Shown here in pieces: positions 1-64,000 of a DNA stretch of 64,000 nucleotides; the first letter of the stretch is position 1, and every line of letters begins with the position of its first letter. Origin of the DNA: Candidatus Caenarcanales bacterium (lineage in GTDB: Bacteria; Cyanobacteriota; Vampirovibrionia; 2-02-FULL-35-15); assembly GCA_020050435.1 (NCBI GenBank), contig JAGVKQ010000011.1:3350-67349 (forward strand). Reading direction: 5' to 3'. Position numbers and translations under genes: made by a program. The notes below the pieces were generated by a model, which saw nothing but the letters and a program-made list of their open reading frames with translations, had not been told where the DNA came from and made no database searches.

Positions 1-284
<284 letters not shown>

Positions 285-623
285 TTACAAGAACTAAAAA
301 CTCTCTATATACTTATAAGATGAAATTCTTAAAATTCCCTGTCTATTCATGTTGTTTTAATCTTTTAACTTTTTTTTATTACAAAGCATCGTATTTCTTT
401 AAAAATCAATAAAGTCATTACTCTTTCTTAATCTCAATTGAGCAAATTATCTGTAATTCACTTGAAAAAGCATGTATATCAAAAACATATATTTGTAATT
501 GGATGAGAAATAAAACAAGTAACTAAGAATCATTTTCAATAAATAATTTCTAAGCAGCTTTTAGTTTATAGTTTTAAGGTTGGATTTTTTAATTGAAATA
601 AAAAAAGATACGGGAGAATTATA

Positions 624-848
624 ATGTCTTATACAATTGTAAGTGATATATGTGAAGGAAAATCAGATTGCATTCCAGTTTGTCCAGTTGATTGTATACA
701 CTGGGTTGAAGGAAAAACAAATACTAAAGGTACAAAATATCCAGCTATTGATGGTGATACTTGTATTGATTGTGGTGCTTGTTTAGCAGCATGTCCAGTA
801 GAAGGTGCCATTATTGATGAATGGAAACCAGAACTTCAAAAAATGTGA
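624..848 (+). CDS. Small dicluster [4Fe-4S]-type ferredoxin
   Basis: 74 aa with two cysteine clusters, CIDCGACLAACP (CxxCxxCxxxCP) and CEGKSDCIPVCP. A GGGAG Shine-Dalgarno sits 8 nt upstream of the ATG. Confidence 0.8.
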   Translation: MSYTIVSDICEGKSDCIPVCPVDCIHWVEGKTNTKGTKYPAIDGDTCIDCGACLAACPVEGAIIDEWKPELQKM

Positions 849-887
849 AAGCGAGGTTTGCAAACCCCGCTTTCTGAATATGACGAG

Positions 888-926
888 CGGAGGCGAGGTT
901 ATTTAATCTTGCCTCCGTTTTATTTT
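888..926 (+). terminator. Rho-independent terminator-like hairpin between the convergent ferredoxin and aroB genes
   Basis: The stem cggaggc...gcctccg has a 7-bp stem and is followed by ttttatttt. It overlaps the aroB stop codon, so it is plausibly bidirectional. Confidence 0.5.
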
Positions 927-2029
927 AATAACGATCTTACTTCTTTAAGTCCAATATTATTAACTATTTTTACTTGACCGATTGATCCATATGGCAAAAT
1001 AAATTTAAGTTTTCCATTTTCCACTTTTTTATCTAATAGCATAGAGTTTAAGATAGCGTTTAATTTTATTGGTTTTTTTACAGTGGTTGGTAGACCATAT
1101 TCTGAAATTAGATCAATAATAGAGCAAGCTTCTTTCTCGCTTATTAATTTATGTTTTGCCGCTAGTCTTGAGGCTAAACAAGTTCCTATACTTACGGCTT
1201 CTCCATGCGTGTATGCCTTATAGTTATAAGCTTGTTCAATTCCATGTGCAAAGGTATGCCCCAGATTTAATATTGCTCTTAAATTTGATTCTTTTTCATC
1301 TTTGCTGACAATATTTGCTTTTGCTAAAGCTGAGTAATAAATAATATTAGTAACAGCTTTTGTGTCTAAGCTTAAGATCTTTTCTCTGTTTAGTTTTAAG
1401 TATTTAAAGAAGGGTATTTTTGAAAATTTTGTTTTTGAAGTCTTTTCTAAAAGTGCATATTTTATTACTTCTGCCATGCCGATTAGAAATTCTTTTTCAG
1501 GAAGTGTACTTAAAAACGTAGGATCAATGAAAACTGCTTCTGGTTGATAAAATGTCCCGACTAAGTTTTTACCTTCTTTAATGTTTATGGCAGTTTTTCC
1601 ACCGATAGAAGCATCTACCATTCCTAATAGTGTGGTAGGAATGCAAATAAAATTAACACCTCTGTAATAAATGGATGCAGCAAAGCCAGTTAAATCACTA
1701 ACTACTCCGCCACCTAGAGCTATGAAAGAATCTTTTCTTTCAAATTTATTTTTAACAGCAAAATTGACAATTTTAAGAAGCGAGTCAAGATTCTTATACT
1801 GTTCTCCTGAAGGGAGAGTTAGAGTGAAAACTTTAAATCCACTTTTTAGCAAGCTTTGTTTTACCGTTTCTACAAATCTAACAGGAATTCTATTTTGAGT
1901 AACTATGAGAATTTTCTTCCCAATCTTTTTTTCTTTTAAGTGCCTACCAATTTGTGTTTGAATATTTCCTTGAATGAAAATATCACAACTTTTATCTTTT
2001 AAATTAATTTTTATTTTTTTTAAAGACAT
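920..2029 (-). CDS. aroB: 3-dehydroquinate synthase
   Basis: 369 aa with the GGGVVSDLTGFAAS nucleotide-binding motif and the metal-binding HGEAVSIG region typical of AroB. Confidence 0.9.
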   Translation of the reverse strand: MSLKKIKINLKDKSCDIFIQGNIQTQIGRHLKEKKIGKKILIVTQNRIPVRFVETVKQSLLKSGFKVFTLTLPSGEQYKNLDSLLKIVNFAVKNKFERKDSFIALGGGVVSDLTGFAASIYYRGVNFICIPTTLLGMVDASIGGKTAINIKEGKNLVGTFYQPEAVFIDPTFLSTLPEKEFLIGMAEVIKYALLEKTSKTKFSKIPFFKYLKLNREKILSLDTKAVTNIIYYSALAKANIVSKDEKESNLRAILNLGHTFAHGIEQAYNYKAYTHGEAVSIGTCLASRLAAKHKLISEKEACSIIDLISEYGLPTTVKKPIKLNAILNSMLLDKKVENGKLKFILPYGSIGQVKIVNNIGLKEVRSLLK

Positions 2030-2031
2030 TT

Positions 2032-2583
2032 TTAACTCATTCTAAAATGAATTTCTTTATTTGCGTTCAATAAACTAATTACTTCATCAGCGATTTCATT
2101 TATTTCTTTATTTTCTGTATCAACCTGAAAATGTGCCTGGGCATACATGCTTTTTCTTTCATTTGAGATTTCTTCTAGTGCTTTTACTGGGTCGTCATGA
2201 TTTGTTAGAAGCGGTCTTGCTCTTTTTCCTGCAATTCTTTTATAAAGTACTTCAGGAGAAGCATATAAAGCTACTATCCAGCCAGACTCATTTAAACATT
2301 TAAAATTCTCAGGGTCTTTTATCGCTCCACCGCCCGTAGCAATTACGATACCTACGTACTGGGAGATTTTTTTTATTATTTCTTTTTCAAAGGCTCTAAA
2401 TTTTTCTTCTCCATCCTGAGAGAAAATCTCTGGTATTGATTTGCCAGCTTTTCTTTCTATATAATGGTCTGAATCAATAAACCTTCTGCAAAGCTTTTTT
2501 GCAATTGTTCTTCCAACAGCAGATTTTCCTGAGCCCATAAGCCCAATTAATACAATATTTTTTGCTTCGTCAATTATTTCCAT
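2032..2583 (-). CDS. aroK: Shikimate kinase
   Basis: 183 aa with the Walker A motif GLMGSGKS and the expected size. It is immediately upstream of aroB in the same orientation. Confidence 0.85.
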   Translation of the reverse strand: MEIIDEAKNIVLIGLMGSGKSAVGRTIAKKLCRRFIDSDHYIERKAGKSIPEIFSQDGEEKFRAFEKEIIKKISQYVGIVIATGGGAIKDPENFKCLNESGWIVALYASPEVLYKRIAGKRARPLLTNHDDPVKALEEISNERKSMYAQAHFQVDTENKEINEIADEVISLLNANKEIHFRMS

Positions 2584-2599
2584 AAAGAAGTAGAGAGCT

Positions 2600-2661
2600 G
2601 AGGATAGAGGACTGAGGTTGGAGTCTATAATTCTAAGCTCTGTTTTCTGTCCTCTATCCTC
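2600..2661. promoter_or_regulatory. Perfect 13-bp inverted repeat (gaggatagaggac / gtcctctatcctc) with a 36-bp spacer in the divergent aroK-dnaB promoter region
   Basis: Read directly from the sequence. It sits between the divergently transcribed aroK and dnaB genes. Confidence 0.4.
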
Positions 2662-2796
2662 TATTTTCTATTCTTTATAATAGCTCAAATTAGGCTTTTA
2701 ACACAGAGTCTTACTATTTTTATAGTTTTAATAGGTTTTACTAACCTGTATCGGTAAGTTGAATGCATAACCTGATTCGATTAGAATATATAAACT

Positions 2797-4185
2797 ATGG
2801 AAAATGATTTTACTTTAAGAGCTGGCAATAAGACCTTACCTTTGAATACAGGTAATGAAGATAATTATTTGCTTTTACCTCAATCTCAAGAAGCTGAACA
2901 AGCAGTAATTGGTGCAGTGCTCGCACAAAGTGAATGTTTGAATAAGGTTATAGAGGTTCTTAAAAATTCCAGTTCATTTTATAGACCAGCACATAAGATT
3001 ATTTATGATGCTATTTTAAAACTTTATGAGAGAAGTGAGGCAATCGATCCATTAACAGTATCTGAGTATTTGCAAAGTTCTGGAAAGTTAGATGAAGTTG
3101 GGGGTAGATATTATATTGGTCTTTTACTTTCACATGCACCCCTAGCTATAAATGCTGAAAGATATGCAGAAATTGTTAAAGAAAAATCTATTCTAAGAGA
3201 AGTTATTTTTGCGGGAAATCAAATATCTAAAATAGGTTATGAAGAAAATGAGGCTTCATCTGCTCTTGAAAAATCAGAACAACTTATTTTTAACTTGTCT
3301 CAAAATAGAACTAATCAAAACCTCACTGTCATTAGTGAGCTCGTAAATGATACCTGGGAAAGATTAGAACAAAGAGAACAAAATAAAGGTTCATTGCTTG
3401 GCATTGATACGGGATATTATGACTTAAATGCTATGACGTCTGGCCTTCAAAAGTCAGATTTAATAGTTATAGCTGCAAGACCAAGTATGGGGAAAACAGC
3501 CCTTTGTTTGAATATTGCTGAGAATGTTGGCATTGGTCAGAAAAAAGTAGTTGCACTTTTTAGTTTAGAAATGTCCAAAGAACAAGTTGTTCAAAGAATG
3601 GTCTGTAGTAGAGCCAGTGTAGATGCAAATAAAGTAAGGTTTGGACAGCTCCAACAGGAAGATTGGACAAGGCTTGGTGAGGCTTTTGGTGATCTTGGTG
3701 ATGCAAAAATATTTATTGATGACACTCCTGTTATGGGTGTAATGGAAATGAAAGCAAAAGCAAGAAGGCTTAAAGCTGAGCAGGGTGAATTAGGCTTAGT
3801 GATTATAGATTACTTACAACTCATGGAAGGAAGCCGCCCAGATAACAGAGTCCAGGAAATTGCTGATATTTCTAGAGGATTAAAAGGTTTTGCTAGAGAG
3901 CTTGATGTGCCAGTCATTGCATTAAGTCAGCTTTCTCGTGCAGTTGAAGCTAGGCAAAATAAAAGACCAATGCTTTCTGATTTACGTGAAAGTGGTTCTA
4001 TTGAGCAAGATGCAGATATCGTTATGTTTATTTATAGGGATGAATACTATAATCCAGAGACTCAGAATAAAGGTGAAGCTGAATTGCTTATTGCTAAACA
4101 GCGTAACGGCCCGACTGGGAAAGTAACCTTACTCTTCCAACCCAACATTACTAAGTTTAGAAACCCTGCAAGGCAATTTGTTTAA
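2797..4185 (+). CDS. dnaB: Replicative DNA helicase DnaB
   Basis: 462 aa with the N-terminal primase-interaction domain, Walker A ARPSMGKT and the RecA-like C-terminal domain (IIDYLQLM). Confidence 0.95.
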   Translation: MENDFTLRAGNKTLPLNTGNEDNYLLLPQSQEAEQAVIGAVLAQSECLNKVIEVLKNSSSFYRPAHKIIYDAILKLYERSEAIDPLTVSEYLQSSGKLDEVGGRYYIGLLLSHAPLAINAERYAEIVKEKSILREVIFAGNQISKIGYEENEASSALEKSEQLIFNLSQNRTNQNLTVISELVNDTWERLEQREQNKGSLLGIDTGYYDLNAMTSGLQKSDLIVIAARPSMGKTALCLNIAENVGIGQKKVVALFSLEMSKEQVVQRMVCSRASVDANKVRFGQLQQEDWTRLGEAFGDLGDAKIFIDDTPVMGVMEMKAKARRLKAEQGELGLVIIDYLQLMEGSRPDNRVQEIADISRGLKGFARELDVPVIALSQLSRAVEARQNKRPMLSDLRESGSIEQDADIVMFIYRDEYYNPETQNKGEAELLIAKQRNGPTGKVTLLFQPNITKFRNPARQFV

Positions 4186-5145
4186 TTATTTGTGCAGCCT
4201 TGCACTCCTCAAAATGATTTCAACTAAATCATCATATTCAATTCCAATGTTTTTTGCCTGAGCTGGTAAATCGCTAGTATCAGTCATCCCTGGCAATGTG
4301 TTTACTTCTAACATATAAGGAGTTTCATCCTCTGAAAGGATAAAATCTACTCTGCTACATGAAGAACAACCTATCCCTGTGAATATCTTTAATGAATCTT
4401 CTTCAATTCTTTTTCTGGTACTTTCATTTAAGTTTGCTGGAAGAATAAACTCTGTCATCCCTTTTGTGTATTTTGCTTCATAGTCATAAAATTCATTTTT
4501 TGGCTTAAGTTCTAAAATTGGTAGAACTTTAAGTGTTTCATTTATATCAATTATGCTGGAGGTAAATTCCCGACCTTTGATGTATTCTTCAATAATATAA
4601 TCAGTATTATTTAAATCAGTTTCATTTATTTTTTTCGACAACTCTTCAGAAGACTTTATTTTAAAAGTGTTTACGCTAGAGCCATCACTGTTTGGTTTGA
4701 AGAAAATAGCCCCATTTTTCTCAGATAGTTCTTTCCATATTTTACTTATATCAAGATTCTTTTTATTGTTTTTTGTTAGTAAGTATGATTTTGCACAGGA
4801 TAAACCAATGCTGGTCGCTATTTGTTTTGTAATCCATTTATCCATTGAAAGAGCGCTAGCTAAAACTGATGAGCCTGTATAAGGGATCTGTAACCATTCA
4901 AGAGCCCCCTGTATGGCTCCATCTTCGCCATATTTACCATGTGTTGCAAGTAATACTGCTTCTATGTTTTTTGTTTTAAGTGAAAGCAAGTCTTCAAGAG
5001 ATTTAATATCAATTAATTCAGTATTTTCATAATTTTTTCTTTTAAGGGCAGAAAAACAATTCTTACCAGATCTAAGTGAGATTTCTCTTTCATTGGAAAT
5101 CCCCCCACAAAGTACAGCTATTTTTGATTTTTTGTCTAATAACAT
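4186..5145 (-). CDS. ddl: D-alanine--D-alanine ligase
   Basis: 319 aa with an ATP-grasp fold. The start KIAVLCGGISNEREISLRSG and the C-terminal EVNTLPGMT motif match Ddl. Confidence 0.9.
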   Translation of the reverse strand: MLLDKKSKIAVLCGGISNEREISLRSGKNCFSALKRKNYENTELIDIKSLEDLLSLKTKNIEAVLLATHGKYGEDGAIQGALEWLQIPYTGSSVLASALSMDKWITKQIATSIGLSCAKSYLLTKNNKKNLDISKIWKELSEKNGAIFFKPNSDGSSVNTFKIKSSEELSKKINETDLNNTDYIIEEYIKGREFTSSIIDINETLKVLPILELKPKNEFYDYEAKYTKGMTEFILPANLNESTRKRIEEDSLKIFTGIGCSSCSRVDFILSEDETPYMLEVNTLPGMTDTSDLPAQAKNIGIEYDDLVEIILRSARLHK

Positions 5146-5184
5146 ATAATAATTTTAACGTAATTGATAAAATATAAGTAATTT

Positions 5185-6342
5185 ATGCGCACATTTGAAG
5201 AAATTAATGAAAAAATCAAAAATTCTAAGATAAAAGTTCTAACAGCACTGGAAGCAAAAAACTATATTAAAGAAAAGGGAATTAACTCTTTTTCATCTGA
5301 TATTGATGTCGTTACCTGTGCTAGTTTTGAAATGCATACAAATGCGCTTCTCTACTTGAGTTTTGGTCAAACAGATCCAATGATTTATTTTCAGGAAGTT
5401 TCAGTTAATGGTGTTCCTGCTTACCCTACTGGTCCTACTGATATAGCCATATCATGTGTCTCTTCCTCTAAGGATGACATAAATTATAGTGGTGCAAATA
5501 TTTTGGAAGACCTTCTTTTGGGCAAGAATCTACATTTGAAAGCTGTGGGAAAACATTCAGGAGTTTTTCCAAATAGAGAATTTGAGACTTGGTTTAATTT
5601 AAAAGATGTTAATCAAAGTAGATTACTTTTAAATCAATCGCTAAATCAAAACAATATCGTGGCTTGTAATTCCAGTGATAATGACATTAATTCACATATG
5701 GGCACTTTAATAGGTAAATTAGAAAATTCAACTTTTAACTCTTCAACCTTCTTGAATCCATTAATTAATGATCCATTTTGTAAAACAATCGGTGTTGGTA
5801 CAAGTGTATGGATAGCTGGTTCTAGGGGAGTTATTGTAGGACATGGAAGTTCTCATAACCCTAATCAAAAAAGAAATGAATATGGTATCCCTGTTGGTCC
5901 TTCTATTACATTGTCTAGCATTGTAGATATCTCTTCAATGAATCCTAAGTGGGTGAAGCCAGGTCATATCCAGTCATTTGGACCTGTTCTATTTATTAGC
6001 GTTGCTATTGCTATTCCAGTTTTAAATAAAGAAATTGCAGAGTGCCTTTCAATAACTGATGATAAAATCCACACAACGATTGTGGACTTTTCTATCCCTA
6101 GAAGAACAAAACCAACTTTTGGTCAATGTACCTATGCTGAGCTTAGGACAAGTACAGTATCCATTAATAATAAACCTACATTAACAGCGCCGCTTACTAG
6201 TATGGCTTACTCTATAGAGTCATGCAATGAGCTAAAAAATGATATATTGAATAAAAAATTTATTCTATCAAAACCTACATCTGAGATTAATATGGGTGTG
6301 GAATTGAAAAAACTTGATGCAAAGCTTGGAGAGTTAGTCTAA
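5185..6342 (+). CDS. DUF39/COG1900-like protein, homologous to the L-aspartate-semialdehyde sulfurtransferase family used by methanogens for homocysteine biosynthesis. The motifs are divergent.
   Basis: The N-terminus RTFEEINEKIK..KVLTA.E......DVVT resembles the DUF39 start KTIEEINEKI..AVVVTAEE...VDVVTTG recalled from memory. GVGTSVWIAGSRGVIVGHGSSHNP resembles the DUF39 glycine-rich block. The match could not be verified computationally. Confidence 0.45.
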   Translation: MRTFEEINEKIKNSKIKVLTALEAKNYIKEKGINSFSSDIDVVTCASFEMHTNALLYLSFGQTDPMIYFQEVSVNGVPAYPTGPTDIAISCVSSSKDDINYSGANILEDLLLGKNLHLKAVGKHSGVFPNREFETWFNLKDVNQSRLLLNQSLNQNNIVACNSSDNDINSHMGTLIGKLENSTFNSSTFLNPLINDPFCKTIGVGTSVWIAGSRGVIVGHGSSHNPNQKRNEYGIPVGPSITLSSIVDISSMNPKWVKPGHIQSFGPVLFISVAIAIPVLNKEIAECLSITDDKIHTTIVDFSIPRRTKPTFGQCTYAELRTSTVSINNKPTLTAPLTSMAYSIESCNELKNDILNKKFILSKPTSEINMGVELKKLDAKLGELV

Positions 6343-7418
6343 TGCTTCTTAAATTGAAAAAATCCATTTATATGTTTTTGATATTCTGTTTTTTTTACAA
6401 TGTTGCTTATGCACAGGATCAGATTGTGTCTTCTGAAATATTAGGAATTAGAGCTGAAGATGAAATCTTGTTAATTGAGGTAGCTAAAAAATACCCACAA
6501 TTAAAATTTAATCAAGCTCATAATCCTCCTAGATTATTAATTGAAATTCCAAATACTGTTTATCATCGTGACTTTATATATGATGAAAATGTTAAGGGGA
6601 AAATACTTCTAGGACTTAATTTTATTAATAATGTTGAAGTTAAGCTTCTGGGTGATTCTGAGCCAAATAAAACTGAAATTGTTTTATATTTAAATCCTGA
6701 AGTTAGCCTTTCCCCAAAAATTATTTCTACAAAGGATAATGTTGTTAGAATTTCACTCTTGAAACCAGAAGAGAAAAAAGATGTTTTGGATAGAAGTTCG
6801 CAGGAAATTTATAATAAAGCTGTGGAGGAGCAGTCTGCTGGTCATTTAGATTCAGCAATCTCTCTCTATAATGAAGCGATTTCAAAAAATCCTAATTTCT
6901 ATTTGGCTCGTTTTAATATGGCTAAAGCTTATATAGATAAAAATAATTATAATGAGGCTATAAAGCTTCTTTTAGAACTTGTTAAAGAAATGCAAAAACT
7001 TCCTAGTGGAACGGTTGATAAGAATACAGTTTTAGTTGTAACTAATACTTTGGGGACTGCTTATTATCAAACTGGATACTATGATGATGCTAAAAAACAA
7101 TTTTTAAATGTAGTAAAGTTAGATCCTGATTTTTATCAGGCTTATTATAATATTGGCTTAGTAGATGAAAAAAAGAAAGAAATTAAACTGGCAAAGGAAA
7201 GCTTTGTAAAATTTGTATCTTTAAAGTCTGACTTGCCTGAGCCTTACTATCATATTGGTGTTTTAAGTTTAATCTTAGATACTAAAGAAGATAAAGAAGA
7301 AGCAAGAAAAGCATTTGAGAAAGTTGTGGAGCTAGCTCCTGATACTAAGGTCGCCGAACTTAGTAAAAAAGAATTAGAAAAGTTAGAAAAAAAGGGTTTT
7401 TCTTTTAAAAGAAAATAG
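6342..7418 (+). CDS. Secreted tetratricopeptide-repeat (TPR) protein
   Basis: 358 aa with an N-terminal signal peptide (MLLKLKKSIYMFLIFCFFYNVAYA) and repeated AxxxYxxAIxxNPNF-type TPR motifs. Confidence 0.65.
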   Translation: MLLKLKKSIYMFLIFCFFYNVAYAQDQIVSSEILGIRAEDEILLIEVAKKYPQLKFNQAHNPPRLLIEIPNTVYHRDFIYDENVKGKILLGLNFINNVEVKLLGDSEPNKTEIVLYLNPEVSLSPKIISTKDNVVRISLLKPEEKKDVLDRSSQEIYNKAVEEQSAGHLDSAISLYNEAISKNPNFYLARFNMAKAYIDKNNYNEAIKLLLELVKEMQKLPSGTVDKNTVLVVTNTLGTAYYQTGYYDDAKKQFLNVVKLDPDFYQAYYNIGLVDEKKKEIKLAKESFVKFVSLKSDLPEPYYHIGVLSLILDTKEDKEEARKAFEKVVELAPDTKVAELSKKELEKLEKKGFSFKRK

Positions 7419-7421
7419 AAT

Positions 7422-8123
7422 ATGCTTGCTTTTGATAAATTGTATTTTATTGATACAGGCTTGAATTCAGGGTCTTTTAATATGGACTTTGATAATGATC
7501 TATTTGAAAAATTTACTAATGATGAAATTGATTTACCGGTTTTAAGATTTTATTCATGGAACGAACCTACCTTATCTATAGGATTTAACCAGAAGAGTGA
7601 AGATGGACCTTCTAATTTTCCTATTGTAAAAAGAATTACTGGTGGGCAAGCAGTCTTTCATGATGTAAAAGAAAATGAACTTACTTATTCTATTATTCTT
7701 AAATCTTCTCTTGGACCAAAGCAAATATATTTTGAATTAGGAAAAGTCTTTATTAGATTTTTAAATAACTATGGGTTGGATGCAAGAGTTGGATATAAAA
7801 AACAAGGTGAAAAAGATAAATACAGAGATTCATTTGACTGCTTTGAGTCAAAAACAGAGGCTGACATTGTAGTAAATGACATTAAAGTCATAGGTAGTGC
7901 TCAGAGAGTAAAAAGAATATCTAATAAAAATGATAAAAATCAATATATCTTACAGCATGGTTCAATTAAATTAGATAAAATAAGACAGCTATCTGGTAAA
8001 GATATCTCTTATGATGTTTCTAGTGTTGATTTAAGAAATGCTTTTAAGCAAGAGTTTGGTGTTGATTTTATAAGTGTAGAAAATTTAAATGAGGTCTTTA
8101 ATGCAAAAAACAATATTAGATGA
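7422..8123 (+). CDS. Lipoate-protein ligase / octanoyltransferase family protein (BPL/LPL catalytic domain)
   Basis: 233 aa with LRFYSWNEPTLSIGFNQ, which matches the LipB/LplA/LipM catalytic-domain signature. A conserved Lys-containing region (SAQRVKR) lies downstream. Confidence 0.55.
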   Translation: MLAFDKLYFIDTGLNSGSFNMDFDNDLFEKFTNDEIDLPVLRFYSWNEPTLSIGFNQKSEDGPSNFPIVKRITGGQAVFHDVKENELTYSIILKSSLGPKQIYFELGKVFIRFLNNYGLDARVGYKKQGEKDKYRDSFDCFESKTEADIVVNDIKVIGSAQRVKRISNKNDKNQYILQHGSIKLDKIRQLSGKDISYDVSSVDLRNAFKQEFGVDFISVENLNEVFNAKNNIR

Positions 8124-9069
8124 AAATATAAAAAATAAGAAATTCACAAAAGAGTTTGTTTCTGAAATCTATAATCTTCCTTTGCTTGATTTAGTCTATA
8201 AAGCTCAGACTGTTCATAGAGAGTATCAGCCATTAAATAAAGTGCAGCTTTGTACCCTTGGAAATATAAAGAGTGGAAATTGTCCTGAAGATTGTAAGTA
8301 TTGCCCACAAAGTTCTAGGTATAATACTGAAATTGAAAAATATAAATTAATGCCTAAAGAAGATGTCATTAAAGAAGCTACACTTGCTAAAGAAAATGGT
8401 TCTACAAGATTTTGTATGGGAGCTGCATGGAGAAATGCTCCTGAAAATGAAGAGTTTAATCACATTCTTGAATTGGTTAAAGAAGTTAAAAATCTTGGAA
8501 TGGAAGCTTGTTGTACATTGGGTATGCTTACTCAGGAACAGGCAAATAAATTAAAAGATGCAGGGCTTACTGCTTATAATCATAATTTAGATACATCAGA
8601 AGAATTTTATAAAGAAGTGATTACTACAAGAACTTACAAGGATAGATTAGAAACCATCCAGTATGTTGCTGATGCTGGTATTCAGGTTTGTTCAGGTGGA
8701 ATTCTTGGTTTGGGTGAATCTGTTGAAGATAGAATTGAATTATTTAGGACACTTGCTAATCTGGATCCTCAGCCAGAATCAGTTCCTATAAATGTTTTAG
8801 TTAAAGTAGAGGGTACTCCTCTTTTTGGTAATGAAGAAATTGACCCATTTGATATGGTTAGAAGTATAGCTACTGCTAGGATTCTTATGCCAAAGGCTAG
8901 AGTTAGGTTATCTGCAGGCAGATTACAAATGACAGATGAACTTCAGACTCTTTGTTTTATGGGTGGTGCAAACAGTATTTTTACTGGAGAAAAATTACTA
9001 ACTACTGATAATCCATCTTTCAATGCTGATAAAAAATTATTTGAGAAATTGAAGATAGAAGCGATGTAG
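8089..9069 (+). CDS. bioB: Biotin synthase (radical SAM); the more likely start is ATG 8101 (MQKTIL...)
   Basis: GNCPEDCKYCPQSSRY is essentially identical to the E. coli BioB radical-SAM cysteine motif, and the length is about 320 aa. Confidence 0.9.
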   Translation: MRSLMQKTILDENIKNKKFTKEFVSEIYNLPLLDLVYKAQTVHREYQPLNKVQLCTLGNIKSGNCPEDCKYCPQSSRYNTEIEKYKLMPKEDVIKEATLAKENGSTRFCMGAAWRNAPENEEFNHILELVKEVKNLGMEACCTLGMLTQEQANKLKDAGLTAYNHNLDTSEEFYKEVITTRTYKDRLETIQYVADAGIQVCSGGILGLGESVEDRIELFRTLANLDPQPESVPINVLVKVEGTPLFGNEEIDPFDMVRSIATARILMPKARVRLSAGRLQMTDELQTLCFMGGANSIFTGEKLLTTDNPSFNADKKLFEKLKIEAM

Positions 9070-9093
9070 GGGCTGGGTGACCCTGCCCTTACA

Positions 9094-10245
9094 TTAAGCA
9101 ATTTGTTTCTTGAATTGTCTGATAGCAAAGTACATGATAACTATTCCATATAGTAATAGAGGAATAACATCATGAATTACATCATTAAATCCTGCACCAC
9201 GAATAATAATGCCTCTTAAAATATCTAGGAAATAAGTTAAAGGAATAAAATATCCTATAAAACTCATAATAGGTGGCATATTATCTCTGGGGAAAATAAA
9301 TCCGCTTAGTAAAATAGATGGAATAATTACTAGTTGTAATAACTGTGTCGTTTGAGCAAGATTTGCTGATTTTGTAGAGATGAAAAGACCAATAGATAAA
9401 CTGGTAAATAAGAAAAATGTAGAGAGTATTGTTAATAGAAAATAGCTTCCATGGATAGGAACCTTAAATAAAAATACCATTACGAACGTTATTAATAAAT
9501 ATTGAAAAAATCCAATTAGTCCATAAGGAATTAGTTTCCCAATAAGTAATCCTCCCTGACCTACAGGAGATACCATTAATTGTTCTAATGTGCCTTTTTC
9601 TTTTTCCTTAACTATAGCCAGTGCTGTAATAAATGCAGTGATGATTTGCATAAGTACACCTAAGAGTCCTGGAATCATAAAGTTTGCACTTTTTAAATCA
9701 GGGTTAAAAAGAACTCTTGATCTGGTTTCAATTAAATTAGGATTAAATCCAATTGTTTCCGTTAGTATCATGGAGTTGAAATTAAGAAGAATTAGACTCG
9801 CTGTGTTAGATGCTTGTTGTGCTACTGAAGATTCCGAACCATCTACTAATAGCTGAACTTGAGTAGGTCTGCTGTTTAAAATATTTGCCTGAAAATGTTT
9901 AGGTATAATAAAACCTGTTTTAACTTTTCCGCTTACTACACTACTTAGTAACTCTTCTTCACTTTCAGGATAATAATTTACCTTGAAGTATTTAGATGCC
10001 TGTAATTTTTCTATAACTACTCTTGAAGTATTTGTTTTATCAAAATCTAATACTGCTGTCTTAATATTTTTAACATCCATGTCTATGGCATAGCCGTAAA
10101 TAATTAGCTGAACTGCAGGGATTAAAAGGGTGAGGGAAAGAGTGAATCTATCATTTAATATGTGGATGAACTCTTTATATACAATTGCTTTCATTCCCCA
10201 AAAGAAAGAGTTGTTTTTCAAATTATCTATTATTTTATTAAACAT
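9094..10245 (-). CDS. ABC-2 type transporter permease
   Basis: 383 aa with an N-terminal TM helix, a large periplasmic loop and C-terminal TM helices. It is co-operonic with the upstream ABC ATPase. Confidence 0.75.
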   Translation of the reverse strand: MFNKIIDNLKNNSFFWGMKAIVYKEFIHILNDRFTLSLTLLIPAVQLIIYGYAIDMDVKNIKTAVLDFDKTNTSRVVIEKLQASKYFKVNYYPESEEELLSSVVSGKVKTGFIIPKHFQANILNSRPTQVQLLVDGSESSVAQQASNTASLILLNFNSMILTETIGFNPNLIETRSRVLFNPDLKSANFMIPGLLGVLMQIITAFITALAIVKEKEKGTLEQLMVSPVGQGGLLIGKLIPYGLIGFFQYLLITFVMVFLFKVPIHGSYFLLTILSTFFLFTSLSIGLFISTKSANLAQTTQLLQLVIIPSILLSGFIFPRDNMPPIMSFIGYFIPLTYFLDILRGIIIRGAGFNDVIHDVIPLLLYGIVIMYFAIRQFKKQIA

Positions 10246-10984
10246 TATGTGCTAGTAAATTTGTTTGCTCTTTTGTTAGGCGTACAAATAAACCCTCTAA
10301 GTTTTCTTTAGATGATGCTAAATCTGACTTTAAACCATAAGCAATTAACTTTCCATCAAAGATGTAGCCTAATTTTGTACATCTTTCTGCTTCATCCATG
10401 TAGTGAGTGGTGACAAAAAGTGTTAGTCCTTTATTTGCAAGCTCTATGAATAAATCCCATATTTCTTTTCTGGCTACTGGGTCAATACCTGCTGTGGGCT
10501 CATCTAGAAAAATAATTTTGGGATCATGAATTAGTGCACAGGCAAAAGATAGTCTTTGTTTATACCCTCCGGAAAGTTTTGATGCTTGTTTATTTTGTTC
10601 TTTAGTAAGTTGTGTAAGGTCCATAATCTGGTTTAATTTAGATTCTAGAATGTCTTCATTTACTTTATAAAGTTTGCTATAGAAAATAAGATTTTGCTTT
10701 GCAGTTAAATCATCATAAAGGCTAAATCTTTGTGACATGTATCCTATTTCTTTTCTAATTTCTTCGCCATCATTGATTATGCTTAAGTCATGTATCCATG
10801 CATTTCCTGAGGTTGGGGCAATTAGTCCACACAACATTTTAATAGTAGTCGATTTCCCTGATCCATTTGGACCTAGAAACCCAAAAATCTCTCCCTTTTT
10901 AATTTCAATATTTAAATTATTTACTACGGTTACTTCTTTAAACTTTTTAGTAAGATTTTCAGTTTTTATTATTATTTCATTCAT
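10238..10984 (-). CDS. ABC transporter ATP-binding protein
   Basis: Walker A GPNGSGKST, the ABC signature LSGGYKQRLSFA and Walker B IIFLDEP. Confidence 0.9.
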   Translation of the reverse strand: MNEIIIKTENLTKKFKEVTVVNNLNIEIKKGEIFGFLGPNGSGKSTTIKMLCGLIAPTSGNAWIHDLSIINDGEEIRKEIGYMSQRFSLYDDLTAKQNLIFYSKLYKVNEDILESKLNQIMDLTQLTKEQNKQASKLSGGYKQRLSFACALIHDPKIIFLDEPTAGIDPVARKEIWDLFIELANKGLTLFVTTHYMDEAERCTKLGYIFDGKLIAYGLKSDLASSKENLEGLFVRLTKEQTNLLAHNV

Positions 10985-10985
10985 G

Positions 10986-12011
10986 TTACAGTTCTACCGT
11001 AATATACATACCGTCTCTTAATTTATTATCTTTATTCTCGATTTGTACTTTTACTGGATAAACAAGTTTTGTTCTTTCTTCCTGCGTCTGGATATTTCTA
11101 GGAGTAAATTCTGCTTGTGCACCTATGTAACTAATAACACCATCAAAAATATCAATTGGAAAGGCATCTGCTTTTATTTTTACTTTTTCTCTGATTTTAA
11201 TTTTTCCAAGCTGTAAGCTTGAAACGTAAACTCTTACAAAAACATCACTTAAGTCTGTAACGGTAGCTAGTATTTGATTGGCTTTTATTACTTCTCCTTC
11301 TTTTAAATCAAAACTGCTAACCTCACCATCTAGAGGTGAGATGACAGTTAATTCATCAACATAATTTTTAAACTCTTTAGTTTTTGCTTTAGAGAATGAT
11401 ACATTTGCTTGTGATGCTTTTACATGGTCTTTTCGCGGACCTTCTTTTACAAGACTTTCATTTTCAATTGAGTTTATAAGGTTTTTTTCTCTACTAAAGA
11501 CTTCATTCTCGTCAAAGTTTTTTTGCATTTCAGCCTTGTCAAAGGTTTGTTTTGACACAGCACCCTCATGATAAAGCTCTGAAATTCTATTATAGTCAAG
11601 TAAAGAGTTCTTATATTTTGCTTTTGACTGATTTAGAAGTTCTTGAGCTTTTTCTTTTTCTGACTCTGCCTGAATAATCTCTTGGACTCTGGCTCCCATG
11701 ATTAGATCTTTTAATTCCATTTCAGCTTTTATTGAATTTGCAACACTTTGATCATATTGTGCTTTAATTTCTTCCCCATCTAAAATTAGTAACTTTTGTC
11801 CCTTTTTTACAATATCCCCTTCTTTTATGAGGATTGTGGATATTCGCCCACTTACTTTAGAGCTGATTTTTACATCTTTAGCTTCTAAAATGTTTGAAAG
11901 AGTAACTCTACTTGGAGAGCTTTTTAGCCAGATATCTTCAGCTGCCCATGCCACGAACGCTACTGCTATTATTGGCCAGGCTTTTAATATGTTCTTTAAA
12001 GGTTTATACAT
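10986..12011 (-). CDS. HlyD-family membrane fusion / secretion protein
   Basis: 341 aa with an N-terminal TM helix, a coiled-coil middle region and a beta-barrel C-terminus. It heads an operon with the ABC ATPase and ABC-2 permease. Confidence 0.8.
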   Translation of the reverse strand: MYKPLKNILKAWPIIAVAFVAWAAEDIWLKSSPSRVTLSNILEAKDVKISSKVSGRISTILIKEGDIVKKGQKLLILDGEEIKAQYDQSVANSIKAEMELKDLIMGARVQEIIQAESEKEKAQELLNQSKAKYKNSLLDYNRISELYHEGAVSKQTFDKAEMQKNFDENEVFSREKNLINSIENESLVKEGPRKDHVKASQANVSFSKAKTKEFKNYVDELTVISPLDGEVSSFDLKEGEVIKANQILATVTDLSDVFVRVYVSSLQLGKIKIREKVKIKADAFPIDIFDGVISYIGAQAEFTPRNIQTQEERTKLVYPVKVQIENKDNKLRDGMYITVEL

Positions 12012-12079
12012 GTTTGGATATGTTCTGTCTAGTTAATCAAACTTTGAACTTAGTCATTTGAAACTCGTCAAATCTATAG

Positions 12080-13645
12080 ATGCAAGTAAAGAAACAAGGT
12101 TTCATTTATTTATTAGTATTTCTTCTTTTACAAAGTACTACTTTGAACTTATTTTCTTTTGCAAATGAGAATGAGATTGAAAATACAATTTTACTTGATA
12201 AGCCTAAGATAAAACTTGAAGCAAGAATTGATGAACCGCTAGATATAGATCTAGAGAAGGCTCTTTCAATAGCTCTATTACAAAACCTTGATATTACTTC
12301 TGCAAGAATCAACACTGATCTTTATAAATGGAAACTCTATGAAAATTATAGTAATTACTTGCCAGATGTAAAAGGTGGTCTTTCAGGTCAAAGACTTGAT
12401 GGTACTTTTTTAATTGGTGGCGTTTTTCCTATTATGACCTTAACTAGCAGTGTAAGTGCTTTTTTAAGATTTGACTATAGATTTTTAGAAGGTGGAATGG
12501 GTTTTTTTAATACACTTGCAGCCAATAAACTCTATAAATCATCAAAAGAAAATCTTTCTATTAATATGAAAGATGTTTTACTTCAAGTAACCGATACTTA
12601 TTATCAGCTTTTAAAAGAACAAGCCCAAGCAGAAGTAGTTACTATATCTTTGAATGAAGCTAAGTCTGTTTTAGACTTAAATCAAAAATTACAAAAACAA
12701 GGAGTTGGTACAAAGTTTGATGTATTACAGTCAGAAGCACAATATGCAGAGCAAGAGCAAGCATTTATAAATCAACAGGCAAAATCTAGAGATGCATCAA
12801 TTAACCTTGCAAGACTTTTAAATTTAGAACAGGGTACTCACATAAATCCTGATTTGAAAGATTTAAAACCAAGAAAAATATTTGATACAGATAGACCAAT
12901 CCTGGAAATTATCACTTTAGCAAAAGAGAATAGATCAGAATTAAAAAAAGCACGATTAGATTATAATGCTCAAAAAAACTATATTGGAGTTGCATATTCG
13001 GGATTCTTACCAAATGCAAACTTTTATGGTCAATATGGTGGAAATGGAAGAGTCTTTTTTAACAGAACTAAAATTGCAGAAGTTATACCAGATGCAATTG
13101 CTTTAGATGGAAATGGAAATCCTGTAGTTTCAATGACTAGTAGGGTCTTGAATAGAAATGTTTCTGATGTTATTCCAAATAGCGGCAAGCCATATCTAGT
13201 GGCAACGAATGATTCGCTTATGGCAAGTAAATTTATTGGTGTTCAAGTAGACTGGGATTTTGGAAAAGGTTTAGGTACTTCTACTGTTTCACAAATTAAT
13301 CAGGCTAGATATCAGGCAATGCTAGCAAAGAATAACATTGAAATTTCAAATCAAAAAATAGAGCAAGAAGTTAGATCTTCATACTTAAAAGTTCAAACAA
13401 CAGAAAAACTTATAGATGTTTCTAAAAAGCGTTTAATTGCAGCTACTGAAGCTTTAAGATTAGCTAAGCTAAGGTTAGAAAATGGTGTAGGTTTAAACAC
13501 TGAACTTTTAAATGCTCAAAAACAATATTCATCAGCTCTTGCTGCAAGTGCAAATGCAATTATAGATTACAATACTGCTCAGGCTGAACTAGTTCATTCG
13601 CTTGGCATTATTTCTGTGGATGCCCTAATTTCTCCGCACTCTTAA
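12080..13645 (+). CDS. TolC-like outer-membrane efflux protein
   Basis: 521 aa with a signal peptide and two repeats of the outer-membrane efflux protein helical pattern. It is divergent from two efflux operons. Confidence 0.75.
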   Translation: MQVKKQGFIYLLVFLLLQSTTLNLFSFANENEIENTILLDKPKIKLEARIDEPLDIDLEKALSIALLQNLDITSARINTDLYKWKLYENYSNYLPDVKGGLSGQRLDGTFLIGGVFPIMTLTSSVSAFLRFDYRFLEGGMGFFNTLAANKLYKSSKENLSINMKDVLLQVTDTYYQLLKEQAQAEVVTISLNEAKSVLDLNQKLQKQGVGTKFDVLQSEAQYAEQEQAFINQQAKSRDASINLARLLNLEQGTHINPDLKDLKPRKIFDTDRPILEIITLAKENRSELKKARLDYNAQKNYIGVAYSGFLPNANFYGQYGGNGRVFFNRTKIAEVIPDAIALDGNGNPVVSMTSRVLNRNVSDVIPNSGKPYLVATNDSLMASKFIGVQVDWDFGKGLGTSTVSQINQARYQAMLAKNNIEISNQKIEQEVRSSYLKVQTTEKLIDVSKKRLIAATEALRLAKLRLENGVGLNTELLNAQKQYSSALAASANAIIDYNTAQAELVHSLGIISVDALISPHS

Positions 13646-16600
13646 CTATAAAAATATAAACAACAGGAATAACGAATAAAGTAAAAATAGTAGAGAATGC
13701 TAATCCACCTACGATGGCTGTTCCCATTGCAATTCTACTTTCTGCACCTGCTCCATGTGCTAATGCAAGTGGAAGACTTCCTAAAATCATTGCTAAGCTA
13801 GTCATTATGATTGGTCTAAACCTAACTTCAGATGCGTGTAAAACTGCATTTGTTAACTCATCACCATTGGCTCTGGATTGATTTGCCATTTCTACAATTA
13901 ATATTGCATTTTTTGTTACTAATCCAACAAGTAAAATAATTCCAATTGCACTGTAAAGATTTAATGTTTGATTGCAAGCAAGAAGGGTTAACAATGCACC
14001 AAGTAATGCCAATGGCACGCTTAAAAGAATAGTAAGTGGATGTATAAAACTTTCAAACAATCCAGCTAGGACTAAATAAATAAAAATAATAGATAAAATA
14101 AATGTCAATAATAAAGAAGCAGAGGTTTCCGTAAACTCTCTTGAGACTCCAGAATAAGTATATGAAAATCCTTCTTTTAACTCATCTTTTACAATTTTTG
14201 TTACTTTTTCCAGAGCAGGACCAAGTGTAAATCCAGGTAATAAGCTAGCTGTTATGGTTACAGATCTTTGTAAATCATAATGGTTAATTTGAGAAGGGGC
14301 AACTACAGGTTTAATATCTATTAGGCTATCAAGTGAAACTAGAGCACCATTTTTAGATCTCAAATAAATTTCTTTTATGTTGTCTGGAATGCTTTTATAT
14401 TTAGGGTATAGTCCTGTGATTACGTCATATTGTTTACTTCTTAAAATAAAGTCATTTGTTTTTCCCTCTGAAAGTAAGACCTGGAGACTCATTGAAATAT
14501 CTGCTACAGATATTCCTAAGTCGCTGGCTTTTTCTCTGTTGAAAACTATATTTAATTGAGGATTGCTTATTAACAAATCGCTATCTACATTTATTAATCC
14601 AGGAAGTTGTTTAATTTTTGATATAACGGAATTTGTGATTTGCTCAACTTCTTCTATATCTGCACTACTTTTTATTACAACTTCTATGTCTTTTGTAAGG
14701 GCACTTCCACCTAGTGATGGTGGATTTATTGGGAATACAAATGCTCCTGGCAATCGCATAAACTTAGGAAAAAGTTGATTAACTAAATCTTGTTGCTTTA
14801 CTTTTCTTTTATCCCAATCTATAAGTCTAGAAAAGACAAGTCCATTGCTGGGATTTGCTGGTCCACCTGCAGCTAGTCCAATAGCTGAAAAATAAACTTC
14901 TACTTCTTTAATCATTGTTATTTCTTTTTCAACTTCTATTTGTGTTCTGTTTGTATAGGCATTGGTGGATCCTTGTGGGGCTTTTACTATGGTTACAATT
15001 AATCCTCTGTCTTCAATTGGTGTAGAAGTTTTTGGGAAAGTGTAAACTAGTACTCCACTTGCAATAATATTTATAATAAGAAAGATTGAAATAACAGTTT
15101 TGTTTTTTATTGCCCATCTTAAGTTCTTTTGATATCCAATGTTAAGCCAGTTTATTGCTTTGTCAGTAATGTTTACTTTATGATTTTTTTCTTTTTTAAA
15201 CTGAAGAAATTTAGAGCAAAGAGCAGGGATTAATGTAAGTGCTACAATTCCAGAAATTGCTACTGAAGCTGCTACAGTAAGAGCAAATTCTTTAAACTGT
15301 CTTCCTACTGCACCAGTAAGGGTAGAAAGTGGTATAAAAACTGCCACGAGTGAAACAGTTGTTGCTATTACAGGAAATGCTATTTCTTTACTACCATTAA
15401 ATGCAGCTTTTAATTTATCTTCTCCCATTTCTTGCCTTCTGAAAATATTTTCCAGAACTACTATGGCATCATCTACAACAAGCCCAATAGCTAGAACTAA
15501 TCCAAGTAAAGTTAAAACATTTGCGGAGAAATCTAGGGCGTACATTGCTGCAAAGGTTCCAATGATTGAAACAGGAATAGATAGTGAAGCAATGAGAGTG
15601 GCTGTTTTAGATTTTAAGAATATTAATGTAACAAGAATTACTAGCATAAAAGCAAAAGCCAAAGAGTTAGTTACTTCGCGAAGAGATGCTTTAACAAATC
15701 TAGAGTTATCAACAGCAATAACAAGATCAATGTCTTTTGGTATAGAATTACGGATTGAAGGGAGTGATTTCTTTACCTCTTCAGCCACTTTTAATTCATT
15801 TGCTTTTGACTGTTTTATGACACCTACAGCTACTACAGACTCACCATTAAATCTAATAATTGTGTCGTAATTTGTAGAGCCGAGCTCCACACTACCTATA
15901 TCTTTTATTCTGACAATGTTTCCATTTTCTTCTTTAATAATCAAACTTTCAAATATTTTAGGATTAGAAATTTGCCCATCAGCAAGAACGTTAAATTGTC
16001 TTGTTTGACCTTTAATTTGACCTGCTGGGAGTTGAAGGTTATTGTCTAGAATAGTTTTTCTTATTTCATCAGGAGAGACATTTTTTGCTGACATTTTTTT
16101 TGGATCGAGCCAAATCCTCATGGCATATTTTCTTTGCCCACCAATTAAAATGCTCCCTACACCAGGAAGAATTTGAAGTGGAGTTTTTACCTGCCTGTCA
16201 GCAATGTCAGATAAAAGTTCAGGAGTGTATTTCTTTTTTTTATCTACTAGTACTATCCACATTAATGCTTGGGAGTTTGCTGTAGATTTAGCTATTATAG
16301 GTTTGTCTGCTGATTGAGGGATTTTACCTAAAGCACTTTGAATGACATTGTTTACGTCATTTGCAGCATCATCTATCGCTCTAGATGTTTGAAATTCTAC
16401 ATTTATACTGCTGACACCATTTGAACTGATAGATCTAATGGATCTAATATCTCTAATACCATTTAGTGCTTGTTCAAGTGGTTCAGTTATTGTATTTTCT
16501 ATGGTTTCAGGACTTGCTCCTAGGTAGGTAGTAGTTATAGATACGACTGGTGTTTCAATATCTGGATATTCCCTTACTGCTAATTTACTTAATGCTGCAA

Positions 16601-16676
16601 CCCCAATAATTATAATTAACAAATTTATTACTGTTGCTAAGACTGGACGTTTAATTGATAGGTCAGAAATAATCAT
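13608..16676 (-). CDS. RND-family multidrug efflux permease (AcrB/AcrD/AcrF family)
   Basis: 1022 aa with a 12-TM architecture, two large periplasmic loops and conserved blocks such as VVDDAIVVLENI. Confidence 0.95.
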   Translation of the reverse strand: MIISDLSIKRPVLATVINLLIIIIGVAALSKLAVREYPDIETPVVSITTTYLGASPETIENTITEPLEQALNGIRDIRSIRSISSNGVSSINVEFQTSRAIDDAANDVNNVIQSALGKIPQSADKPIIAKSTANSQALMWIVLVDKKKKYTPELLSDIADRQVKTPLQILPGVGSILIGGQRKYAMRIWLDPKKMSAKNVSPDEIRKTILDNNLQLPAGQIKGQTRQFNVLADGQISNPKIFESLIIKEENGNIVRIKDIGSVELGSTNYDTIIRFNGESVVAVGVIKQSKANELKVAEEVKKSLPSIRNSIPKDIDLVIAVDNSRFVKASLREVTNSLAFAFMLVILVTLIFLKSKTATLIASLSIPVSIIGTFAAMYALDFSANVLTLLGLVLAIGLVVDDAIVVLENIFRRQEMGEDKLKAAFNGSKEIAFPVIATTVSLVAVFIPLSTLTGAVGRQFKEFALTVAASVAISGIVALTLIPALCSKFLQFKKEKNHKVNITDKAINWLNIGYQKNLRWAIKNKTVISIFLIINIIASGVLVYTFPKTSTPIEDRGLIVTIVKAPQGSTNAYTNRTQIEVEKEITMIKEVEVYFSAIGLAAGGPANPSNGLVFSRLIDWDKRKVKQQDLVNQLFPKFMRLPGAFVFPINPPSLGGSALTKDIEVVIKSSADIEEVEQITNSVISKIKQLPGLINVDSDLLISNPQLNIVFNREKASDLGISVADISMSLQVLLSEGKTNDFILRSKQYDVITGLYPKYKSIPDNIKEIYLRSKNGALVSLDSLIDIKPVVAPSQINHYDLQRSVTITASLLPGFTLGPALEKVTKIVKDELKEGFSYTYSGVSREFTETSASLLLTFILSIIFIYLVLAGLFESFIHPLTILLSVPLALLGALLTLLACNQTLNLYSAIGIILLVGLVTKNAILIVEMANQSRANGDELTNAVLHASEVRFRPIIMTSLAMILGSLPLALAHGAGAESRIAMGTAIVGGLAFSTIFTLFVIPVVYIFIVKSAEKLGHPQK

Positions 16677-17792
16677 TTATTCTGGGTGTCCATGTTCTAT
16701 AAAGGTATTTTTTATAGGTACGTAATCGCTGGAAATGACCATTGCACCAGGAAATACTTTTTGGTGTCCGGATGTAATAACTTTTTCTCCTATCATAAGA
16801 CCATTAGTAATTTCTACAAGTCCATCTTCCCATTTCCCTAAGGTTACTTTTTTAGGAAGAGCATTATTTTGTGAGGTGACCACATAGACTGACTTTCCTG
16901 ATCCTTCATTTATTATTGCTTCTTCTGGGATTAAAATAGAGTTTCCATTGTTTTTTACTTCTAACTTTACTTTTGCAAAACCCCCTGGAAGAATATCTTG
17001 ACTTGAATTGTTTACTTCTGCTTGTATTTTTATTGCTCTTGTATCAGCATCTATATACGGATCAATAGCAGTAATTCTAGCTTTTTTTACATTATCTTTT
17101 TTATCACTTGATGAAGGGTAGAAATTAACTGTTTGATTTAATTTCAATTCTTGAAGATACTTTTCTGGGATGGAAAATACAAGATTTAAAGGACTTATCT
17201 GAGTGACTCTTACTATTTCATCACCAGGATCTACAAAAGCACCTAAGCTGACTTTCTTTAAACTCAATATTCCTTGAAAAGGTGAAGTGATAATATTTTT
17301 TAATTCAATGGACTCTGCTCTTTCCGTCTGAGCTTTAGCTGTTTCATAATCTTCTAAAGAATCATCGTATGCTTGTCTGGATATGGCTCCTTCTTTGTAT
17401 AAGCCTTCCATTCTTTTAAAGTTCTCTTTAGAGTTTTCTAATTTTGCTTTTTCTGCTTTTAATTCTGCTACGGATACACTATCTTCTATTTTTGCAATGA
17501 TATGACCTTTTTCTACTTCTCTTCCCTCAGGTATATCTAAGTATGAAACTGTACCCATTATTTCTGTAGATAAAATAGTACTTTGTGGGCTGATAAACTC
17601 CCCAATGGTATCAATTGTTTTAGAGCTATTTTGAGCTTTTATTAAATAGGTTTCTACACCAATTTCAAGCGGTCCATGCCCATGTCCACCTTCACGATGA
17701 GAAGAGCAGCCAGTTAAGAACATAATACATATTAAAAAAGGTAAAATGTTTAAATTAATAATTATAGATTTTTTCATAAATGACAACAGCAA
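16677..17792 (-). CDS. RND efflux periplasmic adaptor (AcrA-like membrane fusion protein)
   Basis: 371 aa with a lipoprotein-like signal ending in a Cys (FLTGCSS), a coiled-coil hairpin, and lipoyl and beta-barrel domains. It lies immediately upstream of the RND permease. Confidence 0.85.
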   Translation of the reverse strand: MLLSFMKKSIIINLNILPFLICIMFLTGCSSHREGGHGHGPLEIGVETYLIKAQNSSKTIDTIGEFISPQSTILSTEIMGTVSYLDIPEGREVEKGHIIAKIEDSVSVAELKAEKAKLENSKENFKRMEGLYKEGAISRQAYDDSLEDYETAKAQTERAESIELKNIITSPFQGILSLKKVSLGAFVDPGDEIVRVTQISPLNLVFSIPEKYLQELKLNQTVNFYPSSSDKKDNVKKARITAIDPYIDADTRAIKIQAEVNNSSQDILPGGFAKVKLEVKNNGNSILIPEEAIINEGSGKSVYVVTSQNNALPKKVTLGKWEDGLVEITNGLMIGEKVITSGHQKVFPGAMVISSDYVPIKNTFIEHGHPE

Positions 17793-20449
17793 TAAATTTA
17801 ACTGAGAGCCCTGAAGTAACTAATAAAAGTAATTCTACTGAATTAGGTTGGCCTCAAAACCTAGATAATTTTACACCACTAATGAGGCAATTCCTAGAGA
17901 CTAAATATAAATATGATTTAGATGTATTGCTTTTCTTTAGAGTTGGTGATTTTTATGAAACTTTCTTTGAGGATGCAAAGATAATATCCAAAGAGCTTGA
18001 ATTGACTTTAACAGGAAAAGCAGAGTCCAGTTATCCTGGTGGAAAAATCCCTATGGCTGGAGTTCCAGCTAAATCAATTACAAATTATGTTTCAAGGCTC
18101 TTAGATAAAGGATTTAAGGTCGCTATTTGTGAGCAAATGGAAGATCCTGCTTTAGCTAAAGGGTTAGTAAAAAGAGAAGTAAGTAAACTTTTAACCCCAG
18201 GGACAATTTTAGAAACAGATTGGTTGCCTAAAACTAAAAATAATTATCTGGCATCAGTCTTTAAGGATAAGAAAAAAGAAAAATATGGTTTTTCTTATGC
18301 AGATGTTTCGTGTGGGGAATTTTATTGTACAGAATTAAATTATGATGATCTTTTGTCTGAATTGAGCAGAGTGAACCCTTCAGAACTATTAGTGCCATTT
18401 ACTTTTGAGAAAAAAGAAAACTATATTGTAAAAGAAAAGATTTTAAATATTGATACTTCTATTAAAGAAAACTGGTTTTGTACAGGCTTAGATCTTGAAT
18501 TTTATTCTGATACCTATGCTACAAATAGAATAAAAGATGAGTTGAAAATTAAATCACTTGAAAGTTTAGTTCCTGAAGGAGTAAATTCTAAAGATCTAAA
18601 CCTTGGGCTTATTGCTGCTGGTTCACTTCTGGCTTATCTGGATAAAACACAATTGATAGAAAAGCCTTGTTTTGAAAGAATTACACCTTATTTCATTGGA
18701 TCATATTTAAATCTTGATAAAATCACTAGGAAGAATTTAGAGCTTACGGAGTCTGCAAAAGATAAATCTTATGAAGGATCACTCTTTTGGGCTATTGATT
18801 ATACGAAAACTCAAATGGGGAAAAGAAGACTTAGATCATGGATTGAACAACCTCTTTTAAATATTGATTTTATAAATTCCAGACTTTCCTGTGTAGAAGA
18901 ATTAATTGCAAATAAATCAATTTTTTATGATATTGCTTCTTTGTTGGAAAAAATATTTGATTTGGAAAGAATTAGCACAAGACTTAGTGCTTCAGCGGTG
19001 AATGCTAAAGAACTTATTGCTCTTAAGGATTCATTAAAAGAAATACCCAGCTTAGCTAATAAAATTAGAAACTTTAAAACACCTTTTTTTGGAAAAATCA
19101 TTAACTATCCGAAGGAAATAATTGAGGTTGTTAATCTTATTGAATCTGCTATTTTAGATAGTCCATCAAATACAATTACTGAGGGGAATTTAATTAGACC
19201 TGAATATGATCCTGCAATTAAAGAATTAAAAGAAATAATGGAGAACAGTGACAGTTGGCTTTTGTCATTTGAGGCTATAGAGAGAGAAAAGACTGGTATA
19301 AAAAATCTAAAAGTTGGATTTAATAGAGTTGCTGGATATTTTATAGAAATAAGTAAGGGAAATGCGTCTTTGGCGCCAGCTGAATATGTTTGTCGTCAGA
19401 CGATGGTAAATGCATCAAGATTCATTACTCCTGAGCTGAAAGACTTTGAACATAAAGCACTTCATGCTGAACAAAAAATCAAATCTTTAGAGTATGAAAT
19501 ATTTTGTCAAATAAGGGAAAAGGTAAAAAATTATAGTTCGCTTATAAAAGAACTTGCATTTAATATTTCTAATTTGGATGCATTGTTTTCTCTTTCTCAG
19601 GCAGCAGTTATAAATAATTATAAGAAACCAATAATTGATGATTCTGGAATAGTGGAGTTGAAAGCTTCCAGGCATCCTGTGGTTGAAAAAAAAGTTGGCT
19701 TTAACAATTTTGTATCTAATGATGTTTATCTTTCCTCTAAGTCCTCAAAAAGTCAGCAACTAATAATTCTAACGGGACCAAATATGGCTGGTAAAAGTAC
19801 TTATATGAGGCTAGTTGCATTAAATGTAATCCTGGCTCAGATTGGTTCTTACGTGCCATGTGACTATGCCAGAATAGGTGTTGTAGACCAGATCTTTACT
19901 AGAGTCGGTGCTACTGATGACATAGCTCAAGGTCAATCTACATTTATGGTAGAGATGGTAGAAACGAGCAGTATTTTAAATAGAATGACTGAAAAAAGCT
20001 TGATTCTTTTAGATGAAGTTGGGCGTGGAACGAGTACTTATGATGGTGTTGCTATTGCATGGGCATTAGCTGAATATTTAGTAAGTAACAAGCATCCTAG
20101 AACAGTTTTTGCTACTCACTTTCATGAATTAAATGGCTTAGAAGATTTGTATGAAAATATTATTAACTATCAGGTTACTGTAAAAGAAGAAGATGGACAT
20201 GTGATTTTTCTCCGGAAAGTCATTCCTGGTGGAGCAGATAAAAGCTATGGTATTGAAGTGGCTAAAATGGCTGGACTGCCTAAAGAACTTTTAAGTCGCG
20301 CTCAAACCATCATGAACACTATCTATGATAAAAATAATAAAAAAACCACAAAAGATGGTAGAGATGTTATTCATAACGTCTCAAAGAAAGAAACTATAAA
20401 AGGACAGATTGAATCAGGACAGTTGAGCTTGTTTGAATTAGGCAAATAG
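17780..20449 (+). CDS. mutS: DNA mismatch repair protein MutS; the true start is probably internal, around 17885
   Basis: TPLMRQFLETKYKYDLDVLLFFRVGDFYETFFED is the canonical MutS N-terminus, Walker A GPNMAGKST is present, and the C-terminal HTH region is there. The annotated ORF start overlaps the acrA-like start by 13 bp. Confidence 0.95.
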   Translation: MTTAINLTESPEVTNKSNSTELGWPQNLDNFTPLMRQFLETKYKYDLDVLLFFRVGDFYETFFEDAKIISKELELTLTGKAESSYPGGKIPMAGVPAKSITNYVSRLLDKGFKVAICEQMEDPALAKGLVKREVSKLLTPGTILETDWLPKTKNNYLASVFKDKKKEKYGFSYADVSCGEFYCTELNYDDLLSELSRVNPSELLVPFTFEKKENYIVKEKILNIDTSIKENWFCTGLDLEFYSDTYATNRIKDELKIKSLESLVPEGVNSKDLNLGLIAAGSLLAYLDKTQLIEKPCFERITPYFIGSYLNLDKITRKNLELTESAKDKSYEGSLFWAIDYTKTQMGKRRLRSWIEQPLLNIDFINSRLSCVEELIANKSIFYDIASLLEKIFDLERISTRLSASAVNAKELIALKDSLKEIPSLANKIRNFKTPFFGKIINYPKEIIEVVNLIESAILDSPSNTITEGNLIRPEYDPAIKELKEIMENSDSWLLSFEAIEREKTGIKNLKVGFNRVAGYFIEISKGNASLAPAEYVCRQTMVNASRFITPELKDFEHKALHAEQKIKSLEYEIFCQIREKVKNYSSLIKELAFNISNLDALFSLSQAAVINNYKKPIIDDSGIVELKASRHPVVEKKVGFNNFVSNDVYLSSKSSKSQQLIILTGPNMAGKSTYMRLVALNVILAQIGSYVPCDYARIGVVDQIFTRVGATDDIAQGQSTFMVEMVETSSILNRMTEKSLILLDEVGRGTSTYDGVAIAWALAEYLVSNKHPRTVFATHFHELNGLEDLYENIINYQVTVKEEDGHVIFLRKVIPGGADKSYGIEVAKMAGLPKELLSRAQTIMNTIYDKNNKKTTKDGRDVIHNVSKKETIKGQIESGQLSLFELGK

Positions 20450-20578
20450 TTCACTCTTAGTACGAATGTATTACACTCATACATTAAATAAAATTAATTA
20501 TAATCTTTAGATTATTTTTAGTTTTCATCTATCTTTTATACATATCTTTTATGTATATTCAAAGTATAATATTTAGGT

Positions 20579-21619
20579 TTGTTTTTAAGAAAGGTATTTA
20601 TGGCAATTAGACCCACTCATTTTTTCCCAGCTCAAAGCTACGTAAAAGGAAGACCTAGTTATTCAGTTTCATCTAAACTTAATAGAACCTTGGGTGTAGA
20701 GGTTGCTCCAGAGTTGACTATGAAAGACTTCTTGAAGACCTCTCTTCAATATTTAAATAGAGATGAAATTTTAGGTGGACGTATAGGGGACATTAATCAT
20801 GTAATTGGCTCTATAGAAGGAAAATGTAGAACTGCTGGTTCAGTTCTTTCCCCAGTTGAAGAACAAATTTTATTATCAATGGGAATCTATGAAAGAAGTA
20901 CTTATATGGATAGAGATACGACTGAACTTGTTCATAGAGTAGTACCAAAAGATGTAACTTATGATGAATGGGGAAAATTGATTGATTCAGAAAAGCCTAT
21001 TTTAGCTCATGAAGCTTTTGATTTATTTGGTTCTTATAGTAATGCTGATAAAGCAGCTATGCTAGAAGTTGTTCACCGTGAAATGACACTTACTTCAGAA
21101 GCTAAATCTACATTAGCTGACTTAAAATCAACACCTATTCCAGCACCCATTGAATTGTTAAAAGCCCATACGGTTTTTAGAGCATTACCAAATGAATCTG
21201 AAATTGCTAAATATGAAAAACTTAGTGTTAGTCTGGGTGGGCTAGTAGCAGTTTTATCACATTATGAAAGTAGACATGCTGATCATAAATATGAACACGC
21301 TTTGCAAGATGTAAATGATATTTATAGAGACTTTGAAACAATACTTTCTCATAAGGCTGATGATTTTGGTTCTAGATTTGGTGTTGAAATCCATAATTTT
21401 AGAGCTGCTAAAGTTGAAGCTCACTTTAGTACATTGAAAGAGTTGCAAGCAAATTCTTTAGATAGTAAATCTATTAATAAGGCTGCTTCTGAAGCACTTT
21501 TAGCTTTAGAAGAACTATTTCATGAGTCTAAGACTTTACCGCCAGAAAGAAGACGTTTAAATGATGTATCTTTTGAAAGAATGAGAACTGCATTAACAAA
21601 GCTTACTCTAGTAGCTTAA
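20579..21619 (+). CDS. Hypothetical protein (346 aa) with a His-rich segment and no recognisable domain
   Basis: Long ORF with a plausible start at MAIRPTHFF. It contains HYESRHADHKYEH. It is convergent with the HerA-like ATPase gene. Confidence 0.5.
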   Translation: MFLRKVFMAIRPTHFFPAQSYVKGRPSYSVSSKLNRTLGVEVAPELTMKDFLKTSLQYLNRDEILGGRIGDINHVIGSIEGKCRTAGSVLSPVEEQILLSMGIYERSTYMDRDTTELVHRVVPKDVTYDEWGKLIDSEKPILAHEAFDLFGSYSNADKAAMLEVVHREMTLTSEAKSTLADLKSTPIPAPIELLKAHTVFRALPNESEIAKYEKLSVSLGGLVAVLSHYESRHADHKYEHALQDVNDIYRDFETILSHKADDFGSRFGVEIHNFRAAKVEAHFSTLKELQANSLDSKSINKAASEALLALEELFHESKTLPPERRRLNDVSFERMRTALTKLTLVA

Positions 21620-21630
21620 AGCTCAGCAGC

Positions 21631-21764
21631 TAACTTATAGTGCTAATCCAGAAAATTGTCATTGCGAGGAGGATGAAATCCGACGAAGCAATCTTGCTTG
21701 ACCGATATTGCTTTGTGAGATTGCCACGTCGCCACTTCGTGGCTCCTCGCAATGACACAGTTCA
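21631..21764. mobile_element. MITE-like nested palindromic element (family A: gtcattgcgag...ctcgcaatgac) flanked by a 15-bp direct repeat TTAAAGCTCAGCAGC at 21616-21630 and 21765-21779
   Basis: The outer inverted repeat is tgtcattgcgaggagg / cctcctcgcaatgaca and the inner one is gaagcaatct..agattgc. The perfect 15-bp flanking duplication contains the stop codons of both convergent genes. Confidence 0.6.
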
Positions 21765-23435
21765 TTAAAGCTCAGCAGCAGCTAATTCACCACGTTTAAT
21801 AATTTCTTCTTTAGTTAGCTTTTCTTCACTAGAAACTGATTTGTAAAATTCAGAATCATATCTTCTAGTACGCACTACAATAGGCATTGGCATAGCATAG
21901 CCAAACATTAATACTTCTTGTTTAGGGTTTAGCTGGGAAAGAATAGCTTTTAATTCCTGTCCACCAGACTCCCCTACAAACACGGCATTGATATCATTCT
22001 CATCATTTAAAAGAAGAGTGGCTCTCGTTCCTATCTGAGACATTATTTCATTGTCGATTCCTGATGGTCTTTGATCTACGATTAAAAGGGTGACATTATA
22101 TTTTCTAAGTTCACGAGCTATGATGCCAAAAGTTGAAAATCTGGCTACCTGTGGAGATAAAAACTTATGTGCTTCTTCTATAGTGATAACTAATCTCTTA
22201 GGCGGCTGGTATTTATCTGGTGCTAATAAATACTTTTCAGTCATATCTACATAAGCTGCATGGATGTGTCTGGTAATAATGTTTGCAGCTAGCATATAAC
22301 TTTTTAAATTACTAAGTCTTCCAAACTGTAAAACTACACTTCTGCCACTGGTTAGAAAGCTAAGAATTTTTTTAATGCCATCAAAACTAGTGACTGATTT
22401 TAAGTATTTTACTGAATCTACTAATGTGTTTAATTTTCTTTGAAGAGCTAGTATGGAACCCTGATTAGCACCATACTGAGCACAGAACTCTTCTATGTGT
22501 CCTACTGTCATATTGCAAAGTTTATTAAACCAGTCTCTTTCATATTCTCTTTGAATCATTCGAGCATGATCTATCATAGCCTCAGATAAGCCTAGTTCGC
22601 TTTGAAGTAGTTCTAAGTCTTCTATATCTATCTGGCTAAATGCTATTTCTAATGTCTGTGCATCTTTAAATGTATAAGATTTATTGTCTGGATCTAGTGT
22701 GAAAACTTCTATCTTGTCGTTAAATAATTGCTTTAATCCTTTTGATGAGGCTTGTTTTTCATCTGTACCTTGCCAGCCGTACTCATTGTGCATGTCAAAA
22801 ATTAATACACTGGCAGCATCTTTTTTCAATATTCCTGAAAGAAGTATTCTGCTCAAGAATGATTTTCCTGTTCCAGACTTTCCAAACACAGCATTTGATC
22901 TTTCTACAAACTTTTCAAGATTTATACAAAGTGGAATGTCCATTTCAGCAGGATAGCCAATGTGAAAGTTTTTATTATTCTTTTCATCTTTCCCAAAGAT
23001 TTCTTCTATGTCATTTTCTGTGGCTTCATATACAGAGGAGAAGTGTGGTGGAATGGTTTTTACTTTAGGGACATCTTCTAAAGACTTTTTATTAGTTAAG
23101 TCGACCATTAAGAATGGAGTTAAATGTACTAATCCATATACAGAAGTACCCTTTAAAACCTCTTTAATAAAACTATCGTTAGGTGATGGAATATGATTTA
23201 AGAATTTAGCATTAGAAGATTGAAGTTCTATATCTGTAACCATTGAGAAAAATTTATTTCTTTCTCCTTGTATGACTACGAATTTCCCAATTCTTAATTT
23301 TTCAATATCATAGCTATTGTCTAATTTTAAAAGTAAGCCTTTAGTGAAGGATCCTGAGACCACCTGACCAACGAGGCTTTGTGCTAACGTGCCTACGTTC
23401 CCACGTTCCGACGAATCTGTTTTATAGTCCTTCAT
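21765..23435 (-). CDS. HerA/FtsK-like P-loop ATPase (DUF87-type, HerA-like helicase)
   Basis: 556 aa with an N-terminal beta-barrel-like region, Walker A FGKSGTGKSF, the HerA-typical ITIEEAHKF block, and Walker B/Arg-finger region LLIVDQRPSGID. Confidence 0.75.
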   Translation of the reverse strand: MKDYKTDSSERGNVGTLAQSLVGQVVSGSFTKGLLLKLDNSYDIEKLRIGKFVVIQGERNKFFSMVTDIELQSSNAKFLNHIPSPNDSFIKEVLKGTSVYGLVHLTPFLMVDLTNKKSLEDVPKVKTIPPHFSSVYEATENDIEEIFGKDEKNNKNFHIGYPAEMDIPLCINLEKFVERSNAVFGKSGTGKSFLSRILLSGILKKDAASVLIFDMHNEYGWQGTDEKQASSKGLKQLFNDKIEVFTLDPDNKSYTFKDAQTLEIAFSQIDIEDLELLQSELGLSEAMIDHARMIQREYERDWFNKLCNMTVGHIEEFCAQYGANQGSILALQRKLNTLVDSVKYLKSVTSFDGIKKILSFLTSGRSVVLQFGRLSNLKSYMLAANIITRHIHAAYVDMTEKYLLAPDKYQPPKRLVITIEEAHKFLSPQVARFSTFGIIARELRKYNVTLLIVDQRPSGIDNEIMSQIGTRATLLLNDENDINAVFVGESGGQELKAILSQLNPKQEVLMFGYAMPMPIVVRTRRYDSEFYKSVSSEEKLTKEEIIKRGELAAAEL

Positions 23436-23466
23436 AGTCCTATATTGTCCTTTATAGTCCTATAAC
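23421..23466. promoter_or_regulatory. Four helically phased 10-bp direct repeats (t-w-atagtcc; GGACTAT on the minus strand) spanning the pxpA stop, the 25-bp intergenic gap and the HerA-like start codon
   Basis: Read directly: tttatagtcc ttcatagtcc tatattgtcc tttatagtcc. The core is related to the GGACTAT cores of repeat family B. Confidence 0.3.
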
Positions 23467-24365
23467 AGAGCTGCTAAACCAGCTGCAAATTTTTCATATT
23501 TGTCAGTGTTTAGTGGTTTTGGGTTAGGGACCATAGCTTTTACCATCTGAGCAAGCTCTACTGAGTCTGAATTATCGGATGGAACGTGAATTGTTTCTAC
23601 GTTTGCTTTTATTTTACTTTTATCTTCGCATGTTATTGAACCAGTTTGAATAAGATCTCTTACTCTTTTTCCAGCTTCAACAACGAAATTTTTCCCATCA
23701 ATGCTTTGGCTAAATGGAAGGATTGTTCCATCTCTTCTATATCTTCTGGCTACTTGTACTTCTTGTGCACATTTAATATTTGCATTTGTAGTAGCAGCCT
23801 GAATAATTGGTCCACTAAGACCCACAAGAGTAATCCATTTACTATATTCGCCTATTGCTTTAGCTACAGTTTCTGCAATTAAAAGATCTGTGTAAAGTTG
23901 TTTGTATAAGAATCCATGAGCTCTTACGTGACTTATTTCAAGCCCTTTAGCATGAACTAAACCATTTAATGCTCCCAGCTGATATAAAACCAATGCTCTG
24001 ATTTCATCTACGCCTAGGTACATTTCTCTTTCCCCATTACCAGCTATGTCATTGTAACCAATGAGAGCTCCTACACTAATCTGGTGATTTTTTGCTGTAT
24101 CAATAGATCTTGCCATGGTAAGTGGATCACCAGCATGTGCTCCACATGCAATGTTTATAGATGTTACATGTGGAATTATTTTTTCTTCAAATTGATTTTG
24201 ATAAATCCCAAAGCCTTGACCGACGTTACAATTTATATCCAATGTGCGTTTTGGTGAAATTAAATCCTTGTCAGCTTGCTGAGTTGATGATGTTGGTCTG
24301 GTGCCAGGTCTACCATATTTTTTTGGACCAAATTTACCTCTATTATTGTTAAATCTTCTTTGCAT
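23460..24365 (-). CDS. pxpA: 5-oxoprolinase subunit A / LamB-YcsF family lactam utilisation protein with a ~40-aa basic N-terminal extension
   Basis: INIACGAHAGDP together with the HVRAHG and LVGLSGP blocks match PxpA (YbgL). The N-terminus MQRRFNNNRGKFGPKKYGRPGTRP is low-complexity and basic. Confidence 0.75.
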   Translation of the reverse strand: MQRRFNNNRGKFGPKKYGRPGTRPTSSTQQADKDLISPKRTLDINCNVGQGFGIYQNQFEEKIIPHVTSINIACGAHAGDPLTMARSIDTAKNHQISVGALIGYNDIAGNGEREMYLGVDEIRALVLYQLGALNGLVHAKGLEISHVRAHGFLYKQLYTDLLIAETVAKAIGEYSKWITLVGLSGPIIQAATTNANIKCAQEVQVARRYRRDGTILPFSQSIDGKNFVVEAGKRVRDLIQTGSITCEDKSKIKANVETIHVPSDNSDSVELAQMVKAMVPNPKPLNTDKYEKFAAGLAALL

Positions 24366-24379
24366 ACAATTTCCTTTTT

Positions 24380-25333
24380 TTAATGTACCGCTACTTTATC
24401 ATGTAAAGTCTCTAAATAACCTAGTGCCATTGTAGCAGCTAGTGAACCATCAGCAGCAGCAGTAACTGCTTGTTTCAATGGGGTTTCTCTAACGTCACCT
24501 GCAGCATAAACTCCAGGAACATTAGTTTCCATCTTTTCATTTGTAATGATTCTGCCACCACTGTCTAAATTAACTAGATCTTTAAAAAACACAGTATTTG
24601 GTACAAGCCCAACATAAATAAAAACACCATCACATTTGAAATCTTTCTCTTCACCAGATTTAGTATTTTTCAATGTTACTGAGGTGACACCTAAAACATC
24701 ACCGTTGATTTTAGGTACAGTAGTATCCCAAACAATATTTATTTTAGGGTTTTTAAATGCTCTGTCTTGAATAATTTTTTCTGCTCTAAATTCATTTCTT
24801 CTATGAACAATGGTGACTTTAGAAGCATATCTGGTTAGATATGTACCTTCTTCTACGGCTGCGTCTCCACCACCTATGACGACTAATTCTTTTTCTTTAA
24901 AAAATGCACCATCACAAACTGCACAGTAACTAACTCCTTTTCCTGAATATTCTATTTCTCCAGGTGCGCCAAGTTTTTTATATTCTGAACCAGTTGCAAC
25001 AATTAGTACCTTTGCTTTAAAGGTCCCTTTATCAGTTTCAATAATTTTGTAATCACTAGTAAAACTAACGGTTTTAGTTTCTACATTGTTTATAATTTCA
25101 CAACCAAACCTTTTTGTTTGTGTTTCCATTGCTTGAGCTATTTGTGGACCAGTTACATGATCCATGCCAGGATAATTTTCTACTTCAAGAGTGTTGTTTA
25201 GCTGTCCGCCTGGAATTAATTTTTCTAAAATAACAGTTTTTACATTTCCTCTAGCTGCATAAAGACCTGCTGAAAGTCCAGCTGGGCCTCCACCTAAGAT
25301 GATAATGTCGTACTCTTTTATGTCTGTTGTCAT
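24380..25333 (-). CDS. trxB: Thioredoxin-disulfide reductase
   Basis: FAD motif IILGGGPAGLSAG, the redox-active CAVCDGAFF, and the NADPH motif VIGGGDAAVEE. Confidence 0.9.
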   Translation of the reverse strand: MTTDIKEYDIIILGGGPAGLSAGLYAARGNVKTVILEKLIPGGQLNNTLEVENYPGMDHVTGPQIAQAMETQTKRFGCEIINNVETKTVSFTSDYKIIETDKGTFKAKVLIVATGSEYKKLGAPGEIEYSGKGVSYCAVCDGAFFKEKELVVIGGGDAAVEEGTYLTRYASKVTIVHRRNEFRAEKIIQDRAFKNPKINIVWDTTVPKINGDVLGVTSVTLKNTKSGEEKDFKCDGVFIYVGLVPNTVFFKDLVNLDSGGRIITNEKMETNVPGVYAAGDVRETPLKQAVTAAADGSLAATMALGYLETLHDKVAVH

Positions 25334-25376
25334 ACAATCTCTTTTCTCTGTTTATTATACTTGATGAAGATTTTTA

Positions 25377-26264
25377 TTATATATCTGAGCTTCTAATAGT
25401 AAAATGATGCGCCCCAGATAAATTAATTAATTTATCTAATTTTTCTTGTCTTTCTTTTGTCGCTTTGGCGTATGCTGCATGGATATCTTTGCTATCAGTA
25501 TTAACAGTACAATGCTCTTTTGTCTCTGGGTCAAAAATAGTTATATATCCTGCTTTTGGCAATTCATAATCAATTTCATCATAGATTTGAAATAGATAAG
25601 TGTTTTGTTTTGAAGCAGTTTCAAAAAATATTTTTTCAAAATTATACAGATTAATAAAGTCACTAATTATAAAAATAATTCCTTTCTTTGAAAAATATTG
25701 CCTGGTGAAATCAATTGCTTTAAAAATGTTTGTAGTTTCTCTTTCTCCTGTAACTTTTTGATCTAAATTAAAATAGTAATCAAGCAATGTTTCAAAGATT
25801 ATATTTGTCTGAGCACTTGAGTGAGAAAGAGGGAAATGATACTTAATATCATCCTTGAAAAATATAGCTCCTACTTTCTCGCTAAATTTCGATGTTAGGT
25901 TTAAAACAAAAGCCACCGTTTTTATAAATGTCTCAAACTTTTCTCCACAAAACATTGAATTAGAAATATCTATGAGTAAAAGAGACTTAAATTCTTTTTC
26001 ACTGAAGTATTCTTTTGTGTGTAGTTTGCCAGTTTTAGCTGTAGTGGACCAGCTTATATGCCTTAAATCATCTCCAATTTTATATTCTCTAATTTCATTA
26101 AAATCAAAACCAGGACCTGAAAGCGTGCTTTGGAAGTGTCCAGCTATAGAAGATTCAATCTTCTTTAATTTGTTTTTATTCAGATCGACTTGCCTTAAAA
26201 AATCCTTTAAGCTCAGATTTGGGTTAGAGGATTTCTCTTGCAATAACGAGCTGTTGTATTTCAT
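25377..26264 (-). CDS. DUF58 domain protein; the start is uncertain (26264-26297) and overlaps the 3' end of the upstream acyl-CoA dehydrogenase gene
   Basis: GDDLRHISWSTTAKTGKLHTKEY matches the DUF58 signature D.R.I.W...AR...L.V.E. Confidence 0.55.
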   Translation of the reverse strand: MKYNSSLLQEKSSNPNLSLKDFLRQVDLNKNKLKKIESSIAGHFQSTLSGPGFDFNEIREYKIGDDLRHISWSTTAKTGKLHTKEYFSEKEFKSLLLIDISNSMFCGEKFETFIKTVAFVLNLTSKFSEKVGAIFFKDDIKYHFPLSHSSAQTNIIFETLLDYYFNLDQKVTGERETTNIFKAIDFTRQYFSKKGIIFIISDFINLYNFEKIFFETASKQNTYLFQIYDEIDYELPKAGYITIFDPETKEHCTVNTDSKDIHAAYAKATKERQEKLDKLINLSGAHHFTIRSSDI

Positions 26265-27315
26265 TCGTTCCTTCATAAATTTCAAGAACCTTTGCATCTT
26301 TATATGCTTTTGCTACATAAGAATCTTCTATTAATCCTTTCCCTCCCAGGATTTGGACAGCATTTGATGAGTGTCTTTGTGCTGCTTTTGTACTGAAGGA
26401 TTTACTCATGCTGGAAAGTTTATTTAATTCACTGCTGTTAGTGTCTTTTGCCCATGCTGTTTTATAAAGTAAAAGTCTGGCTCCATCTAGATCTTTACTC
26501 ATATCAGCTATGTACCATTGAATAGCTTGAAAATCAGAAATTGATTTCCCAAATTGATTTCTTTTTACACTATGTTTTACAGCTTCTTCTAATACACCAT
26601 TTAAAAGCCCGATGGCTTGTGCCGAACAGAAAATTCTTCCATTGGTAATAGTAGAAAGAGCAATTTTTACCCCATCTCCAGTAGTTCCTATAATATTTTT
26701 CTCGTCAACCTCTACGTCTTTTAAAATTATTTCATTTGAAGGTGTAGTTTTTATCCCTAGTTTTGGTGTACTTTCTTTTATTTCAATTCCTTTTTGTTTT
26801 GAGTCTATTAAAAAAGCGGTAATTCCAGACTTGTCACCTTTTTCTTTAGTTTGTGCAAATAAAATAATTAAGTCACATATTGATCCGTTGCTAGCCCAGA
26901 TTTTTTTACCATTTATGAGCCACTTGTTTCCATTTCTTACTGCATTTGTTTCAATCTGGCTAATGTCAGATCCTGCATTTTCTTCTGTAAGGGAAAAGCA
27001 TGAAATCTCTTTTCCGCTAATTAGATTTTCTAAGTGCTTATTTTTTATATCTTCACTTCCAAAACTCTTAATAATTTCAATGTTTGCAAAATGTGTAAGT
27101 AAAAACAATCCTATTCCTGGATCAAGTTTGCAAATTGTCTCAGTAAGTAAAATGTTCTTTAAGAAAGAGTTAGTGTTTGCTATGTAGTTATTTTTATATA
27201 ATTCTTGCCAGAGAGATCTTAGGTTTAGTTCACCTTTCAAGCTCTTTTTTAAAAAATCTTCTAAATCTTTTTTAAAGTCAACGTTTTCTTTGGACAATTG
27301 AGTTTGCATAAGCAA
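26224..27315 (-). CDS. Acyl-CoA dehydrogenase family protein
   Basis: 363 aa with the C-terminus LEIYEGTNEIQQLVIAREIL, the canonical ACAD ending, and an FAD-binding middle domain. Confidence 0.85.
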   Translation of the reverse strand: MLMQTQLSKENVDFKKDLEDFLKKSLKGELNLRSLWQELYKNNYIANTNSFLKNILLTETICKLDPGIGLFLLTHFANIEIIKSFGSEDIKNKHLENLISGKEISCFSLTEENAGSDISQIETNAVRNGNKWLINGKKIWASNGSICDLIILFAQTKEKGDKSGITAFLIDSKQKGIEIKESTPKLGIKTTPSNEIILKDVEVDEKNIIGTTGDGVKIALSTITNGRIFCSAQAIGLLNGVLEEAVKHSVKRNQFGKSISDFQAIQWYIADMSKDLDGARLLLYKTAWAKDTNSSELNKLSSMSKSFSTKAAQRHSSNAVQILGGKGLIEDSYVAKAYKDAKVLEIYEGTNEIQQLVIAREIL

Positions 27316-27367
27316 ATTATAACTTGTCCTATAGGTATAAACTCCTATACTAAATTGTTGATGAATC

Positions 27368-27568
27368 TTATGAGAGTAATAATCTTTTTTCTAATTCTTC
27401 AGAAATCTCATATAAATCAATAAGAAGGTTTCCAGTCAATGCAAAGTCTTCTGTTTCAGGGTCTAATCTTGTAATTTTTTCTTTAACTAAAATTAATCCA
27501 CCAAGTAAAGTCTTAGTTTCTACTTCTTGCCAGCTTTGATATGTCTTTTTTTGATGATTTCTTTCCAT
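27368..27568 (-). CDS. Small hypothetical protein (66 aa)
   Basis: It is the only ORF in a 375-bp gap, and support is weak. Confidence 0.25.
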   Translation of the reverse strand: MERNHQKKTYQSWQEVETKTLLGGLILVKEKITRLDPETEDFALTGNLLIDLYEISEELEKRLLLS

Positions 27569-27690
27569 TTTTTCCTTAAAAATCCTTATTTATATTGAAA
27601 CTATTAGGGGTAATTATCTTCGTATAAGTTATCTACCCACTATTTGTTAAAAAGTGGTATATATATAATTAAATAGTCTGAAAAACTTAG

Positions 27691-28761
27691 TTGTTTAAAG
27701 GATATCCCTCAATGTCATCACTAATATATTTATCTGGTCCACAATCAAAAGTAAGTGATCCTTCTTTTCCTATTTCTACTGATTGGAAAACTTATGCAGC
27801 AAGTACTTTTATGAAATCAGGAATTAATGTTTCAAACCCAATTGAGCTCGATCTTTCAGGGTTTGTTAGTACTACTGATGATTCTGGCAATGCAATTAAA
27901 TACTCATTGAACTTAATAGATAAATCAGATTCTCTTCTAGCTAATCTTTCTCAGGTTGCAGAGTCTACTACTATGGAAATGTTTTACGCTCATAATCAAG
28001 GTAAGAGAGTTGTAGTAGTAGGTAGTGAACCATTTAGTCCTTGGGTAATGTTTCATTCTGAAGCTAGATTTCAAAGATTGAGAGATGCTCTGGATTACTT
28101 AGTAAGCAATTCTCATGGTGTAGATAATGTTATGTGGGCAAGTCAATTTGAATCTCAGTTAGTAAAAAGATCTGAACAGTTTCCACCTCATGGCGAAGCA
28201 GATTTTGAGTATTATGGGGGTGACATTCCTGTTTTAGTAATTGCTCCTCATTCCACTAGTTATTTTAGAGGTGGGAATTTATACTCTCAGGAATCATTTA
28301 CGGGCTCACTTTCAGTTTTACTTCATCGGTTGTCTGGTTGCCATAGTTTAATTAGTTCTTATTGTATGGCTGCAGACCCAGTTCTATACTTGAATTCCCC
28401 TTTTTCAAATTTCACATCTCAATTGATTAAAAAATCAAATGTAAAACTTGTTCTTGTTCTTAGAGGGCTTGAATGGTCAAATCACAACGACTTGATTTTA
28501 AATAACAGAAATAAAAACTCATTGATAAATAAAACTGAATATTTAAATCTTTTAACAAGTATGCTCAAAGTTAAAGAATTTAAAGATATTGGATTTGATT
28601 CACCAGACGTGGCTATTCATCCGTTTTTTGAAGATCTTCCTGTTCCAGTTTTAGAGATTCATGTAAATAAAAGGTATAGATTGCCTAGTTTACACCCCAC
28701 TCAATTTTCTAATCTTTATACAGCTCTTGCACAGTATTTAATGCTTGTTGGTATTGGTTAG
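27691..28761 (+). CDS. Fusion protein: an N-terminal nucleoside 2-deoxyribosyltransferase-like (NDT/Rcl-fold) domain plus a ~230-aa C-terminal domain of unknown function
   Basis: LIYLSGPQ at the N-terminus and ESTTMEMFYAHNQGKRVVVV resemble the NDT-family YLAGP and GTAFELGYAYALGKPV blocks. The C-terminal half has no recognisable motif. Confidence 0.45.
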   Translation: MFKGYPSMSSLIYLSGPQSKVSDPSFPISTDWKTYAASTFMKSGINVSNPIELDLSGFVSTTDDSGNAIKYSLNLIDKSDSLLANLSQVAESTTMEMFYAHNQGKRVVVVGSEPFSPWVMFHSEARFQRLRDALDYLVSNSHGVDNVMWASQFESQLVKRSEQFPPHGEADFEYYGGDIPVLVIAPHSTSYFRGGNLYSQESFTGSLSVLLHRLSGCHSLISSYCMAADPVLYLNSPFSNFTSQLIKKSNVKLVLVLRGLEWSNHNDLILNNRNKNSLINKTEYLNLLTSMLKVKEFKDIGFDSPDVAIHPFFEDLPVPVLEIHVNKRYRLPSLHPTQFSNLYTALAQYLMLVGIG

Positions 28762-28796
28762 AACAGTTGATGGTTTGATAGTTGATGGTTTGATGG

Positions 28797-29321
28797 TTAT
28801 TTGAACCTTCGCTTGAATTTAAATGCACTCTTGTAAATTGTTTTTAAATCTTTTTTTAAGACTGGATGAATCAATTTTTTTTCTAGTTCTAATAATGGAA
28901 TTAAAACAAAATATCTTTTTTCAATTTTTGGATGAGGAATGATCAAGTTCTTAGTTTTAACAATTTTATTTCCATAAAAAAGAATGTCTAGGTCAATTGT
29001 CCTGGAGAAATACTGACGAGATGGCGAAACGCCCCATCTTTTTTCTCTCCCCAGCTTCCTCTCAACCCCCTTGCAAACTTTTAGCAATTGCAATGGTGTC
29101 AGCGAGGTCTCTATTTTAATTGCCCCATTTAAAAAATAACCAGACTTAATCCCTTCTTGTGGTGGGTTTTTAAGCATTTTTGAAATTTGTATAATTTTTA
29201 TCTTTTTATTTTTGCTTAGTAGATCAAGAGCATTGTTAAGATTTTTCTTTCTATTGCCTTTATTTGTACCTATGCCAAGGAGGACGGTTGATGGTTTATG
29301 GTTTTTGGTTGATGATTTCAT
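28797..29321 (-). CDS. folK: 2-amino-4-hydroxy-6-hydroxymethyldihydropteridine pyrophosphokinase (HPPK)
   Basis: 174 aa. The IDLDILFYG motif and the GPRTIDLDIL-like region are typical of FolK. Confidence 0.85.
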   Translation of the reverse strand: MKSSTKNHKPSTVLLGIGTNKGNRKKNLNNALDLLSKNKKIKIIQISKMLKNPPQEGIKSGYFLNGAIKIETSLTPLQLLKVCKGVERKLGREKRWGVSPSRQYFSRTIDLDILFYGNKIVKTKNLIIPHPKIEKRYFVLIPLLELEKKLIHPVLKKDLKTIYKSAFKFKRRFK

Positions 29322-29606
29322 GATCTTATGGTTTGATAGTCTTATGGTCTCATAGCTTCATGGTTTTCTTAACCATTTAACCAAATTATGAATAATGAAC
29401 TCCATTCTTTTAACAAACAGATAAAACGTACTACGTTTTACCAAACCTTAAGTAAATTTTAATGATCTTATAAAAAATGGCCTTGACTTTAAAAGTTAAG
29501 ATTTAGTAAAGTGTAAGTATATAGTCAATGACTATAGTTCTAAAGTTCATATCTGATCTATATAAAATAAGCATATAAGATAACAATATTTAAGGAAGGC
29601 ATACAA

Positions 29607-30599
29607 ATGACAGCTATCAAAGTAGGTAATTACGACGCAAAAGTAAATATTACAGAACTTGCAAAGTTAACAAGTAAACCTTTTACTGACCAAACCCCAG
29701 TTCAAGAAGTTACCGCTGCAGTTGTTGGGTTAAGTGATGCTCAATTACAAACCCAAGGATTACTTACTAATCCTGATGATTCACAAGTAAATTTTCAAGC
29801 TTTTATTGCTCAAGTTACTAATGTTAGGCAGGCTATGGCTAAAGTCGCAGCTGCACAAAAAACGCTTGGTGCAACATTTAATATTCCAAAAGAAGGTGGA
29901 AGTCTTGATATTCCTGATGGAGTAAAACTAGAAGCTGCTTCATTAAAAGTTGATGATAGTAAAGGTTTCACATTGACGGAAACAGAAGGTAAATTAAATA
30001 TTCAAATCACAGATGCAATTAAGTTAGCTAAGGGTCAAAATCATGAGATATCTTACACCATTGATGGTGTACCGCAAAAGGCTACTATTGGAGTGACTCT
30101 TAAAGCTGAAAATGCACCAGCAGCAACAAAATTAAATGCTAATTTAGAGAAGGATGTTGAAACGCCACTAGACAAGGTCCTTCCTGGATTTTCAAATGTA
30201 ACTTTTGAAGGTTCACAAATTACTCAATCTACTAAAAAAGTAGGAGAGAAAGATGTTCCTCATATTAAGCATAGTTCTGATAAGGACTTTACCGTTAAAG
30301 GAAAAGGAACTAAGGATGGTAAACCTGATGTACCGTTTGAACTAACTATTAAAGCAAAAGCCGCAGAAACATCAAAGACTTGGTCACTTTGGGTTGGTGG
30401 AATTGCAGCAGTTCTTGGACTTGTAGGTGTAGGAGCAGCAGCTACTAGTGATGGTAGTGCTAAACCATGGGTAACATTGATAACTGGAGCATTGGCTGCA
30501 CTAGGACTTAAATGGGCTGTTGATAGCTATTTAGATAAACCAGGAGATACTAAACCAGGAACTACTCCAGCAACAAAACCAGTAACAAATCCAACATAA
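29607..30599 (+). CDS. Hypothetical membrane-anchored protein (330 aa) with two C-terminal Gly/Ala-rich TM helices and a Pro/Thr-rich tail
   Basis: There is a strong Shine-Dalgarno (AAGGAAGG). The protein has no signal peptide. C-terminal WSLWVGGIAAVLGLVGVGAAA and WVTLITGALAALGLKWAV helices are followed by KPGDTKPGTTPATKPVTNPT. Confidence 0.5.
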   Translation: MTAIKVGNYDAKVNITELAKLTSKPFTDQTPVQEVTAAVVGLSDAQLQTQGLLTNPDDSQVNFQAFIAQVTNVRQAMAKVAAAQKTLGATFNIPKEGGSLDIPDGVKLEAASLKVDDSKGFTLTETEGKLNIQITDAIKLAKGQNHEISYTIDGVPQKATIGVTLKAENAPAATKLNANLEKDVETPLDKVLPGFSNVTFEGSQITQSTKKVGEKDVPHIKHSSDKDFTVKGKGTKDGKPDVPFELTIKAKAAETSKTWSLWVGGIAAVLGLVGVGAAATSDGSAKPWVTLITGALAALGLKWAVDSYLDKPGDTKPGTTPATKPVTNPT

Positions 30600-30721
30600 A
30601 CTTTTTAAAGGAGGAAAGTCCGGGCAATTCATGAATTGCCTCTTCAGGTTAGGAAATAAATCATCGATCATTTTTTTAATTAATAATATATTTTAAGTTC
30701 TTTTTTTTATAATTTTATTTT

Positions 30722-31981
30722 ATGATTTTAATAACACTATCACCAATGCCAGCTATGTATACTACGACTAGTGGTCGTAGTAAATTAGCGACTCCACGTC
30801 AAAGCTATGTAGGAAAAGCTAATGATTTAATGGGTGATATGGCTACCCAAGGTAAAAAATTTGCTGGATATGGCTGGGGACTTTTTAATATTGTTGTTGC
30901 TACCTTAATGGGTGTAAGTAGCTCAATTAGTGCTACTTTTATGAAAGACAATACTGCCGGTGATGTAGTTGCTAAAGGTGGAATTGTCGGAGCTGTACTT
31001 TTTGCAATTGCTGGGCTTTGGAAAATTATTAAAGTAAGTTCAGAAAATACGAAAGCTGAAAAGAAACATGTAAAAACGACTCCTTGTGATGCTGAAGAGA
31101 GATTAAAAAAAGAAGCTTGGCATGCACTTGTAGAACTCAATAAAGAGGATGGGTCAGATTTACTTAAGCCTGCTTCTTCAGAAAACGATGTATTTGCTAA
31201 GACTCTATCTGGTCGAGAACTACCAAGTTCTTTACATTCTTTACACTGTGCAAGGTTTGATGTTTTACAAGACTTATGTCAAAAAGATATTTTAAGAATG
31301 GATAGAGATTATAGGAGTAATTATATTGTAAAAGGTCTTTTACCTACTGAAGAAGAGTTTATAGAGGTGTCAAAACTCAGTGATCAATATGCTTTTTCTA
31401 GAGCTATTCAGGTTGCTGTTAATAGTAGTGTTGGAACAATAAATTCTAGTGAAAGGGAATGTCTTCCTGCTGAGTTTGTACATGTTTATGAATCGATTGA
31501 ATGCTATAAAGACTATGAAAGTCAACTTGAGCAAAGAATTAAAGTGACTCAGGCTGAATTAAAAACTTTTTCTGATGCTGGTAATCATGTTAATAGTGAA
31601 AATTTAACCAAATATATAGAACAGATTACTACTATTCATAATCGTTTGAAAATACTACAACAAGCAATGGTGTTTGCTTCTAATACCACAGATCCTGCTA
31701 GTAATGAAGCAGATTTAAGAAAAGCAAGTTTATATAGATCTGCAATTGTTTCAGGCTTTGAAATTAGAGGAAATTCATTAGTTGATATTACTAATAAAAT
31801 AAATGAAGAATTAGTTAAGCCTGATGGTGTAAATGCTCGAGTAGAAGAATTAGATAAATTATTCAAATGTCTTGTAACGGATATTGCTGCTGTAAAAGAA
31901 TTTCCATATGAAATTAAACAAAGTGAAAACCCTGATTATCTAGGATTGATTTATTTTGAGAAAAAACCTATTTCTGTTTAG
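30722..31981 (+). CDS. Hypothetical membrane protein (419 aa) with two N-terminal TM helices and a large soluble domain
   Basis: [21 protein letters not shown] and [20 protein letters not shown] are TM helices. The remainder is helical and unannotatable. Confidence 0.5.
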
Positions 31982-32378
31982 ACTTTTTATAATCGACAGT
32001 AACTGAAGTGCTTATTCCACCACGAGCAGTAAAATCACCTTTTACAGTAAGCTCTCTAGGTTTTAAAACTTTTACTAAGTCATCTGAAATCTTATTTGTA
32101 ATAAATTCGTAAAAAATACCCTTATTTCTATAGTCTAAAAGATAATACTTTAAAGATTTTAATTCAATGCATAATTTATCGGGTATATAGTTAATTGTAA
32201 TTGTCCCAAAGTCTGGAAGCCCTGTTTTTGGGCATACTGATGTAAACTCAGGGCAATTAATAGAAATGCTGTAATTCCTTTTTGGATTTGGATTATTGAA
32301 TGTTTCTAAGATGTTTTTCTCTCTTTTATTCATATGATTTCTATTATATAGTGAATTATCGTATAGCGGATAGCGCAT
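31968..32378 (-). CDS. queF: NADPH-dependent 7-cyano-7-deazaguanine (preQ0) reductase
   Basis: 136 aa. [17 protein letters not shown] is the QueF catalytic-Cys motif, and the size fits the unimodular type. Confidence 0.9.
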
Positions 32379-32432
32379 ACTTTATAGAGGTGGTATCATA
32401 GAATGTTCAAGGTTTAGCATATAAAAGGTAAT

Positions 32433-33131
32433 TTGAAGTACATGTCAGACAAAGATAAAAATAAAAGTGTTGAAGATGAAAATATCACTATTAAGGATTC
32501 TGCAAATAAGCTAGATCTTTCAGAAGCGACTGTAAAAAAATATTTAAAGGATTTTGAACTCCCATTTGGTAAAGGTCCAGCAAATAAAGCATTGATTTCT
32601 AATGATACTTTTCAGGCTTTAACTGAAATTGCAAAACTTAGAGCTAATGGTTTATCTATCCAGGAAATTAAAGAATTAAAAACAGAAGAGCCATCTAAGC
32701 ACATTGCTGATGAAATTGAAGAAGTCCCAGTATTAGAACAAATTAAACCAAAAGAAGAAACAGAACTAGTAGAATCTTTAATTGCAGAAGAACTTACTGA
32801 AGTGTTAGATATTCCATCTTTAGAAGATTTATCAGCTTCTGAAAGTTCATCTGAAACAGCAGCAGATGCTGAAGAAGATGCGGCTGAAGGTACTCAAGAT
32901 GAATCTGAAGGTGAAGAAGACGAGTCTACTCAAAGACGTAGAAGAGGCTTTAACTATAGATATGTAGAAAGACAAATATCTGCAGATTCAAAAAGAGTTT
33001 CATCTATTAGAATACGATTAAAAAATCCAAATCTCTCTGTTCAAGACAGAATGTTTTTTGATGAAGCGCTTGAGAGAAGAATCTTATTTTTAAACGGTTG
33101 GAAACATATCCTTAAATGGATTGCAAAGTAA
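32433..33131 (+). CDS. Hypothetical protein with an N-terminal MerR-like helix-turn-helix and a long acidic (E/D/S-rich) linker
   Basis: The HTH-like segment is KLDLSEATVKKYLKDFELPF...GLSIQEIKEL. The acidic tract is AADAEEDAAEGTQDESEGEEDE. Confidence 0.35.
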   Translation: MKYMSDKDKNKSVEDENITIKDSANKLDLSEATVKKYLKDFELPFGKGPANKALISNDTFQALTEIAKLRANGLSIQEIKELKTEEPSKHIADEIEEVPVLEQIKPKEETELVESLIAEELTEVLDIPSLEDLSASESSSETAADAEEDAAEGTQDESEGEEDESTQRRRRGFNYRYVERQISADSKRVSSIRIRLKNPNLSVQDRMFFDEALERRILFLNGWKHILKWIAK

Positions 33132-34344
33132 ATCAATGCCTATTCGCTTTCTTACAGCAGGGGAATCGCACGGACCAGAATTAAACATTATTGTAGACGG
33201 TCTTCCTTCTAACTTGGAAATATTACCAGAGGATTTTGACATAGACCTTAAACGCAGACAAGGTGGCTATGGGCGTGGCGGAAGAATGAAGATTGAGAAA
33301 GATAAAGCTATCTTTACTGGAGGTCTTCGTCTTGGTAAAACCATGGGTGGACCAGTTTCCATCAGAATTACTAATAATGATTTTAAAAATTGGGATGTTT
33401 CAATGTCTCCTACTCCACAGGATTTAAATGATCCTTCTGTAAGAGAAAAAATTGATGCTAAGTTCATCTCTAAAGCAAGACCAGGGCATGCTGATTTAAC
33501 TGGTGCTATAAAGTACGGGCATGAAGATATAAGAAATGTGCTGGAAAGATCCAGTGCTAGAGAAACTACCAGTAGAGTGGTGGCTGGAGCTATTTGTAGA
33601 AAGCTTTTAAAGGTCATTGGAATCGATATTATTAGCTATGTTACTAGAATTGGATCAGTGTCTATTGAAGATGATGTTTTAGGACATGATTATCTAAGTC
33701 TTTATAAAAAAGCAGAATTGTCAGAGGTTAGATGCCCAGATGAAAAGACTTCAGAATTGATGAAAAAAGCAGTTGATGATGCCAGGTCTAAGGGCGACAC
33801 TATAGGCGGTGTTACTAAAATCATTGCTTTAAATCTACCCATAGGATTAGGCTCTTTTACTCACTGGGATAAGAGATTAAACGGTAGAATTGCTGGAGCT
33901 TTAATGTCAGTTCACACTGTTAAGTCAGTTGAAATTGGAATGGGAAAGAAAGTGGGAGAACTTTTTGGTTCTCAAGTACATGATCAAATTCAGATAAACC
34001 CTGAGTGGAAAAATGATAGATCTAGATATAAAAGAAAATCTAACAATGCTGGTGGCATAGAAGCTGGAATGACTAATGGTGAACCTATCGTTTGTACCGT
34101 AGCTACAAAACCTATTCCTACTCTTATTAAGCCCCTTGATTCCGTGGATATTAAAACTAAAACAAATACTCAGGCTCACTTTGAAAGATCTGATGTATGT
34201 GTTGTTCCAGCTGCTGGAGTTGTACTGGAAGCTATGCTTTCATATGTTTTAGCTGATGTTGTTTTAGAAAAATTCGGTGGTGATAGTGTAAAAGATCTTG
34301 TGGATAATTTTAAGAGATATCAGGAATATACTTGGGATAGGTAA
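33121..34344 (+). CDS. aroC: Chorismate synthase; the likely start is 33136 (MPIRFLTAGESHG)
   Basis: FLTAGESHGPEL together with the RPGHADLTG and SARETTSRV blocks are canonical AroC signatures. Confidence 0.9.
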   Translation: MQSKSMPIRFLTAGESHGPELNIIVDGLPSNLEILPEDFDIDLKRRQGGYGRGGRMKIEKDKAIFTGGLRLGKTMGGPVSIRITNNDFKNWDVSMSPTPQDLNDPSVREKIDAKFISKARPGHADLTGAIKYGHEDIRNVLERSSARETTSRVVAGAICRKLLKVIGIDIISYVTRIGSVSIEDDVLGHDYLSLYKKAELSEVRCPDEKTSELMKKAVDDARSKGDTIGGVTKIIALNLPIGLGSFTHWDKRLNGRIAGALMSVHTVKSVEIGMGKKVGELFGSQVHDQIQINPEWKNDRSRYKRKSNNAGGIEAGMTNGEPIVCTVATKPIPTLIKPLDSVDIKTKTNTQAHFERSDVCVVPAAGVVLEAMLSYVLADVVLEKFGGDSVKDLVDNFKRYQEYTWDR

Positions 34345-34463
34345 TAATTAAATTCATTTCAATTAAAGGCGAACAGACCAATTTTTTGTGCAGCCGGACA
34401 CTCGGATTGGAGGGCAAGCAAAAAATTTCGGTCTGTGAGCCAATTGAAATGATTAAAAACCGC

Positions 34464-35192
34464 CTATTTCTTTGCGATATGAATAGCCACAACACCACCA
34501 AAAATATTTTTATAAAAGCATTTAGTGAATCCTTTTTTTAATAATATTTCTTTTAATTCTTCTTGTGTATACCAGGTCTTTAATGACTCTGGTAGATAGG
34601 TGTAAGCATCTTTATCTCTAGCAAACAACTCTCCCATTTTTGGTACTAAGTTATAGAAGTATGTAAAAAATATTTTTCTCCATATGGGATTTACTGGATG
34701 ACCTAGATCTATGCACATAAAAACACCATCTTTTTTTAAGACTGAATAAATACTTTCTATGCATTTTTCTTTATTTACTAGGTTTCTTAACCCAAAACCA
34801 ATAGTTACTAAGTTAAAAGTACTTTTTGGGAAATCAATACTTTCCGAATCAATTTTTTTTACATTAATGTTTTTTAAATCATGATTGATTATCTTCTTTT
34901 CTAGGATTTGAAGCATTTCATCACAGTAGTCAGATGCAATAATTTCAGTTTTTGGGGATAATTTATTTAGTATTATGGACAGATCGCCAGTTCCAGTGCA
35001 TAAATCTAAAGCTTTATTACAATCTTTTACTTCTTTTAAGGCTAACTTTATTCCATCTTCTTTCCACTTCAAATGTCTGCCAAACGTCATTAAATTGTTT
35101 AAAAGATCATATTTTTTAGCTATTTTAGAAAATAGGTTATTTACATATGTTGATTTGCCGCTAGTATTTGATTTTTGTATTGTATCTTGCAT
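34464..35192 (-). CDS. ubiE: Demethylmenaquinone / ubiquinone C-methyltransferase (UbiE/MenG family)
   Basis: YDLLNNLMTFGRHLKWK matches the UbiE signature, and the SAM motif DLCTGTGDL is present. Confidence 0.85.
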   Translation of the reverse strand: MQDTIQKSNTSGKSTYVNNLFSKIAKKYDLLNNLMTFGRHLKWKEDGIKLALKEVKDCNKALDLCTGTGDLSIILNKLSPKTEIIASDYCDEMLQILEKKIINHDLKNINVKKIDSESIDFPKSTFNLVTIGFGLRNLVNKEKCIESIYSVLKKDGVFMCIDLGHPVNPIWRKIFFTYFYNLVPKMGELFARDKDAYTYLPESLKTWYTQEELKEILLKKGFTKCFYKNIFGGVVAIHIAKK

Positions 35193-35229
35193 TATTATCT
35201 TTTAATATGATCTGCTTTAATAATATCTT

Positions 35230-35979
35230 ATGGATGTAAACGCTGAAGTTAACAATTTAATTTCTAAAGCATTTTCTCTAGTTAATGAGGATAAAAATAA
35301 TGAAGCTTTTGAAATTGTAAATGCCATTTCTTCTGATAAATATGTAAATAACTTAAATAAAGATCATTTCCAGGCAATTGGAGATATTTGCTTGTCTTTA
35401 GGCAAGTTTGAATTAGCTAAAGATTTTTACCTGAAAGCTGAAAATCCAGAAGCAGCAAGCCTGGCTCTAATTGCTCTTGATGACTTAGATGAAGCTAGCA
35501 AGTTGCTTCTAAAGTGTCCAAAGTCCCCACCATCAACATGGTGTAATTTTCTAATTGATGTATTTAATGAAAAAGCAATTAAACAATGGCCTTCTTTTTT
35601 AGAAATCAGACACTTTATGGAATTAACTGTTTATAGTCTTTTACTGGGAAAGAGGCATTATTTTATATCACTTCTTCTGAAAAGGTTAAATCGATTATTA
35701 GATATAAATATAGATTCTGAAAAGTTAATAGGCTATGCATATTTTCATTATGGTGACTTAGACAATGCAATTAAATTTTTAAAGTCTTCTATTCGTAAGA
35801 ACCGTACGGATGGAGAAATATATTTTGTTCTTGGGCAGATAAGCTTAGAAAAAGGAGATTTAAAAGAGTCACTTTCAATGCTTGAAAATGCAAAAACATT
35901 ATTGGCTAACCATTACCCTAGTAAGAAATTATATGAAGAGGTGAAGGCTGCTTTGTCATTGCGAACCCTGAAAGGGTGA
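35230..35979 (+). CDS. Hypothetical helical, TPR-like protein (249 aa). Its last 9 codons and the stop lie inside a family A palindromic repeat.
   Basis: It is an ORF only. The C-terminal ALSLRTLKG* is encoded by the repeat gctttgtcattgcgaaccctgaaagggtga. Confidence 0.4.
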   Translation: MDVNAEVNNLISKAFSLVNEDKNNEAFEIVNAISSDKYVNNLNKDHFQAIGDICLSLGKFELAKDFYLKAENPEAASLALIALDDLDEASKLLLKCPKSPPSTWCNFLIDVFNEKAIKQWPSFLEIRHFMELTVYSLLLGKRHYFISLLLKRLNRLLDINIDSEKLIGYAYFHYGDLDNAIKFLKSSIRKNRTDGEIYFVLGQISLEKGDLKESLSMLENAKTLLANHYPSKKLYEEVKAALSLRTLKG

Positions 35980-36038
35980 AGCAATCTCACAAGCAAAATC
36001 GGTCAAGTAAGATTGCTTCGCCTTTGGCTCGCAATGAC
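35955..36038. repeat. Family A nested palindromic repeat, copy 2 (gtcattgcgaaccc...gggctcgcaatgac with inner gcaatctcac...agattgc)
   Basis: Read directly from the sequence, between convergent genes. Confidence 0.6.
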
Positions 36039-36056
36039 ATTTGCATGTTGAATCCC

Positions 36057-36641
36057 CTATCTGGTTTCACCTTTAATCTGTACCTTGTAATTTACTCTAT
36101 TATAATATTCAAGAATGTCATTCATTTTTGACTTTTGTTCTTCTAAATCAGAATAAATATACCTTGTCATTTTTATCATATGTGAAAAGCCCATAGCTAT
36201 TGTATTTGCTAAAACAGTACCGATAGTAACTGCTGCAAAAACCAATAAACTGTTTCCTAGGGCATAATTCCCATTGTATAAGCTAGTGCCTATCATGATT
36301 AATTGTAGAAGCCCAAGTACACTGCCTAATGCAACTATAAAAATACCAGCGACTTTAAATGATGTATCCAGTGAGTCTATGCTTTTTTCATTTATAATCT
36401 CTTTTGAAAGACCGCTTGATAATTCTTTTTGATTATAATTTTGATTAAATAATGTTGTTTCAATGGTTTTATCAATCTCATTATGATTATTTTGTTCTTG
36501 TGGCATTCTGTTGCCATTGGTTGGTTTATAAATTTGTTTTTTCTCTTTTAAAGAGGTTTTTAAATTTTCTGTTTTAATGTATCCATCTAATAGAGGGCTA
36601 TGTAACCTTTTAGGGTTCTGATTTTGATAATTTTGACTCAT
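36057..36641 (-). CDS. Hypothetical membrane protein (194 aa) with an N/Q-rich N-terminus and two C-terminal TM helices
   Basis: The ORF has the TM helices FIVALGSVLGLLQLIMIG and LLVFAAVTIGTVLANTIAMGF. Its start overlaps the fabD 3' end by 32 bp. Confidence 0.4.
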   Translation of the reverse strand: MSQNYQNQNPKRLHSPLLDGYIKTENLKTSLKEKKQIYKPTNGNRMPQEQNNHNEIDKTIETTLFNQNYNQKELSSGLSKEIINEKSIDSLDTSFKVAGIFIVALGSVLGLLQLIMIGTSLYNGNYALGNSLLVFAAVTIGTVLANTIAMGFSHMIKMTRYIYSDLEEQKSKMNDILEYYNRVNYKVQIKGETR

Positions 36642-37572
36642 AAATTGAAATAAATTCCTCTAATGATTGATAATCAAAAATGTTATAGCAATGTAAATCT
36701 GGATTTATTTTTTTAACCAAGCCAGTTAAAACTTTGCCCGGTCCAACTTCAATAACTGCATCAACTCTTTGTTTGACGAGGTTCGTAATAGTTTGTGTCC
36801 AAAAAACTGAAGATGTCATTTGTTTTTTTAACTTGTCCAAGATAATATTCGAGTCAGTTGATGCTTGACCATCTAGATTTTGAAAAATGGGAATAGTTGC
36901 ATTGTTTACATTGGATATCTTAGAAAGTGCTTCAGTAAAGGATTTTGAAGACTCATTCATGAGTGGTGAATGAAATGCTCCACTAACAGGCAAGATAATT
37001 GCTTTCCCGCCAAGTGCTTTTACTCTTTCTGGAATTGTTTCAAATGCAGACTTTTCACCTGATATTACAAATTGATTAGGACTGTTGTAATTAGCAATTA
37101 TTATTTTCCCTTTGAAAATCTCCTCATTTAAAAGACTTTCTATTTGGTTTAAGTCTAAATTTAATATTGCTGCCATTGCTCCACTAGGGGCATTTTGCAT
37201 AAGTTCGCCACGAAGTAATACTAAATTAATTGTATCTCCAAGACTTAAAACGTTTGAATACCATAGAGCTGTTAATTCTCCTAAGCTATGACCACAAGTG
37301 CCTACTATATCTAAAGATAATTTCTTTTCTTTTAACTTCTCATCTAATAACTGTGAAAGAGCAATTGAAACTGTAATTATAGAAGGTTGAGTATTTTTTG
37401 TTTGATTTAACTCATCTTGAGGACCATTTAAGAAAATATTAGAGAGATCTCTTTTTGCTAAATTGTCTAATATCTTAAATAGCTCTTTTGCTTTGGGTGA
37501 TTTTTCAATTAAATCTAAACCCATACCTACTTTTTGTGACCCTTGTCCAGGAAATAAAATAGCAAACTTCAT
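36610..37572 (-). CDS. fabD: Malonyl CoA-acyl carrier protein transacylase
   Basis: The active-site motif is GHSLGE, the N-terminus FPGQGSQ is present, and the size is 320 aa. Confidence 0.9.
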   Translation of the reverse strand: MKFAILFPGQGSQKVGMGLDLIEKSPKAKELFKILDNLAKRDLSNIFLNGPQDELNQTKNTQPSIITVSIALSQLLDEKLKEKKLSLDIVGTCGHSLGELTALWYSNVLSLGDTINLVLLRGELMQNAPSGAMAAILNLDLNQIESLLNEEIFKGKIIIANYNSPNQFVISGEKSAFETIPERVKALGGKAIILPVSGAFHSPLMNESSKSFTEALSKISNVNNATIPIFQNLDGQASTDSNIILDKLKKQMTSSVFWTQTITNLVKQRVDAVIEVGPGKVLTGLVKKINPDLHCYNIFDYQSLEEFISIYESKLSKSEP

Positions 37573-37597
37573 TCACGATCTCCTTTGTACGGACAAT

Positions 37598-39427
37598 TCA
37601 TGAATTGTCCCTCACTAAATCCATAATCTTTTGTAAGATGTCATTCTCTTCATCTACAGTTTTTGAGTCTTTTAATTGCTCTGTTAAAAATTTCATTTTT
37701 TGTTTGTTCTGTACCCACCACTGTATCCACTCTTTTGCTTCTTTAATAGCTCGTATTTTAAAGGATTTATCGTAATGCCCCTCATTCATTTCTAATTTTA
37801 ATGCAATATCTGAAATTATGGACATTATATTTTTAAATTCATTAAATTCTAAAATCAGTAAATCGACTATTCCTTGAGCTGAATAATCTCTTTTTTCCAT
37901 GTTGTCCAGATAATCTTTTATAAGTTTATGTTTTTCATCTACAAACTCTAAAGCTGAAAGCTCAATTTTTATCTCATCACTATAAGGAAAAGAGTTTATA
38001 TATAACGTTAATAACTCTAGCTCTGCATGTTTAAATCTTTCTATCGTATGCATTTTAAACATAGTATCTTCTGATTCTTTGCGAGGCTGTTTATATGTTC
38101 TTTTAGGTCTTGTTTTATCCCTGAGCTTCATTGATATTAGTTCTTCATCTATCTTTAAGAGATGAGATGCATAATTTACATTTTCTTTCTGCTCAATAGG
38201 ATCAGCTGTAGAGGTTATGACATCCATCAACTCTTCAAGAATTTCTTTTTTTTCAATTTCACTACCTGAATCTTTGTATTGGGTGGTGACCTTTTCGATA
38301 ACAAATTTAGAAATAGGCTTACTGTTTTCTATTTTAGTCTTAACTTTTTCATATCCCTCTGTGTTAAGAGATTCGTCTAGATCTTTTGAAATTAAATCAC
38401 TTACTACTCTTAAATCAAGAGTTACAAATTTAGATATTTCTTGTGAAATCTTAAATGTTCTTTCAGCTGCTTTCTGCCCTGCTGCATCTGTATCCAGACA
38501 CAAACATATTTTTTTTGAGTTAGTGTATTTAGCGAGTAATCTGGCTTGTTCTTTTGTAAGAGCTGTTCCCAGAGTCGCCACCGTATTTGTAAGCCCATGT
38601 TGGTGAGCTGTTATAACATCTAAATACCCCTCAGTTAAAATTACATAATCTAAATTTTTAATGGCGTCTTTTGCATAATTCAATGCATAGAGGTTGAATC
38701 CTTTGCTAAAAATTAACGTTTCTGGAGAATTAATATACTTTGCATCTTCATTCGTAAGTGTTCTGCCACCAAAACCTATAACATTATTTTTTTCATTATA
38801 AATAGGAAATATTACTCTATTTCTAAATCTGTCATAGTAAGAATTTTGATTCTCTCTTGGTATAAAAAGTCCTGAAGCTACAATTAATTCCTGTTGATAA
38901 TTTTTTTCTTTCGTTAGGTGGTGATATAGAGATTCCCAAGTGTTTTGAGCATACCCCACTTCAAATTTCTCAATGGTTTCTTTTGATAATTTTCTTTTAT
39001 TTTGAACATAGTCAAGAGCAATTTTGGCATCAGAATTATTTGAATATAAGTTTTCTTTAAAAAAATTAAGTGCAACTCTATTCAAATCATATAGTTTTGT
39101 CTTTATTTCAATTTCAGCTTTATTTTCATCGCCATATTCTACTTTTAGTCCATATTTTGTAGCTAATTCTGGAATAGCTTCTGCCCATTTTTTCTTATTA
39201 ATAAGAGCGTAAAACGTTATTAAGTCTCCACCTGTACCGCAGGAAAAGCATTTAAAAATTCCTTTTTGTGGATGTATCTGTAACGAAGGCTTATGATCAT
39301 CATGAAATGGACAGATGGATACATATCCTCTACCTGATTTCTTCACAGGTACGTATTCTGCAATCAATTCCTGTATAGGGACTTGTGTTTTTATTTGTTC
39401 AACAAGCTCTTTAAAGTTCTTTATCAT
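37598..39427 (-). CDS. dnaG: DNA primase
   Basis: The zinc finger CPFHDDHKPSLQI...CFSCGTGGD, the Toprim domain (EGYLDV, DTD) and the C-terminal helicase-interaction domain are all present. Confidence 0.9.
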   Translation of the reverse strand: MIKNFKELVEQIKTQVPIQELIAEYVPVKKSGRGYVSICPFHDDHKPSLQIHPQKGIFKCFSCGTGGDLITFYALINKKKWAEAIPELATKYGLKVEYGDENKAEIEIKTKLYDLNRVALNFFKENLYSNNSDAKIALDYVQNKRKLSKETIEKFEVGYAQNTWESLYHHLTKEKNYQQELIVASGLFIPRENQNSYYDRFRNRVIFPIYNEKNNVIGFGGRTLTNEDAKYINSPETLIFSKGFNLYALNYAKDAIKNLDYVILTEGYLDVITAHQHGLTNTVATLGTALTKEQARLLAKYTNSKKICLCLDTDAAGQKAAERTFKISQEISKFVTLDLRVVSDLISKDLDESLNTEGYEKVKTKIENSKPISKFVIEKVTTQYKDSGSEIEKKEILEELMDVITSTADPIEQKENVNYASHLLKIDEELISMKLRDKTRPKRTYKQPRKESEDTMFKMHTIERFKHAELELLTLYINSFPYSDEIKIELSALEFVDEKHKLIKDYLDNMEKRDYSAQGIVDLLILEFNEFKNIMSIISDIALKLEMNEGHYDKSFKIRAIKEAKEWIQWWVQNKQKMKFLTEQLKDSKTVDEENDILQKIMDLVRDNS

Positions 39428-39548
39428 TTTCTTAGCTCAAGACAAGCTTGAGCTTCCTATGGTCAACCTGTTCCAACTGCTCGCATTTGCCGAGTAAATC
39501 GGACAAATGCTTTCCTCGTCAATTTGGATATTTATCCCGGCTTTTATA

Positions 39549-40580
39549 TTATGGTATTTGACCGACGGTATCAAGCCCCATCTTTTCATTAAATCCAAGC
39601 ATTAAATTCATATTTTGAATAGCTTGACCAGATGCGCCCTTAACCATGTTATCAATGGAGCTTACTAGGATTAATCTATTTGTTTTTTCATCTTTCAGAG
39701 GAGTTAAATGGCAGAAATTTGTATATCTGACATTTTTAGTATTAGCATACATGTTTTCAGGTAAAACTTTAACAAAGTACTCATTTTTATAAAAAGCTTT
39801 ATATAAAGCATGAATTTCTTTTTGATTAATTTTAACTTTCAAGTCTGCATAAATTGTGCTCAATATTCCTCTGTTTATTGGTAAAAGATGTGGGGAGAAA
39901 GTAGCATTTATATTTTTTCCTGCTAATTTTGATAGCTCATTTTCAATTTCTGGTAGGTGTCTATGTTTTCCAGCTAATGCATAAGGTGAAAAAGATTCAT
40001 TTACTTCACAAAAATGTGTCTCTGGTTTTGCTTGTTTGCCGGCGCCGCTAGTACCTGACTTAGAATCAATAATAATAGAATTAAGTTTAATTAATCCACT
40101 CTTTAATGCAGGAGCTAATGCAAGGATCGCTGAAGTCGGATAGCAGCCTGGGTTTGCTATAAATTGAGATTTTTTAATTTGACTTCTGTATAGTTCTGGT
40201 AAGCCATATGTAACTTTTATTTTTTTCTTGAAAGTTGTTTCTAGTCTGAAGTCAGCACTTAAATCCACTATTTTTAATTTACTGTTTTCACTTAAAAGCT
40301 TAGGAATGTAATCTTTTGAAAAGCCATGTGGAGTAGCCATAAATACAACATCACATTCATTTGCAATTTTTTTTGCATCTGTTTTTTTACATTTGTCTTC
40401 TAGAACTCCATAAAAAGTCGGATATATATCAGAGAATTTTTTATCAGCATGTTGCTCAGATGCTAAGTATATGATTTCTATATTAGGATGATTTAATAAT
40501 AATTTTACAAGCACTACACCTGTATAACCAGTAGATCCTAAAATACCTATTTTTGTCTTTGTCCTTACCATTTGTTTCAT
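39549..40580 (-). CDS. argC: N-acetyl-gamma-glutamyl-phosphate reductase
   Basis: The N-terminal NAD motif is ILGSTGYTG. The active-site block NPGCYPTS is diagnostic for ArgC. Confidence 0.9.
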   Translation of the reverse strand: MKQMVRTKTKIGILGSTGYTGVVLVKLLLNHPNIEIIYLASEQHADKKFSDIYPTFYGVLEDKCKKTDAKKIANECDVVFMATPHGFSKDYIPKLLSENSKLKIVDLSADFRLETTFKKKIKVTYGLPELYRSQIKKSQFIANPGCYPTSAILALAPALKSGLIKLNSIIIDSKSGTSGAGKQAKPETHFCEVNESFSPYALAGKHRHLPEIENELSKLAGKNINATFSPHLLPINRGILSTIYADLKVKINQKEIHALYKAFYKNEYFVKVLPENMYANTKNVRYTNFCHLTPLKDEKTNRLILVSSIDNMVKGASGQAIQNMNLMLGFNEKMGLDTVGQIP

Positions 40581-40592
40581 TATATACCAAGC

Positions 40593-40617
40593 AGAGACGC
40601 CCCATCGGGGCGTCTCT
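40593..40617. promoter_or_regulatory. Perfect GC-rich 11-bp-stem hairpin (agagacgcccc atc ggggcgtctct) in the divergent argC/queE intergenic region
   Basis: Read directly. It is strikingly GC-rich for this genome and is not positioned as a terminator, since both flanking genes point away from it. Confidence 0.5.
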
Positions 40618-40660
40618 CCAACTTGATTTAATATACTTTTTATATTGCTACAATACTGCT

Positions 40661-41425
40661 ATGGATAATAAAAACCTCTACTTATCTGAAATTTTTTCTG
40701 CTATACAAGGGGAAGGCCCAATAGTAGGGGTAAGGCAAATATTTCTAAGATTTAGTGGTTGTGATATTCGGTGTGTTTGGTGCGATACGCCTGAAAGCCT
40801 TGTAAAAGTTAAAGGTTGTAATTGTGAAACCAAAGCAGGATCTAGAAAATTTGAAGTAGAAACAAATCCCATTTCAAATTTAAAGCTTATAAATTTAATT
40901 TCTAAACTGCAGCCAGAAATTCATCATAGTTTTTCTTTAACAGGAGGTGAGCCCCTTTTACAGAATAAAGCAATGCTTGAAATCATTCCAATTTTAAAAG
41001 AAAAATTTCTGCTTCCTATTTACCTTGAAACGGGTGGGCATAGAGATGATAAGCTTGCTAAAGTTATCCATTTGATTGATTATGTTTCAATGGATTTTAA
41101 ACTCCCTACATCAGCTAGAACAGTCTCATTCTGGGATAAGCATAAAAGATTTTTGTCCATTGCACTAAAATCAAAAAATGTAAAAAAAATATGGGTTAAG
41201 GTCGTTATTACCAGTACTACTTCAATGGTTGAACTTCAAAAAGCAGTAAATCTTGTTAAAAGTTTCAAATCAGATATTGATATTTTTATGCAGCCAGTTA
41301 GCCCTATAAATGGAATAAAACCACCTGATGAACTTTCTATACTTTCTATTCAGTCTAAGCTTTTAAAAGTTTATCCACATATTAGAGTTCTTCCACAGGT
41401 ACATAGATTGATGGGACAGAAGTAA
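40661..41425 (+). CDS. queE: 7-carboxy-7-deazaguanine synthase-like radical SAM protein
   Basis: LYLSEIFSAIQGEGPIVGVRQIFLRFSGCDIRCVWCDTPES matches the QueE N-terminal cluster motif. The ORF-track start at 40553 runs through the GC hairpin and is unlikely. Confidence 0.8.
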   Translation: MDNKNLYLSEIFSAIQGEGPIVGVRQIFLRFSGCDIRCVWCDTPESLVKVKGCNCETKAGSRKFEVETNPISNLKLINLISKLQPEIHHSFSLTGGEPLLQNKAMLEIIPILKEKFLLPIYLETGGHRDDKLAKVIHLIDYVSMDFKLPTSARTVSFWDKHKRFLSIALKSKNVKKIWVKVVITSTTSMVELQKAVNLVKSFKSDIDIFMQPVSPINGIKPPDELSILSIQSKLLKVYPHIRVLPQVHRLMGQK

Positions 41426-41433
41426 ATTAGTAA

Positions 41434-41694
41434 TTAATTCCTCGGTGTTACACTAACTTCGAATTCTGTCATTGCTCCCATTAAACCTAATAAATATGGG
41501 GACTCTTGGATTTGGACTTTTATGGTTATTGGTTTGTCATTTTTATAGTCGTCTATAAACGTAATTTTTGCTTCTTTGTTTGAAAAAGGATCAGTTAATG
41601 ATGTGGAAGAAAAATTTCCACTTATGGGAATATTCCTACTATCTTTTTTTAAAAGTGACTTTGGATCTATGTATATATTTTCTTCTTCATCCAA
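41434..41694 (-). CDS. Hypothetical 86-aa ORF with a TTG start, possibly a frameshifted C-terminal continuation of the upstream pilin-like gene
   Basis: It overlaps the 3' end of the pilin-like ORF by 28 bp in a different frame at an A-rich tract (gaagaagaaaatatata). Confidence 0.3.
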   Translation of the reverse strand: MDEEENIYIDPKSLLKKDSRNIPISGNFSSTSLTDPFSNKEAKITFIDDYKNDKPITIKVQIQESPYLLGLMGAMTEFEVSVTPRN

Positions 41695-42353
41695 GATGTT
41701 AGGTGTTGGCTCAGCTGTAGCTTCATTAGACTCTCCAGTTTCAGAACCTTCGCCAGCATATTTTTTTGAATAAATAATAGATATTCTTTATCTTCTCGAA
41801 GTGTTGATTTCTTTAATTCTAAAATTGGCGGAGGGAAAGGCCATTTCTTTTCCCCATCTTCTGTATATGATTTACTTTGATCAAGGTATTTAATACATTT
41901 TAAAATATAGTAGATTTCTTCGTTTTTAGGTTTTCTTTTCCAGTTGATTTTGTATAAGTCTTCAGTTCTTTGTTTTGGCTTAGCAAAGTAATAAAGTATG
42001 TAGTCATATCCAATAACATCTCCAGTCGGTTCATAAATCTTAGGTTTTGTGAAATAAATATATGGTGAACTTTGAATAGCATCATCTGGAAATGGTACTC
42101 CATACACAGCAGACTCATTTGTTGATATTCTGTTTTTATTTGCATCTCTTAAATCCTCTGAAATCGATCTTATTGCTAGTTTTGCCTTAACCTGAGATAG
42201 TCCTCTGCTATAACTTTGGTAAAATAGTTTCCAGCCCTGATCAGAATAACCGTATAATAGACTAGTTACAATTGCTAAAACAGCAATTACTGTCATTGTT
42301 TCAAGAAGACTATATCCTTTATTATTTCTAAATTTTATAAATGAAAGACTCAT
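41667..42353 (-). CDS. Type IV pilin / pseudopilin-like protein with a class III (prepilin) signal
   Basis: The leader MSLSFIKFRNNKG is followed by YSLLETMTVIAVLAIVTSLL. This gives a G(-1) and E(+5) prepilin peptidase motif plus a hydrophobic helix. The ORF-track start at 42431 is probably too far upstream. Confidence 0.6.
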   Translation of the reverse strand: MSLSFIKFRNNKGYSLLETMTVIAVLAIVTSLLYGYSDQGWKLFYQSYSRGLSQVKAKLAIRSISEDLRDANKNRISTNESAVYGVPFPDDAIQSSPYIYFTKPKIYEPTGDVIGYDYILYYFAKPKQRTEDLYKINWKRKPKNEEIYYILKCIKYLDQSKSYTEDGEKKWPFPPPILELKKSTLREDKEYLLFIQKNMLAKVLKLESLMKLQLSQHLTSWMKKKIYT

Positions 42354-42946
42354 TAAGAAAAAATCTAACTCCCTTGAGAAAAAGTATACTAGTTTTTTCT
42401 TTTTTAACTTTAATATATATACTTCTGCCAATTTTATCTATTAACGCTTCTACCAGTCTTGATTATCCTATTGTGCCCCAAAGACCTACACTTAGACAGC
42501 TTTATTTATCCTTGTTAAACATTCCTATATATAAGTATGAAAAATCAAAAACTATGATTAAAAAAGATGTCTCTCTTTTTGATTTAGATAAAAAAAACAA
42601 TGATAATTTTGAAGTTAATGAAATATTGATAGATAAAAACTATTTAAGTGGCTTTTTAGTAGATTCATATGAGAAAAGTTATATGTTAGGATCAGAAACT
42701 TTATTAATGAATTCGTTGGACTCTGCTTTAGAATTAAAGCTTGCTCTAAAATACCTAGATGTTGATGAAAAGAAAATTATTGTGGTAGATAATATGCAAA
42801 ACGCCCTTTTAATTAATATATTAAATGACAATAATGACACTTCATTGGTTAAAATTTTAGGTTACTCTCCTAAATCTGATAATATTTCTGTAAATGGAGT
42901 TGTAGAAAAATTGGCTACATTAATAAGTGAAAAAACGAAAAAATAA
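42341..42946 (+). CDS. Hypothetical exported protein (201 aa)
   Basis: The N-terminal hydrophobic segment is LVFSFLTLIYILLPILSINAS. There is no recognisable domain. Confidence 0.4.
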   Translation: MKDSLRKNLTPLRKSILVFSFLTLIYILLPILSINASTSLDYPIVPQRPTLRQLYLSLLNIPIYKYEKSKTMIKKDVSLFDLDKKNNDNFEVNEILIDKNYLSGFLVDSYEKSYMLGSETLLMNSLDSALELKLALKYLDVDEKKIIVVDNMQNALLINILNDNNDTSLVKILGYSPKSDNISVNGVVEKLATLISEKTKK

Positions 42947-43547
42947 AGACTTTAAACCATATTTGGTGGCTATTACCGGAAACTTTGGATCTGGTAAAAG
43001 TGCTGTAGGGAGTCTACTAAAAAATGATGGGTTCTTACTCGTTGACACAGATGAAATAGTAAATGAAATATTAAAAAATATAAATCCTGTTACGGAGAAG
43101 ATACTTGCTGAATTTGGAAGTGATATTAAAAATCTAAATAGTGACTATTTGATAAACAAAAAAAAATTAGCTTCAATTGTTTTTATTGATGAAACTAAAC
43201 GGAAAAAACTAGAGTTTATTATTCATCCTGCTGTTGAGCAAACCTTATCTACTATATTTTCTTTAAGCCAATTGGAAAAAGTCATTTTTGTTTTAGTCCC
43301 ATTACTGTTTGAATGTAATTTAGAAGGAAATTACCATGAAGTCTGGTGTGTGAAATGTGATAAGAATGTCCAGTTGTCTCGACTTGAAGGTAGAGGCTTT
43401 TCTATTGAAGAAGCTGAAAAAAGAATATCTTCTCAAATGTCTCAAGATGAAAAAGAAAGTCTTTCTGACTTTGTTATTGATAACTCAGCCCAAATAGAAA
43501 ATACTAAATCTCAAATTGATAAAAGATTAAAGAACGGGTTCAATTAA
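42927..43547 (+). CDS. coaE: Dephospho-CoA kinase
   Basis: The Walker A motif is VAITGNFGSGKS and the size is 206 aa. Confidence 0.85.
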   Translation: MKKRKNKDFKPYLVAITGNFGSGKSAVGSLLKNDGFLLVDTDEIVNEILKNINPVTEKILAEFGSDIKNLNSDYLINKKKLASIVFIDETKRKKLEFIIHPAVEQTLSTIFSLSQLEKVIFVLVPLLFECNLEGNYHEVWCVKCDKNVQLSRLEGRGFSIEEAEKRISSQMSQDEKESLSDFVIDNSAQIENTKSQIDKRLKNGFN

Positions 43548-44105
43548 CCCATAATTCCCATCTTTTCTTAGATAGAGAGTGTTTATTTGAGTTGTGCTTG
43601 CATTAATGAAAACATAAAAGTCATGATCAATCATATCTAGGTGATGTAAAGCTTCTTCAGGGGTCATAGGATGAAGTTTGAATTTTTTAGATTTGATTAT
43701 CTTGCCTTCTGAGTGATCTTTTCCATTTGAATTACCATTGACTAACGATGGACTCACTAAGTCCGTAGGTAGGTCTGGTCTGTCTGCATGTTGTAAGCTT
43801 CTATAATGTTTGGCTTTGTATCTTTGTATTTGCCTGTCTAATTTATCTACTACAGTGTCAATGCTTGCATACATATCGTCAGTAGCTTGTTCGGATCGAA
43901 TAATCTTTCCATCTAAAGATATAGTTACTTCTGTAATGTTGTTTTTTGTGATTCTAGGATTTTTTTCTACACTTAACTTCACTCTGACTTCATGGTCTTT
44001 GATTATCACATCATAATGATTTTGTAATCTTGTAAGTTTTTCTGTTATATAGTCTTTGAGTGCTTCAGTCAGTTCTATATTTTTTCCTTCAATTATTATT
44101 TTCAT
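43527..44105 (-). CDS. hpf: Ribosome hibernation promoting factor (long HPF, sigma-54 modulation protein family)
   Basis: MKIIIEGKNIELTEALKDYITEKL is the canonical HPF/YfiA N-terminus. The long form has a C-terminal dimerisation domain. The true start is probably the internal ATG at 44105. Confidence 0.85.
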   Translation of the reverse strand: MKIIIEGKNIELTEALKDYITEKLTRLQNHYDVIIKDHEVRVKLSVEKNPRITKNNITEVTISLDGKIIRSEQATDDMYASIDTVVDKLDRQIQRYKAKHYRSLQHADRPDLPTDLVSPSLVNGNSNGKDHSEGKIIKSKKFKLHPMTPEEALHHLDMIDHDFYVFINASTTQINTLYLRKDGNYGLIEPVL

Positions 44106-44228
44106 ATTTGCTCCTAATAAGATTAAACCATAAATAATTATAGTTTGCTTGCTGTTTTTAGACCATATAAGTTCATCCTTTAGCATGAATTACTTGTAAG
44201 CAAATGATTCCCACTGTAGAATTATGTT

Positions 44229-45131
44229 ATGAAAAATGAAGTCTTTATAGGTTTGACATATGGTGATCCTGCTGGTATAGGCCCTGAAATATTACTTAAA
44301 ACTTTAAGTAACTGGCGATTTAAATTTCTACCTTTAATATTTGGTAGTAATGAATTATCAATGAAAAACATTAAGCAAGGCTCCCCAAACAAAGCTTCAG
44401 GGCTTGACTCTTATAATGCATTGCTCCAAGCAGTTTCTTCTGCTAAAGAAAAGAAGATTATTGCATTAGTTACCGGACCAGTTTCCAAGTATGCTGTAAA
44501 TCTCGCTGGGAAAAAATTCGAAGGTCAGACTGATGAAATAGCAAAACAGTGTAAATTATCTAGTAGTAGTGTGATTATGCTTTTTGCTGCAGCTGATTTT
44601 AGAGTTGCATTATTCACAAGACATATTCCACTGAGAAGCGTATTTAAACATTTAACTAAATCCAAATTAGAAGATTTCATTATTTTATTAAATAAAGAAC
44701 TAAAACAAAAATTAAAAATTAAAAAGCCAAAGATAGCAATTCTTGGCTTGAATCCACATGCCAGTGAGAATGGATTATTTGGTGATGAGGAAGAGAAGAT
44801 TATAATTCCAGTTCTGAAAAAACTTAAAAAGAAAGGAATTAATGTTTTTGGTCCTCTTTCTCCTGATGCTGCATTGGCAGATGCAGGGAAGTTATATCTT
44901 TCTGAAAAATCACAGCCCTATGATGTTTATGTTTCTTTTTATCATGATCAGGCTCTTCCTGTGTTTAAAGCAGTAGCTGGATTTAAAGGTGTTAATGTAA
45001 CTTTAGGGTTGCCATTTTTAAGGGTTTCCGTAGATCATGGTACTGCTTTTGATATTGCTGGAAAAGGAATTGCTTCTAATGAAGGATTGTTGTCTGCTAT
45101 TAGGTTTGTGGAAGATATCGTAAAGCCGTAG
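44229..45131 (+). CDS. pdxA: 4-hydroxythreonine-4-phosphate dehydrogenase
   Basis: GDPAGIGPE at the N-terminus, the metal-binding region NPHASENG and the HDQ/GLPF blocks match PdxA. Confidence 0.9.
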   Translation: MKNEVFIGLTYGDPAGIGPEILLKTLSNWRFKFLPLIFGSNELSMKNIKQGSPNKASGLDSYNALLQAVSSAKEKKIIALVTGPVSKYAVNLAGKKFEGQTDEIAKQCKLSSSSVIMLFAAADFRVALFTRHIPLRSVFKHLTKSKLEDFIILLNKELKQKLKIKKPKIAILGLNPHASENGLFGDEEEKIIIPVLKKLKKKGINVFGPLSPDAALADAGKLYLSEKSQPYDVYVSFYHDQALPVFKAVAGFKGVNVTLGLPFLRVSVDHGTAFDIAGKGIASNEGLLSAIRFVEDIVKP

Positions 45132-45153
45132 AGACGTTGTATACAATGTAAAA

Positions 45154-45229
45154 TGTCATTCTGAAGGAGTGAAACGAACAAGAATCTATTTTCGTTGATG
45201 GATTCTTCGCTAACGCTCAGAATGACACT
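45154..45229. repeat. Family A-variant nested palindromic repeat (gtcattctgaagg...gctcagaatgac with inner cgaacaagaatc...gattcttcgc), abutting the folE stop codon
   Basis: Read directly. Confidence 0.5.
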
Positions 45230-45827
45230 AGCCCCTAATCAGCGATAGTACTTCTGCTCTTGTAGCCTGGTTAGTTTCAAAAATACCTTTTAAAACAGAT
45301 GTAGTTGTTTTAGCTCCTGGTTTTTTAATTCCACGCATAGTCATGCACATATGTTCAGCTTCTATGACTACGGCTACTCCCATGGGATTTAGTTTTTCAA
45401 TTATTGCATTAGCAATTTGCATTGTTAGTCTTTCTTGTACTTGTGGTCTTTTGGAAGCGGTTTCTACCACTCGGGCTAATTTGCTAAGTCCTGTAATAAT
45501 TCCATTTTTTGGTATGTATCCTACATGTGCTACTCCGAAAAATGGTACTAAATGATGCTCACACATACTATAAAAAGGAATATCTTTAACTAGAATTACT
45601 TCAGAGTGATCTTCTTTAAAGGTAATTGAGATTTCATCTTTAGGATCTTTATCTATTCCTGAAAATAATTCAAAATACATTCTGGCTACTCTGTTAGGAG
45701 TATGTAATAAACCATTTCTTTCTGGGTTTTCACCTACTGCTAGTAGGATTTGTTTCACAGCATTTTCTATGACTTCAATTTTCTCTTTTCCTGCTTTGTT
45801 TAAAATATGTTCAATATCGTTATTCAT
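45228..45827 (-). CDS. folE: GTP cyclohydrolase I
   Basis: [10 protein letters not shown] and the HVGYIP block are FolE signatures, and the size is 199 aa. Confidence 0.9.
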
Positions 45828-45885
45828 TGTTTAATTTTAACCCACTTGTATTTTTAGGTTTTCTTTAGAATTTAACCTTACTATT

Positions 45886-45984
45886 GTCATTGCGAGCCCT
45901 GAATGAAATGAAGGGCGTGGCAATCTCAGTTGACCAATATTGTATTGTGAGATTGCTTCACTCATTTCATGGGTTCGCAATGAC
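45886..45984. repeat. Family A nested palindromic repeat, copy 4 (gtcattgcgagccc...gggttcgcaatgac with inner ggcaatctca...tgagattgc)
   Basis: Read directly, in the folE-ilvH intergenic region. Confidence 0.6.
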
Positions 45985-46054
45985 TTTTATCCTTGATTTC
46001 TTCGCACATCTTTGCAAATAATGATAAACTGTAAAACACTAATTTAGAGGTCAC

Positions 46055-46588
46055 ATGCAAAGAGTATTATCAGTTTTAGTAGAAAATGAATCAGGTGTTT
46101 TAACTAGAATCGCTGGTCTTTTTTCCAGAAGAGGTTTTAACATTGAATCCTTAACGGTGGGACCTACTGAAAATCCTTCTTACGCAAGAATTACAATATC
46201 AGTTGCTGGTAGTAATCGCGCTGTTGAACAAATAACTAAACAGCTTCATAAATTAATCAACGTAATTAAAATTACAGATTTAACTGAATTAAGTTTTGTT
46301 GATAGAGAACTTGCTTTGATAAAAGTATCTTCTAATGCCACAACAAGGGCAGAAATTATTCAAATTGCAGATTTATTTAGAGGACATATTGTAGACGTTG
46401 CTGAAGATGTTTTTATTATAGAAGTTACAGGCGATCAAGGAAAAATAAATGCCATTGTTCATTTGTTAGGAAAGTTTGGAATTAAAGAAATAGCCAGAAC
46501 TGGTAGGGTAGCCCTATCTAGAGGCGTGAAGATCGACCAACAATTAGCACCTAACAGGATACCCCTGAGAATGGTTACTAGCACTTAG
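46055..46588 (+). CDS. ilvH: Acetolactate synthase small (regulatory) subunit, ACT domain protein
   Basis: MQRVLSVLVENESGVLTRIAGLFSRRGFNIESLTV is the canonical IlvH/IlvN ACT domain, and the protein is 177 aa. No large-subunit gene is adjacent. Confidence 0.8.
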   Translation: MQRVLSVLVENESGVLTRIAGLFSRRGFNIESLTVGPTENPSYARITISVAGSNRAVEQITKQLHKLINVIKITDLTELSFVDRELALIKVSSNATTRAEIIQIADLFRGHIVDVAEDVFIIEVTGDQGKINAIVHLLGKFGIKEIARTGRVALSRGVKIDQQLAPNRIPLRMVTST

Positions 46589-46690
46589 GGAAGACCATTT
46601 AAACCATAGGACTATTGAGACTATAACGTTTTAAAGTATGGTCTTATCGTCTCCATAGTCTTTATTGTCTTTCCCTTAGTCTTCCCATAA
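46589..46690. repeat. Family B palindromic repeat, copy 1 (agaccattt...ataggactattgagac...atggtcttatcgtctccatagtcttt)
   Basis: It shares about 90 bp with 50054-50140 and carries the GGACTAT / ATAGTCC inverted cores. Confidence 0.5.
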
Positions 46691-46764
46691 CAATCATTTG
46701 CTTTACTACAGATGTACAGATGTCCTACTGGGATACTATTTATTCTTTCTAAGGAATATTTTTT

Positions 46765-47289
46765 ATGGCAGTTCCTACTGCAACAACTTCAGCACCAACA
46801 CCATCATCAACTGGATCAGCTCCTGCTGTTCAACCAGTTGATCCAAATAATCCTCCAAAGCCAGCAGCACCGACTACTGGAACAGGTGTAGCCGCACCTG
46901 GAGATAAATTTGTTAAAGCTGATAATGCTGAGACTAATGACACAGGAAAAGAAGAAGAAGCAAAAGGTGCAATGGCTTCAGTAAAAGCAATTTTAAGTAG
47001 AATACATTTATTAATAACATCTACAGTAAGGATTGTTAATTCTATGGCAAGGTTTGCCATATTTGGTACTGTTGTAGGTTTATCTAGACAAGGTGTTGAT
47101 TTACTTCAAGGATTACTAGGATCTGGTGATTTTAAGAATTCTGCTTTAAAAGGTAATCTCACAGGACTCTTGAGCTTAATTAATACTGTTTTAGGATCAG
47201 CTAAGGACTCTGCTAGTTTTTGGCAAGATGACATTAAAATTGTTAGAGATTTGAAAAAAGGATTTGATGATAACTCTAAACTTGCATAA
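46765..47289 (+). CDS. Hypothetical protein (174 aa) with a Pro/Thr/Ala-rich N-terminus and a hydrophobic middle
   Basis: There is a Shine-Dalgarno (AAGGA). The N-terminus is AVPTATTSAPTPSSTGSAPAVQP. It is the first gene of the co-oriented hypothetical cluster. Confidence 0.45.
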   Translation: MAVPTATTSAPTPSSTGSAPAVQPVDPNNPPKPAAPTTGTGVAAPGDKFVKADNAETNDTGKEEEAKGAMASVKAILSRIHLLITSTVRIVNSMARFAIFGTVVGLSRQGVDLLQGLLGSGDFKNSALKGNLTGLLSLINTVLGSAKDSASFWQDDIKIVRDLKKGFDDNSKLA

Positions 47290-47300
47290 ATTCTAGGTAA

Positions 47301-47331
47301 GGGTCTTGCATTCAAGACCCTCTGTTTATCT
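47301..47331 (+). terminator. Terminator hairpin gggtcttgcattcaagaccc followed by a T-rich tract
   Basis: It has a 7-bp GC-rich stem. The loop carries the gcattca motif shared with two other terminators in this cluster. Confidence 0.5.
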
Positions 47332-47445
47332 CCATCGAATAGTTTTACGACACCCCTTTTTTCATAACTTTCCTTTAATAATCCTCTGCTTAACTACATC
47401 CACGTAGGAGAGAAGTCTCAAATTGTATTTAGAAAAGGGTGATTT

Positions 47446-48090
47446 ATGTCAGATGGATTAAATATAGTAAGTCAAAATAATAAGAACTTAAGCACAGTTC
47501 TTGCGGCCGATAGTGTTAAATCAGACTTTCAAGGTAGTGACCAAAGAAAGCTTGGTGAAGACCTTATAAAAGAAAGCCTTAAGCATGCAGGTGATTCACA
47601 AGCACAAGCAGAAAAAGCAAGAGACTATTTAAATGCAGCAGATAATTTAGAAAGAATGGCTAAGGCTGTAAGATCTCAAGCAAAAAGAATTAAAGAAAAT
47701 GATGTTAAGCCTGAAGATGCAGTAAAACAAATATCAGAAGTTTTTGGTAACCAAGTTCAAATGCCTCTTCCTAAAGATGCTACACCTGAACAATTAGAAA
47801 GTATTGCAGATGATTTAGAAGCAAAAGCAAAAGAAAATAGAAGAATTGCTGATGATCTTTTAAAAGACTCTGAACATAAAGAAGCATTATCACTTAAATT
47901 AAAAGAACAAGCTATGTTAATGGTAAAAAAAGAAACAGGAGCAGATTCTCTTAGGATGAAGTCTGTAACTGCTCACAATGAAGGACTAAGTATGGTCTTT
48001 AAAAAGTTAGGAATTTACAACGTAGATATGCAGTACAAAGAACAGGTTGCATATGCTAGTAGAAAGGCTTCAGAGAAAGGTTTAATGTAA
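47446..48090 (+). CDS. Hypothetical charged alpha-helical protein (214 aa)
   Basis: There is a Shine-Dalgarno (AAAGGGTGA). The protein is K/E/A/D-rich and predicted helical, with no motif. Confidence 0.45.
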   Translation: MSDGLNIVSQNNKNLSTVLAADSVKSDFQGSDQRKLGEDLIKESLKHAGDSQAQAEKARDYLNAADNLERMAKAVRSQAKRIKENDVKPEDAVKQISEVFGNQVQMPLPKDATPEQLESIADDLEAKAKENRRIADDLLKDSEHKEALSLKLKEQAMLMVKKETGADSLRMKSVTAHNEGLSMVFKKLGIYNVDMQYKEQVAYASRKASEKGLM

Positions 48091-48129
48091 TTTCACTTAA
48101 AGGTGGAATTTAAATAAAGGAGAAAAGTT

Positions 48130-49980
48130 ATGTTTATATTACAGATAAATAATCCAGCACAAGTACAAAAAACAGGCAAAGGAAATGGAATTACAGATTT
48201 TCCTAATGGACAGGCAGCATGGAATGGAACAACCTATGGTTCACGTAAAGAAGCTGAAGCTGCTTGGAACGCCAGCTTTAACTCTAGGGGTGGTATGAGG
48301 GCTCCCCAAAACAATGGTGGTGGTAATGCTAAGGCACAACAAAAAGTAGCTCGTGGAAACGATATGATGCAAGGTGGTCATGCAAAAATTCAAGTAGGTA
48401 ATGATGATGTCCAAGGTGGAGGAGCTAAAGTAGAAAAAGGAAATGGAAATGTTAAGTCTGGTGGAGAGAAAGTTAAAACAGGAAATGAAAAAGTTAATGG
48501 AGGAAATACTAAACTCAAGTCAGGAAATGAAAAGATTGCAACAGGAAAAGGAAAGGTAGAAACTGGTAATACTAAAATAGAAGAAGGTAGTGCAAAAATT
48601 AAAGAAGGTCAAGAGAAACTAAATGGATCTCCTGCTAATGCAGATGCTCAAACTGGAATTAAAGAAGGAGAAGCTAAAATAAACTCCGGTAATGAAAAAA
48701 TTACAGGTGGTCAAACAAAACTTACAGATGGTCAAGCAAAACTTACAGATGGTCAAGGTAAGGTAACCGCTGGACAAGGAAAAGTTACTACTGGACAAGG
48801 ACTTGTTCAAACAGGTCAAGGAAACATACAGGCTGGAGGTGCAAAAGTTCAGGCAGGTCAAGCTACCGTTGCAGCAGGACAAGCTTTAGCTGGTCAAGCT
48901 CAGGCATTAATGGCAGATCCTAAAACTGCTGCTCAAGGTCAGGCAATGATGCAGCAAGCACAAGGTCAAATTCAAAAAGGACAAGCTGAAATCCAGGAAG
49001 GTCAACAAAAAATTCAACAAGGACAAAAAGAAGTTGCTGATGGTCAGTCTCAAATTCAAACTGGTCAAGCTGAAGTAAGTCAAGGGAATGCTGATGTTCA
49101 GAAAGGTCAAGCAGATATACAAGCTGGACAAGCAGATATTCAACAAGGACAGCAAGAAGTACAAGAAGGGCAACAAAAAGTAACTGAAGGTCAAGCAAAA
49201 ACAGATGGTAGTGCTGAAGCTGGTGAAGCAAATGAACTTATTAATGCAGGTAAAGCATTACTTGATGCAGGAAAAACTGAAGTCAAAGCTGGCAATGATG
49301 ATGTCAAAGCAGGAAGTGATGAAGTTGAAGCCGGAAAGAAAGATGTAGATGTTGGAAGTAAAGAGGTTGGAGAAGGAAATAAACTTGTAGAATTAGGAAA
49401 TAAAGATGTGGGCGATGGAAATAAAGATGTAGATAAAGGTCAAAAGAATATTGGTGATGGAAATAAAGATGTCCAGGCTGGACAAGATTTGGTAAAAGAA
49501 GGTGACGCTGCAGGCGGTGGTGGTGGTCCTGGCGGAGCTGGTGCTGGTGGTGCTCAACCACAAACCCCAGATGCATCAGGTGGAGCAAGTCCTGGTGGTG
49601 GTGATGGAGGCGGTGGTGATGGTAAAGAAGCAAAATCCGGTGATGGAACTGCTAATGGATACCTTCAGGCTGCAAAAGCTTTATTAAAACAAATTGGACA
49701 AATCTCGCAAGCAATGTCTGGAAATGCAAATCCTATTATTCAGATAGCTAAAAATCTTACGAATAAAGGACTTGCTGAACAAGCAGTTGCATATCTTGAA
49801 GCTGCACAGGTAGATTCTACCATTGGTGGTCAGTCTATAAATCAAGATATTATTCTTACAAAGGCTATGGCATCTACTTGTAAAGGTGATGCAGATACAA
49901 ACATAAACTTCTGGAAAGAAACTCTTGCAGACAACAAATCTCTTGGTAAGGCCACTCATGACTTAGCGAAGATGGCGTAG
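48130..49980 (+). CDS. 616-aa repeat protein made of more than 100 tandem heptads of the form G-[QN]-x-[KD]-[VI]-x-x, a poly-Gly linker and a conserved ~110-aa C-terminal module
   Basis: There is a strong Shine-Dalgarno (AAGGAGAAAAG). Examples of the heptads are GNEKVNG, GNTKLKS, GQADIQA and GQQEVQE. The C-terminal ANGYLQAAKALLKQIGQISQAM...DLAKMA module is shared with two downstream paralogs. Confidence 0.6.
   Translation: MFILQINNPAQVQKTGKGNGITDFPNGQAAWNGTTYGSRKEAEAAWNASFNSRGGMRAPQNNGGGNAKAQQKVARGNDMMQGGHAKIQVGNDDVQGGGAKVEKGNGNVKSGGEKVKTGNEKVNGGNTKLKSGNEKIATGKGKVETGNTKIEEGSAKIKEGQEKLNGSPANADAQTGIKEGEAKINSGNEKITGGQTKLTDGQAKLTDGQGKVTAGQGKVTTGQGLVQTGQGNIQAGGAKVQAGQATVAAGQALAGQAQALMADPKTAAQGQAMMQQAQGQIQKGQAEIQEGQQKIQQGQKEVADGQSQIQTGQAEVSQGNADVQKGQADIQAGQADIQQGQQEVQEGQQKVTEGQAKTDGSAEAGEANELINAGKALLDAGKTEVKAGNDDVKAGSDEVEAGKKDVDVGSKEVGEGNKLVELGNKDVGDGNKDVDKGQKNIGDGNKDVQAGQDLVKEGDAAGGGGGPGGAGAGGAQPQTPDASGGASPGGGDGGGGDGKEAKSGDGTANGYLQAAKALLKQIGQISQAMSGNANPIIQIAKNLTNKGLAEQAVAYLEAAQVDSTIGGQSINQDIILTKAMASTCKGDADTNINFWKETLADNKSLGKATHDLAKMA
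48340..49500 (+). repeat. Coding 21-bp tandem repeat array, the heptad repeats of the 616-aa protein
   Basis: There is a clear 21-nt periodicity, for example ggtcaagcagatatacaagct / ggacaagcagatattcaacaa. Confidence 0.7.
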
Positions 49981-50006
49981 TCTAGCGATTAGATTATTAG
50001 AAATTG

Positions 50007-50040
50007 AAAAGAGAAGGCATTCATGGTCTTCTCTTTTTGT
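50007..50040 (+). terminator. Terminator-like hairpin aaagagaaggcattcatggtcttctcttt followed by ttgtttgttt
   Basis: The stem is about 9 bp with one mismatch. The loop contains gcattca. Confidence 0.45.
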
Positions 50041-50053
50041 TTGTTTATCTTTT

Positions 50054-50140
50054 AAGACCATTTGACAATAGGACTATGGAGACCATGTCGTCTCACAAAA
50101 ATGGTCTTATGGTCTCCATAGTCTTTATAGTCTACCCCTA
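50054..50140. repeat. Family B palindromic repeat, copy 2 (taggactatggagaccat ... atggtctccatagtcttta)
   Basis: Its arms form an approximately 18-bp inverted repeat, and it is a near-copy of 46589-46690. Confidence 0.5.
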
Positions 50141-50217
50141 GATAACGTTCTCTTAAATATGTCCCTGTTAAATGTCCTGTAACTAGTTCAAAACTAGTAT
50201 AGGAATTTTACATTGTT

Positions 50218-51129
50218 ATGAGACATATAAATTCAACAAACAATATTAATAAAAAACCTGATGTAAATAAGTCAGATAATGCTTCTCAGGAGTCTCCTGC
50301 CCTAAAAGCAGCTAATGCAAAACTCTTACAATCAATGCAATCACAAGCTCAATCAATAAGAAATTTGTCACAAGCCCCATCACAAAATAATCAGGATTTA
50401 AATGTAATTAAAGATAGAAATCAATCTTTATTAGACTTTGATAAAGCTAAAGTTGAATCATTAAAAGAAGATTCTACTAATACAAATAATCAATCAATAG
50501 AAACAGAGGATGCTTCTGGTGGTAGTGCTTATAGTGGTGGATTTTTATTAGGCAAAGATGATTCTACTGGATATAAGGGATATGACCAGTCTCGTGCAAA
50601 TGATTGGAAAGAAGGTAAAGGAATATATTCTACTGGTGGAGCATATTCAACATATACAGGAAATGGTGCAGAAAATCTTAGTGGTTCTGGAGGAGCTGGT
50701 TCTGGTAATGCTGGAAATCAAAATGTAGGAGCTAGTTCTGGTAATGCAAATTCTGGTGGAGGAGTTTCTACTTCTGATAGCGGAAGTGCTGCTGGAAGTG
50801 CAAACGGATACTTGCAGGCTGCAAAAGCATTATTAAAACAAATCGGACAAATCTCACAAGCAATGGCTGGAAATGCAAATCCTATTATTCAGATAGCTAA
50901 AAACCTTACTAATAAAGGGCTTTCAGAGCAGGCAGTAGCATATTTAGAAGCAGCTCAGGTAGATACTACTCTCGGTGGTCAGGCTATAAATCAAGAAATT
51001 ATTTTAACGAAAGCTCAGGCAAGTACTATTAAAGGTGATTCAGATACTAATATTAATTATTGGAAAGAAACTCTTGCAGACAATAAATCTATGGGCAAGG
51101 CTACTCATGACTTAGCTAAGATGGCGTAA
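50218..51129 (+). CDS. Hypothetical protein (303 aa), paralog family member with an MxHINS N-terminus, a G/S/N-rich middle and the conserved C-terminal module
   Basis: The N-terminus MRHINSTNNINKKPD...KAANAKLLQSMQSQAQS is shared with the 51366 gene. The C-terminal 110 aa are about 85% nucleotide-identical to the 3' end of the 616-aa gene. Confidence 0.6.
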   Translation: MRHINSTNNINKKPDVNKSDNASQESPALKAANAKLLQSMQSQAQSIRNLSQAPSQNNQDLNVIKDRNQSLLDFDKAKVESLKEDSTNTNNQSIETEDASGGSAYSGGFLLGKDDSTGYKGYDQSRANDWKEGKGIYSTGGAYSTYTGNGAENLSGSGGAGSGNAGNQNVGASSGNANSGGGVSTSDSGSAAGSANGYLQAAKALLKQIGQISQAMAGNANPIIQIAKNLTNKGLSEQAVAYLEAAQVDTTLGGQAINQEIILTKAQASTIKGDSDTNINYWKETLADNKSMGKATHDLAKMA

Positions 51130-51159
51130 CGTAGCATAAATCGTTTTGTTAATTACCCT

Positions 51160-51187
51160 GTAGGGGCATTGCATTCAATGCCCCTAC
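51160..51187 (+). terminator. Strong terminator hairpin gtaggggcattg catt caatgcccctac followed by ctcttttac
   Basis: The 12-bp stem is perfect, and it contains gcattca as well. Confidence 0.6.
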
Positions 51188-51365
51188 TCTCTTTTACACC
51201 AACATTTTTATTGGACATTGTTCTCCTTGTTCTGTTCTCCCCTAAAAGTCCTTTTTGCCTTTATTCTCCTTTGTTCTCCTTTGTTCTCCATAACTTTCCC
51301 TTAAATATTCCCCTGTTAAATACCCTTTAACTAGCTCAAAACTAGTATAGGGATATTACATTGTT

Positions 51366-52643
51366 ATGAAGCATATAAATTCAATAAATGGAATTAACCA
51401 ACAGGCCGATTTAAGTAAGCCAGGTAATAACGTTGAGGATGTTTCATCACAAAAAGCTGCTAACAGTAAATTGCTTTCTTCTCTTCAATCACAATCTCAA
51501 TCAATGCGAGCTGCAGCACAAGATAATTCACAATTAAGTTCTAGTAAAATAAATGAAAGAGCAGAGTACTCTAAAGATTTTAATAACTCAAATAAAACAT
51601 CACAAGAGTCTAGCGAAACATCAGTAAATAAAATTAAAGAATCTATTGATTTAATGAGTAGTTCATTTTTCAAAAAGACTGAATCAAGATTACTTAAAGA
51701 ACAAGCAAAAACTGAACCTGGTGAAGTTGCTCAGGAATTAAAAAGACAATCTAAAGAAAAACTAAAAGAGGCAATAGCAGATTTTAGAGGTTCATTTAAG
51801 GCTTACAATAAATCACAAGAAGAGGATATGAATGCATTTCAAGCAAGCATGGACGCTTCTAATTCTCAAGACTTAGCTTCTGGTGCACAATCTCAATCTA
51901 ATCAAGCTCAAGTTAAAGCGGTGACTTATAATAATCAGGCAAATAGAACATCAGCAGAAGCTACAACTGTACAAACCCAACAAACACAAAGTCAGTCAGT
52001 GCAACCTCAGTCATCACAAACTCAGTCAGGAGAAACTAAGGATGCTTCTGGTGGGAGTTTATTTGGACCTAATGCAGGATTATTTTCAAATCCTTCCCCT
52101 ACTGCATACAATGGGATGGATCAATCTCGTGCTAATGATTCTCGTAATAGTAAAGGAATCTTTGCTACTGGAGGCGGAGTCTCAGAAATTACAGGAAATG
52201 GTGCAGTAAATTCTAACAATAATGCTAATGCTAATGCTAATGCTAGTGCTGGTGCTTCAAATGGTGCAGATCCTTCCGTTGACACTAATGGTGCTGATGG
52301 ACTTAGCGCTGCAGGTAATGCATATTTAGATGCAGCACGTATGATGCTTAGAGTAGTTATGCAAGTAACGATTGGTGCGAGAAGTTCAAATCCAATTGTT
52401 CAAATATCAAAAAACCTAACTAATAAATCTTTGTCCGACCAAGCTATAGCATATTTAGAAGCAGCAAACGTTGACACTGCTCTTAATGGTACAGCAGTAA
52501 ATCAACAAATAATTCTTACTAAAGCTCAAGCAAGTACTATTAGTGGTGAAGCACAAACAGGTATTAATTACTGGAAACAAGTTCTTGAAGGTAACAAACA
52601 ACTTCAAAAAGAAACACATGATATGTCTAAGGCTGCAGGGTAA
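51366..52643 (+). CDS. Hypothetical protein (425 aa), the third paralog, with an MKHINS N-terminus, a Q/S/N-rich middle and a more divergent copy of the C-terminal module
   Basis: MKHINSINGINQQAD...KAANSKLLSSLQSQSQS at the N-terminus and C-terminal GNAYLDAAR...NPIVQISKNLTNKSLSDQAIAYLEAANVD...ILTKAQAST...NYWK are shared with the other paralogs. The 5' leader is near-identical to that of the 50218 gene. Confidence 0.6.
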   Translation: MKHINSINGINQQADLSKPGNNVEDVSSQKAANSKLLSSLQSQSQSMRAAAQDNSQLSSSKINERAEYSKDFNNSNKTSQESSETSVNKIKESIDLMSSSFFKKTESRLLKEQAKTEPGEVAQELKRQSKEKLKEAIADFRGSFKAYNKSQEEDMNAFQASMDASNSQDLASGAQSQSNQAQVKAVTYNNQANRTSAEATTVQTQQTQSQSVQPQSSQTQSGETKDASGGSLFGPNAGLFSNPSPTAYNGMDQSRANDSRNSKGIFATGGGVSEITGNGAVNSNNNANANANASAGASNGADPSVDTNGADGLSAAGNAYLDAARMMLRVVMQVTIGARSSNPIVQISKNLTNKSLSDQAIAYLEAANVDTALNGTAVNQQIILTKAQASTISGEAQTGINYWKQVLEGNKQLQKETHDMSKAAG

Positions 52644-52692
52644 TAGTAGATAGTATTTTTTTTGTCAAAAAATATGTTGTATACTATGAAAC

Positions 52693-53496
52693 GTGCAATC
52701 AATATCTAAGTTTGGCAAGAACCCTTTTATATGGCTAGTAGAGCTGGGTGATTCATTTAGAATTTTCACCTTTGCCATTTATTACATTCTTCGTGGGAAA
52801 TTCCCAAAAAAAGAATTTATTGAACAAGCCAGTAGATTAGGATTTGATACTTTGCCTGTGGTTGCTGTTGTTACATTTTTTATTGGATTAGCTTTAACTC
52901 TTCAGATTTCTAAACAGCTTATGGGTGTTGGAAACACTAGTACTCTTGGAACTTCAGTTGCAGTATCTATAGTCCGTGAAATTGGTCCTGTTATTGCTGG
53001 TGTAATGATAGCTGCTCGTGTAGGTGGAGCTATGGCCGCAGAGATTGCTACGATGAGTGTTACAGAACAGATTGATGCTCTCAAAATTATGAAAATTGAT
53101 CCCATTAGTTTTCTTGTTGCGCCTAGAATATTAGCTTCAATGATAATGGCTCCTTTGCTAACCGTTTATGCTATTTATATTGGTAGTCTTGGTGGAATGC
53201 TTATCGCTATTATTTATGTGCAGCTTGACCCTTATATGTTTTTTGACTCATTTAGATCTGTTGTTGGAGATAGAGATATTCTTATTGCGCTTGCAAAAGC
53301 ACTTGTTAATGGCTCTTTAGTTGCTACATTTAGCTGTGCATTTGGAATGCAAACTTCTGGTGGTGCTGCAGGTGTGGGTCAAACTACTACTAAAGCAGTT
53401 GTGTGGGCTATGCTTTGTATCTTCTTATTTAATTTCTTAATTACAAACGCTGTGTATTCTGTTGGAAAAGTTTTAGACCCATCTTTTATAAAGTAA
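52693..53496 (+). CDS. mlaE: Phospholipid ABC transporter permease MlaE family (GTG start)
   Basis: 267 aa with 5 TM helices. The conserved region LPVVAVVTFFIGLALTLQ and the MlaE-type C-terminus are present. Confidence 0.8.
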   Translation: MQSISKFGKNPFIWLVELGDSFRIFTFAIYYILRGKFPKKEFIEQASRLGFDTLPVVAVVTFFIGLALTLQISKQLMGVGNTSTLGTSVAVSIVREIGPVIAGVMIAARVGGAMAAEIATMSVTEQIDALKIMKIDPISFLVAPRILASMIMAPLLTVYAIYIGSLGGMLIAIIYVQLDPYMFFDSFRSVVGDRDILIALAKALVNGSLVATFSCAFGMQTSGGAAGVGQTTTKAVVWAMLCIFLFNFLITNAVYSVGKVLDPSFIK

Positions 53497-53506
53497 ATGA
53501 GAAGAC

Positions 53507-54220
53507 ATGAAATTAATAGAAGTAAATAATGTATTTAAAGCCTATGAAGATTTGAAAGTCTTAGAGGGTGTTTCTTTGTCCGTTAACTCTGGAGAAAGTC
53601 TTGCAGTTGTTGGTCCATCTGGAGTCGGTAAATCTACATTGTTAAAGCTGATTTGTGGGTTAGAAACTCCTGACAGTGGTGATGTGAAAGTTTTTACAGA
53701 AAAAGTTGGTATGGTGTTTCAGAGTGCAGCACTTCTAAATTCATATACAGTTTATGAAAACATTGCTCTGGCTTTGCATAATACAAAGCTAACTAACAAA
53801 GAAAAAAGAGAAAAAATTGAAGATAAACTTTCAATTGTCGGACTTGAGAAATATATTGATTATATGCCTGATCAACTATCTGGTGGACAAAGAAAACGTG
53901 TAGGATTTGCTAGGGCAATCGCTAATGATCCAGAAGTTATTTTATATGATGAGCCCACTGCAGGACTGGATCCTATTCTATGTACATTGATTGAAGATTA
54001 CATAACTAACTTAGCTAAGAAATTTAAGGTTGCAAGTATTGTAATTACTCATCAACTTACAACTATTTCAAGAACATCTGAGCATGTTTTATTGCTTTAC
54101 GCTGGTAAGGTTGTCTATGAGGGGAAACCTTCTGATTTCATGGTATCGAAAAATCCTTATGCATATCAGTTTGTAAATTCAAAAGTTGAGGGACCGATTC
54201 ATATAGGCTTGGTAGAATAG
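53507..54220 (+). CDS. mlaF: ABC transporter ATP-binding protein, MlaF-like
   Basis: Walker A GPSGVGKST, the signature LSGGQRKRVGFA and Walker B ILYDEPTAGLD. Confidence 0.85.
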   Translation: MKLIEVNNVFKAYEDLKVLEGVSLSVNSGESLAVVGPSGVGKSTLLKLICGLETPDSGDVKVFTEKVGMVFQSAALLNSYTVYENIALALHNTKLTNKEKREKIEDKLSIVGLEKYIDYMPDQLSGGQRKRVGFARAIANDPEVILYDEPTAGLDPILCTLIEDYITNLAKKFKVASIVITHQLTTISRTSEHVLLLYAGKVVYEGKPSDFMVSKNPYAYQFVNSKVEGPIHIGLVE

Positions 54221-54270
54221 ATATCTCGAGATTACTAATCCGAGATCATGGTGGAAGCAAGATATAAAAT

Positions 54271-54945
54271 ATGAAGAATGAGAATGAAATAAAAATAGGA
54301 ATCTTTGCAATGTCAGCTTTATTTCTATTGATAATTGGATGGGCCTTTTTAAGAGAATTAGCTCTTCATAAACAGACTACATTTTATGTTTCTTTTAAAG
54401 ATACAGTGGGTTTAAGTAAAGGTTCTTTTATTAAGATCAATGGTGTAAGGGTAGGTAGAGTTGATAGTTTAACCTTAGATCTAAAAACCAATAAAGTTCT
54501 TGTTAAAACTAGGATTCAATTGCCAGACATTCGTATTCCTGATGACTCGAAATTTATTATTCGAACAAGTGGATATGTAGGTGATAAGTTTTTAGATATT
54601 GCGCTTGGCATGGCATCTAGCTTTATTAAGGATGATCAGGAAATTGCTGGAGAACCTGCTGTTGATGCATTTGCTTCTTTGGAAAAAATTAGTAAAGTTT
54701 TAGATCACATAGATCCTGAACTATTAGCTATGGATATTCAGAATACAGCCTCTAGTGCTGCAACTCTTACAAAAAATGCAGATAAAGCTGTATTAGTAGC
54801 CAGCCGAGAATTCTCATCAACTAACCAAGAGTTTTCATCAGCTTTAAATCAAAGATTTTTACTTCCAAAGTTGTTATTTGGAAAAGTATTACCAAATAGT
54901 AAAATTGATAAGAAGAAAAAAAATGCTAAGGATGATAAAAATTAA
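54271..54945 (+). CDS. mlaD: MCE-domain periplasmic substrate-binding protein, MlaD-like
   Basis: An N-terminal TM anchor is followed by an MCE domain (VSFKDTVGLSKGSFIKINGVRVGRV). Confidence 0.75.
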   Translation: MKNENEIKIGIFAMSALFLLIIGWAFLRELALHKQTTFYVSFKDTVGLSKGSFIKINGVRVGRVDSLTLDLKTNKVLVKTRIQLPDIRIPDDSKFIIRTSGYVGDKFLDIALGMASSFIKDDQEIAGEPAVDAFASLEKISKVLDHIDPELLAMDIQNTASSAATLTKNADKAVLVASREFSSTNQEFSSALNQRFLLPKLLFGKVLPNSKIDKKKKNAKDDKN

Positions 54946-55018
54946 GTAAAAAATGATACTATTGAGAACTGGTAATTCTGGATTCTGATTCTATAAAATT
55001 AATTATTTCTAGTGCTGT

Positions 55019-55105
55019 GGACAGGTGTTCGAGTGGTTTATGAAGATAGTCTTGAAAACTATTGATGCCGTAAGGTATCCGGGGGTTCGAATCCCTCCCT
55101 GTCCT
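55019..55105 (+). tRNA. tRNA-Ser (anticodon UGA), class II with a long variable arm
   Basis: Manual fold: acceptor ggacagg/cctgtcc, D-arm ttc/gaa, anticodon stem atagt/actat with loop cttgaaa (anticodon TGA), a long variable arm, and T-arm ggggg-ttcgaat-ccctc. CCA is not encoded. Confidence 0.8.
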
Positions 55106-55162
55106 AATTTTAGTTTCAAGTTGTCAGTTACAAGTTGCAAGGAAAACTCAGAAAAAAATTTA

Positions 55163-55192
55163 GGTTACAAGGTTCTCCTTGTAACTTAAAAC
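55163..55192 (+). terminator. Hairpin ggttacaagg ttctc cttgtaac followed by ttaaaactt, downstream of tRNA-Ser
   Basis: It has a 9-bp stem, read directly. Additional inverted repeats (agtttcaag / cttgaaact) flank it. Confidence 0.4.
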
Positions 55193-55349
55193 TTAAGTCT
55201 TGAAACTGTCGTCATACATAATTAAAAGTTTTCTATGTAAAACACAATCTTATAAGAGTATAAAATTTAGATTTATTTATTGTATTAACGTGTAATATCT
55301 TACTGATAAAATTTATATATTTATTGCACCTATCTAAGGATATTATTTT

Positions 55350-56672
55350 GTGTTTTTATTGTTTTCATCATCACTAGCTATTGATCCAACTATTAGTCTG
55401 AGCCCAAGACTTACTGACTTGTCTAAAAAAGCAAGTGAGCTGAAATCTAAGCTTACATATAAAGCTATAAAAAAAGGGGAGCAAAATCATTTAGCTCAAA
55501 GAGTTGGGATTGAAGCCATAGGTGTAGATTTGCCTACTATTGTTTGTGAGTTTTTTCTTAGAGGGTATAAATCTGCTTTAGGTTCTGGTATAAGAATTAG
55601 TTTATTTATTCTTAACTCATTGATAATTCCTACTTTAATTGTTCCAGTGTTAAGTTTCTTTGCTAAAAGTAAATTTGACTTACCTAAACACTTTAAAAAT
55701 TCTTTTTTAAATCAATTTGAAGATTTAACTCCTGAGAAGAAAACTGATGAATCAAATGTTGAGTTTGTGGAAAGTGTTAAAAAAATAGAGAGTGAAGAAG
55801 CTGTTAAGAAAGAGTTCTATAAAAGTGATGGCAGTGTTGATCATGCTTCTGTATTAGGCTTTAAAGATAAGATATTAAAAGCTAAGTCATTTGTAATGAG
55901 GTGGGATGTTCAAGTTTCAGGACTTTTAACTTATTTAGTTCCATGGTGTCAAAATTGGTTTGAGCAAAAAACTCTAGGCTTAATAGGTTTCTCTGGAGAG
56001 GATAAATTTTTAGAAGATTCACAGAAAGATGAAAGTATGGAATTCCATAATAAATATAAAAATTGGAAGCTTGCTGCAGGTGTATTACCTACAGTTTTAG
56101 GTAGTCATTACTTTTCAAAAACAGTTCAGGATTCTGTAGGAAGTACTGATGAGGAAGTTAAGAATAAAAGTATAAAGGGGTTTGTAAAAAAACATATTAA
56201 ACAATTTGATTATCATGAAGGTATTTATGCAAACAAATTAAATCTTGCCGGAATTATATTTTTTGGTGGTGATGCTGGTATGATTCTGGCTGCCAGAACC
56301 ATTGGTGAGGCTTGTGAAAGAGTCGTAAGACTTAGTGCATTTTGGCCATCATTTGTCTATGGTATTGAATGGATGCATTCTAAATTTGCTTTAAGTAGCG
56401 ATAAAAAACAAGATACTCAGTTGATTGATCATAATGAGCATGAAGAGTTTGGTATAAAGAAAGTAAAAACTTTAGATAAGTTAGAATTAGAATTTGATAC
56501 AGCTGTTAAAGAAAATGATGAAAAGAAAGCAGGAGTTGCATTAAAGGGGATGGAAAATGGGGTGGGTGCTTTTGGGAAAGCATTCTTAGGAAACAGTGCA
56601 TTTCTTGGAGTAATACTAAATCTAATTAGTTATGTGTTTATGAGAGTAAGAATTGCAAAGGGTATTTATTAA
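55350..56672 (+). CDS. Hypothetical membrane-associated protein (440 aa, GTG start)
   Basis: Long ORF with hydrophobic segments (LFILNSLIIPTLIVPVLSFF, GIIFFGGDAGMILAA) and no recognisable domain. Confidence 0.4.
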   Translation: MFLLFSSSLAIDPTISLSPRLTDLSKKASELKSKLTYKAIKKGEQNHLAQRVGIEAIGVDLPTIVCEFFLRGYKSALGSGIRISLFILNSLIIPTLIVPVLSFFAKSKFDLPKHFKNSFLNQFEDLTPEKKTDESNVEFVESVKKIESEEAVKKEFYKSDGSVDHASVLGFKDKILKAKSFVMRWDVQVSGLLTYLVPWCQNWFEQKTLGLIGFSGEDKFLEDSQKDESMEFHNKYKNWKLAAGVLPTVLGSHYFSKTVQDSVGSTDEEVKNKSIKGFVKKHIKQFDYHEGIYANKLNLAGIIFFGGDAGMILAARTIGEACERVVRLSAFWPSFVYGIEWMHSKFALSSDKKQDTQLIDHNEHEEFGIKKVKTLDKLELEFDTAVKENDEKKAGVALKGMENGVGAFGKAFLGNSAFLGVILNLISYVFMRVRIAKGIY

Positions 56673-56750
56673 TATTATTTTTATTTGATCAATAAAACTG
56701 TTAATTCATAGTAAAATTATTTCGTTTCTTTCTAATTTAAGGAAAAATTT

Positions 56751-57485
56751 ATGTCAACAACTATAGAAAAAATACCAGCAAAATTTGGTGAAACAAAAAG
56801 AAAAGATTTATGGTGGTTAGAACCTCTTTTGTATTTTATTGGATTGGGTGGCTTTGTCGTCTATGCTACATGGGCAGCATTTCAAGGAAATCATTACGAA
56901 TATGGTCCTTATCTTTCTCCATTTTATTCTCCAGAGCTAGTTTTTGACTGGTGGAAATTTTCGCCTGCATTTTTAATTCTTTGGATTCCAGCAGGCTTTA
57001 GAACCACATGCTATTACTATAGAAAAGCATATTACCGCTCATTCTTTATGGATCCACCTGCATGTGCAGTTAGTGAGGGATGTAAAAAATATACTGGTGA
57101 AACTGGCTTCCCATTAATTTTTCAAAATATTCATAGATATTTTTTCTACTTGGCAGCTATATTTATTGTTTTTCTTTGGATAGATGCATATAAAGCATTT
57201 TTCTTTGATGGAGTCTTTGGTATAGGTATAGGATCTATTGTTTTAACTGCAAATGTATTTTTACTTTCATGTTATACCTTTTCATGCCATTCATTTAGGC
57301 ATTTAATAGGTGGTTTTAAAGATAGCTTTAAGTGTGGTATTCAGCATAAAGTCTATGAAAAAGTTAGTTGTGCTAATGAGCATCATATGCTCTGGGCATG
57401 GCTTAGTTTATTCTCAGTAGGCTTTGCAGATATTTATGTGAGACTTTGTTCGATGGGGATTTGGACAGATCTAAGGTTAATGTAA
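56751..57485 (+). CDS. sdhC: Putative succinate dehydrogenase membrane anchor / cytochrome b subunit (5 TM, Cys/His-rich)
   Basis: 244 aa with 5 predicted TM helices. It is immediately upstream of sdhA and sdhB in the same orientation. It is assigned by context and architecture only. Confidence 0.5.
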   Translation: MSTTIEKIPAKFGETKRKDLWWLEPLLYFIGLGGFVVYATWAAFQGNHYEYGPYLSPFYSPELVFDWWKFSPAFLILWIPAGFRTTCYYYRKAYYRSFFMDPPACAVSEGCKKYTGETGFPLIFQNIHRYFFYLAAIFIVFLWIDAYKAFFFDGVFGIGIGSIVLTANVFLLSCYTFSCHSFRHLIGGFKDSFKCGIQHKVYEKVSCANEHHMLWAWLSLFSVGFADIYVRLCSMGIWTDLRLM

Positions 57486-57503
57486 AGGCGTTGAGGGCGA
57501 GGT

Positions 57504-59312
57504 TTGCAAACCTCGCATTCTGAGAAACAGGAGAAAACATTGAATATACTAGATAGATTTGAAACGCATGAGCATGACGTTATTGTTATTGGTGCTGGTG
57601 GTGCTGGTTTGAGAGCTGCTATTGAAGCCTCAGCTCAGGGTGCTAAGGTTGCATTGGTTTGTAAATCACTTTTAGGAAAAGCACATACTGTTATGGCTGA
57701 AGGTGGTATTGCTGCAGCACTTGCAAATGTAGATAAAGATGATAATTGGCAAACACATTTCACCGATACTATGTTTGGTGGTAAATATGTAAACAATAAT
57801 AAAATGGCAGAACTTCATGCTAAAGAAGCGCCTGAAAGAGTTCATGAGCTTGAGCATTGGGGAGCTGTTTTTGATAGAACCCAAGAAGGCAAAATCATTC
57901 AAAGAGCATTTGGTGGACATAAATATAAAAGACTTTCACATGTAGGAGATAGAACTGGACTTGAAATGATTAGAACACTTCAGGACAAAGGTGTTCATAT
58001 GGGCATTGATGTCTACATGGAATGTACTGTAACTAAACTTTTAAAAGATGAAGGTAGAATCTCTGGAGCATTTGGTTATTGGAGAGAGACTGGAAAGTTT
58101 GTTATTTTTAAAGCTAAGTCTGTAGTTTTAGCTACAGGTGGGGTTTGTAAAATTTTTAAAATCAATTCTAATTCATGGGAATATACAGCAGATGGTCAGG
58201 CTCTTGCTTATGAAGCTGGTGCGGAAATTATTGATAGTGAGTTTATTCAGTTCCATCCTACAGGAATGATATGGCCACCAGGAGTTATTGGAATTCTTGT
58301 CACTGAAGCAGTCCGTGGGGAAGGTGGAATCCTTACAAATAGTAAGGGTGAGCGCTTTATGGAAAAGTACGATCCTAAATTAATGGAATTGTCTACTCGT
58401 GATGTGGTTGCTAGAGCGATTTATACAGAGAATAGAGAAGGCAGAGGATCTAAGCATGGTGGAGCATATTTAGATATTAGCCATAAAGGTGCTGAATATG
58501 TGAAGAAAAAGCTTCCTAGCATGTACCATCAATTTAAAGATCTTGCAGATGTAGACATTACAGCTGGTCCAATGGAAGTAGGTCCTACTGGGCACTATTC
58601 TATGGGTGGAGTAAGAGTAGAGGCTGAAACAGCTATGTCTTGTGTCCCTGGTCTTTTTGCCTGCGGAGAAGTTGCAGGTGGAATGCATGGCGCGAATAGA
58701 TTAGGTGGAAATTCACTTTCTGATTTAGTAGTATTTGGAAGAAGAGCTGGCTTGGCTGCTGCTGAGTTTGCAAAGAAAAATCCTCCAGCAAAAATTGATG
58801 AAAAAGAAATTCAAGGTGCTGAAAAAGAGATGACTACTTATTTTGAAAATACCGGTGATAATCCTTATACAGTGCATATGGAGCTTCAAGAATTAATGCA
58901 AGCAAATGTAGGAATATTTAGACTTGAAGAAGATATTCAAAAAGCAATTTCTGGACTTAATAAAATAAAAGAAAAAGCAAAAAATCTTCGTATAGAAGGA
59001 TCAAGAATGTATAATCCTGGCTGGCATATGGCTAATGATTTACAAAACATGATTATGTACGCTGAAGCTATTGCTAAGTGTGCCAGCATGAGAAAAGAAA
59101 GTAGAGGAGCTCATTCTAGATTAGATTTCCCTAATCCAAATCCAGAAGATGCTACTTGGAATAGTTTAGTTAAAAAAGGACCTAATGGTGAAATGATTGT
59201 TGAGAAAATTCCTACAATGCAAATGCCATCAGATTTAATGGGTGTATTGAAGAATGATCAAGAGAGGGTTTCAAAATATAGTAATTTATTAAACAGTTCT
59301 GTAGGGGCGTAA
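57504..59312 (+). CDS. sdhA: Succinate dehydrogenase / fumarate reductase flavoprotein subunit; the likely start is TTG at about 57540, after a GGAG Shine-Dalgarno
   Basis: The FAD motif is [17 protein letters not shown]. The FAD-attachment His sits in the RSHTVAAEGG-like block ([14 protein letters not shown]). The HYSMGG and RLGGNSL blocks are present. Confidence 0.95.
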
Positions 59313-59344
59313 TTATTACATCTCTAATTCCAAAGGAAAAATAC

Positions 59345-60079
59345 ATGAAAGAAGCAAAATTTAAGGTATATCGCGGTGATGACAAATCTGGAGAAGAAAT
59401 TGCATATACCGTTCCTGTAGAAGAAGGCATGGTTGTTCTTGATGCTATGCATCATATTCAGAGAAATGCATGTTCTGACTTGGCTGTTCGTTGGAATTGT
59501 AAGGCTGCTAAATGTGGATCATGTAGTGCTGAGGTAAATGGAAAACCTAAGCTTATGTGTAAATCTAGGCTTGATGATTATGATCTCAGTCAAGAAATTA
59601 CAGTTCGTCCTATGAAATCTTTTCCTGTAATTAAAGACCTTGTTTGTGATGTTTCCTGGAATTATGAAGTAAATAAAAAAATTGTCCCATTTACTCCTAA
59701 AGAAGGTACTGATTGGACTATGTCCCAAAGGGATGTAGAAAGATCACAAGAATTTAGAAAATGTATTGAATGTTTTGCCTGTCAAAATGTTTGTCACGTA
59801 CTTCGTGATCATGATTTAAAACCAAAATTTGCAGGACCAAGATTTTTTGTACGTGTAGCTGGATTAGAAATGCATCCTTTAGATGTAGCTAATAGACTAG
59901 AGTATATTAAAGATGATATGGGAATTGGTTTTTGTAATATAACTAAGTGTTGTACAGAGGTTTGTCCTGAAGATATCCATATCACTGATAATGCCATTAT
60001 CCCTTTGAAAGAAAGAGTAGTTGATGAATATTATGAACCAGTAAAAATGGTTTTAAAAGGGATTTTTGGAAAGAAGTAA
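59345..60079 (+). CDS. sdhB: Succinate dehydrogenase iron-sulfur subunit
   Basis: The [2Fe-2S] block CSDLAVRWNCKAAKCGSCSAEVNG and the [4Fe-4S]/[3Fe-4S] blocks CIECFACQNVC and CTEVCP are present. Confidence 0.9.
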   Translation: MKEAKFKVYRGDDKSGEEIAYTVPVEEGMVVLDAMHHIQRNACSDLAVRWNCKAAKCGSCSAEVNGKPKLMCKSRLDDYDLSQEITVRPMKSFPVIKDLVCDVSWNYEVNKKIVPFTPKEGTDWTMSQRDVERSQEFRKCIECFACQNVCHVLRDHDLKPKFAGPRFFVRVAGLEMHPLDVANRLEYIKDDMGIGFCNITKCCTEVCPEDIHITDNAIIPLKERVVDEYYEPVKMVLKGIFGKK

Positions 60080-60080
60080 A

Positions 60081-60446
60081 TTAGTTATATTTACCTAGTT
60101 CTTTAGAAGTCTCATTAAAATCATTTTGCGCAGCTCTTTGAATCTTTTGCATCTCAAAAAAGTTTTTTATATAACCAAATGGTCCAGTACTATTTGAAAT
60201 CATTGCACCATATAGATGTCCGTCTGAAGGTTGAACGTTTGGATCTACTTTCCCAAGCCTTTCATTGCTGGATATGATCGTTGATACTCTAATCATTTGA
60301 AACCCACCGTAAAGAAATAGACCGATTGCCATGATTAATCCAGCTAGTCTAATGTATGACTCCAGATCTTTTACAATATCTTGAATTGTTTTTTCTTTAT
60401 ATGGTTGAGATTGAGGTTGATCTTGATTTTCTTTTTGTTCAAACAT
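60081..60446 (-). CDS. Hypothetical small membrane protein (121 aa)
   Basis: ORF with one TM helix (LAGLIMAIGLFLYGGF). Confidence 0.35.
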   Translation of the reverse strand: MFEQKENQDQPQSQPYKEKTIQDIVKDLESYIRLAGLIMAIGLFLYGGFQMIRVSTIISSNERLGKVDPNVQPSDGHLYGAMISNSTGPFGYIKNFFEMQKIQRAAQNDFNETSKELGKYN

Positions 60447-60470
60447 AATTAATAATCCAATTGGGATTTA

Positions 60471-60647
60471 CTAAAATGCATTGGTTGCATCTTTAATTGA
60501 GTTTTGAGTATTTTGAATATTTTTTTCTACTTCTTGTTTCACAACTTCTGGATTAATATTAGGCTTGAATATTGCATATGCTCCAAGAGCAATTAATATT
60601 GATAACCCTCCGCAACCCAATCCAATAAATATACTTTTGTTTCCCAT
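60471..60647 (-). CDS. Possible 58-aa small membrane protein (below the ORF-track length cutoff)
   Basis: Manual translation gives MGNKSIFIGLGCGGLSILIALGAYAIFKPNINPEVVKQEVEKNIQNTQNSIKDATNAF. A Shine-Dalgarno AAGGAGAAAA sits upstream of the ATG. Confidence 0.3.
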   Translation of the reverse strand: MGNKSIFIGLGCGGLSILIALGAYAIFKPNINPEVVKQEVEKNIQNTQNSIKDATNAF

Positions 60648-60832
60648 AATTTTCTCCTTAACAAAATATTTTCCCTAATATGTTATTAAGTAAACTCTTA
60701 TTTTTTATAAGATTTAACTTTGTAACAATTTAAAATAATAAAAAAGCAAGTGATTAAGCTTAATACTTCTAAATACTGCTTTATGAAAATAATTTATTTG
60801 TAGGTATTTCCCGGATATTAATTAGAAAAGCT

Positions 60833-63061
60833 TTATGCTCCAAGTGCTTTACTTTTTTCATCTTCAGTAAGACCACGCATTGTGAGACTAATTCTATTCT
60901 TTTCATCAATTTCTCTGACACGAACTGCGACGATATCGCCTACTTTGACTACATCTTCTACTTTCTCAGTTCTCTTATCTTGAAGTTGTGAAATATGAAC
61001 CATGCCTTCTTTATTAGGAAGGATCTCTACAAATGCACCTATTTGAGCCACTCTAACCACACGTCCTGAGTAGACTGCACCTGGTTGAACTTTTTCTACA
61101 AGTCCTTGAACCATTTTCTTTGCTTTATAAGCTTTTTCATTGTCTGGAGATGCTATTAAAACTGTGCCATCTTCTTCAATGTCGATTTTAGCTCCAGTTT
61201 CTTCAGTAATTCTTCTAATCATCTTTCCACCAGGACCAATGATAGTTCCTATATCAGACATATCAACTTTCATTGTCAATATTCTTGGTGCCCAAGGTGA
61301 CATTTCAGTTCTTGGTTTTGGAATTGTTTCAAGCATTTTTTCAAGAATGAAAAGTCTTCCTACTCTTGCTTGTTCAAGAGCAATTTTCATTATTTCAAGT
61401 GTAATTCCTTGAATCTTAATGTCCATTTGAAGTGCTGAAATTCCTTTTTTGGAACCAGTTACTTTAAAGTCCATATCACCAAGAGAATCTTCTAATCCTT
61501 GGATGTCAGGTAGAATTGCAAACTTATCGCCTTCTTTAATTAATCCCATTGCAACACCAGCGATCGGTGCTTTTATTGGAACTCCCGCATCCATGAGTGA
61601 AAGTGTGCTTCCACATGTACTTGCCATACTGCTAGAACCATTTGATTCAAGCACTTCAGAGATAACTCTTATGGTGTAAGGAAATGCTGCTTGGTCAGGG
61701 AGTACTGGTAATAATGCACGTTCTGCAAGAGCACCATGCCCTATTTCTCTTCTGCCTGGTGTTCTGCTAGGTTTTACTTCACCTACAGAGTATCCAGGAA
61801 AATTATAATGATGTATATATCTTTTTTCTGTAGCCGGATCAATGGTGTCTAATTTCTGAGCATCACCAGTGGTTCCTAATGTACATGTAGAGAGAGCTTG
61901 AGTACCTCCTCTAGTAAAGAGTCCTGTACCGTGAGTTCTTGGAAGTAATCCTACATCACAGGTGATTAATCTTATTTCATTACATTTTCTTCCATCACCT
62001 CTAACACCCTCTTCTAAAATTTTCTTTCTCATTAATTTTTCCTCAAGAATGTTTACTTGAGTAGAAATTGCTTTATTTGGTGCTTTAAGAAGTTCTTTTA
62101 ATGGGTTCTCATCTTTTAAGGCTTCAATTACTTTTTTTACTTTTTCAATTGCAGCTTTGATGAATTTCTTATGTGTGCCTTTATCTTTTACATTGTCCAT
62201 GGATTTTAAAACATCTTCTTTAGCATGTTTTTCAACAATGGTATTTAACTCTTTGTTTGTTTCTGGCGGAGTAAATTCTTTTTTCTTTTTACCATACAGC
62301 TTTGCAAATTCAAGTTGAGCTTCTACTTGTTCTTTGATTATTGTTTGAGCAAAAGCTAGTGCATTCAATATCACTTCTTCTGTGACTAAGTCAGCTCCAG
62401 CTTCTACCATCATAATTGAATTAGCAGTCCCTGAAACAATTAAATCCAATTCACTTTTTTCACTTTCTTCAAAAGTTGGATTTGCTACAAATTTATTATG
62501 AATGTAACCTACTCTAACTGCACCGATTGGACCTTCAAATGGAATGTCAGATAAAGTTAATGCAAATGATGCACCTAGCATTGCAAGAGTGTCAGGTTGG
62601 TTTACTTGATCAACACTTAAAGTTGTTGCTACCACTTGAACATCATTGCGATAATTTTCTGGGAATAATGGGCGGAGTGGTCTATCCATTAAACGAGCTG
62701 TTAATGTAGATTTGTCAGCAGCTTTCCCTTCTCTTCTATTGTAGCTTCCAGGGACTTTCCCTACTGCACACATTCTCTCTTCAAAATCACAAAGGAGTGG
62801 AAAGAAATCTATACCATCTCTAGGTGCATCTGATGCCACAGCGACAGCTAATAAAACAGTGTCACCACATCTAATAGTTACTGAACCGCTAGCACCTTTT
62901 GCTAGTTTCCCGGTTTGAATAATAATATCTTTCCCTGAAGATTTTATTATTATTTCTTTTTCATTTTTATTTTTTTCTTTTTCTTTTTCTTTTTCTTGTG
63001 ACTTTTCTAAACTTTCTGAACCTTCTTCTTTAACTTCAACTTCGTTATTTGTAATAGACAT
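60833..63061 (-). CDS. pnp: Polyribonucleotide nucleotidyltransferase (PNPase) with an unusual ~35-aa K/E-rich N-terminal extension
   Basis: It has two RNase PH domains, a KH domain (GPGGKMIRRITEETGAKI) and a C-terminal S1 domain (GAVYSGRVVRVAQIGAFVEI). The N-terminus is MSITNNEVEVKEEGSESLEKSQEKEKEKEKNKNEKE. Confidence 0.95.
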   Translation of the reverse strand: MSITNNEVEVKEEGSESLEKSQEKEKEKEKNKNEKEIIIKSSGKDIIIQTGKLAKGASGSVTIRCGDTVLLAVAVASDAPRDGIDFFPLLCDFEERMCAVGKVPGSYNRREGKAADKSTLTARLMDRPLRPLFPENYRNDVQVVATTLSVDQVNQPDTLAMLGASFALTLSDIPFEGPIGAVRVGYIHNKFVANPTFEESEKSELDLIVSGTANSIMMVEAGADLVTEEVILNALAFAQTIIKEQVEAQLEFAKLYGKKKKEFTPPETNKELNTIVEKHAKEDVLKSMDNVKDKGTHKKFIKAAIEKVKKVIEALKDENPLKELLKAPNKAISTQVNILEEKLMRKKILEEGVRGDGRKCNEIRLITCDVGLLPRTHGTGLFTRGGTQALSTCTLGTTGDAQKLDTIDPATEKRYIHHYNFPGYSVGEVKPSRTPGRREIGHGALAERALLPVLPDQAAFPYTIRVISEVLESNGSSSMASTCGSTLSLMDAGVPIKAPIAGVAMGLIKEGDKFAILPDIQGLEDSLGDMDFKVTGSKKGISALQMDIKIQGITLEIMKIALEQARVGRLFILEKMLETIPKPRTEMSPWAPRILTMKVDMSDIGTIIGPGGKMIRRITEETGAKIDIEEDGTVLIASPDNEKAYKAKKMVQGLVEKVQPGAVYSGRVVRVAQIGAFVEILPNKEGMVHISQLQDKRTEKVEDVVKVGDIVAVRVREIDEKNRISLTMRGLTEDEKSKALGA

Positions 63062-63140
63062 TTAGGCCTCATTTCTTTGTATTGAAAACGACAGAGGTTT
63101 ATTTCTTTTTCAAGTTTCTAGACTAAATTCTTAAAGCTTC

Positions 63141-63410
63141 TTATCCTCTAATAGACAATTGGTCAATTAATTTTCTGTAAGAATCCTTATCACTTCTTTT
63201 TAAATAATTTAAGTGATTTCTTCTCTTTCCAACCATCATTACTAATCCTCTTTGACATTGATAGTCTTTAGGATTTGTACCCAAGTGACCTGTTAATAGA
63301 TTTATTTTCTCTGTAAGAATTGATACTTGTACTTCCGGTGATCCAGTATCTTTTTTGTTAACTTGAAATTGAGAAATTAACTCCTTTTTCTTTTCTTTTG
63401 TTAGTGACAT
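63141..63410 (-). CDS. rpsO: 30S ribosomal protein S15
   Basis: 89 aa. The TGSPEVQVA and HLKRHKKDHHSRRGL-like region (GHLGTNPKDYQCQRGLVMMVGKRRNHLNYL) matches S15. It is upstream of pnp as in the canonical rpsO-pnp operon. Confidence 0.95.
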   Translation of the reverse strand: MSLTKEKKKELISQFQVNKKDTGSPEVQVSILTEKINLLTGHLGTNPKDYQCQRGLVMMVGKRRNHLNYLKRSDKDSYRKLIDQLSIRG

Positions 63411-63790
63411 ATATTTTTTACCCTTTTTTCGTACTTTAATTTACCATAAATATGCATAAACTTAACATGAGTTTACGAATTTTAAATTGGATTTATACTC
63501 TTATCACCTATATTCAGTGGTATTTCCATGCAAAGCAATTATCTTACAATTTAAAAATTATTTTTTATGAGTATACGTAATCACAAATGATGTAAAAACT
63601 ATTGTTATGTAAGACCTTGCTATTATTAACCCTCCCTGTTATTATAGTTGTCCGCCAATTTTATAAACGGCAAACGGATCCTGAAAAATAAAAAAGTCAA
63701 TTACAGTAAACAAGAAAAAGGTTAATAACGGTAGAGGACTTTTCTCTACCGAAATGTAAACCTGTCAATAAATTGAGAGTTTGTTTTGAT

Positions 63791-64000
63791 AGCCATGGAG
63801 AGTTTGATCCTGGCTCAGGACGAACGCTGGCGGCATGCCTCATACATGCAAGTCGAACGCCCCGCAAGGGGAGTGGCGTAAGGGTGAGTAACGCGTAGGA
63901 ATCTGCCTTAGACTGGGGGATAACCTGGGGAAACCCGGGCTAATACCGCATATTGCCGAGAGGTGAAAGATTTATCGGTCTAAGATGAGCCTGCGTATGA
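63791..64000 (+). rRNA. rrs: 16S ribosomal RNA, 5' end only; the gene continues beyond the window
   Basis: AGAGTTTGATCCTGGCTCAG at 63799, then GACGAACGCTGGCGGCATGCCTCATACATGCAAGTCGAACG, then GAGTAACGCGTAGGAATCTGCC. Confidence 0.9.

Follow-up and report, generated by a model that had tools for sequence, protein, structure and literature searches.

Five plus-strand genes, g1 to g5, lie between ilvH (46055-46588) and mlaE (52693-53496) in the 64-kb stretch of DNA analysed here, hereafter the window, and four of the five proteins end in the same module of about 110 residues. The shared module is probably a docking or co-assembly domain, which would join the variable arms that precede it into one structure. 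The cluster proteins are new protein families: comparison of the components with Pfam, NCBIfam, PHROGs, PADLOC and PDB sequences and folds gave nothing beyond generic helical bundles, a match of the g3 repeats apart. The flanking genes were named from Pfam-annotated orthologous positions in relatives and by blastp labelling, and all five reading frames were found exactly where the original prediction had placed them.

The module was earlier credited to three genes. Its existence is upheld, far beyond chance, but the count is four, as g1 was overlooked. The g1 product (46765-47289, 174 residues) has the Pro/Thr-rich N-terminus already seen in the sequence, followed by a divergent module copy (residues ~65-174); residues 69-174 align to the module profile up to the last residue (hhalign E 1.3e-5). 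The g2 product (47446-48090, 214 residues) is a single-copy helical-hairpin protein that lacks the module. The product of g3 (48130-49980, 616 residues) runs from an 'MFIL' N-terminus through a Gly-heptad core and a Gly-rich linker to a module at 49645-49977. The g4 protein (50218-51129, 303 residues) has an N-terminus of the 'MRHINS' type, a Gly/Ser/Asn-rich linker and a module at ~50797-51126, and that of g5 (51366-52643, 425 residues) has the 'MKHINS' type, a coiled-coil and Gln-rich insert, and a module of a second subtype at ~52311-52640. Module HMMs match the last three modules with E-values of about 1e-47 to 1e-61; a broad one finds all four (g3, 1e-48; g4, 5.6e-50; g5, 7e-47; g1, 1.8e-12). 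Identity is 88-89% between the modules of g3 and g4, and 52-59% between that of g5 and either. Between g3 and g4 the module codons show 28 synonymous and 12 non-synonymous differences, as under purifying selection.

What kind of domain is it? AF2 predicts a three-helix bundle (helices 2-22, 29-52 and 61-109; pLDDT 86), this being the one confident model of five, made from a five-sequence alignment. The folds nearest to the model are generic three-helix interaction domains, such as MIT, BAG and spectrin-like repeats. When 1.84 billion representatives were searched exhaustively with an HMM, the module turned up in about 46 clusters, and in all ~46 true matches it stands at the extreme C-terminus. 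The proteins that carry it range from 72 to 822 residues, and their N-terminal parts are unrelated. A module that is always terminal, on unrelated partners, behaves like a portable docking domain.

The same search bears out the original suggestion of a lineage-specific locus, as every recovered locus is collinear with the others, in one genome region. So far only Melainabacteria-type genomes, all in one collinear set, have been found to carry the locus. The sole credibly labelled record among the loci is Candidatus Melainabacteria, a group of uncultured, non-photosynthetic relatives of the cyanobacteria, and the samples came from groundwater and other environmental sources. No homology to FliK, FlgM or phasins and no conservation across phyla was found, either of which had been named beforehand as speaking against the suggestion. 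That the cluster adjoins ilvH and mlaEFD tells nothing, since the clade keeps the whole ~25-kb region collinear.

The original prediction also spoke of conserved ends around variable cores, and comparison with a close relative, L013, puts this in sharp form. Identity is 100% for ilvH, 96% for g2, 93% for folE and 92% for mlaE; it is 28% for g1, and 42% with 75 gaps for g3. DNA similarity between the two is absent across 46828-47357 and 48133-49495, and in place of the g3 Gly-heptad core L013 has an unrelated Ala/Gln-rich coiled coil. Does such variability mean exposure? It fits exposure, and it also fits weakly constrained disordered spacers; disordered or repeat regions can be replaced under relaxed constraint without being exposed.

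One might think, then, of a cytoplasmic scaffold or condensate, in which the C-terminal helical domain oligomerises as that of polar organising proteins does. The arms, whether disordered, rich in Gln/Asn/Gly/Ser or coiled coil, would serve to recruit clients or to fix spacing, and would change fast because their sequence is barely constrained. The proteins are hydrophilic, with export signals of no kind, and export machinery is absent from the window. In architecture they have a disordered arm and, behind it, a helical bundle at the C-terminus, and the locus occupies a core syntenic position in every clade member, as it would for a housekeeping function in cell biology. In plan g1 is reminiscent of PopZ, having about 175 residues, a Pro-rich disordered N-terminal half and about three C-terminal helices. 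PopZ, a single-copy alphaproteobacterial protein, is a self-assembling hub. However, there is no homology, and a hub of the cell pole would not usually diverge as g1 does, with 28% identity between genomes whose ilvH is identical; nor was homology found to DivIVA, bactofilins or the PspA family. The housekeeping DNA of the window and L013 differs by 6-14%, and neutral drift over that distance should leave DNA similarity, yet none is detectable in g1 and the g3 core, which thus look like foreign or very old alleles. Replacement by such alleles would be unusual for an internal scaffold, and the window's g1 allele finds only itself among 5.8 billion proteins. We consider a purely internal scaffold unlikely, if worth keeping in mind.

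A further property of the modules, overlooked in the original prediction, is that they evolve in concert within genomes. They group by genome and not by N-terminal type: the g3 module is 68-73% identical to its orthologs versus 88% to that of g4. The module paralogs of L007 share 34-45% identity with each other and at most 31% with anything else, and the pair in L009 shares 62% and at most 28%, respectively. Even the divergent g1 modules lean to their own genome, at 32% versus at most 23% elsewhere in L009, and 34% versus 25-27% in L006. Gene conversion among the tandem paralogs could by itself give such clustering.

To what might the modules be matched? One candidate is g2, the invariant, single-copy member of the cluster, a status that had also escaped the earlier reading. 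Its 39 homologs are 204-220 residues long and share the motifs PxPKDATPE..LE..IA and VFKKLGI..LD.EYKEQVAY. The AF2 model (pLDDT 70) has long helices at 30-83 and 114-163; hhalign shows no relation of g2 to the module (probability 1.5%), and comparison of 37 members with Pfam gave no recurrent family. Its coupling to the gene that follows is tight: in most loci g2 stands 16-48 bp upstream of a long g3-type gene (39 bp here). It is kept even in minimal loci, where it is accompanied by a single short protein whose module is very divergent. A change of module class is not tied to g2: L001 and L015 have g2 proteins 53% identical and modules 88% identical, and L009 and L016 have 56% and 27%. This suggests that modules are matched to modules, not to g2.

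The locus evolves fast, and its module proteins share one plan. At the N-terminus stands a short motif. An arm follows, long and under weak constraint, which may be Pro-rich, a Gly-heptad repeat, a coiled coil or of low complexity in Gly/Ser/Asn/Gln, and the predicted three-helix domain of ~110 residues closes the chain. That domain would mediate protein-protein docking. The modules of one cell may bind each other, or one common site, and would thereby gather the arms of g1, g3, g4 and g5 into a single heteromeric assembly. In that assembly g2 might serve as structural partner or as chaperone, a role made weak by its failure to co-vary with module class. We think of the assembly as exposed, since from one near-identical genome to another unrelated sequence has taken the place of whole arms and of all of g1; it might be displayed on the envelope or face a biotic partner, and would need a Sec-independent route. 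Co-assembly alone we hold somewhat more probable than not; together with such exposure it is a fuller statement that we put forward tentatively, as clearly less than an even prospect.

A parallel in logic, and in logic only, is the dockerin-cohesin system of cellulosomes, where the same small terminal module likewise sits on many otherwise unrelated proteins. The dockerins of one organism resemble each other most because all must fit one docking system, and the cluster modules also resemble those of their own genome most. Beyond this the two part company. Dockerins are built of Ca-binding, EF-hand-like repeats and are unrelated in sequence and fold to the three-helix module; cellulosomal proteins have Sec signals, which the cluster proteins lack; and the cluster has no recognised cohesin-like receptor, nor does g2 co-vary with module class.

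The original prediction had gone further and proposed a secreted or surface system. This is not established by the analysis: the five proteins have neither signal peptide nor lipobox nor membrane segment, the window has no secretion, flagellar or pilus-assembly machinery, and no link in fold or sequence to any secretion substrate family was found. One might still suppose that the proteins are Sec-independent substrates that act separately outside the cell, the C-terminal domain serving as translocation signal or chaperone-binding site and g2 as a dedicated cytoplasmic chaperone; the domain would then resemble the C-terminal signals of type I substrates, BID in type IV effectors, or the C-termini by which flagellar substrates are held by their chaperones. 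The conserved domain does run to the exact C-terminus in all members, the arms are hypervariable, and one conserved helical partner with many variable clients recalls chaperone-substrate pairs. N-termini are enriched in Ser, Thr, Asn and Ile. As in type I substrates, which have Gly-rich beta-roll repeats and a C-terminal signal that stays uncleaved, the proteins are acidic (g2 to g5, pI 5.5-6.4), nearly devoid of Cys and without an N-terminal signal, and Gly-rich sequence immediately precedes the module in g3 and g4, with short-period repeats in g3. Some Melainabacteria are flagellated, and a type I system is present in ACD20, a genome from an aquifer (PMC3787301), which also counts in favour. 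The g3 period, however, is 7 residues and not 9, no GGxGxD calcium motif or HemolysinCabind match is present, the conserved region is a folded domain of 110 residues, and no type I ABC/MFP pair adjoins the genes; the window's only ABC/HlyD/OEP genes come with a permease of the ABC-2 type, an efflux architecture. A search of 45 members found no RTX nonapeptide, BID, WXG100, LXG, PE/PPE, flagellin or FlgM signal. The one RTX_C match, in P0049, scores 19.4 bits versus a cut-off of 30.2 and falls in the coiled-coil arm, not the module. Moreover, a length of 110 residues, conservation of 60-90% and matching between paralogs within a genome are more than a signal alone would require, and g2 does not co-vary with module class. 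The described flagellated Melainabacteria lack a complete electron transport chain (PMC3787301), and the window encodes flavoprotein and Fe-S subunits of succinate dehydrogenase/fumarate reductase and a UbiE-type methyltransferase, so that it may come from a different, possibly non-flagellated lineage. On balance we find separately acting substrates unlikely.

Other export systems offer likenesses of plan. Flagellins and other flagellar axial proteins (FliC-FliS, FlgK/L-FlgN) are comparable in that the termini are conserved and the centre hypervariable, a genome has several paralogs that evolve in concert, and there is no cleavable signal peptide; there a helical chaperone recognises the C-terminal helices, a scheme to which the cluster might be likened. 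The Bep effectors of Bartonella are similar as tandem paralogs with a portable, all-helical C-terminal domain (BID) of about 100 residues. The cluster differs in having no Pfam BID match, no VirB/VirD4 genes nearby, and no positively charged tail after the module, the proteins ending in ...DLAKMA. In mycobacterial PE/PPE proteins, including PE_PGRS, and in firmicute LXG-Lap (type VII) proteins, the conserved domain is N-terminal, whereas that of the cluster is C-terminal. Matches to EspB_PPE (E 0.89) and an LXG chain (E 1.5) are not significant, a LapA4 match reflects generic hairpin similarity, and the window holds no EssC/EccC-type ATPase.

The g3 core deserves separate comment. It spans about 400 residues (nt ~48300-49570), with Gly autocorrelation peaks at 7, 14, 21 and 28 residues, and its DNA holds 21-bp tandem arrays; the g3 start is preceded by an AAGGAG site. 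The earlier statement that no gene has a recognisable domain stands in general and fails here, where the heptad region matches Pfam LbR_Ice_bind, the beta roll of grass antifreeze proteins, at the level of repeats (36.9 bits versus a cut-off of 30). Could the proteins be LEA-like stress hydrophilins, protecting membranes or proteins against desiccation or cold? The beta-roll match, the hydrophilic composition of g2 to g5 (GRAVY -0.7 to -0.8; rich in Gly, Gln, Ala and Lys) and the groundwater and environmental sources would agree. The match occurs, however, in just one of 45 family members, the orthologous core of the closest relative is the unrelated Ala/Gln-rich sequence, and the conserved folded module, g2 and the within-genome matching would go unexplained. 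We regard this as very improbable.

The unusual composition of the region (GC 0.39-0.41, with strong skews at 48-50 kb), the repeats that flank part of the cluster and a toxin-antitoxin-like pair that L013 has inserted at the same junction might raise the suspicion of artefactual reading frames in low-complexity DNA, or of phage, plasmid or defence-island cargo. Conservation effectively refutes this: gene order and reading frame are kept across more than 15 independent loci, and synonymous change exceeds non-synonymous change in the module. PHROGs gave no match, PADLOC gave noise at the level of coiled coils, and tblastn found nothing in 72,556 plasmids and 50,697 phages.

The flanking repeats are ~85-bp palindromic elements, said earlier to bound the cluster. 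Two copies do exist, but they bracket g1 to g3 and not the whole. Copy 1 (~46598-46680), in the ilvH-g1 spacer, has imperfect arms (46610-46624 and 46646-46660) and folds weakly as RNA (-16.3 kcal/mol, z -2.1); copy 2 (50050-50135) has perfect 15-nt arms (50072-50086 and 50109-50123) and a stronger fold (-31.7 kcal/mol, z -5.2). The copies align to each other, with a 33-bp core at 94%. A terminator for every gene was also proposed. Terminator-like hairpins on the plus strand follow g1 (47300-47321; -14.2 kcal/mol, z -3.2), g3 (50005-50039; -15.7, z -3.7) and g4 (51160-51187; -21.2, z -6.4); g2 and g5 have none, the g2-g3 gap and the 49-bp g5-mlaE gap each lacking a hairpin. Finally, the N-terminus common to g4 and g5 was confirmed, and the likeness continues into the DNA upstream. 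The conserved leader or promoter region of g4 (50142-50217, plus strand) is 87% identical over 76 nt to a second copy 5' of g5 (51290-51365, plus strand), and both contain the 24-mer TAACTAGnTCAAAACTAGTATAGG, which has no other site in the window, where none is expected by chance.

All five of the + strand genes originally predicted between ilvH and mlaE are present: g1 (46765-47289, 174 aa), g2 (47446-48090, 214 aa), g3 (48130-49980, 616 aa), g4 (50218-51129, 303 aa) and g5 (51366-52643, 425 aa). They are co-oriented, with the gene for the acetolactate synthase small subunit (ilvH) upstream and mlaE, mlaF and mlaD downstream; the flanking genes were identified from Pfam annotation of the orthologous positions in relatives and by blastp labelling. 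A shared module of ~110 aa ends four of the proteins, where the original prediction counted three. The fourth is g1, whose last 106 residues align with the module profile to the very end (hhalign E 1.3e-5); a broader HMM, built from database matches, finds g1 at E 1.8e-12. Within the window, identity between the modules of g3 and g4 is 88-89%, and the g5 module is 52-59% identical to these two. Between the modules of g3 and g4, 28 codons differ synonymously and 12 non-synonymously, which indicates that the copies are under purifying selection and are not freshly copied. An AlphaFold2 model of the module has three helices (2-22, 29-52 and 61-109) with a pLDDT of 86, one of five models being confident from an alignment of five sequences; a profile search of PDB sequences gave no match. 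The g2 protein was considered as a divergent module protein, and the idea was rejected at an hhalign probability of 1.5%. Its homologs, of which there are at least 39, are all 204-220 aa long, and AlphaFold2 models g2 as a long helical hairpin (helices 30-83 and 114-163) with further helices (pLDDT 70); PDB sequence profile searches with g2 found designed (de novo) coiled coils only. One public source names g2 (protein P0003) 'ribosomal protein L17', a spurious name whose only apparent basis is a non-significant Pfam match (E 0.15, 13.4 bits against a cut-off of 27).

How widely is this cluster found? Searched exhaustively with a profile, 1.84 billion cluster representatives yielded 48 matches to the module, ~46 of them genuine, in host proteins of 72-822 aa, and in every genuine match the module lies at the extreme C-terminus. 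The method matters here, as a word-indexed search of 5.8 billion proteins returned only 2 module homologs. Every locus recovered, by exact-protein look-ups, a scan of species-representative genomes or a metagenome scan, has one layout: asd, a queE-like radical SAM gene, a gene for an N-methyl-motif protein, coaE, hpf, pdxA, folE and ilvH, then the cluster ([g1-type], g2, [1-4 module proteins]), then mlaEFD, a gene for a conserved 440-aa protein, sdhCAB and pnp. The lineage specificity first proposed for the cluster is thus supported, both by the small number of genuine matches and by the single collinear layout. The loci derive from groundwater and other samples, for example JGI 3300027835 and 3300000571. 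The named genome among the matches is Candidatus Melainabacteria bacterium SSGW_16, for which we found no paper mentioning the genome. Another record, L006 (CAZRTB010000003.1), is labelled 'uncultured Gammaproteobacteria'; its queE, N-methyl protein, coaE, hpf, pdxA, folE, ilvH, g1, g2 and g3 are collinear with the Melainabacteria loci, and the label is probably wrong. Could the cluster be an artefact, or have come in on a mobile element? Its conservation excludes both origins; tblastn with the module and g2 against 72,556 plasmids, and with the module against 50,697 phages, gave no match. Since ~25 kb is collinear across the clade, the adjacency of the cluster to ilvH and mla is uninformative on function, and a functional tie to ilvH or to the Mla transporter on that ground was rejected; in two loci, L006 and L020, the cluster is present without mla or ilvH adjoining. 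The minimal loci consist of g2 and one protein of ~190-220 aa whose C-terminus is just faintly module-like, so that the invariant core is g2 plus at least one tail-bearing protein. The module and the g2 hairpin protein are two undescribed protein families. Flagella were described in other Melainabacteria by Di Rienzi et al. (PMC3787301), who did not describe these genes.

The comparison with L013, the corresponding locus of a close relative, bears on how the cluster evolves. Identities between the encoded proteins are 100% for ilvH, 96% for g2, 93% for folE and 92% for both pdxA and mlaE; they are 75% for g4 and g5, 42% with 75 gaps for g3, and 28% for g1. The flanking DNA is 86-94% identical, and across 46828-47357 (the g1 tail) and 48133-49495 (the g3 core) similarity to L013 is not detectable. 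The g3 core of the window is a ~400-residue region of strict 7-residue Gly periodicity, encoded by decayed 21-bp tandem arrays, and that of L013 is an Ala/Gln-rich coiled coil. The g1 allele of the window has itself as its sole match among 5.8 billion proteins. At the ilvH-g1 junction L013 carries an inserted PIN-like toxin/antitoxin pair (8004-8684, minus strand), consisting of a 158-aa protein, PIN-like as judged by eye, with its 66-aa partner; in the window there is just a 176-bp spacer with a palindromic element. This junction, adjoining the hypervariable g1, looks like a hotspot for insertion or recombination. The middle of g5 (52016-52631) is 68% identical in DNA to L013 12859-13479, which belongs to the g4 ortholog, and the middle of that ortholog (protein P0042, '...DASGGSLFGPNAGLF...') resembles window g5 and not window g4, which points to mosaic recombination between paralogs.

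N-terminal types recur across genomes ('MFIL...'; 'M.H[IL][NG][SP]...', which has an R..[MIL]R motif further on, near residue 45-50; and a short Pro-rich type), and the modules group by genome and not by N-terminal type, as judged from sequence identities. Thus the window g3 module is 88% identical to that of g4 and 68-73% identical to those of its own orthologs. In locus L007 three modules are 34-45% identical among themselves and at most 31% identical to any other; the two L009 modules share 62% identity and reach at most 28% with any others; and g1 tails, too, tend to resemble those of their own genome. Ranked by rate over all locus pairs, g1 comes first, g2 second and the module third. The module class changes independently of g2, to judge by pairs such as L001 and L015 (g2 53%, module 88%) and L009 and L016 (g2 56%, module 27%).

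What might such a module do? It is a portable helical domain, strongly conserved, that always sits at the C-terminus and stays matched across paralogs within a genome, and the arms that carry it (the parts N-terminal to it) are long, compositionally simple and replaceable. A role in docking or co-assembly explains these features best. In the assembly proposed here, the g1, g3, g4 and g5 tails would associate with one another or bind to one common site, and the resulting heteromer would display the arms. We take g2, which is invariably present and tightly coupled to a g3-type gene, to be a candidate structural partner or chaperone of the assembly. Dockerin-bearing cellulosomal proteins offer a parallel, in that a shared terminal docking module is matched within a species; the evolutionary pattern alone is in common, and neither dockerin nor cohesin models match the five window proteins or 45 family members.

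A rival reading is that the proteins are secreted substrates acting individually, the tail being a translocation or chaperone-binding domain. Several known systems resemble the cluster in their logic. Bartonella Beps are likewise tandem paralogs with a helical C-terminal domain, which in Beps is a signal domain; no BID domain is matched by Pfam in the window proteins or the 45 members, and the window has no VirB/VirD4 or other T4SS genes. The PE/PPE and LXG-Lap families share with the cluster a helical domain that is conserved, variable parts rich in Gly, and small partners that are helical, but type VII substrates (WXG100, LXG, PE/PPE) carry the conserved domain at the opposite end of the protein, and searches for WXG100, LXG, PE and PPE gave nothing significant (EspB_PPE, E 0.89; LXG chain, E 1.5). 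For type I secretion, the nonapeptide calcium-binding repeats (GGxGxDxUx) of HemolysinCabind are matched by neither the window proteins nor the 45 members, and the repeat of g3 has a period of 7 residues. The one RTX_C match, in protein P0049, was dismissed as family evidence, being below cut-off and in a coiled-coil arm. A dedicated ABC exporter and membrane-fusion protein of the T1SS type was not found close by; the only ABC/HlyD/OEP set in the window (9094-13645) goes with an ABC-2-type permease and lies 33 kb from the cluster. Flagellins and their chaperones resemble the module proteins in conserved ends, a hypervariable centre, concerted evolution and the lack of a signal peptide; the flagellin N- and C-terminal, rod/hook and FlgM models match none of the five proteins or the 45 members, and no flagellar export genes lie within the 64-kb window. 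Phasin models are also without match in both sets, and the sole match to gas-vesicle GvpC is Halo_GVPC at E 0.082 across 16 residues of g5. These Pfam-A scans used cut-offs of E<=1 for the window proteins and E<=0.1 for the 45 members, and individual scans of the 45 module proteins and of 37 g2 members gave no recurrent family, weak ones included. Pfam, NCBIfam, PHROGs and PADLOC assign no family to g1, g2, g4 or g5; PHROGs has no match for any of the five proteins, and the PADLOC matches, JetC and DRT, are at coiled-coil level only. As membership has been established in none of the families tested, which for g2 include PspA/Vipp1/ESCRT-III (by the PspA_IM30 model or a specific fold match), we would not assign the cluster to any of them.

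Are the assembled arms, then, outside or inside the cell? The cluster was first proposed to be a secreted or surface system. Cassette-like replacement between near-identical genomes is typical of molecules that meet phages, hosts, prey or kin, and the swap of g1 and the g3 core favours an envelope-exposed location, towards which we lean. The proposal is plausible on this ground but unproven. No signal peptides were found in g1-g5 and the 64-kb window holds no export machinery, which together make a real obstacle to exposure; hydrophobic segments, N-terminal or internal, are absent from all five proteins. A cytoplasmic scaffold or condensate would have the same assembly logic, with disordered arms drifting fast. 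PopZ is built in this way, a disordered region being followed by a C-terminal helical block (its oligomeriser); the likeness is one of overall plan alone, g1 having no Pfam or NCBIfam match to the PopZ family. If the proteins are exposed, they would represent a surface structure or export route uncatalogued in Melainabacteria and a strain-typing marker for metagenomes; if internal, the module would be a self-assembly domain of a new kind. Whichever holds, family definitions are warranted for the module and g2. A more specific version of the exposed reading, which we think improbable, is a Melainabacteria-specific, Sec-independent surface fibre or coat, in which the tail would be both export or recognition signal and polymerisation unit, g2 a dedicated cytoplasmic chaperone, and the interchangeable arms (g1 and the g3 core) the exposed, diversifying face. 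If true, it would be a functional analogue of flagellin-FliS or pilin logic, in unrelated protein families and with an export route not yet described.

The composition of the proteins raises one further possibility, a hydrophilin or antifreeze role. The g2-g5 proteins are acidic and hydrophilic (pI 5.5-6.4; g1 has pI 8.9 and a GRAVY near zero), there is one Cys across all five, and the g3 repeat core matches the Pfam model of the grass antifreeze beta-roll, LbR_Ice_bind, at 36.9 bits against a cut-off of 30. The match is confined to one of the 45 family members and the core of the L013 ortholog is unrelated, so we treat it as most likely a match of periodicity and composition, and consider such a role unlikely. 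The Gly/Gln/Lys-rich heptad repeats of g3, and not foreign DNA, also cause the shift in composition at 48001-50000, where GC is 0.39-0.41 against a background of ~0.32, GC skew is ~+0.27-0.28 and AT skew is +0.24 to +0.33.

Among non-photosynthetic bacteria the Melainabacteria stand closest to cyanobacteria; nearly all are uncultured, so that their cell biology is known from gene inventories alone. Lineage-specific families without assigned function are common in uncultured phyla; what is distinctive here is that a shared tail, its concerted evolution and cassette-like replacement of the arms come together at one fixed core locus. The two families hold a fixed core position in every clade locus recovered and evolve much faster than their neighbours. 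Concerted evolution with cassette replacement is usual in filaments, coats, adhesins, effectors and similar structures that face other organisms. The novelty is in protein families outside the known ones, and a new mechanism is not thereby demonstrated.

How is the cluster transcribed? Stable hairpins with T-runs lie directly 3' of g1, g3 and g4, and no terminator-like hairpin was found between g2 and g3 (39 bp, with an AAGGAG site) or between g5 and mlaE (49 bp). The likely transcription units are therefore g1, g2-g3, g4 and g5(-mla). Scans for sigma-70 promoters and terminators gave as many sites as expected from shuffled sequence; only the placement of the three hairpins right behind stop codons is meaningful in the terminator scan. 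The genes g4 and g5 have their first ~55 residues in common, and the 76 nt upstream of them are 87% identical. Within this leader (50180-50203 and 51328-51351) is AACTAG(T/C)TCAAAACTAGT, that is, ACTAG twice, spaced 6 nt, and then TATAGG ~14-19 nt upstream of the ATG; the 24-mer is found at no other site in the 64 kb. The leader may be an operator and promoter giving a nearly leaderless mRNA. The palindromic element (~46598-46680 and ~50050-50135) occurs exactly twice in the 64 kb. It was predicted to bound the cluster; the element is real, but lying as it does in the ilvH-g1 and g3-g4 spacers it brackets g1-g3 and leaves g4 and g5 outside. A regulon marked by the leader or the palindrome was rejected, as neither occurs beyond chance elsewhere in the window or is present in related loci. 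RNA elements in the spacers were likewise rejected, Rfam giving nothing meaningful there, with miRNA-like matches to the palindrome only, all below threshold.

A few minor features of the window may be added. An exact 14-nt match to the palindrome core (GGTCTCCATAGTCT-like) at 31504-31517 (minus strand) could be fortuitous or the remnant of a third copy. It falls within one of four other ORFs of 330-419 aa (20579-21619, 27691-28761, 29607-30599 and 30722-31981, all +) that have no Pfam match at E<=1e-5 and do not carry the module. The 440-aa ORF at 55350-56672 (+) has no Pfam match, lies directly 3' of mlaD in most relatives and is 81% identical in L013; it is a further clade-specific protein at a fixed position. 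The product of mlaD (54271-54945, 224 aa) is 212-224 aa long in the window and L013, and 331-343 aa long in L005, L008, L009, L015 and L016, where the longer forms have a C-terminal extension.

Follow-up and report, generated by a model that had tools for sequence, protein, structure and literature searches.

Two copies of a palindromic tandem-unit repeat at gene boundaries in an accessory island of a Candidatus Caenarcanales bacterium

The studied region of a Candidatus Caenarcanales bacterium (GCA_020050435.1, JAGVKQ010000011.1:3350-67349; 64,000 nt, here called the window) contains two full copies of a palindromic repeat of about 90 nt, family B, at the places where an earlier note on this DNA had put them. 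Both BLAST and nhmmer recover the pair. BLAST aligns 46591-46676 with 50054-50139 over 87 columns at 81.6% identity with 2 gaps (E 9e-17), and nhmmer bounds the copies at 46589-46679 (copy A) and 50053-50140 (copy B), 3.46 kb apart in one 6-kb island. The similarity is confined to a module of ~87 nt between unrelated flanks; judged by this alignment, only the module was copied. We give about an even chance to the explanation that family B is a strain-specific, non-coding palindromic module, similar to MITEs/REPINs and to short tandemly repeated repetitive (STRR) sequences, whose effect, if any, is that of a passive hairpin.

Copy A (46589..46679, plus strand) is a 91-nt imperfect palindrome, as delimited by its alignment to copy B, the unit map and the RNA fold, and it begins directly 3' of the ilvH stop codon (46586-46588). 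Its left arm (~46589-46624) carries minus-oriented heptamers at 46592, 46601, 46609 and 46618, its loop occupies ~46625-46637, and its right arm (46638-46679) has heptamers at 46638, 46646, 46655 and 46664. Copy B (50053..50140, plus strand) is the better preserved of the two. In this 88-nt palindrome the inner stem measures 17 bp (AGGACTATGGAGACCAT / ATGGTCTCCATAGTCTT); the left arm has heptamers at 50055, 50071 and 50080 together with a degenerate TGACAAT read from the sequence at 50063, and the right arm has heptamers at 50101, 50109, 50118 and 50127. Each copy thus comprises 4 + 4 heptamers with the core ATRGTCY, spaced at 8-9 nt. The minus-oriented heptamers (AGACCAT, AAACCAT, GGACTAT, AGACTAT) come first and the plus-oriented ones (ATGGTCT, ATSGTCT, ATAGTCT, ATWGTCT) follow, and the order of the unit variants in both arms, as well as part of the loop, is common to the two copies. 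Of the inverted cores GGACTAT / ATAGTCC previously ascribed to the family, GGACTAT is present in the left arms, but the right arms have ATAGTCT, and exact ATAGTCC occurs within the window only at the HerA site described below. The units are imperfect, 8 or 9 nt long and four per arm, which differs from the long runs of near-perfect identical units expected of STRRs; TRF reports a score of only 33 at copy B and makes no call at copy A. Clusters of at least three ATRGTYY heptamers number 5 in the 64-kb window vs 0.05 expected from first-order Markov simulations of it, so the clustering of the heptamer is not due to chance. One of these five, at 44125-44166, is inside a coding gene and was not counted in the feature.

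Both copies are predicted to fold as RNA (-28.4 kcal/mol, z -3.7 for copy A; -32.1 kcal/mol, z -4.8 for copy B), with arms of ~35-40 nt pairing as terminal inverted repeats. The outer stem is formed at copy A by GTCTTCCC (46679-46686) pairing with GGGAAGAC (46588-46595), and at copy B by TTATCT/AGATAA. The inner stem of copy A differs at two positions, both uncompensated mismatches; this comparison was made by eye on two sequences and so has no statistical power. Several functional classes were considered and set aside. The copies have no conserved ORF in common, which argues against a coding role. A known RNA family is likewise rejected: across the whole window only rRNA and tRNA pass the Rfam 15 gathering score, and at relaxed thresholds copy B yields only sub-threshold matches to miRNA hairpins. 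The terminator scan reported terminators at 47300, 50005 and 51160 and none at copy A or B. The hairpins lack a U-tract, the sequences directly after them being CCCATAAC and CCCCTAGATAAC, and at copy B a terminator role would be unneeded because the canonical intrinsic terminator of a 616-aa gene (50005..50039, plus strand), which lies outside the repeat, already stands 13 nt upstream. A sigma-70 promoter inside the element was rejected, as copy A has one 9/12 match in a region that overall does not exceed shuffled expectation. An attC or cassette-boundary site was also rejected: the palindrome reads GTT...AAC outward, the reverse of the RYYYAAC...GTTRRRY order, the two cassettes of a related locus (L001, below) share no end motifs, and no integrase is present in the window. 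Hairpins of like architecture but other unit sequence occur elsewhere in the window at 2584-2690 and 55105-55215, and L001 has a canonical terminator at the second of these positions. Other palindromes of the clade also come and go between strains: family A occurs in L050 but is missing from the orthologous position in L001, and family C was seen in L001 only.

Immediately 3' of each copy lies a gene's conserved upstream block, and both genes belong to a variable accessory island between ilvH and mlaE whose proteins have no match in Pfam, NCBIfam or PDB sequences. The block of the 174-aa gene (46680..46710, plus strand; TCTTCCCATAAC-N7-TGCTTTAC) is the ancestral flank of copy A and is present in the related loci L004 and L001. 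The block of the 303-aa gene (50141..50217, plus strand; ATAAC-N19-TGTTAAAT ... AACTAG-N6-AACTAGTA) has conserved counterparts in L001 and in L006, which is more distant. At its right end copy B grades into promoter-proximal sequence, part of which is conserved in L001 and L006, and the unit GTCTA-YCCC-AGATAAC found there is common to the window and L006. The 425-aa paralog has a direct 10-nt array called by TRF (CCTTTGTTCT x3.2; 51258..51289, plus strand) directly 5' of its ATAAC block, in the position of the right arms of family B, with a different unit and without an inverted arm. Within the window the family B motif is absent at two of the four paralog promoters. The 5-mer CTTAG is directly repeated at either end of copy A (46584-46588 and 46675-46679); no comparable direct repeat was seen in the flanks of copy B. 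No transposase or RAYT gene was found among the ORFs scanned in the 64-kb window.

Comparison with relatives identifies three allelic states at site A. In L004 the site is empty, with TCTTCCCATAAC following the ilvH stop directly; the window has the palindrome; and L001, L002 and L003 have an 811-nt cassette composed of a PIN gene and a 66-aa gene. In L001 a segment of 685 nt, with two small genes on the minus strand, occupies the interval corresponding to site B. Derivation of the module from these L001 cassettes was rejected for lack of significant similarity, and a match to the AACGTTT loop was not significant. All outgroups examined lack the module, which by this comparison is a gain in the present lineage relative to the empty allele and to every one of them. 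No further copy was found in ~190 kb of relatives' loci (partly redundant). Scanning genome contigs with the repeat returned a single chance match, in Streptosporangium; the 22 loci from a metagenome scan were coding or chance matches, with the exception of an apparently eukaryotic foldback array (L019); and the sole match in two viral scans was phage coding sequence. Clusters of ATRGTYY were likewise absent (0) from ~150 kb of relatives' loci (partly redundant, with orthologous upstream regions included); the sister strain L038 (folK to HerA) was compared separately, by eye. Orthologous sites in relatives have arrays with other unit sequences, or none. The orthologous promoter of the 425-aa paralog in L001 (13495-13700) repeats the architecture of family B in other units, with ~15 units of the 9-mer GATAAGGCT followed by inverted AGCCTTAT units. 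Since the copies are missing from relatives, their appearance is that of spacer DNA that evolves fast or is mobile, not that of a conserved control site.

Fragments of family B had also been claimed at folK and at the start of a HerA-like gene. The strings on which that claim rested are real, with tggtttgatagt at 28771 and 29329, one on either side of folK, and tcttatggtctcatagc at 29340. The array upstream of folK (29283..29368, plus strand) comprises, according to TRF, ~11 units of 7-8 nt, GTYTNATG (ACCATNAR on the folK strand), and spans the first ~13 folK codons into the folK upstream region. The stretch 29336-29364 matches the full copies only without significance (BLAST E 0.036, nhmmer E 2.9). 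At this position L038 has a different filler of 165 nt with GGTTGAGGT x3 and a hairpin, again a similar architecture in another unit. The downstream array (28762..28798, plus strand; a 15-mer x2.3 or an 8-mer x4 by TRF) includes the previously noted tandem 15-mer, at 28765-28798, has a 12-mer in common with the upstream array and fills the space between the stop codons of two convergent genes, a 356-aa gene and folK; the array is absent in L038, where these two genes lie 1 nt apart. The folK arrays extend a unit, AAACCATCA, that both strains already have in the N-terminal coding sequence of folK, and so do not appear to be relics of family B. At HerA, the phased tetramer of atagtcc is a 10-nt-period array, TTTATAGTCC x4 (AGGACTATRA on the HerA strand; TRF score 61), which is placed at 23421..23466 (plus strand) and was confirmed at 23421-23461. 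It covers the LamB/YcsF stop codon, a 24-nt spacer and the HerA ATG with the first codons, and its match to the full copies is not significant (E 5). In L038 the array has 3 units and the spacer 14 nt, vs 4 units and 24 nt here, so this array is ancestral and changes by whole units. A second array nearby, given for context (23387..23413, plus strand; 8-nt-period ACGTTCCC x3.4 by TRF), has a different unit and lies inside the N-terminal coding region of HerA, ~30 nt of which is extra relative to the sister strain in an approximate comparison by eye. The folK and HerA arrays share the heptamer with family B, but their similarity to the full copies is not significant, and by sequence they form short tandem arrays of their own. 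The suggestion that all these repeats are relics of one element is accordingly retained for the full copies, given the module-only similarity, the polymorphism at site A and the outgroups without the module, and abandoned for the arrays at folK and HerA. Across strains, many short tandem arrays and palindromes peculiar to one strain build up at gene boundaries in this lineage.

Under our preferred explanation, tandem units generated by slippage, together with an inverted duplication, would have built the module, which would then have been copied once into a second intergenic slot. Copying may have occurred by transposition, or by template switching or illegitimate recombination within the island, and we lean to local copying because the two copies have the same position and orientation relative to the paralogous upstream blocks. 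We infer that the module, like MITEs/REPINs and STRRs, is a kind of selfish or near-neutral DNA. Read-through from the upstream gene is predicted to produce a long RNA hairpin that would stop or stabilize the upstream transcript and insulate the upstream block of the downstream gene, which is likely its promoter region. The effect is most likely passive, an RNA hairpin acting as a barrier between genes, and not that of a sequence-specific regulatory site.

The same observations could be explained by a true non-autonomous element of the MITE/REPIN type, both copies of which were inserted by a transposase encoded elsewhere that recognizes the subterminal heptamers or the hairpin. Module-only similarity between unrelated flanks, the empty-site allele, the CTTAG direct repeat at copy A and the terminal inverted arms all suit this explanation, and other palindromic families of the clade act like mobile insertions. 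However, dispersal is the hallmark of mobile elements, and here two copies are known, both within a single island and at equivalent positions upstream of paralogous blocks. No target duplication was seen at copy B, no copy was found in relatives or in any collection scanned, and no transposase was found in the 64 kb; we consider such an element unlikely, though deserving of some weight. The opposite case, in which nothing was copied between sites and the repeats are a neutral by-product, would have the arrays grow separately from similar paralogous seeds and acquire inverted arms by template switching. The outer stems do differ from site to site and are drawn from ancestral flank (GGGAAGAC/GTCTTCCC at A, TTATCT/AGATAA at B), a seed-like unit, TAATCTTCCC, exists in the empty allele of L004, and the HerA site changes by whole units. 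Yet the copies agree at 82% over 87 nt, their unit variants succeed one another identically in each arm, and they have part of the loop in common; because independent slippage would not yield such agreement, we regard independent growth as quite improbable.

A regulatory function can be imagined in two forms. An operator or upstream activating array, its 4+4 heptamers coated by a small DNA-binding protein (e.g. of the ribbon-helix-helix type) that co-regulates the island genes, folK and HerA, would fit copies placed directly 5' of conserved upstream blocks, the regular 8-9-bp spacing of direct and inverted units, heptamer clusters at five places where 0.05 are expected, and the GTCTA-YCCC-AGATAAC unit shared with distant L006. 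This is in essence the common regulator that the earlier note had invoked, and the relatives do not support it: their ~150 kb of loci contain 0 ATRGTYY clusters, and their orthologous promoters have other unit sequences or none. Moreover, the motif is missing at two of the four paralog promoters in the window, the array downstream of folK sits between two stop codons, and the units are imperfect and variable in length, so that we find a shared operator distinctly unlikely. We think it very improbable that the arrays upstream of the paralogs are contingency promoter modules, variable in phase or strength, in which gain or loss of units, inversion of an arm or replacement by a cassette would tune a hypervariable, lineage-restricted protein family, or alternatively that the hairpins mark landing slots for small toxin-antitoxin-like cassettes.

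The result is mainly a cautionary one, in that the family B repeat is real and non-random, yet dispensable. It should not be annotated as a regulatory site or regulon, because the comparison with sister strains shows it to be dispensable and strain-specific. Melainabacteria-like uncultivated genomes (an assignment that follows from the source names of folK homologues) carry fast-turnover intergenic DNA of short tandem and palindromic form, a kind known from Cyanobacteria. The hypervariable intergenic slots of the ilvH-mlaE island, for which three or more allelic states are known (empty, palindrome, and a small-gene cassette that at site A contains PIN), might be of use as strain markers or in modelling, on a small scale, how such slots evolve.

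Among known systems, REPINs are doublets of REP sequences that form hairpins (Bertels and Rainey 2011, PMC3116915). Family B resembles MITEs and REPINs as a ~90-nt, non-coding, intergenic imperfect palindrome of inverted sub-repeats that is present or absent between close strains and coexists with other palindromic families in the genome. It differs in its two known copies, both local, in a window without RAYT or other transposase, in a target duplication seen at one copy only, and in arms made of tandem 8-9-nt units. Simple repeats of short units are represented by the long simple sequence repeats of 5-11 nt of Mrazek et al. 2007, as far as these are summarised in MacGregor 2015 (PMC4679880), and by the TAACTGA-type intergenic heptamer arrays of MacGregor 2015 (PMC4679880). 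In the foldback array of L019, inverted arrays of the 9-mer ATAGTCTCY, also a unit of the family B type, flank a central segment, but they number 75 and 99 units around a 1.4-kb center. That metagenome locus looks eukaryotic, and the shared unit is most likely a coincidence.

The ribbon-helix-helix repressors MetJ and omega bind, respectively, 8-bp metboxes (AGACGTCT) and 7-bp heptads in direct and inverted orientation. Family B shares with their operators contiguous 7-9-bp units, direct and inverted, beside promoters, and units containing GTCT/AGAC; unlike them, it lacks a cognate regulator, is not conserved at orthologous promoters and has degenerate units. The small dispersed repeats (SDR) of Nostoc, attributed to Elhai et al. 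2008, are reportedly 21-27 nt long and highly repeated genome-wide. They too are very small repeats between genes of the cyanobacterial lineage, where hairpins and tandem heptamers accompany them, but family B, unlike the SDRs, is known from two copies. STRR heptamers are said to have been described in cyanobacteria by Mazel et al. in 1990. The units here are 8-10 nt long, imperfect and variable in length, number 3-4 per arm, are inverted into a hairpin and vary in sequence by site and strain, all of which sets them apart from STRRs. The likeness lies in short head-to-tail units at gene boundaries that are strain-specific and undergo whole-unit indels (4 vs 3 at HerA), in a host that belongs to the sister lineage of Cyanobacteria.

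The two copies of family B, a palindromic repeat of about 90 nt, occupy 46589-46679 (copy A, site A) and 50053-50140 (copy B, site B). They align over 87 columns (46591-46676 versus 50054-50139) at 81.6% identity (BLAST, E 9e-17), confirming the full copies that the earlier note had placed at 46589-46690 and 50054-50140. Searched against the window plus roughly 190 kb of partly redundant loci from relatives, an nhmmer profile of the pair found only these two, apart from their self-matches on the reverse strand. Each copy comprises four minus-oriented heptamers (RRACYAT) followed by four plus-oriented heptamers (ATNGTCT), spaced 8-9 nt; the right arms read ATAGTCT instead of the ATAGTCC that had been proposed as the inverted core. 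As RNA, both are predicted to fold into long imperfect hairpins (copy A, -28.4 kcal/mol, z -3.7; copy B, -32.1 kcal/mol, z -4.8), with a perfect inner stem of 17 bp in copy B and two uncompensated mismatches in that of copy A. The whole repeat, here called the module, is non-coding, because no ORF is conserved between the copies, and it matched no RNA family. Genome and metagenome scans with the core, like viral scans, gave only chance or unrelated matches. Within the window, clusters of at least three ATRGTYY heptamers occur at 23424, 29328, 46592 and 50055, with a further one at 44125 that lies inside a coding gene and was left out of the count; simulation predicted 0.05 such clusters.

The window has a G+C content of about 32% and Gram-negative-type housekeeping genes (aroK, dnaB, ddl, folK, folE, pdxA, ilvH, mlaEFD, sdhAB and the start of a 16S rRNA gene), and close FolK homologues carry source names pointing to Candidatus Melainabacteria. 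The only evident transcription factor among the window ORFs scanned is a MerR-family regulator (32433-33131), for which no link to the repeats was seen. Both family B copies lie in an island bordered by ilvH (46055-46588) on the left and mlaE (from 52693) on the right, in which five hypothetical genes are clustered (46765-52643). A C-terminal domain of roughly 110 aa, unmatched in Pfam, NCBIfam and PDB sequences, is common to three of the five encoded proteins (616, 303 and 425 aa). Their N-termini are of low complexity, the 616-aa gene contains 21-nt (7-aa) repeats, and the terminators of the island genes have a GCATTCA loop in common. The island genes are also preceded by a conserved block, YATAAC, N7 or N18/19, TGNTTWAY (46684, 47365, 50141 and 51289), which recurs in relatives (loci L001, L006, L008, L010, L012, L013, L014 and L050) and may represent a promoter or 5' UTR element specific to the lineage. 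The right ends of both family B copies are directly 5' of this block. Copy A follows the ilvH stop codon without a gap; copy B is preceded by a canonical terminator (50005-50039).

Comparison with relatives provides the deciding evidence for the reading of family B. The sister-strain contig L001 has the same gene order and 87-94% nucleotide identity to the window. At site A its homology breaks off at the ilvH stop codon and picks up again at 46674; the slot (window 46589-46673) is filled by 811 nt (L001 7952-8762) carrying a PIN-domain gene (158 aa) and a 66-aa gene on the minus strand, a cassette also present in L002 and L003. In L004, whose IlvH is identical to that of the window, site A is empty, with TAA followed directly by TCTTCCCATAAC. 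Site A is therefore found in three allelic states: palindrome (window), gene-pair cassette (L001-L003) and empty (L004). The site B slot (window 49981-50134) holds 685 nt in L001 (11834-12518), with two small minus-strand genes (66 and 67 aa). The slots taken up by the small-gene pairs of L001 are the very ones in which family B lies in the window. The module resembles neither cassette, and the two cassettes have no end motifs in common. In more distant relatives (L010, L012, L013-L015 and L050) the module is missing from the spacers, which measure 110-330 nt. The module is therefore a gain of the window's lineage, in slots open to other insertions as well. It is strain-specific and dispensable.

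The earlier note had also seen related fragments at folK and at the HerA-like start. The quoted strings do occur there, but do not match the full copies significantly (folK-upstream array, E 0.036 with BLAST and 2.9 with nhmmer; HerA start, E 5). They are separate short tandem arrays, rather than the relics of family B that had been suggested, and share the heptamer alone. At the HerA start, GGACTAT units with a 10-nt period number four in the window versus three in L038, the sister strain's folK-to-HerA segment, so the array is ancestral, with a difference of one whole unit between strains. The window has a further array in the first HerA codons (23387-23413), roughly 30 nt of 8-nt units, that L038 lacks. 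Downstream of folK, a 35-nt array (28762-28796) between convergent genes is specific to the window, since these genes are 1 nt apart in L038. An ACCAT-rich N-terminal coding extension of folK (HKPST) occurs in both; 5' of the ATG, the window has eight additional units, in place of which L038 carries a 165-nt stretch containing GGTTGAGGT x3 and a strong hairpin (z -4.9). In the window the ACCAT-rich repeat makes up the first ~13 folK codons (29283-29321), and most FolK homologues, with query coverage of about 87%, are without it. The window arrays at 23387-23413 and 29283-29321 extend into coding sequence.

The architecture of family B, with different unit sequences, is a lineage-wide habit. 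In L001, an array at 13495-13700 (orthologous to window 51130-51290) combines about 15 tandem copies of the 9-mer GATAAGGCT with 4-5 inverted AGCCTTAT units behind them. It directly precedes the conserved block upstream of the 425-aa gene's orthologue, and the gene caller annotated it as a 42-aa ORF. GATAAGGCT-type units also occur at site A of L001, and the window carries CCTTTGTTCT x3.2 at the same place as the L001 array (51258-51289). Two window hairpins, at 2584-2690 between aroK and dnaB and at 55105-55215 just past tRNA-Ser, have arms that by eye resemble tandem 7-9-nt units (GGATAGAGGAC / GTCCTCTATCC, and ACAAGTT-type); at the latter position an ordinary intrinsic terminator takes the place of the hairpin in L001. 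The three family A palindromes (GTCATTGCGAG ... CTCGCAATGAC; 21650-21755, 35950-36035 and 45872-46012; fold z about -6) look like mobile palindromic elements. The copy at 45872-46012 is absent at the orthologous L001 spot, and the more distant L050 has a family A copy in the same folE-ilvH slot. A shorter palindrome (45132-45227) is likewise missing at its orthologous spot in L001. Two copies of a third palindromic family (GTATACCGTC ... GACGGTATAC) were seen in L001 only (5740-5845 and 14945-15075); the window lacks the family at the orthologous positions (44187-44228 and 52644-52692). In the metagenome contig L019, inverted arrays of the 9-mer ATAGTCTCY (75 and 99 copies; 896-1580 and 2973-3862) flank a 1.4-kb segment, a foldback-type structure also present in L020 and L028. 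These contigs look like eukaryotic DNA, and the 9-mer that they share with the family B arms is most likely a coincidence.

Family B is best read as a small palindromic repeat of the MITE/REPIN and STRR kind. The copies agree with each other, arm by arm, in the succession of their unit variants and their flanks are unrelated, which points to a single copying event. Copying may have been local and independent of a transposase, as the copies lie within 3.5 kb of each other and are placed and oriented alike with respect to paralogous blocks, their outer stems draw on ancestral flank specific to each site, copy B lacks a target duplication, and no transposase was found in the window. An allele with an empty site, a direct repeat (CTTAG) at copy A and the mobile appearance of the sister palindrome families would instead favour a MITE. 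A minor rival is an operator array for a common regulator, kept because the regular 8-9-bp spacing, direct and inverted, resembles operator arrays of ribbon-helix-helix repressors; this reading, also raised in the earlier note, fails the conservation test, as the loci from relatives, about 150 kb, contain no ATRGTYY cluster.

The functional consequence of family B is likely passive: in transcripts that read through from the upstream gene, its predicted hairpin would form a stable structure ahead of the next gene's upstream block. Lacking a U-tract, neither hairpin qualifies as an intrinsic terminator in the usual sense.

Among known repeats, short tandem repeats of 5-11 nt, heptamers above all, are abundant and strain-specific in some Cyanobacteria and are ascribed to slippage, with regulatory roles suggested by some authors (PMC4679880). 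REPINs are doublets that form hairpins and are moved by RAYT transposases; the REPIN paper calls the small dispersed repeats of Nostoc related short interspersed repeats, whose origin its approach might account for (PMC3116915). Family B adds a very small new family to the repeats of this general kind, in a host lineage sister to the Cyanobacteria.

Follow-up and report, generated by a model that had tools for sequence, protein, structure and literature searches.

The question raised by this locus is what kind of structure is built by a protein, hereafter C616, in which a glycine recurs at every seventh residue along a large part of the chain. The gene lies in the window analysed here, which is the whole stretch of 64,000 nucleotides, and its start codon is preceded by an AAGGAG ribosome-binding site located 8 nt 5' of the ATG. 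The array extends from residue 69 to residue 460 (nucleotides 48334–49509), in agreement with the coordinates initially proposed for it, and both the 7-residue unit of this 616-residue reading frame and the 21-nt period of its DNA were confirmed: residue identity at lag 7 is 0.40 versus 0.10 ± 0.015 in residue shuffles (z = 20), and DNA identity at lag 21 is 0.567 versus 0.362 in codon shuffles (z = 15). An exact spacing of the glycines is observed in four runs that begin at residues 76, 180, 284 and 374 and comprise 13, 11, 11 and 14 heptads, respectively; the last two heptads of the fourth run are already in the linker that follows and were left out of the array count, so that the array proper has 47 in-phase glycine heptads. 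The original prediction spoke of more than 100 tandem copies, a figure that has to be corrected since the whole array has room for only about 56 heptad lengths. Its description of the unit as an obligate glycine plus a single hydrophobic residue was accurate: glycine occupies position 1 in 47/47 heptads, and V, I, L or M is found at position 5 in 45/47 (V 26, I 12, L 5 and M 1 in the tabulated heptads). Of the 44 heptads tabulated, 33 carry Q or N at position 2 and 34 carry K, D or E at position 4, and positions 3 and 7 are often charged. The expected switch of the charged residues, from K-rich to Q-rich and then to D/K-rich sub-blocks, is also real, with net charges of +7, +2, -5 and -9 for the four segments. 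Period and composition rule out collagen and the ice-nucleation repeat, as had been anticipated. An RTX protein secreted by a type I system was likewise discarded: the period is 7 and not 9, no RTX-type family was matched, and inspection of the sequence revealed no nonapeptide pattern (GGxGxDxUx) in the Gly-rich linker.

Table 1. Features of C616 and of the genes that surround it; positions are those of the window and residue numbers (aa) are those of C616.
Feature	Positions	Strand	Description
A174, small distant module paralogue	46765..47289	+	Pro-rich N-terminus; module profile 84 bits
B214, upstream partner gene	47446..48090	+	214 aa, helical; 39 nt before C616
C616 coding sequence	48130..49980	+	616 aa; from the ORF listing
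C616 N-terminal segment	48130..48324	+	aa 1-65; predicted mostly disordered, pLDDT <50
Heptad block 1	48355..48627	+	aa 76-166; 13 units G-N-x-K-[VIL]-x-x; within predicted helix aa 66-164
Heptad block 2	48667..48897	+	aa 180-256; 11 units G-Q-x-K-[VLI]-T/Q-x; within predicted helix aa 171-261
Central turn region, '...AQALMADPKTAAQGQAMMQQAQ...'	48898..48978	+	aa 257-283; proposed distal hairpin tip
Heptad block 3	48979..49209	+	aa 284-360; 11 units G-Q-x-[EKD]-[IV]-Q-x, Q-rich; within predicted helix aa 264-355
Heptad block 4	49249..49500	+	aa 374-457; 12 units G-[NKS]-[KD]-[DE]-V-x-x, D/K-rich; within predicted helix aa 364-460
Gly/Pro-rich linker	49510..49650	+	aa 461-507; 22 Gly, 4 Pro; predicted disordered
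Conserved C-terminal module	49651..49977	+	aa 508-616; predicted three-helix bundle
Terminator-like hairpin	50005..50039	+	3' of the C616 gene
D303, paralogue	50218..51129	+	C-terminal module 90% identical to that of C616
E425, paralogue	51366..52643	+	C-terminal module 54% identical

An assembly artefact or a non-coding repeat could be suspected from the repetitive nature of the region, from its skewed base composition (42% A, 26% G), and from the fact that the exact C616 protein was not found in a collection of 15 billion proteins. Nevertheless, the mean nucleotide identity between units is 57–60% (42% at third codon positions) and the longest exact internal repeat has only 21 nt, which indicates an old array kept by selection and not an artefact. 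Moreover, the frame stays open for 616 codons and is accompanied by a ribosome-binding site and a terminator, and in no fewer than nine independent contigs, from metagenomes or MAGs, the position of C616 is taken by a heptad-rod protein with the same N- and C-termini; an artefact is therefore considered extremely improbable. The codons used at the conserved positions are mixed (GGA 23, GGT 18, GGG 2 and GGC 1 for the glycine, and at least 11 different codons for the residues at position 5), and, given that the units are approximately 58% identical in DNA, this points to selection on the protein.

The array was expected to be followed by a Gly/Pro-rich linker and a conserved C-terminal module, and both are indeed present (Table 1). 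When the module was modelled by AF2 with a 10-sequence alignment, the prediction had a pLDDT of 89 and a pTM of 0.76. The module is very rare: a search of 1.84 billion cluster representatives gave 49 matches, of which about 46 are real, and module-profile searches of 5.8 billion proteins matched 2 and 5 proteins. In all but one of the real matches it is located at or near the C-terminus. Three of the genes next to C616 encode paralogues that carry it; one of them, A174, could not be aligned in DNA with the copy present in the congeneric relative L005, the alignment being lost over positions 46827–47358. The partner gene B214 is kept in every related locus that covers its position; its product matched no family, and a profile search of the PDB returned designed coiled coils only. 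Looking up the exact sequences of D303 and B214 led to no contig. At the other end of C616, the first four residues, MFIL, are common to the same-position proteins L001 and P0035 of relatives, and the motif '...ASF..RG.MRAPQNNGGG' is common to the L005 protein at the same position. Inspection by eye of residues 1–65 disclosed no signal peptide and no hydrophobic stretch, and for the complete protein, domain and family searches, together with inspection of the sequence, revealed neither a signal peptide nor a membrane segment, and no domain known for secretion or anchoring. A phage or defence-system origin was discarded, given that PHROGs and PADLOC returned nothing specific and that no relatives were detected when viral contigs were scanned. 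Regarding the host, which is uncultured and probably Melainabacteria-like, the presence of an outer membrane can be deduced from the Mla system encoded nearby. One of the related contigs (L009) is labelled Candidatus Melainabacteria, and the label Gammaproteobacteria of a related MAG (L010) is doubtful; the window encodes a long-form HPF, and this form is unusual in Gammaproteobacteria.

In relatives, the proteins encoded at the position of C616 are between 370 and 822 residues long, from which it follows that the length of the rod is not tightly set; the possibility that the array acts as a strict molecular ruler was discarded for this reason. Their repeats are also instructive. The corresponding region of L005 contains 31% Ala and is formed by A-x-x-[KR]-[VLI]-x-x heptads, and other same-position proteins show classical coiled-coil heptads rich in Ala, Glu, Gln and Lys. 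It had been argued that one glycine and one hydrophobic residue per heptad do not fit a canonical coiled coil. This is correct in the sense that C616 is not a textbook leucine zipper with hydrophobic residues at both a and d, since one core position is hydrophobic and the other is invariably Gly; however, the +4/+3 spacing of Gly1 and the V/I at position 5 is that of an a/d core stripe in which one core position is small, and on this point the objection fails. A pattern of this type is known. Small-X6-Small motifs (G-X6-G and A-X6-A) give rise to a tight antiparallel packing of helices, and the Alacoil is their soluble analogue (PMC12541321; Gernert et al. 1995). C616 resembles them in having a small residue every seven along one helix face and a beta-branched or aliphatic residue one turn away; antiparallel helices, and their packing, are predicted for it. 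The exchange of Gly in C616 for Ala in L005 at that same heptad position is precisely what is predicted for the Small-X6-Small class (PMC12541321). C616 differs from the known G-X6-G cases in that these are short, with 2–4 heptads, and mostly located in membrane spans, whereas its own chain is highly polar and soluble and has 47 heptads in succession.

The same register has also been described as the X-X-X-Leu-X-X-Gly repeat (TIGR03057), which is present in tens of tandem copies in YhgE/Pip, EsaA/YueB-type and MMPL proteins. Comparison of the full-length C616 with 5.8 billion proteins gave as sole matches two proteins, one YhgE/Pip (E = 4.6e-10) and one MMPL, both driven by the repeat; no others were obtained because low-complexity words filled the candidate list of this search. 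The MMPL protein was not matched by TIGR03057. In contrast, the YhgE/Pip protein (P0001) reaches 114.7 bits in 13 stretches, with Gly runs of up to 15; its heptads have Gly at position 1 and the hydrophobic residue at position 5, as in C616, with Leu in 38/50, and BLASTP aligned both proteins in register over 327 residues with E = 2e-14. For its part, C616 shows in-phase Gly runs of 13, 11, 11 and 14 units and a hydrophobic residue three positions before and four after each Gly, although this is V/I rather than Leu. From these similarities, C616 could be viewed as a true member of TIGR03057, i.e., a homologue of the extracellular stalk of YhgE/Pip/EsaA, membrane proteins of phage reception or type VII secretion, that has lost the membrane domains. 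Nevertheless, the TIGR03057 model, with a curated cut-off of 18.6 bits, does not match C616 at E <= 1, and a profile made specifically from the heptads of Pip scored -22 bits after bias correction, lower than residue shuffles. Position 2 is Q/N in C616 and Ala in Pip. Furthermore, family searches detected no YhgE/Pip (N- or C-terminal), EsaA or MMPL domains in C616, no hydrophobic segment is visible in its sequence, and its host belongs to a different lineage with a different envelope. Short periodic repeats easily become alike by convergence, and membership in TIGR03057 is regarded as very unlikely. The view that this repeat lies outside the textbook families holds for the curated TIGR03057 model, but not for the register, which was already described there, nor for the pattern, known from Small-X6-Small. 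A search by sequence in the PDB found no structure of an X-X-X-Leu-X-X-Gly array, and a literature search found no structural study of TIGR03057 or xxxLxxG. [quoted passage not shown]

A beta-solenoid was among the folds suggested at the outset, and it gained one borderline match: PF21300 (LbR_Ice_bind) scored 36.9 bits, against a gathering cut-off of 30 bits, when the whole protein was searched (2 stretches, residues 374–453, corresponding to block 4). In formal terms this is an HMM match to a described family, the result that TIGR03057 failed to give. Accordingly, the array, or at least block 4, could be a beta-roll or beta-solenoid like the ice-binding protein of the grass Lolium perenne, each heptad making up one side of a coil whose turns would hold Gly and whose core would hold Val. 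Both proteins repeat Gly, Asn/Asp and Val with a 7-residue period, and in C616 small or hydrophobic residues tend to occur at positions 1, 3, 5 and 7 and polar ones at positions 2, 4 and 6, so that the hydrophobic-moment spectrum of blocks 1–3 peaks at 154 degrees and not at 103 degrees. However, the Ala-rich region of L005 is also dominated by the 154-degree peak, and this analysis is therefore not diagnostic. On its own, block 4 scored 22.5 bits, under the cut-off; moving the Val from position 5 to position 6 raised the score to 37.8 bits, which indicates that the native register is not that of PF21300 but is displaced by one residue, and other residue swaps and shuffles abolished the match. 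The PF21300 match arises from a shared periodicity in the wrong register. In a beta-roll, the often-charged positions 3 and 7 of C616 would be buried, and its residues are charged instead of the Ser, Thr and Asn of the grass protein, which itself was not found by phmmer at E <= 1. In addition, AF2 predicts a helix in block 4 (residues 364–460, pLDDT 86–91), and the relatives carry at this site either the 31%-Ala or the classical coiled-coil sequence, both of a helical type. For these reasons, a beta-roll seems improbable.

The single-sequence AF2 prediction divides the array into four helices of 91–99 residues (Table 1), with block mean pLDDT values of 80–94. Two facts temper this result: AF2 in this mode can over-predict helix for periodic polar sequences, and the 18% of Gly in the array is unfavourable in isolated helices. 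Replacement of Gly1 by Ala in block 4 produced, at most, weak matches to coiled-coil families. There are, however, features that we count as independent of AF2. The middle of the array holds the turn DPKTAAQGQ, which is conserved in relatives and includes Pro264, next to the helix break predicted at residues 262–263; within the array, DNA conservation with the distant relative L016 is also confined to this turn (86.8% identity over 48911–48948, the rest being unmatched). The two other helix breaks, at residues 165–170 and 356–363, are 95 and 97 residues away from this turn, leaving arms of 196 and 197 residues on either side of it, and the same symmetry is seen in the L005 protein, which has prolines at 144, 224/226 and 311. 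Breaks arranged symmetrically around a conserved turn suggest that the chain forms a hairpin with arms of these lengths.

The most probable alternative is that the array is an intrinsically disordered polar spacer punctuated by Gly, i.e., an entropic tether, whose heptad period is a relic of duplication. This would be in line with its Gly content and with the fact that over 60% of its residues are polar or charged, with a region that cannot be aligned between relatives and whose proteins vary from 370 to 822 residues, and with the best sequence match in the PDB, a low-complexity (GEAKLTN)n insert of the P. vivax HPPK-DHPS. Likewise, the resemblance to the Pip heptads is largely lost after the bias correction of HMMER, and the L001 protein keeps only the Gly period (its position 5 is often polar, and hydrophobic in no more than about half of the units), which is more in keeping with a weakly structured chain than with a packed core. 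On the other hand, Gly1 is invariant, from four codons, and position 5 hydrophobic in nearly all units even though these have diverged in DNA, which indicates purifying selection on two positions that a pure spacer would not need; the symmetry of the breaks around the conserved turn and the pLDDT values are also at odds with disorder. The flexible spacer proposed at the beginning thus stays as a live rival, to which we assign a tentative but appreciable probability; the trimeric helix proposed with it received no support. The best-supported reading, ahead of the solenoid, the trimeric helix and the flexible spacer, is an antiparallel helical hairpin rod; that the array is a water-soluble G-X6-G coiled coil, most likely in the form of such a long hairpin, is a proposal to which we give an even chance.

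In the hairpin rod, V/I at position 5 and Gly at position 1 would lie on the same helix face with a +3/+4 spacing, forming a core stripe in which a beta-branched hydrophobic residue alternates with Gly. This stripe would permit a very close, left-handed antiparallel packing of the helices, and it would be flanked by Q/N at position 2 and K/D/E at position 4, in the manner of the e and g residues of ordinary coiled coils. The outward arm (residues 66–261) would be reversed at DPKTAAQGQ into the return arm (residues 264–460), and since each arm would be interrupted at a matching position, the outcome may be either a kinked hairpin of approx. 29 nm or an elbow-folded four-helix bundle of approx. 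14 nm. The conserved turn would be at the far tip, and the N-terminal 65 residues would be at the opposite end, together with the linker and the C-terminal module. Such a rod may function as a projecting stalk or spacer, its sequence being free to vary across lineages provided that the heptad frame is preserved and position 1 stays small, and the shared module would be the assembling, anchoring or targeting part of all the members of the family. The lack of a recognizable signal peptide, membrane segment or secretion or anchor domain counts against this putative projecting stalk.

In structural terms, the predicted rod is best matched by long antiparallel coiled-coil arms that bend at an elbow. 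As in the arms of SMC, MukB and Rad50 and in the hairpins of RipA, EnvC, PcsB and the colicin R-domain, there would be two antiparallel helices of approx. 100–200 residues with matched interruptions; unlike these proteins, C616 has a Gly/Val core that is not Leu-rich, it has no head, hinge or enzyme domains, and it shows no sequence kinship with them. A second comparison can be made with the streptococcal M protein and PspA (PMC1464397), where a variable heptad rod is also followed by a Gly/Pro-rich linker and a conserved C-terminal region, and where rods of relatives are extremely divergent. These fibrils differ from C616 in that they have a signal peptide and an LPXTG motif or choline-binding repeats, and in that their rods are parallel dimers, in contrast to the intramolecular hairpin predicted here; the C-terminus of C616 is the putative three-helix module and lacks LPXTG.

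The most likely interpretation is that the C616 rod exemplifies a known type of packing, a small residue every seven, in a rare and uncharacterised family. A broader and rather doubtful possibility is that the conserved cluster located between ilvH and mlaEFD represents an undescribed, Sec-independent cell-envelope or appendage system of Melainabacteria-like bacteria that displays hairpin rods, C616 being the first long, soluble, natural G-X6-G coiled coil. Such a system would bring together A174, B214, the rod itself and at least two module-bearing paralogues, and its variable rods (approx. 14–29 nm, an A-X6-A version of which occurs naturally in a relative) would be displayed or assembled by means of the shared three-helix module and the short conserved peptides at the N-terminus. 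So far, what governs Small-X6-Small packing has been worked out mainly on short membrane helices and designed peptides. If the hairpin reading is true, C616 would be an unusually long and clean natural case of packing with Gly every seven in a water-soluble protein; its Gly version and the Ala version of the relative would constitute a ready pair for testing the rules of this packing, and C616 would offer an initial view of how repeats of the X-X-X-Leu-X-X-Gly class are structured. C616 also draws attention to a very rare family, of about 46 clusters among 1.84 billion representatives, that has several paralogues, varies between relatives, and is found at a conserved locus of a poorly known bacterial lineage.

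The rod protein C616, whose open reading frame is preceded by a good ribosome-binding site (AAGGAG, 8 nt 5' of the ATG), carries a heptad array that is evident in the protein as well as in the DNA. The lag-7 identity of the protein reaches 0.40 (residue shuffles, 0.10 ± 0.015; z = 20), and the lag-21 identity of the DNA reaches 0.567 (codon shuffles, 0.362; z = 15). Glycine recurs at an exact seven-residue spacing in four runs that start at residues 76 (13 units), 180 (11), 284 (11) and 374 (14). The final two units of the last run fall within the linker, and the array proper comprises 47 heptads; the more than 100 copies of the original prediction were about twice too many. The rest of that description was accurate, i.e., the Gly at position 1, a single hydrophobic residue at position 5 (V, I, L or M in 45 Gly heptads), the sub-blocks of differing charge, the Gly/Pro linker, and the conserved C-terminal module. 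Among the 44 tabulated heptads, Q or N predominates at position 2, and K, D or E at position 4. Successive block starts are separated by 104, 104 and 90 residues; each interruption therefore shifts the heptad phase by one residue. The exact 616-residue sequence is absent from a collection of 15 billion proteins that does include its four neighbours on the same 92-kb contig; the repeat gene may be missed or differently called by annotation pipelines.

Features of the rod locus and its surroundings (window positions unless a related contig is named)
Feature	Position	Strand
HerA-type ATPase gene (DUF87 + HAS-barrel)	21765-23435	
Long-form hibernation factor	43527-44186	
Upstream element, A174 copy	46603-46676	
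A174, small module paralogue	46765-47289	+
B214, helical protein	47446-48090	+
C616 open reading frame (616 aa)	48130-49980	+
Periodic array of C616 (aa 69-460)	48334-49509	+
Terminator-like hairpin after C616	50005-50039	
Upstream element, D303 copy	50065-50139	
D303, module protein	50218-51129	+
10-bp tandem repeat	51258-51289	
Upstream element, weaker E425 copy	51263-51301	
E425, module protein	51366-52643	+
tRNA gene	55019-55105	
16S rRNA gene, 5' end	63792-64000	
PIN-domain gene and small ORF	L005 8004-8684; L006 4423-5103	
Two small ORFs after the rod gene	L005 11901-12318	-
Rod-position protein with EF-hand-like loops	L016 7309-8820	
A174 counterpart	L005 8852-9376	

The array is old, and its two key positions have been kept at the protein level. 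Four codons encode the invariant Gly and at least eleven the residue at position 5, pairwise identity among the 21-nt units is only 57–60% (42% for third codon positions), and the longest exact repeat is 21 nt. Because of this divergence, the mixed codons and the short exact repeats, recent slippage or a collapsed assembly was ruled out as the source of the array.

A comparison of the whole protein with 5.8 billion sequences returned only an MMPL protein and a YhgE/Pip protein. The alignment with the latter covers the X-X-X-Leu-X-X-Gly heptads of that protein (NCBIfam TIGR03057) and keeps the register, a hydrophobic residue standing four positions after the Gly. However, the curated TIGR03057 model gave no match to C616 at E <= 1, and a custom profile from the Pip heptads scored below shuffles after HMMER bias correction. 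In addition, the Pip heptads have Ala at position 2 and Leu at position 5, where C616 has Q/N and V/I, and membrane domains are absent on either side of the array. For these reasons the C616 array was treated, from these comparisons, as the same kind of repeat as TIGR03057 and not as a demonstrated member; that it is a true homologue of the Pip repeats is very unlikely. The top sequence match of the array in the PDB (aa 176–236 with residues 592–652 of 5z79_A, E = 1.1e-7) is a low-complexity insert, (GEAKLTN)n, in Plasmodium vivax HPPK-DHPS. This protein is unrelated but shares the Gly-x-x-K-L-T-x heptad, and its insert is matched by the YhgE/Pip protein as well.

The sole Pfam match above threshold was PF21300, the grass antifreeze beta-roll, with 36.9 bits on block 4 (cut-off, 30 bits), and it was tested with permuted versions of this block. 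Native block 4 alone scored 22.5 bits, and a version with Val at position 6 instead of position 5 scored higher, at 37.8 bits. Every other swap or shuffle abolished the match, and replacing Gly1 with Ala left only weak coiled-coil family matches. The PF21300 match reflects a shared period and composition, in the wrong register. A match to a described repeat family, by which the original prediction would be refuted, is thus given only formally, by PF21300, and not by TIGR03057.

AlphaFold2 without an alignment predicted four long helices (aa 66–164, 171–261, 264–355 and 364–460; block-mean pLDDT 80–94), with disorder in the linker and in the first 65 residues. The middle interruption (aa 262–263, '...MADPKTAAQGQ...') has arms of 196 and 197 residues on either side, and the outer interruptions lie 95 and 97 residues from it; the protein at the rod position in L005 has the same symmetric layout of Pro-containing breaks. 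The middle turn is also the only part of the array that aligns in DNA with the more distant L016 (86.8% over 38 nt), and its motif is seen again in further relatives. Since the interruptions are symmetric and the turn is conserved in DNA, the hairpin is supported independently of AlphaFold2, and the chain most likely goes out along one arm, turns at a conserved tip and returns. The rod would be a kinked hairpin of ~29 nm, or a four-helix bundle of ~14 nm if folded at the matched breaks; its predicted topology resembles that of the YhgE/Pip/EsaA ectodomain. In these helices positions 1 and 5 would form an a/d stripe, with a core alternating Gly with V/I. This corresponds to Small-X6-Small (G-X6-G, A-X6-A), a described pattern of tight left-handed antiparallel packing with a soluble precedent in the Alacoil (PMC12541321). 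We give about even credence to C616 being a helical hairpin rod of this type that holds its distal turn away from the base.

The locus order, i.e., coaE, hpf, pdxA, folE, ilvH, small module paralogue, 214-aa helical protein, rod protein, one to three further module proteins, mlaE, mlaF and mlaD, is kept in nine or more other contigs from metagenomes or MAGs, one of them (L009) labelled Candidatus Melainabacteria. Two contigs, L005 and L006, are congeneric with the window (flanking genes 76–94% identical in DNA; B214 95% identical in protein), and their DNA homology to the window ends at window position 48333 and restarts at 49496, exactly at the array borders. In place of the Gly heptads their 544-residue protein has a region with 31% Ala and A-x-x-[KR]-[VLI]-x-x heptads. 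This exchange of Gly for Ala is a prediction of the Small-X6-Small class and argues, together with the wrong register of PF21300, against a beta-solenoid, which is quite unlikely. Gly heptads occur in L001 (runs of 17 and 18) and L016 (two runs of 8), and classical Ala/Glu/Gln/Lys heptads in L010 and L012. Position 5 is often polar in L001, which keeps alive, as a tentative possibility, the reading of the array as a disordered, Gly-punctuated tether or weakly structured spacer. Rod-position proteins range from 370 to 822 residues, which argues against the strict ruler that had been suggested; they have in common the central turn, both ends, the heptad frame and one position with a small residue, and vary in the remaining sequence and in length. 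In L016, two EF-hand-like loops, NLDGNDKVSRDEL and DKDGDGLLQEAEL, lie at aa ~440–490 between the rod and an Ala/Gly/Pro linker, a hint that some members of the family bind calcium.

Gene content of the locus varies too, since relatives carry a toxin-antitoxin-like pair (a PIN-domain gene with a small ORF) between ilvH and the cluster, and two small ORFs after the rod gene, all of them absent from the window. A174, like the heptad array, is not alignable in DNA with its L005 counterpart, whereas the adjoining B214 is 92% identical. B214, a conserved helical protein always directly upstream of the rod gene, is named 'ribosomal protein L17' in IMG, a name with no Pfam or NCBIfam support. The DNA 5' of A174 and that 5' of D303 share an element whose 39-nt core is 90% identical between these copies and consists of short direct repeats containing GTCT/GGTCT; the module-protein genes may have in this element a common operator or promoter. 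The intergenic tandem repeat 5' of E425 is CCTTTGTTCT x 3.2. Elsewhere, the HerA-type ATPase gene lies amid housekeeping surroundings, one tRNA gene lies between mlaD and the next ORF, and the 16S rRNA gene continues beyond the end of the window. The window also encodes a hibernation factor of the long form (S30AE with a C-terminal domain), which is unusual in Gammaproteobacteria and makes the Gammaproteobacteria label of the related MAG contig L010 doubtful.

The last 109 residues of C616 are common to the two downstream genes, with 90% (D303) and 54% (E425) identity, and A174 is distantly related to the module; its N-terminus is Pro-rich, and it carries a 'D[EK]FV' motif. A module profile gave only 49 matches, ~46 of them real, among 1.84 billion cluster representatives, and in all but one real match the module reaches the C-terminus or stops about three residues or fewer before it. 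AlphaFold2 with a 10-sequence alignment predicted a confident three-helix bundle (pLDDT 89, pTM 0.76), for which fold and profile searches returned generic bundles only. Each type of member begins with a short motif of its own, 'MFIL...' for rod proteins and 'M.(D)I[KR]H[IL]..[IL]' for the rest, and members show no visible signal peptide or evident export signal. Searches of Pfam, NCBIfam, PHROGs and PADLOC gave no meaningful family match, and viral relatives were sought and not found. In its succession of variable rod, Gly/Pro spacer and conserved C-terminus, C616 is reminiscent of fibrillar surface proteins, e.g., M protein and PspA. In C616 the N-terminal segment and the linker-tethered module would form the base, from which the conserved turn would be held distally, and the module is a putative common assembly, anchoring or targeting element of the family. 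The C616 array is a real and striking repeat, of half the claimed length and of an already described repeat logic, in a rare, uncharacterised protein family.
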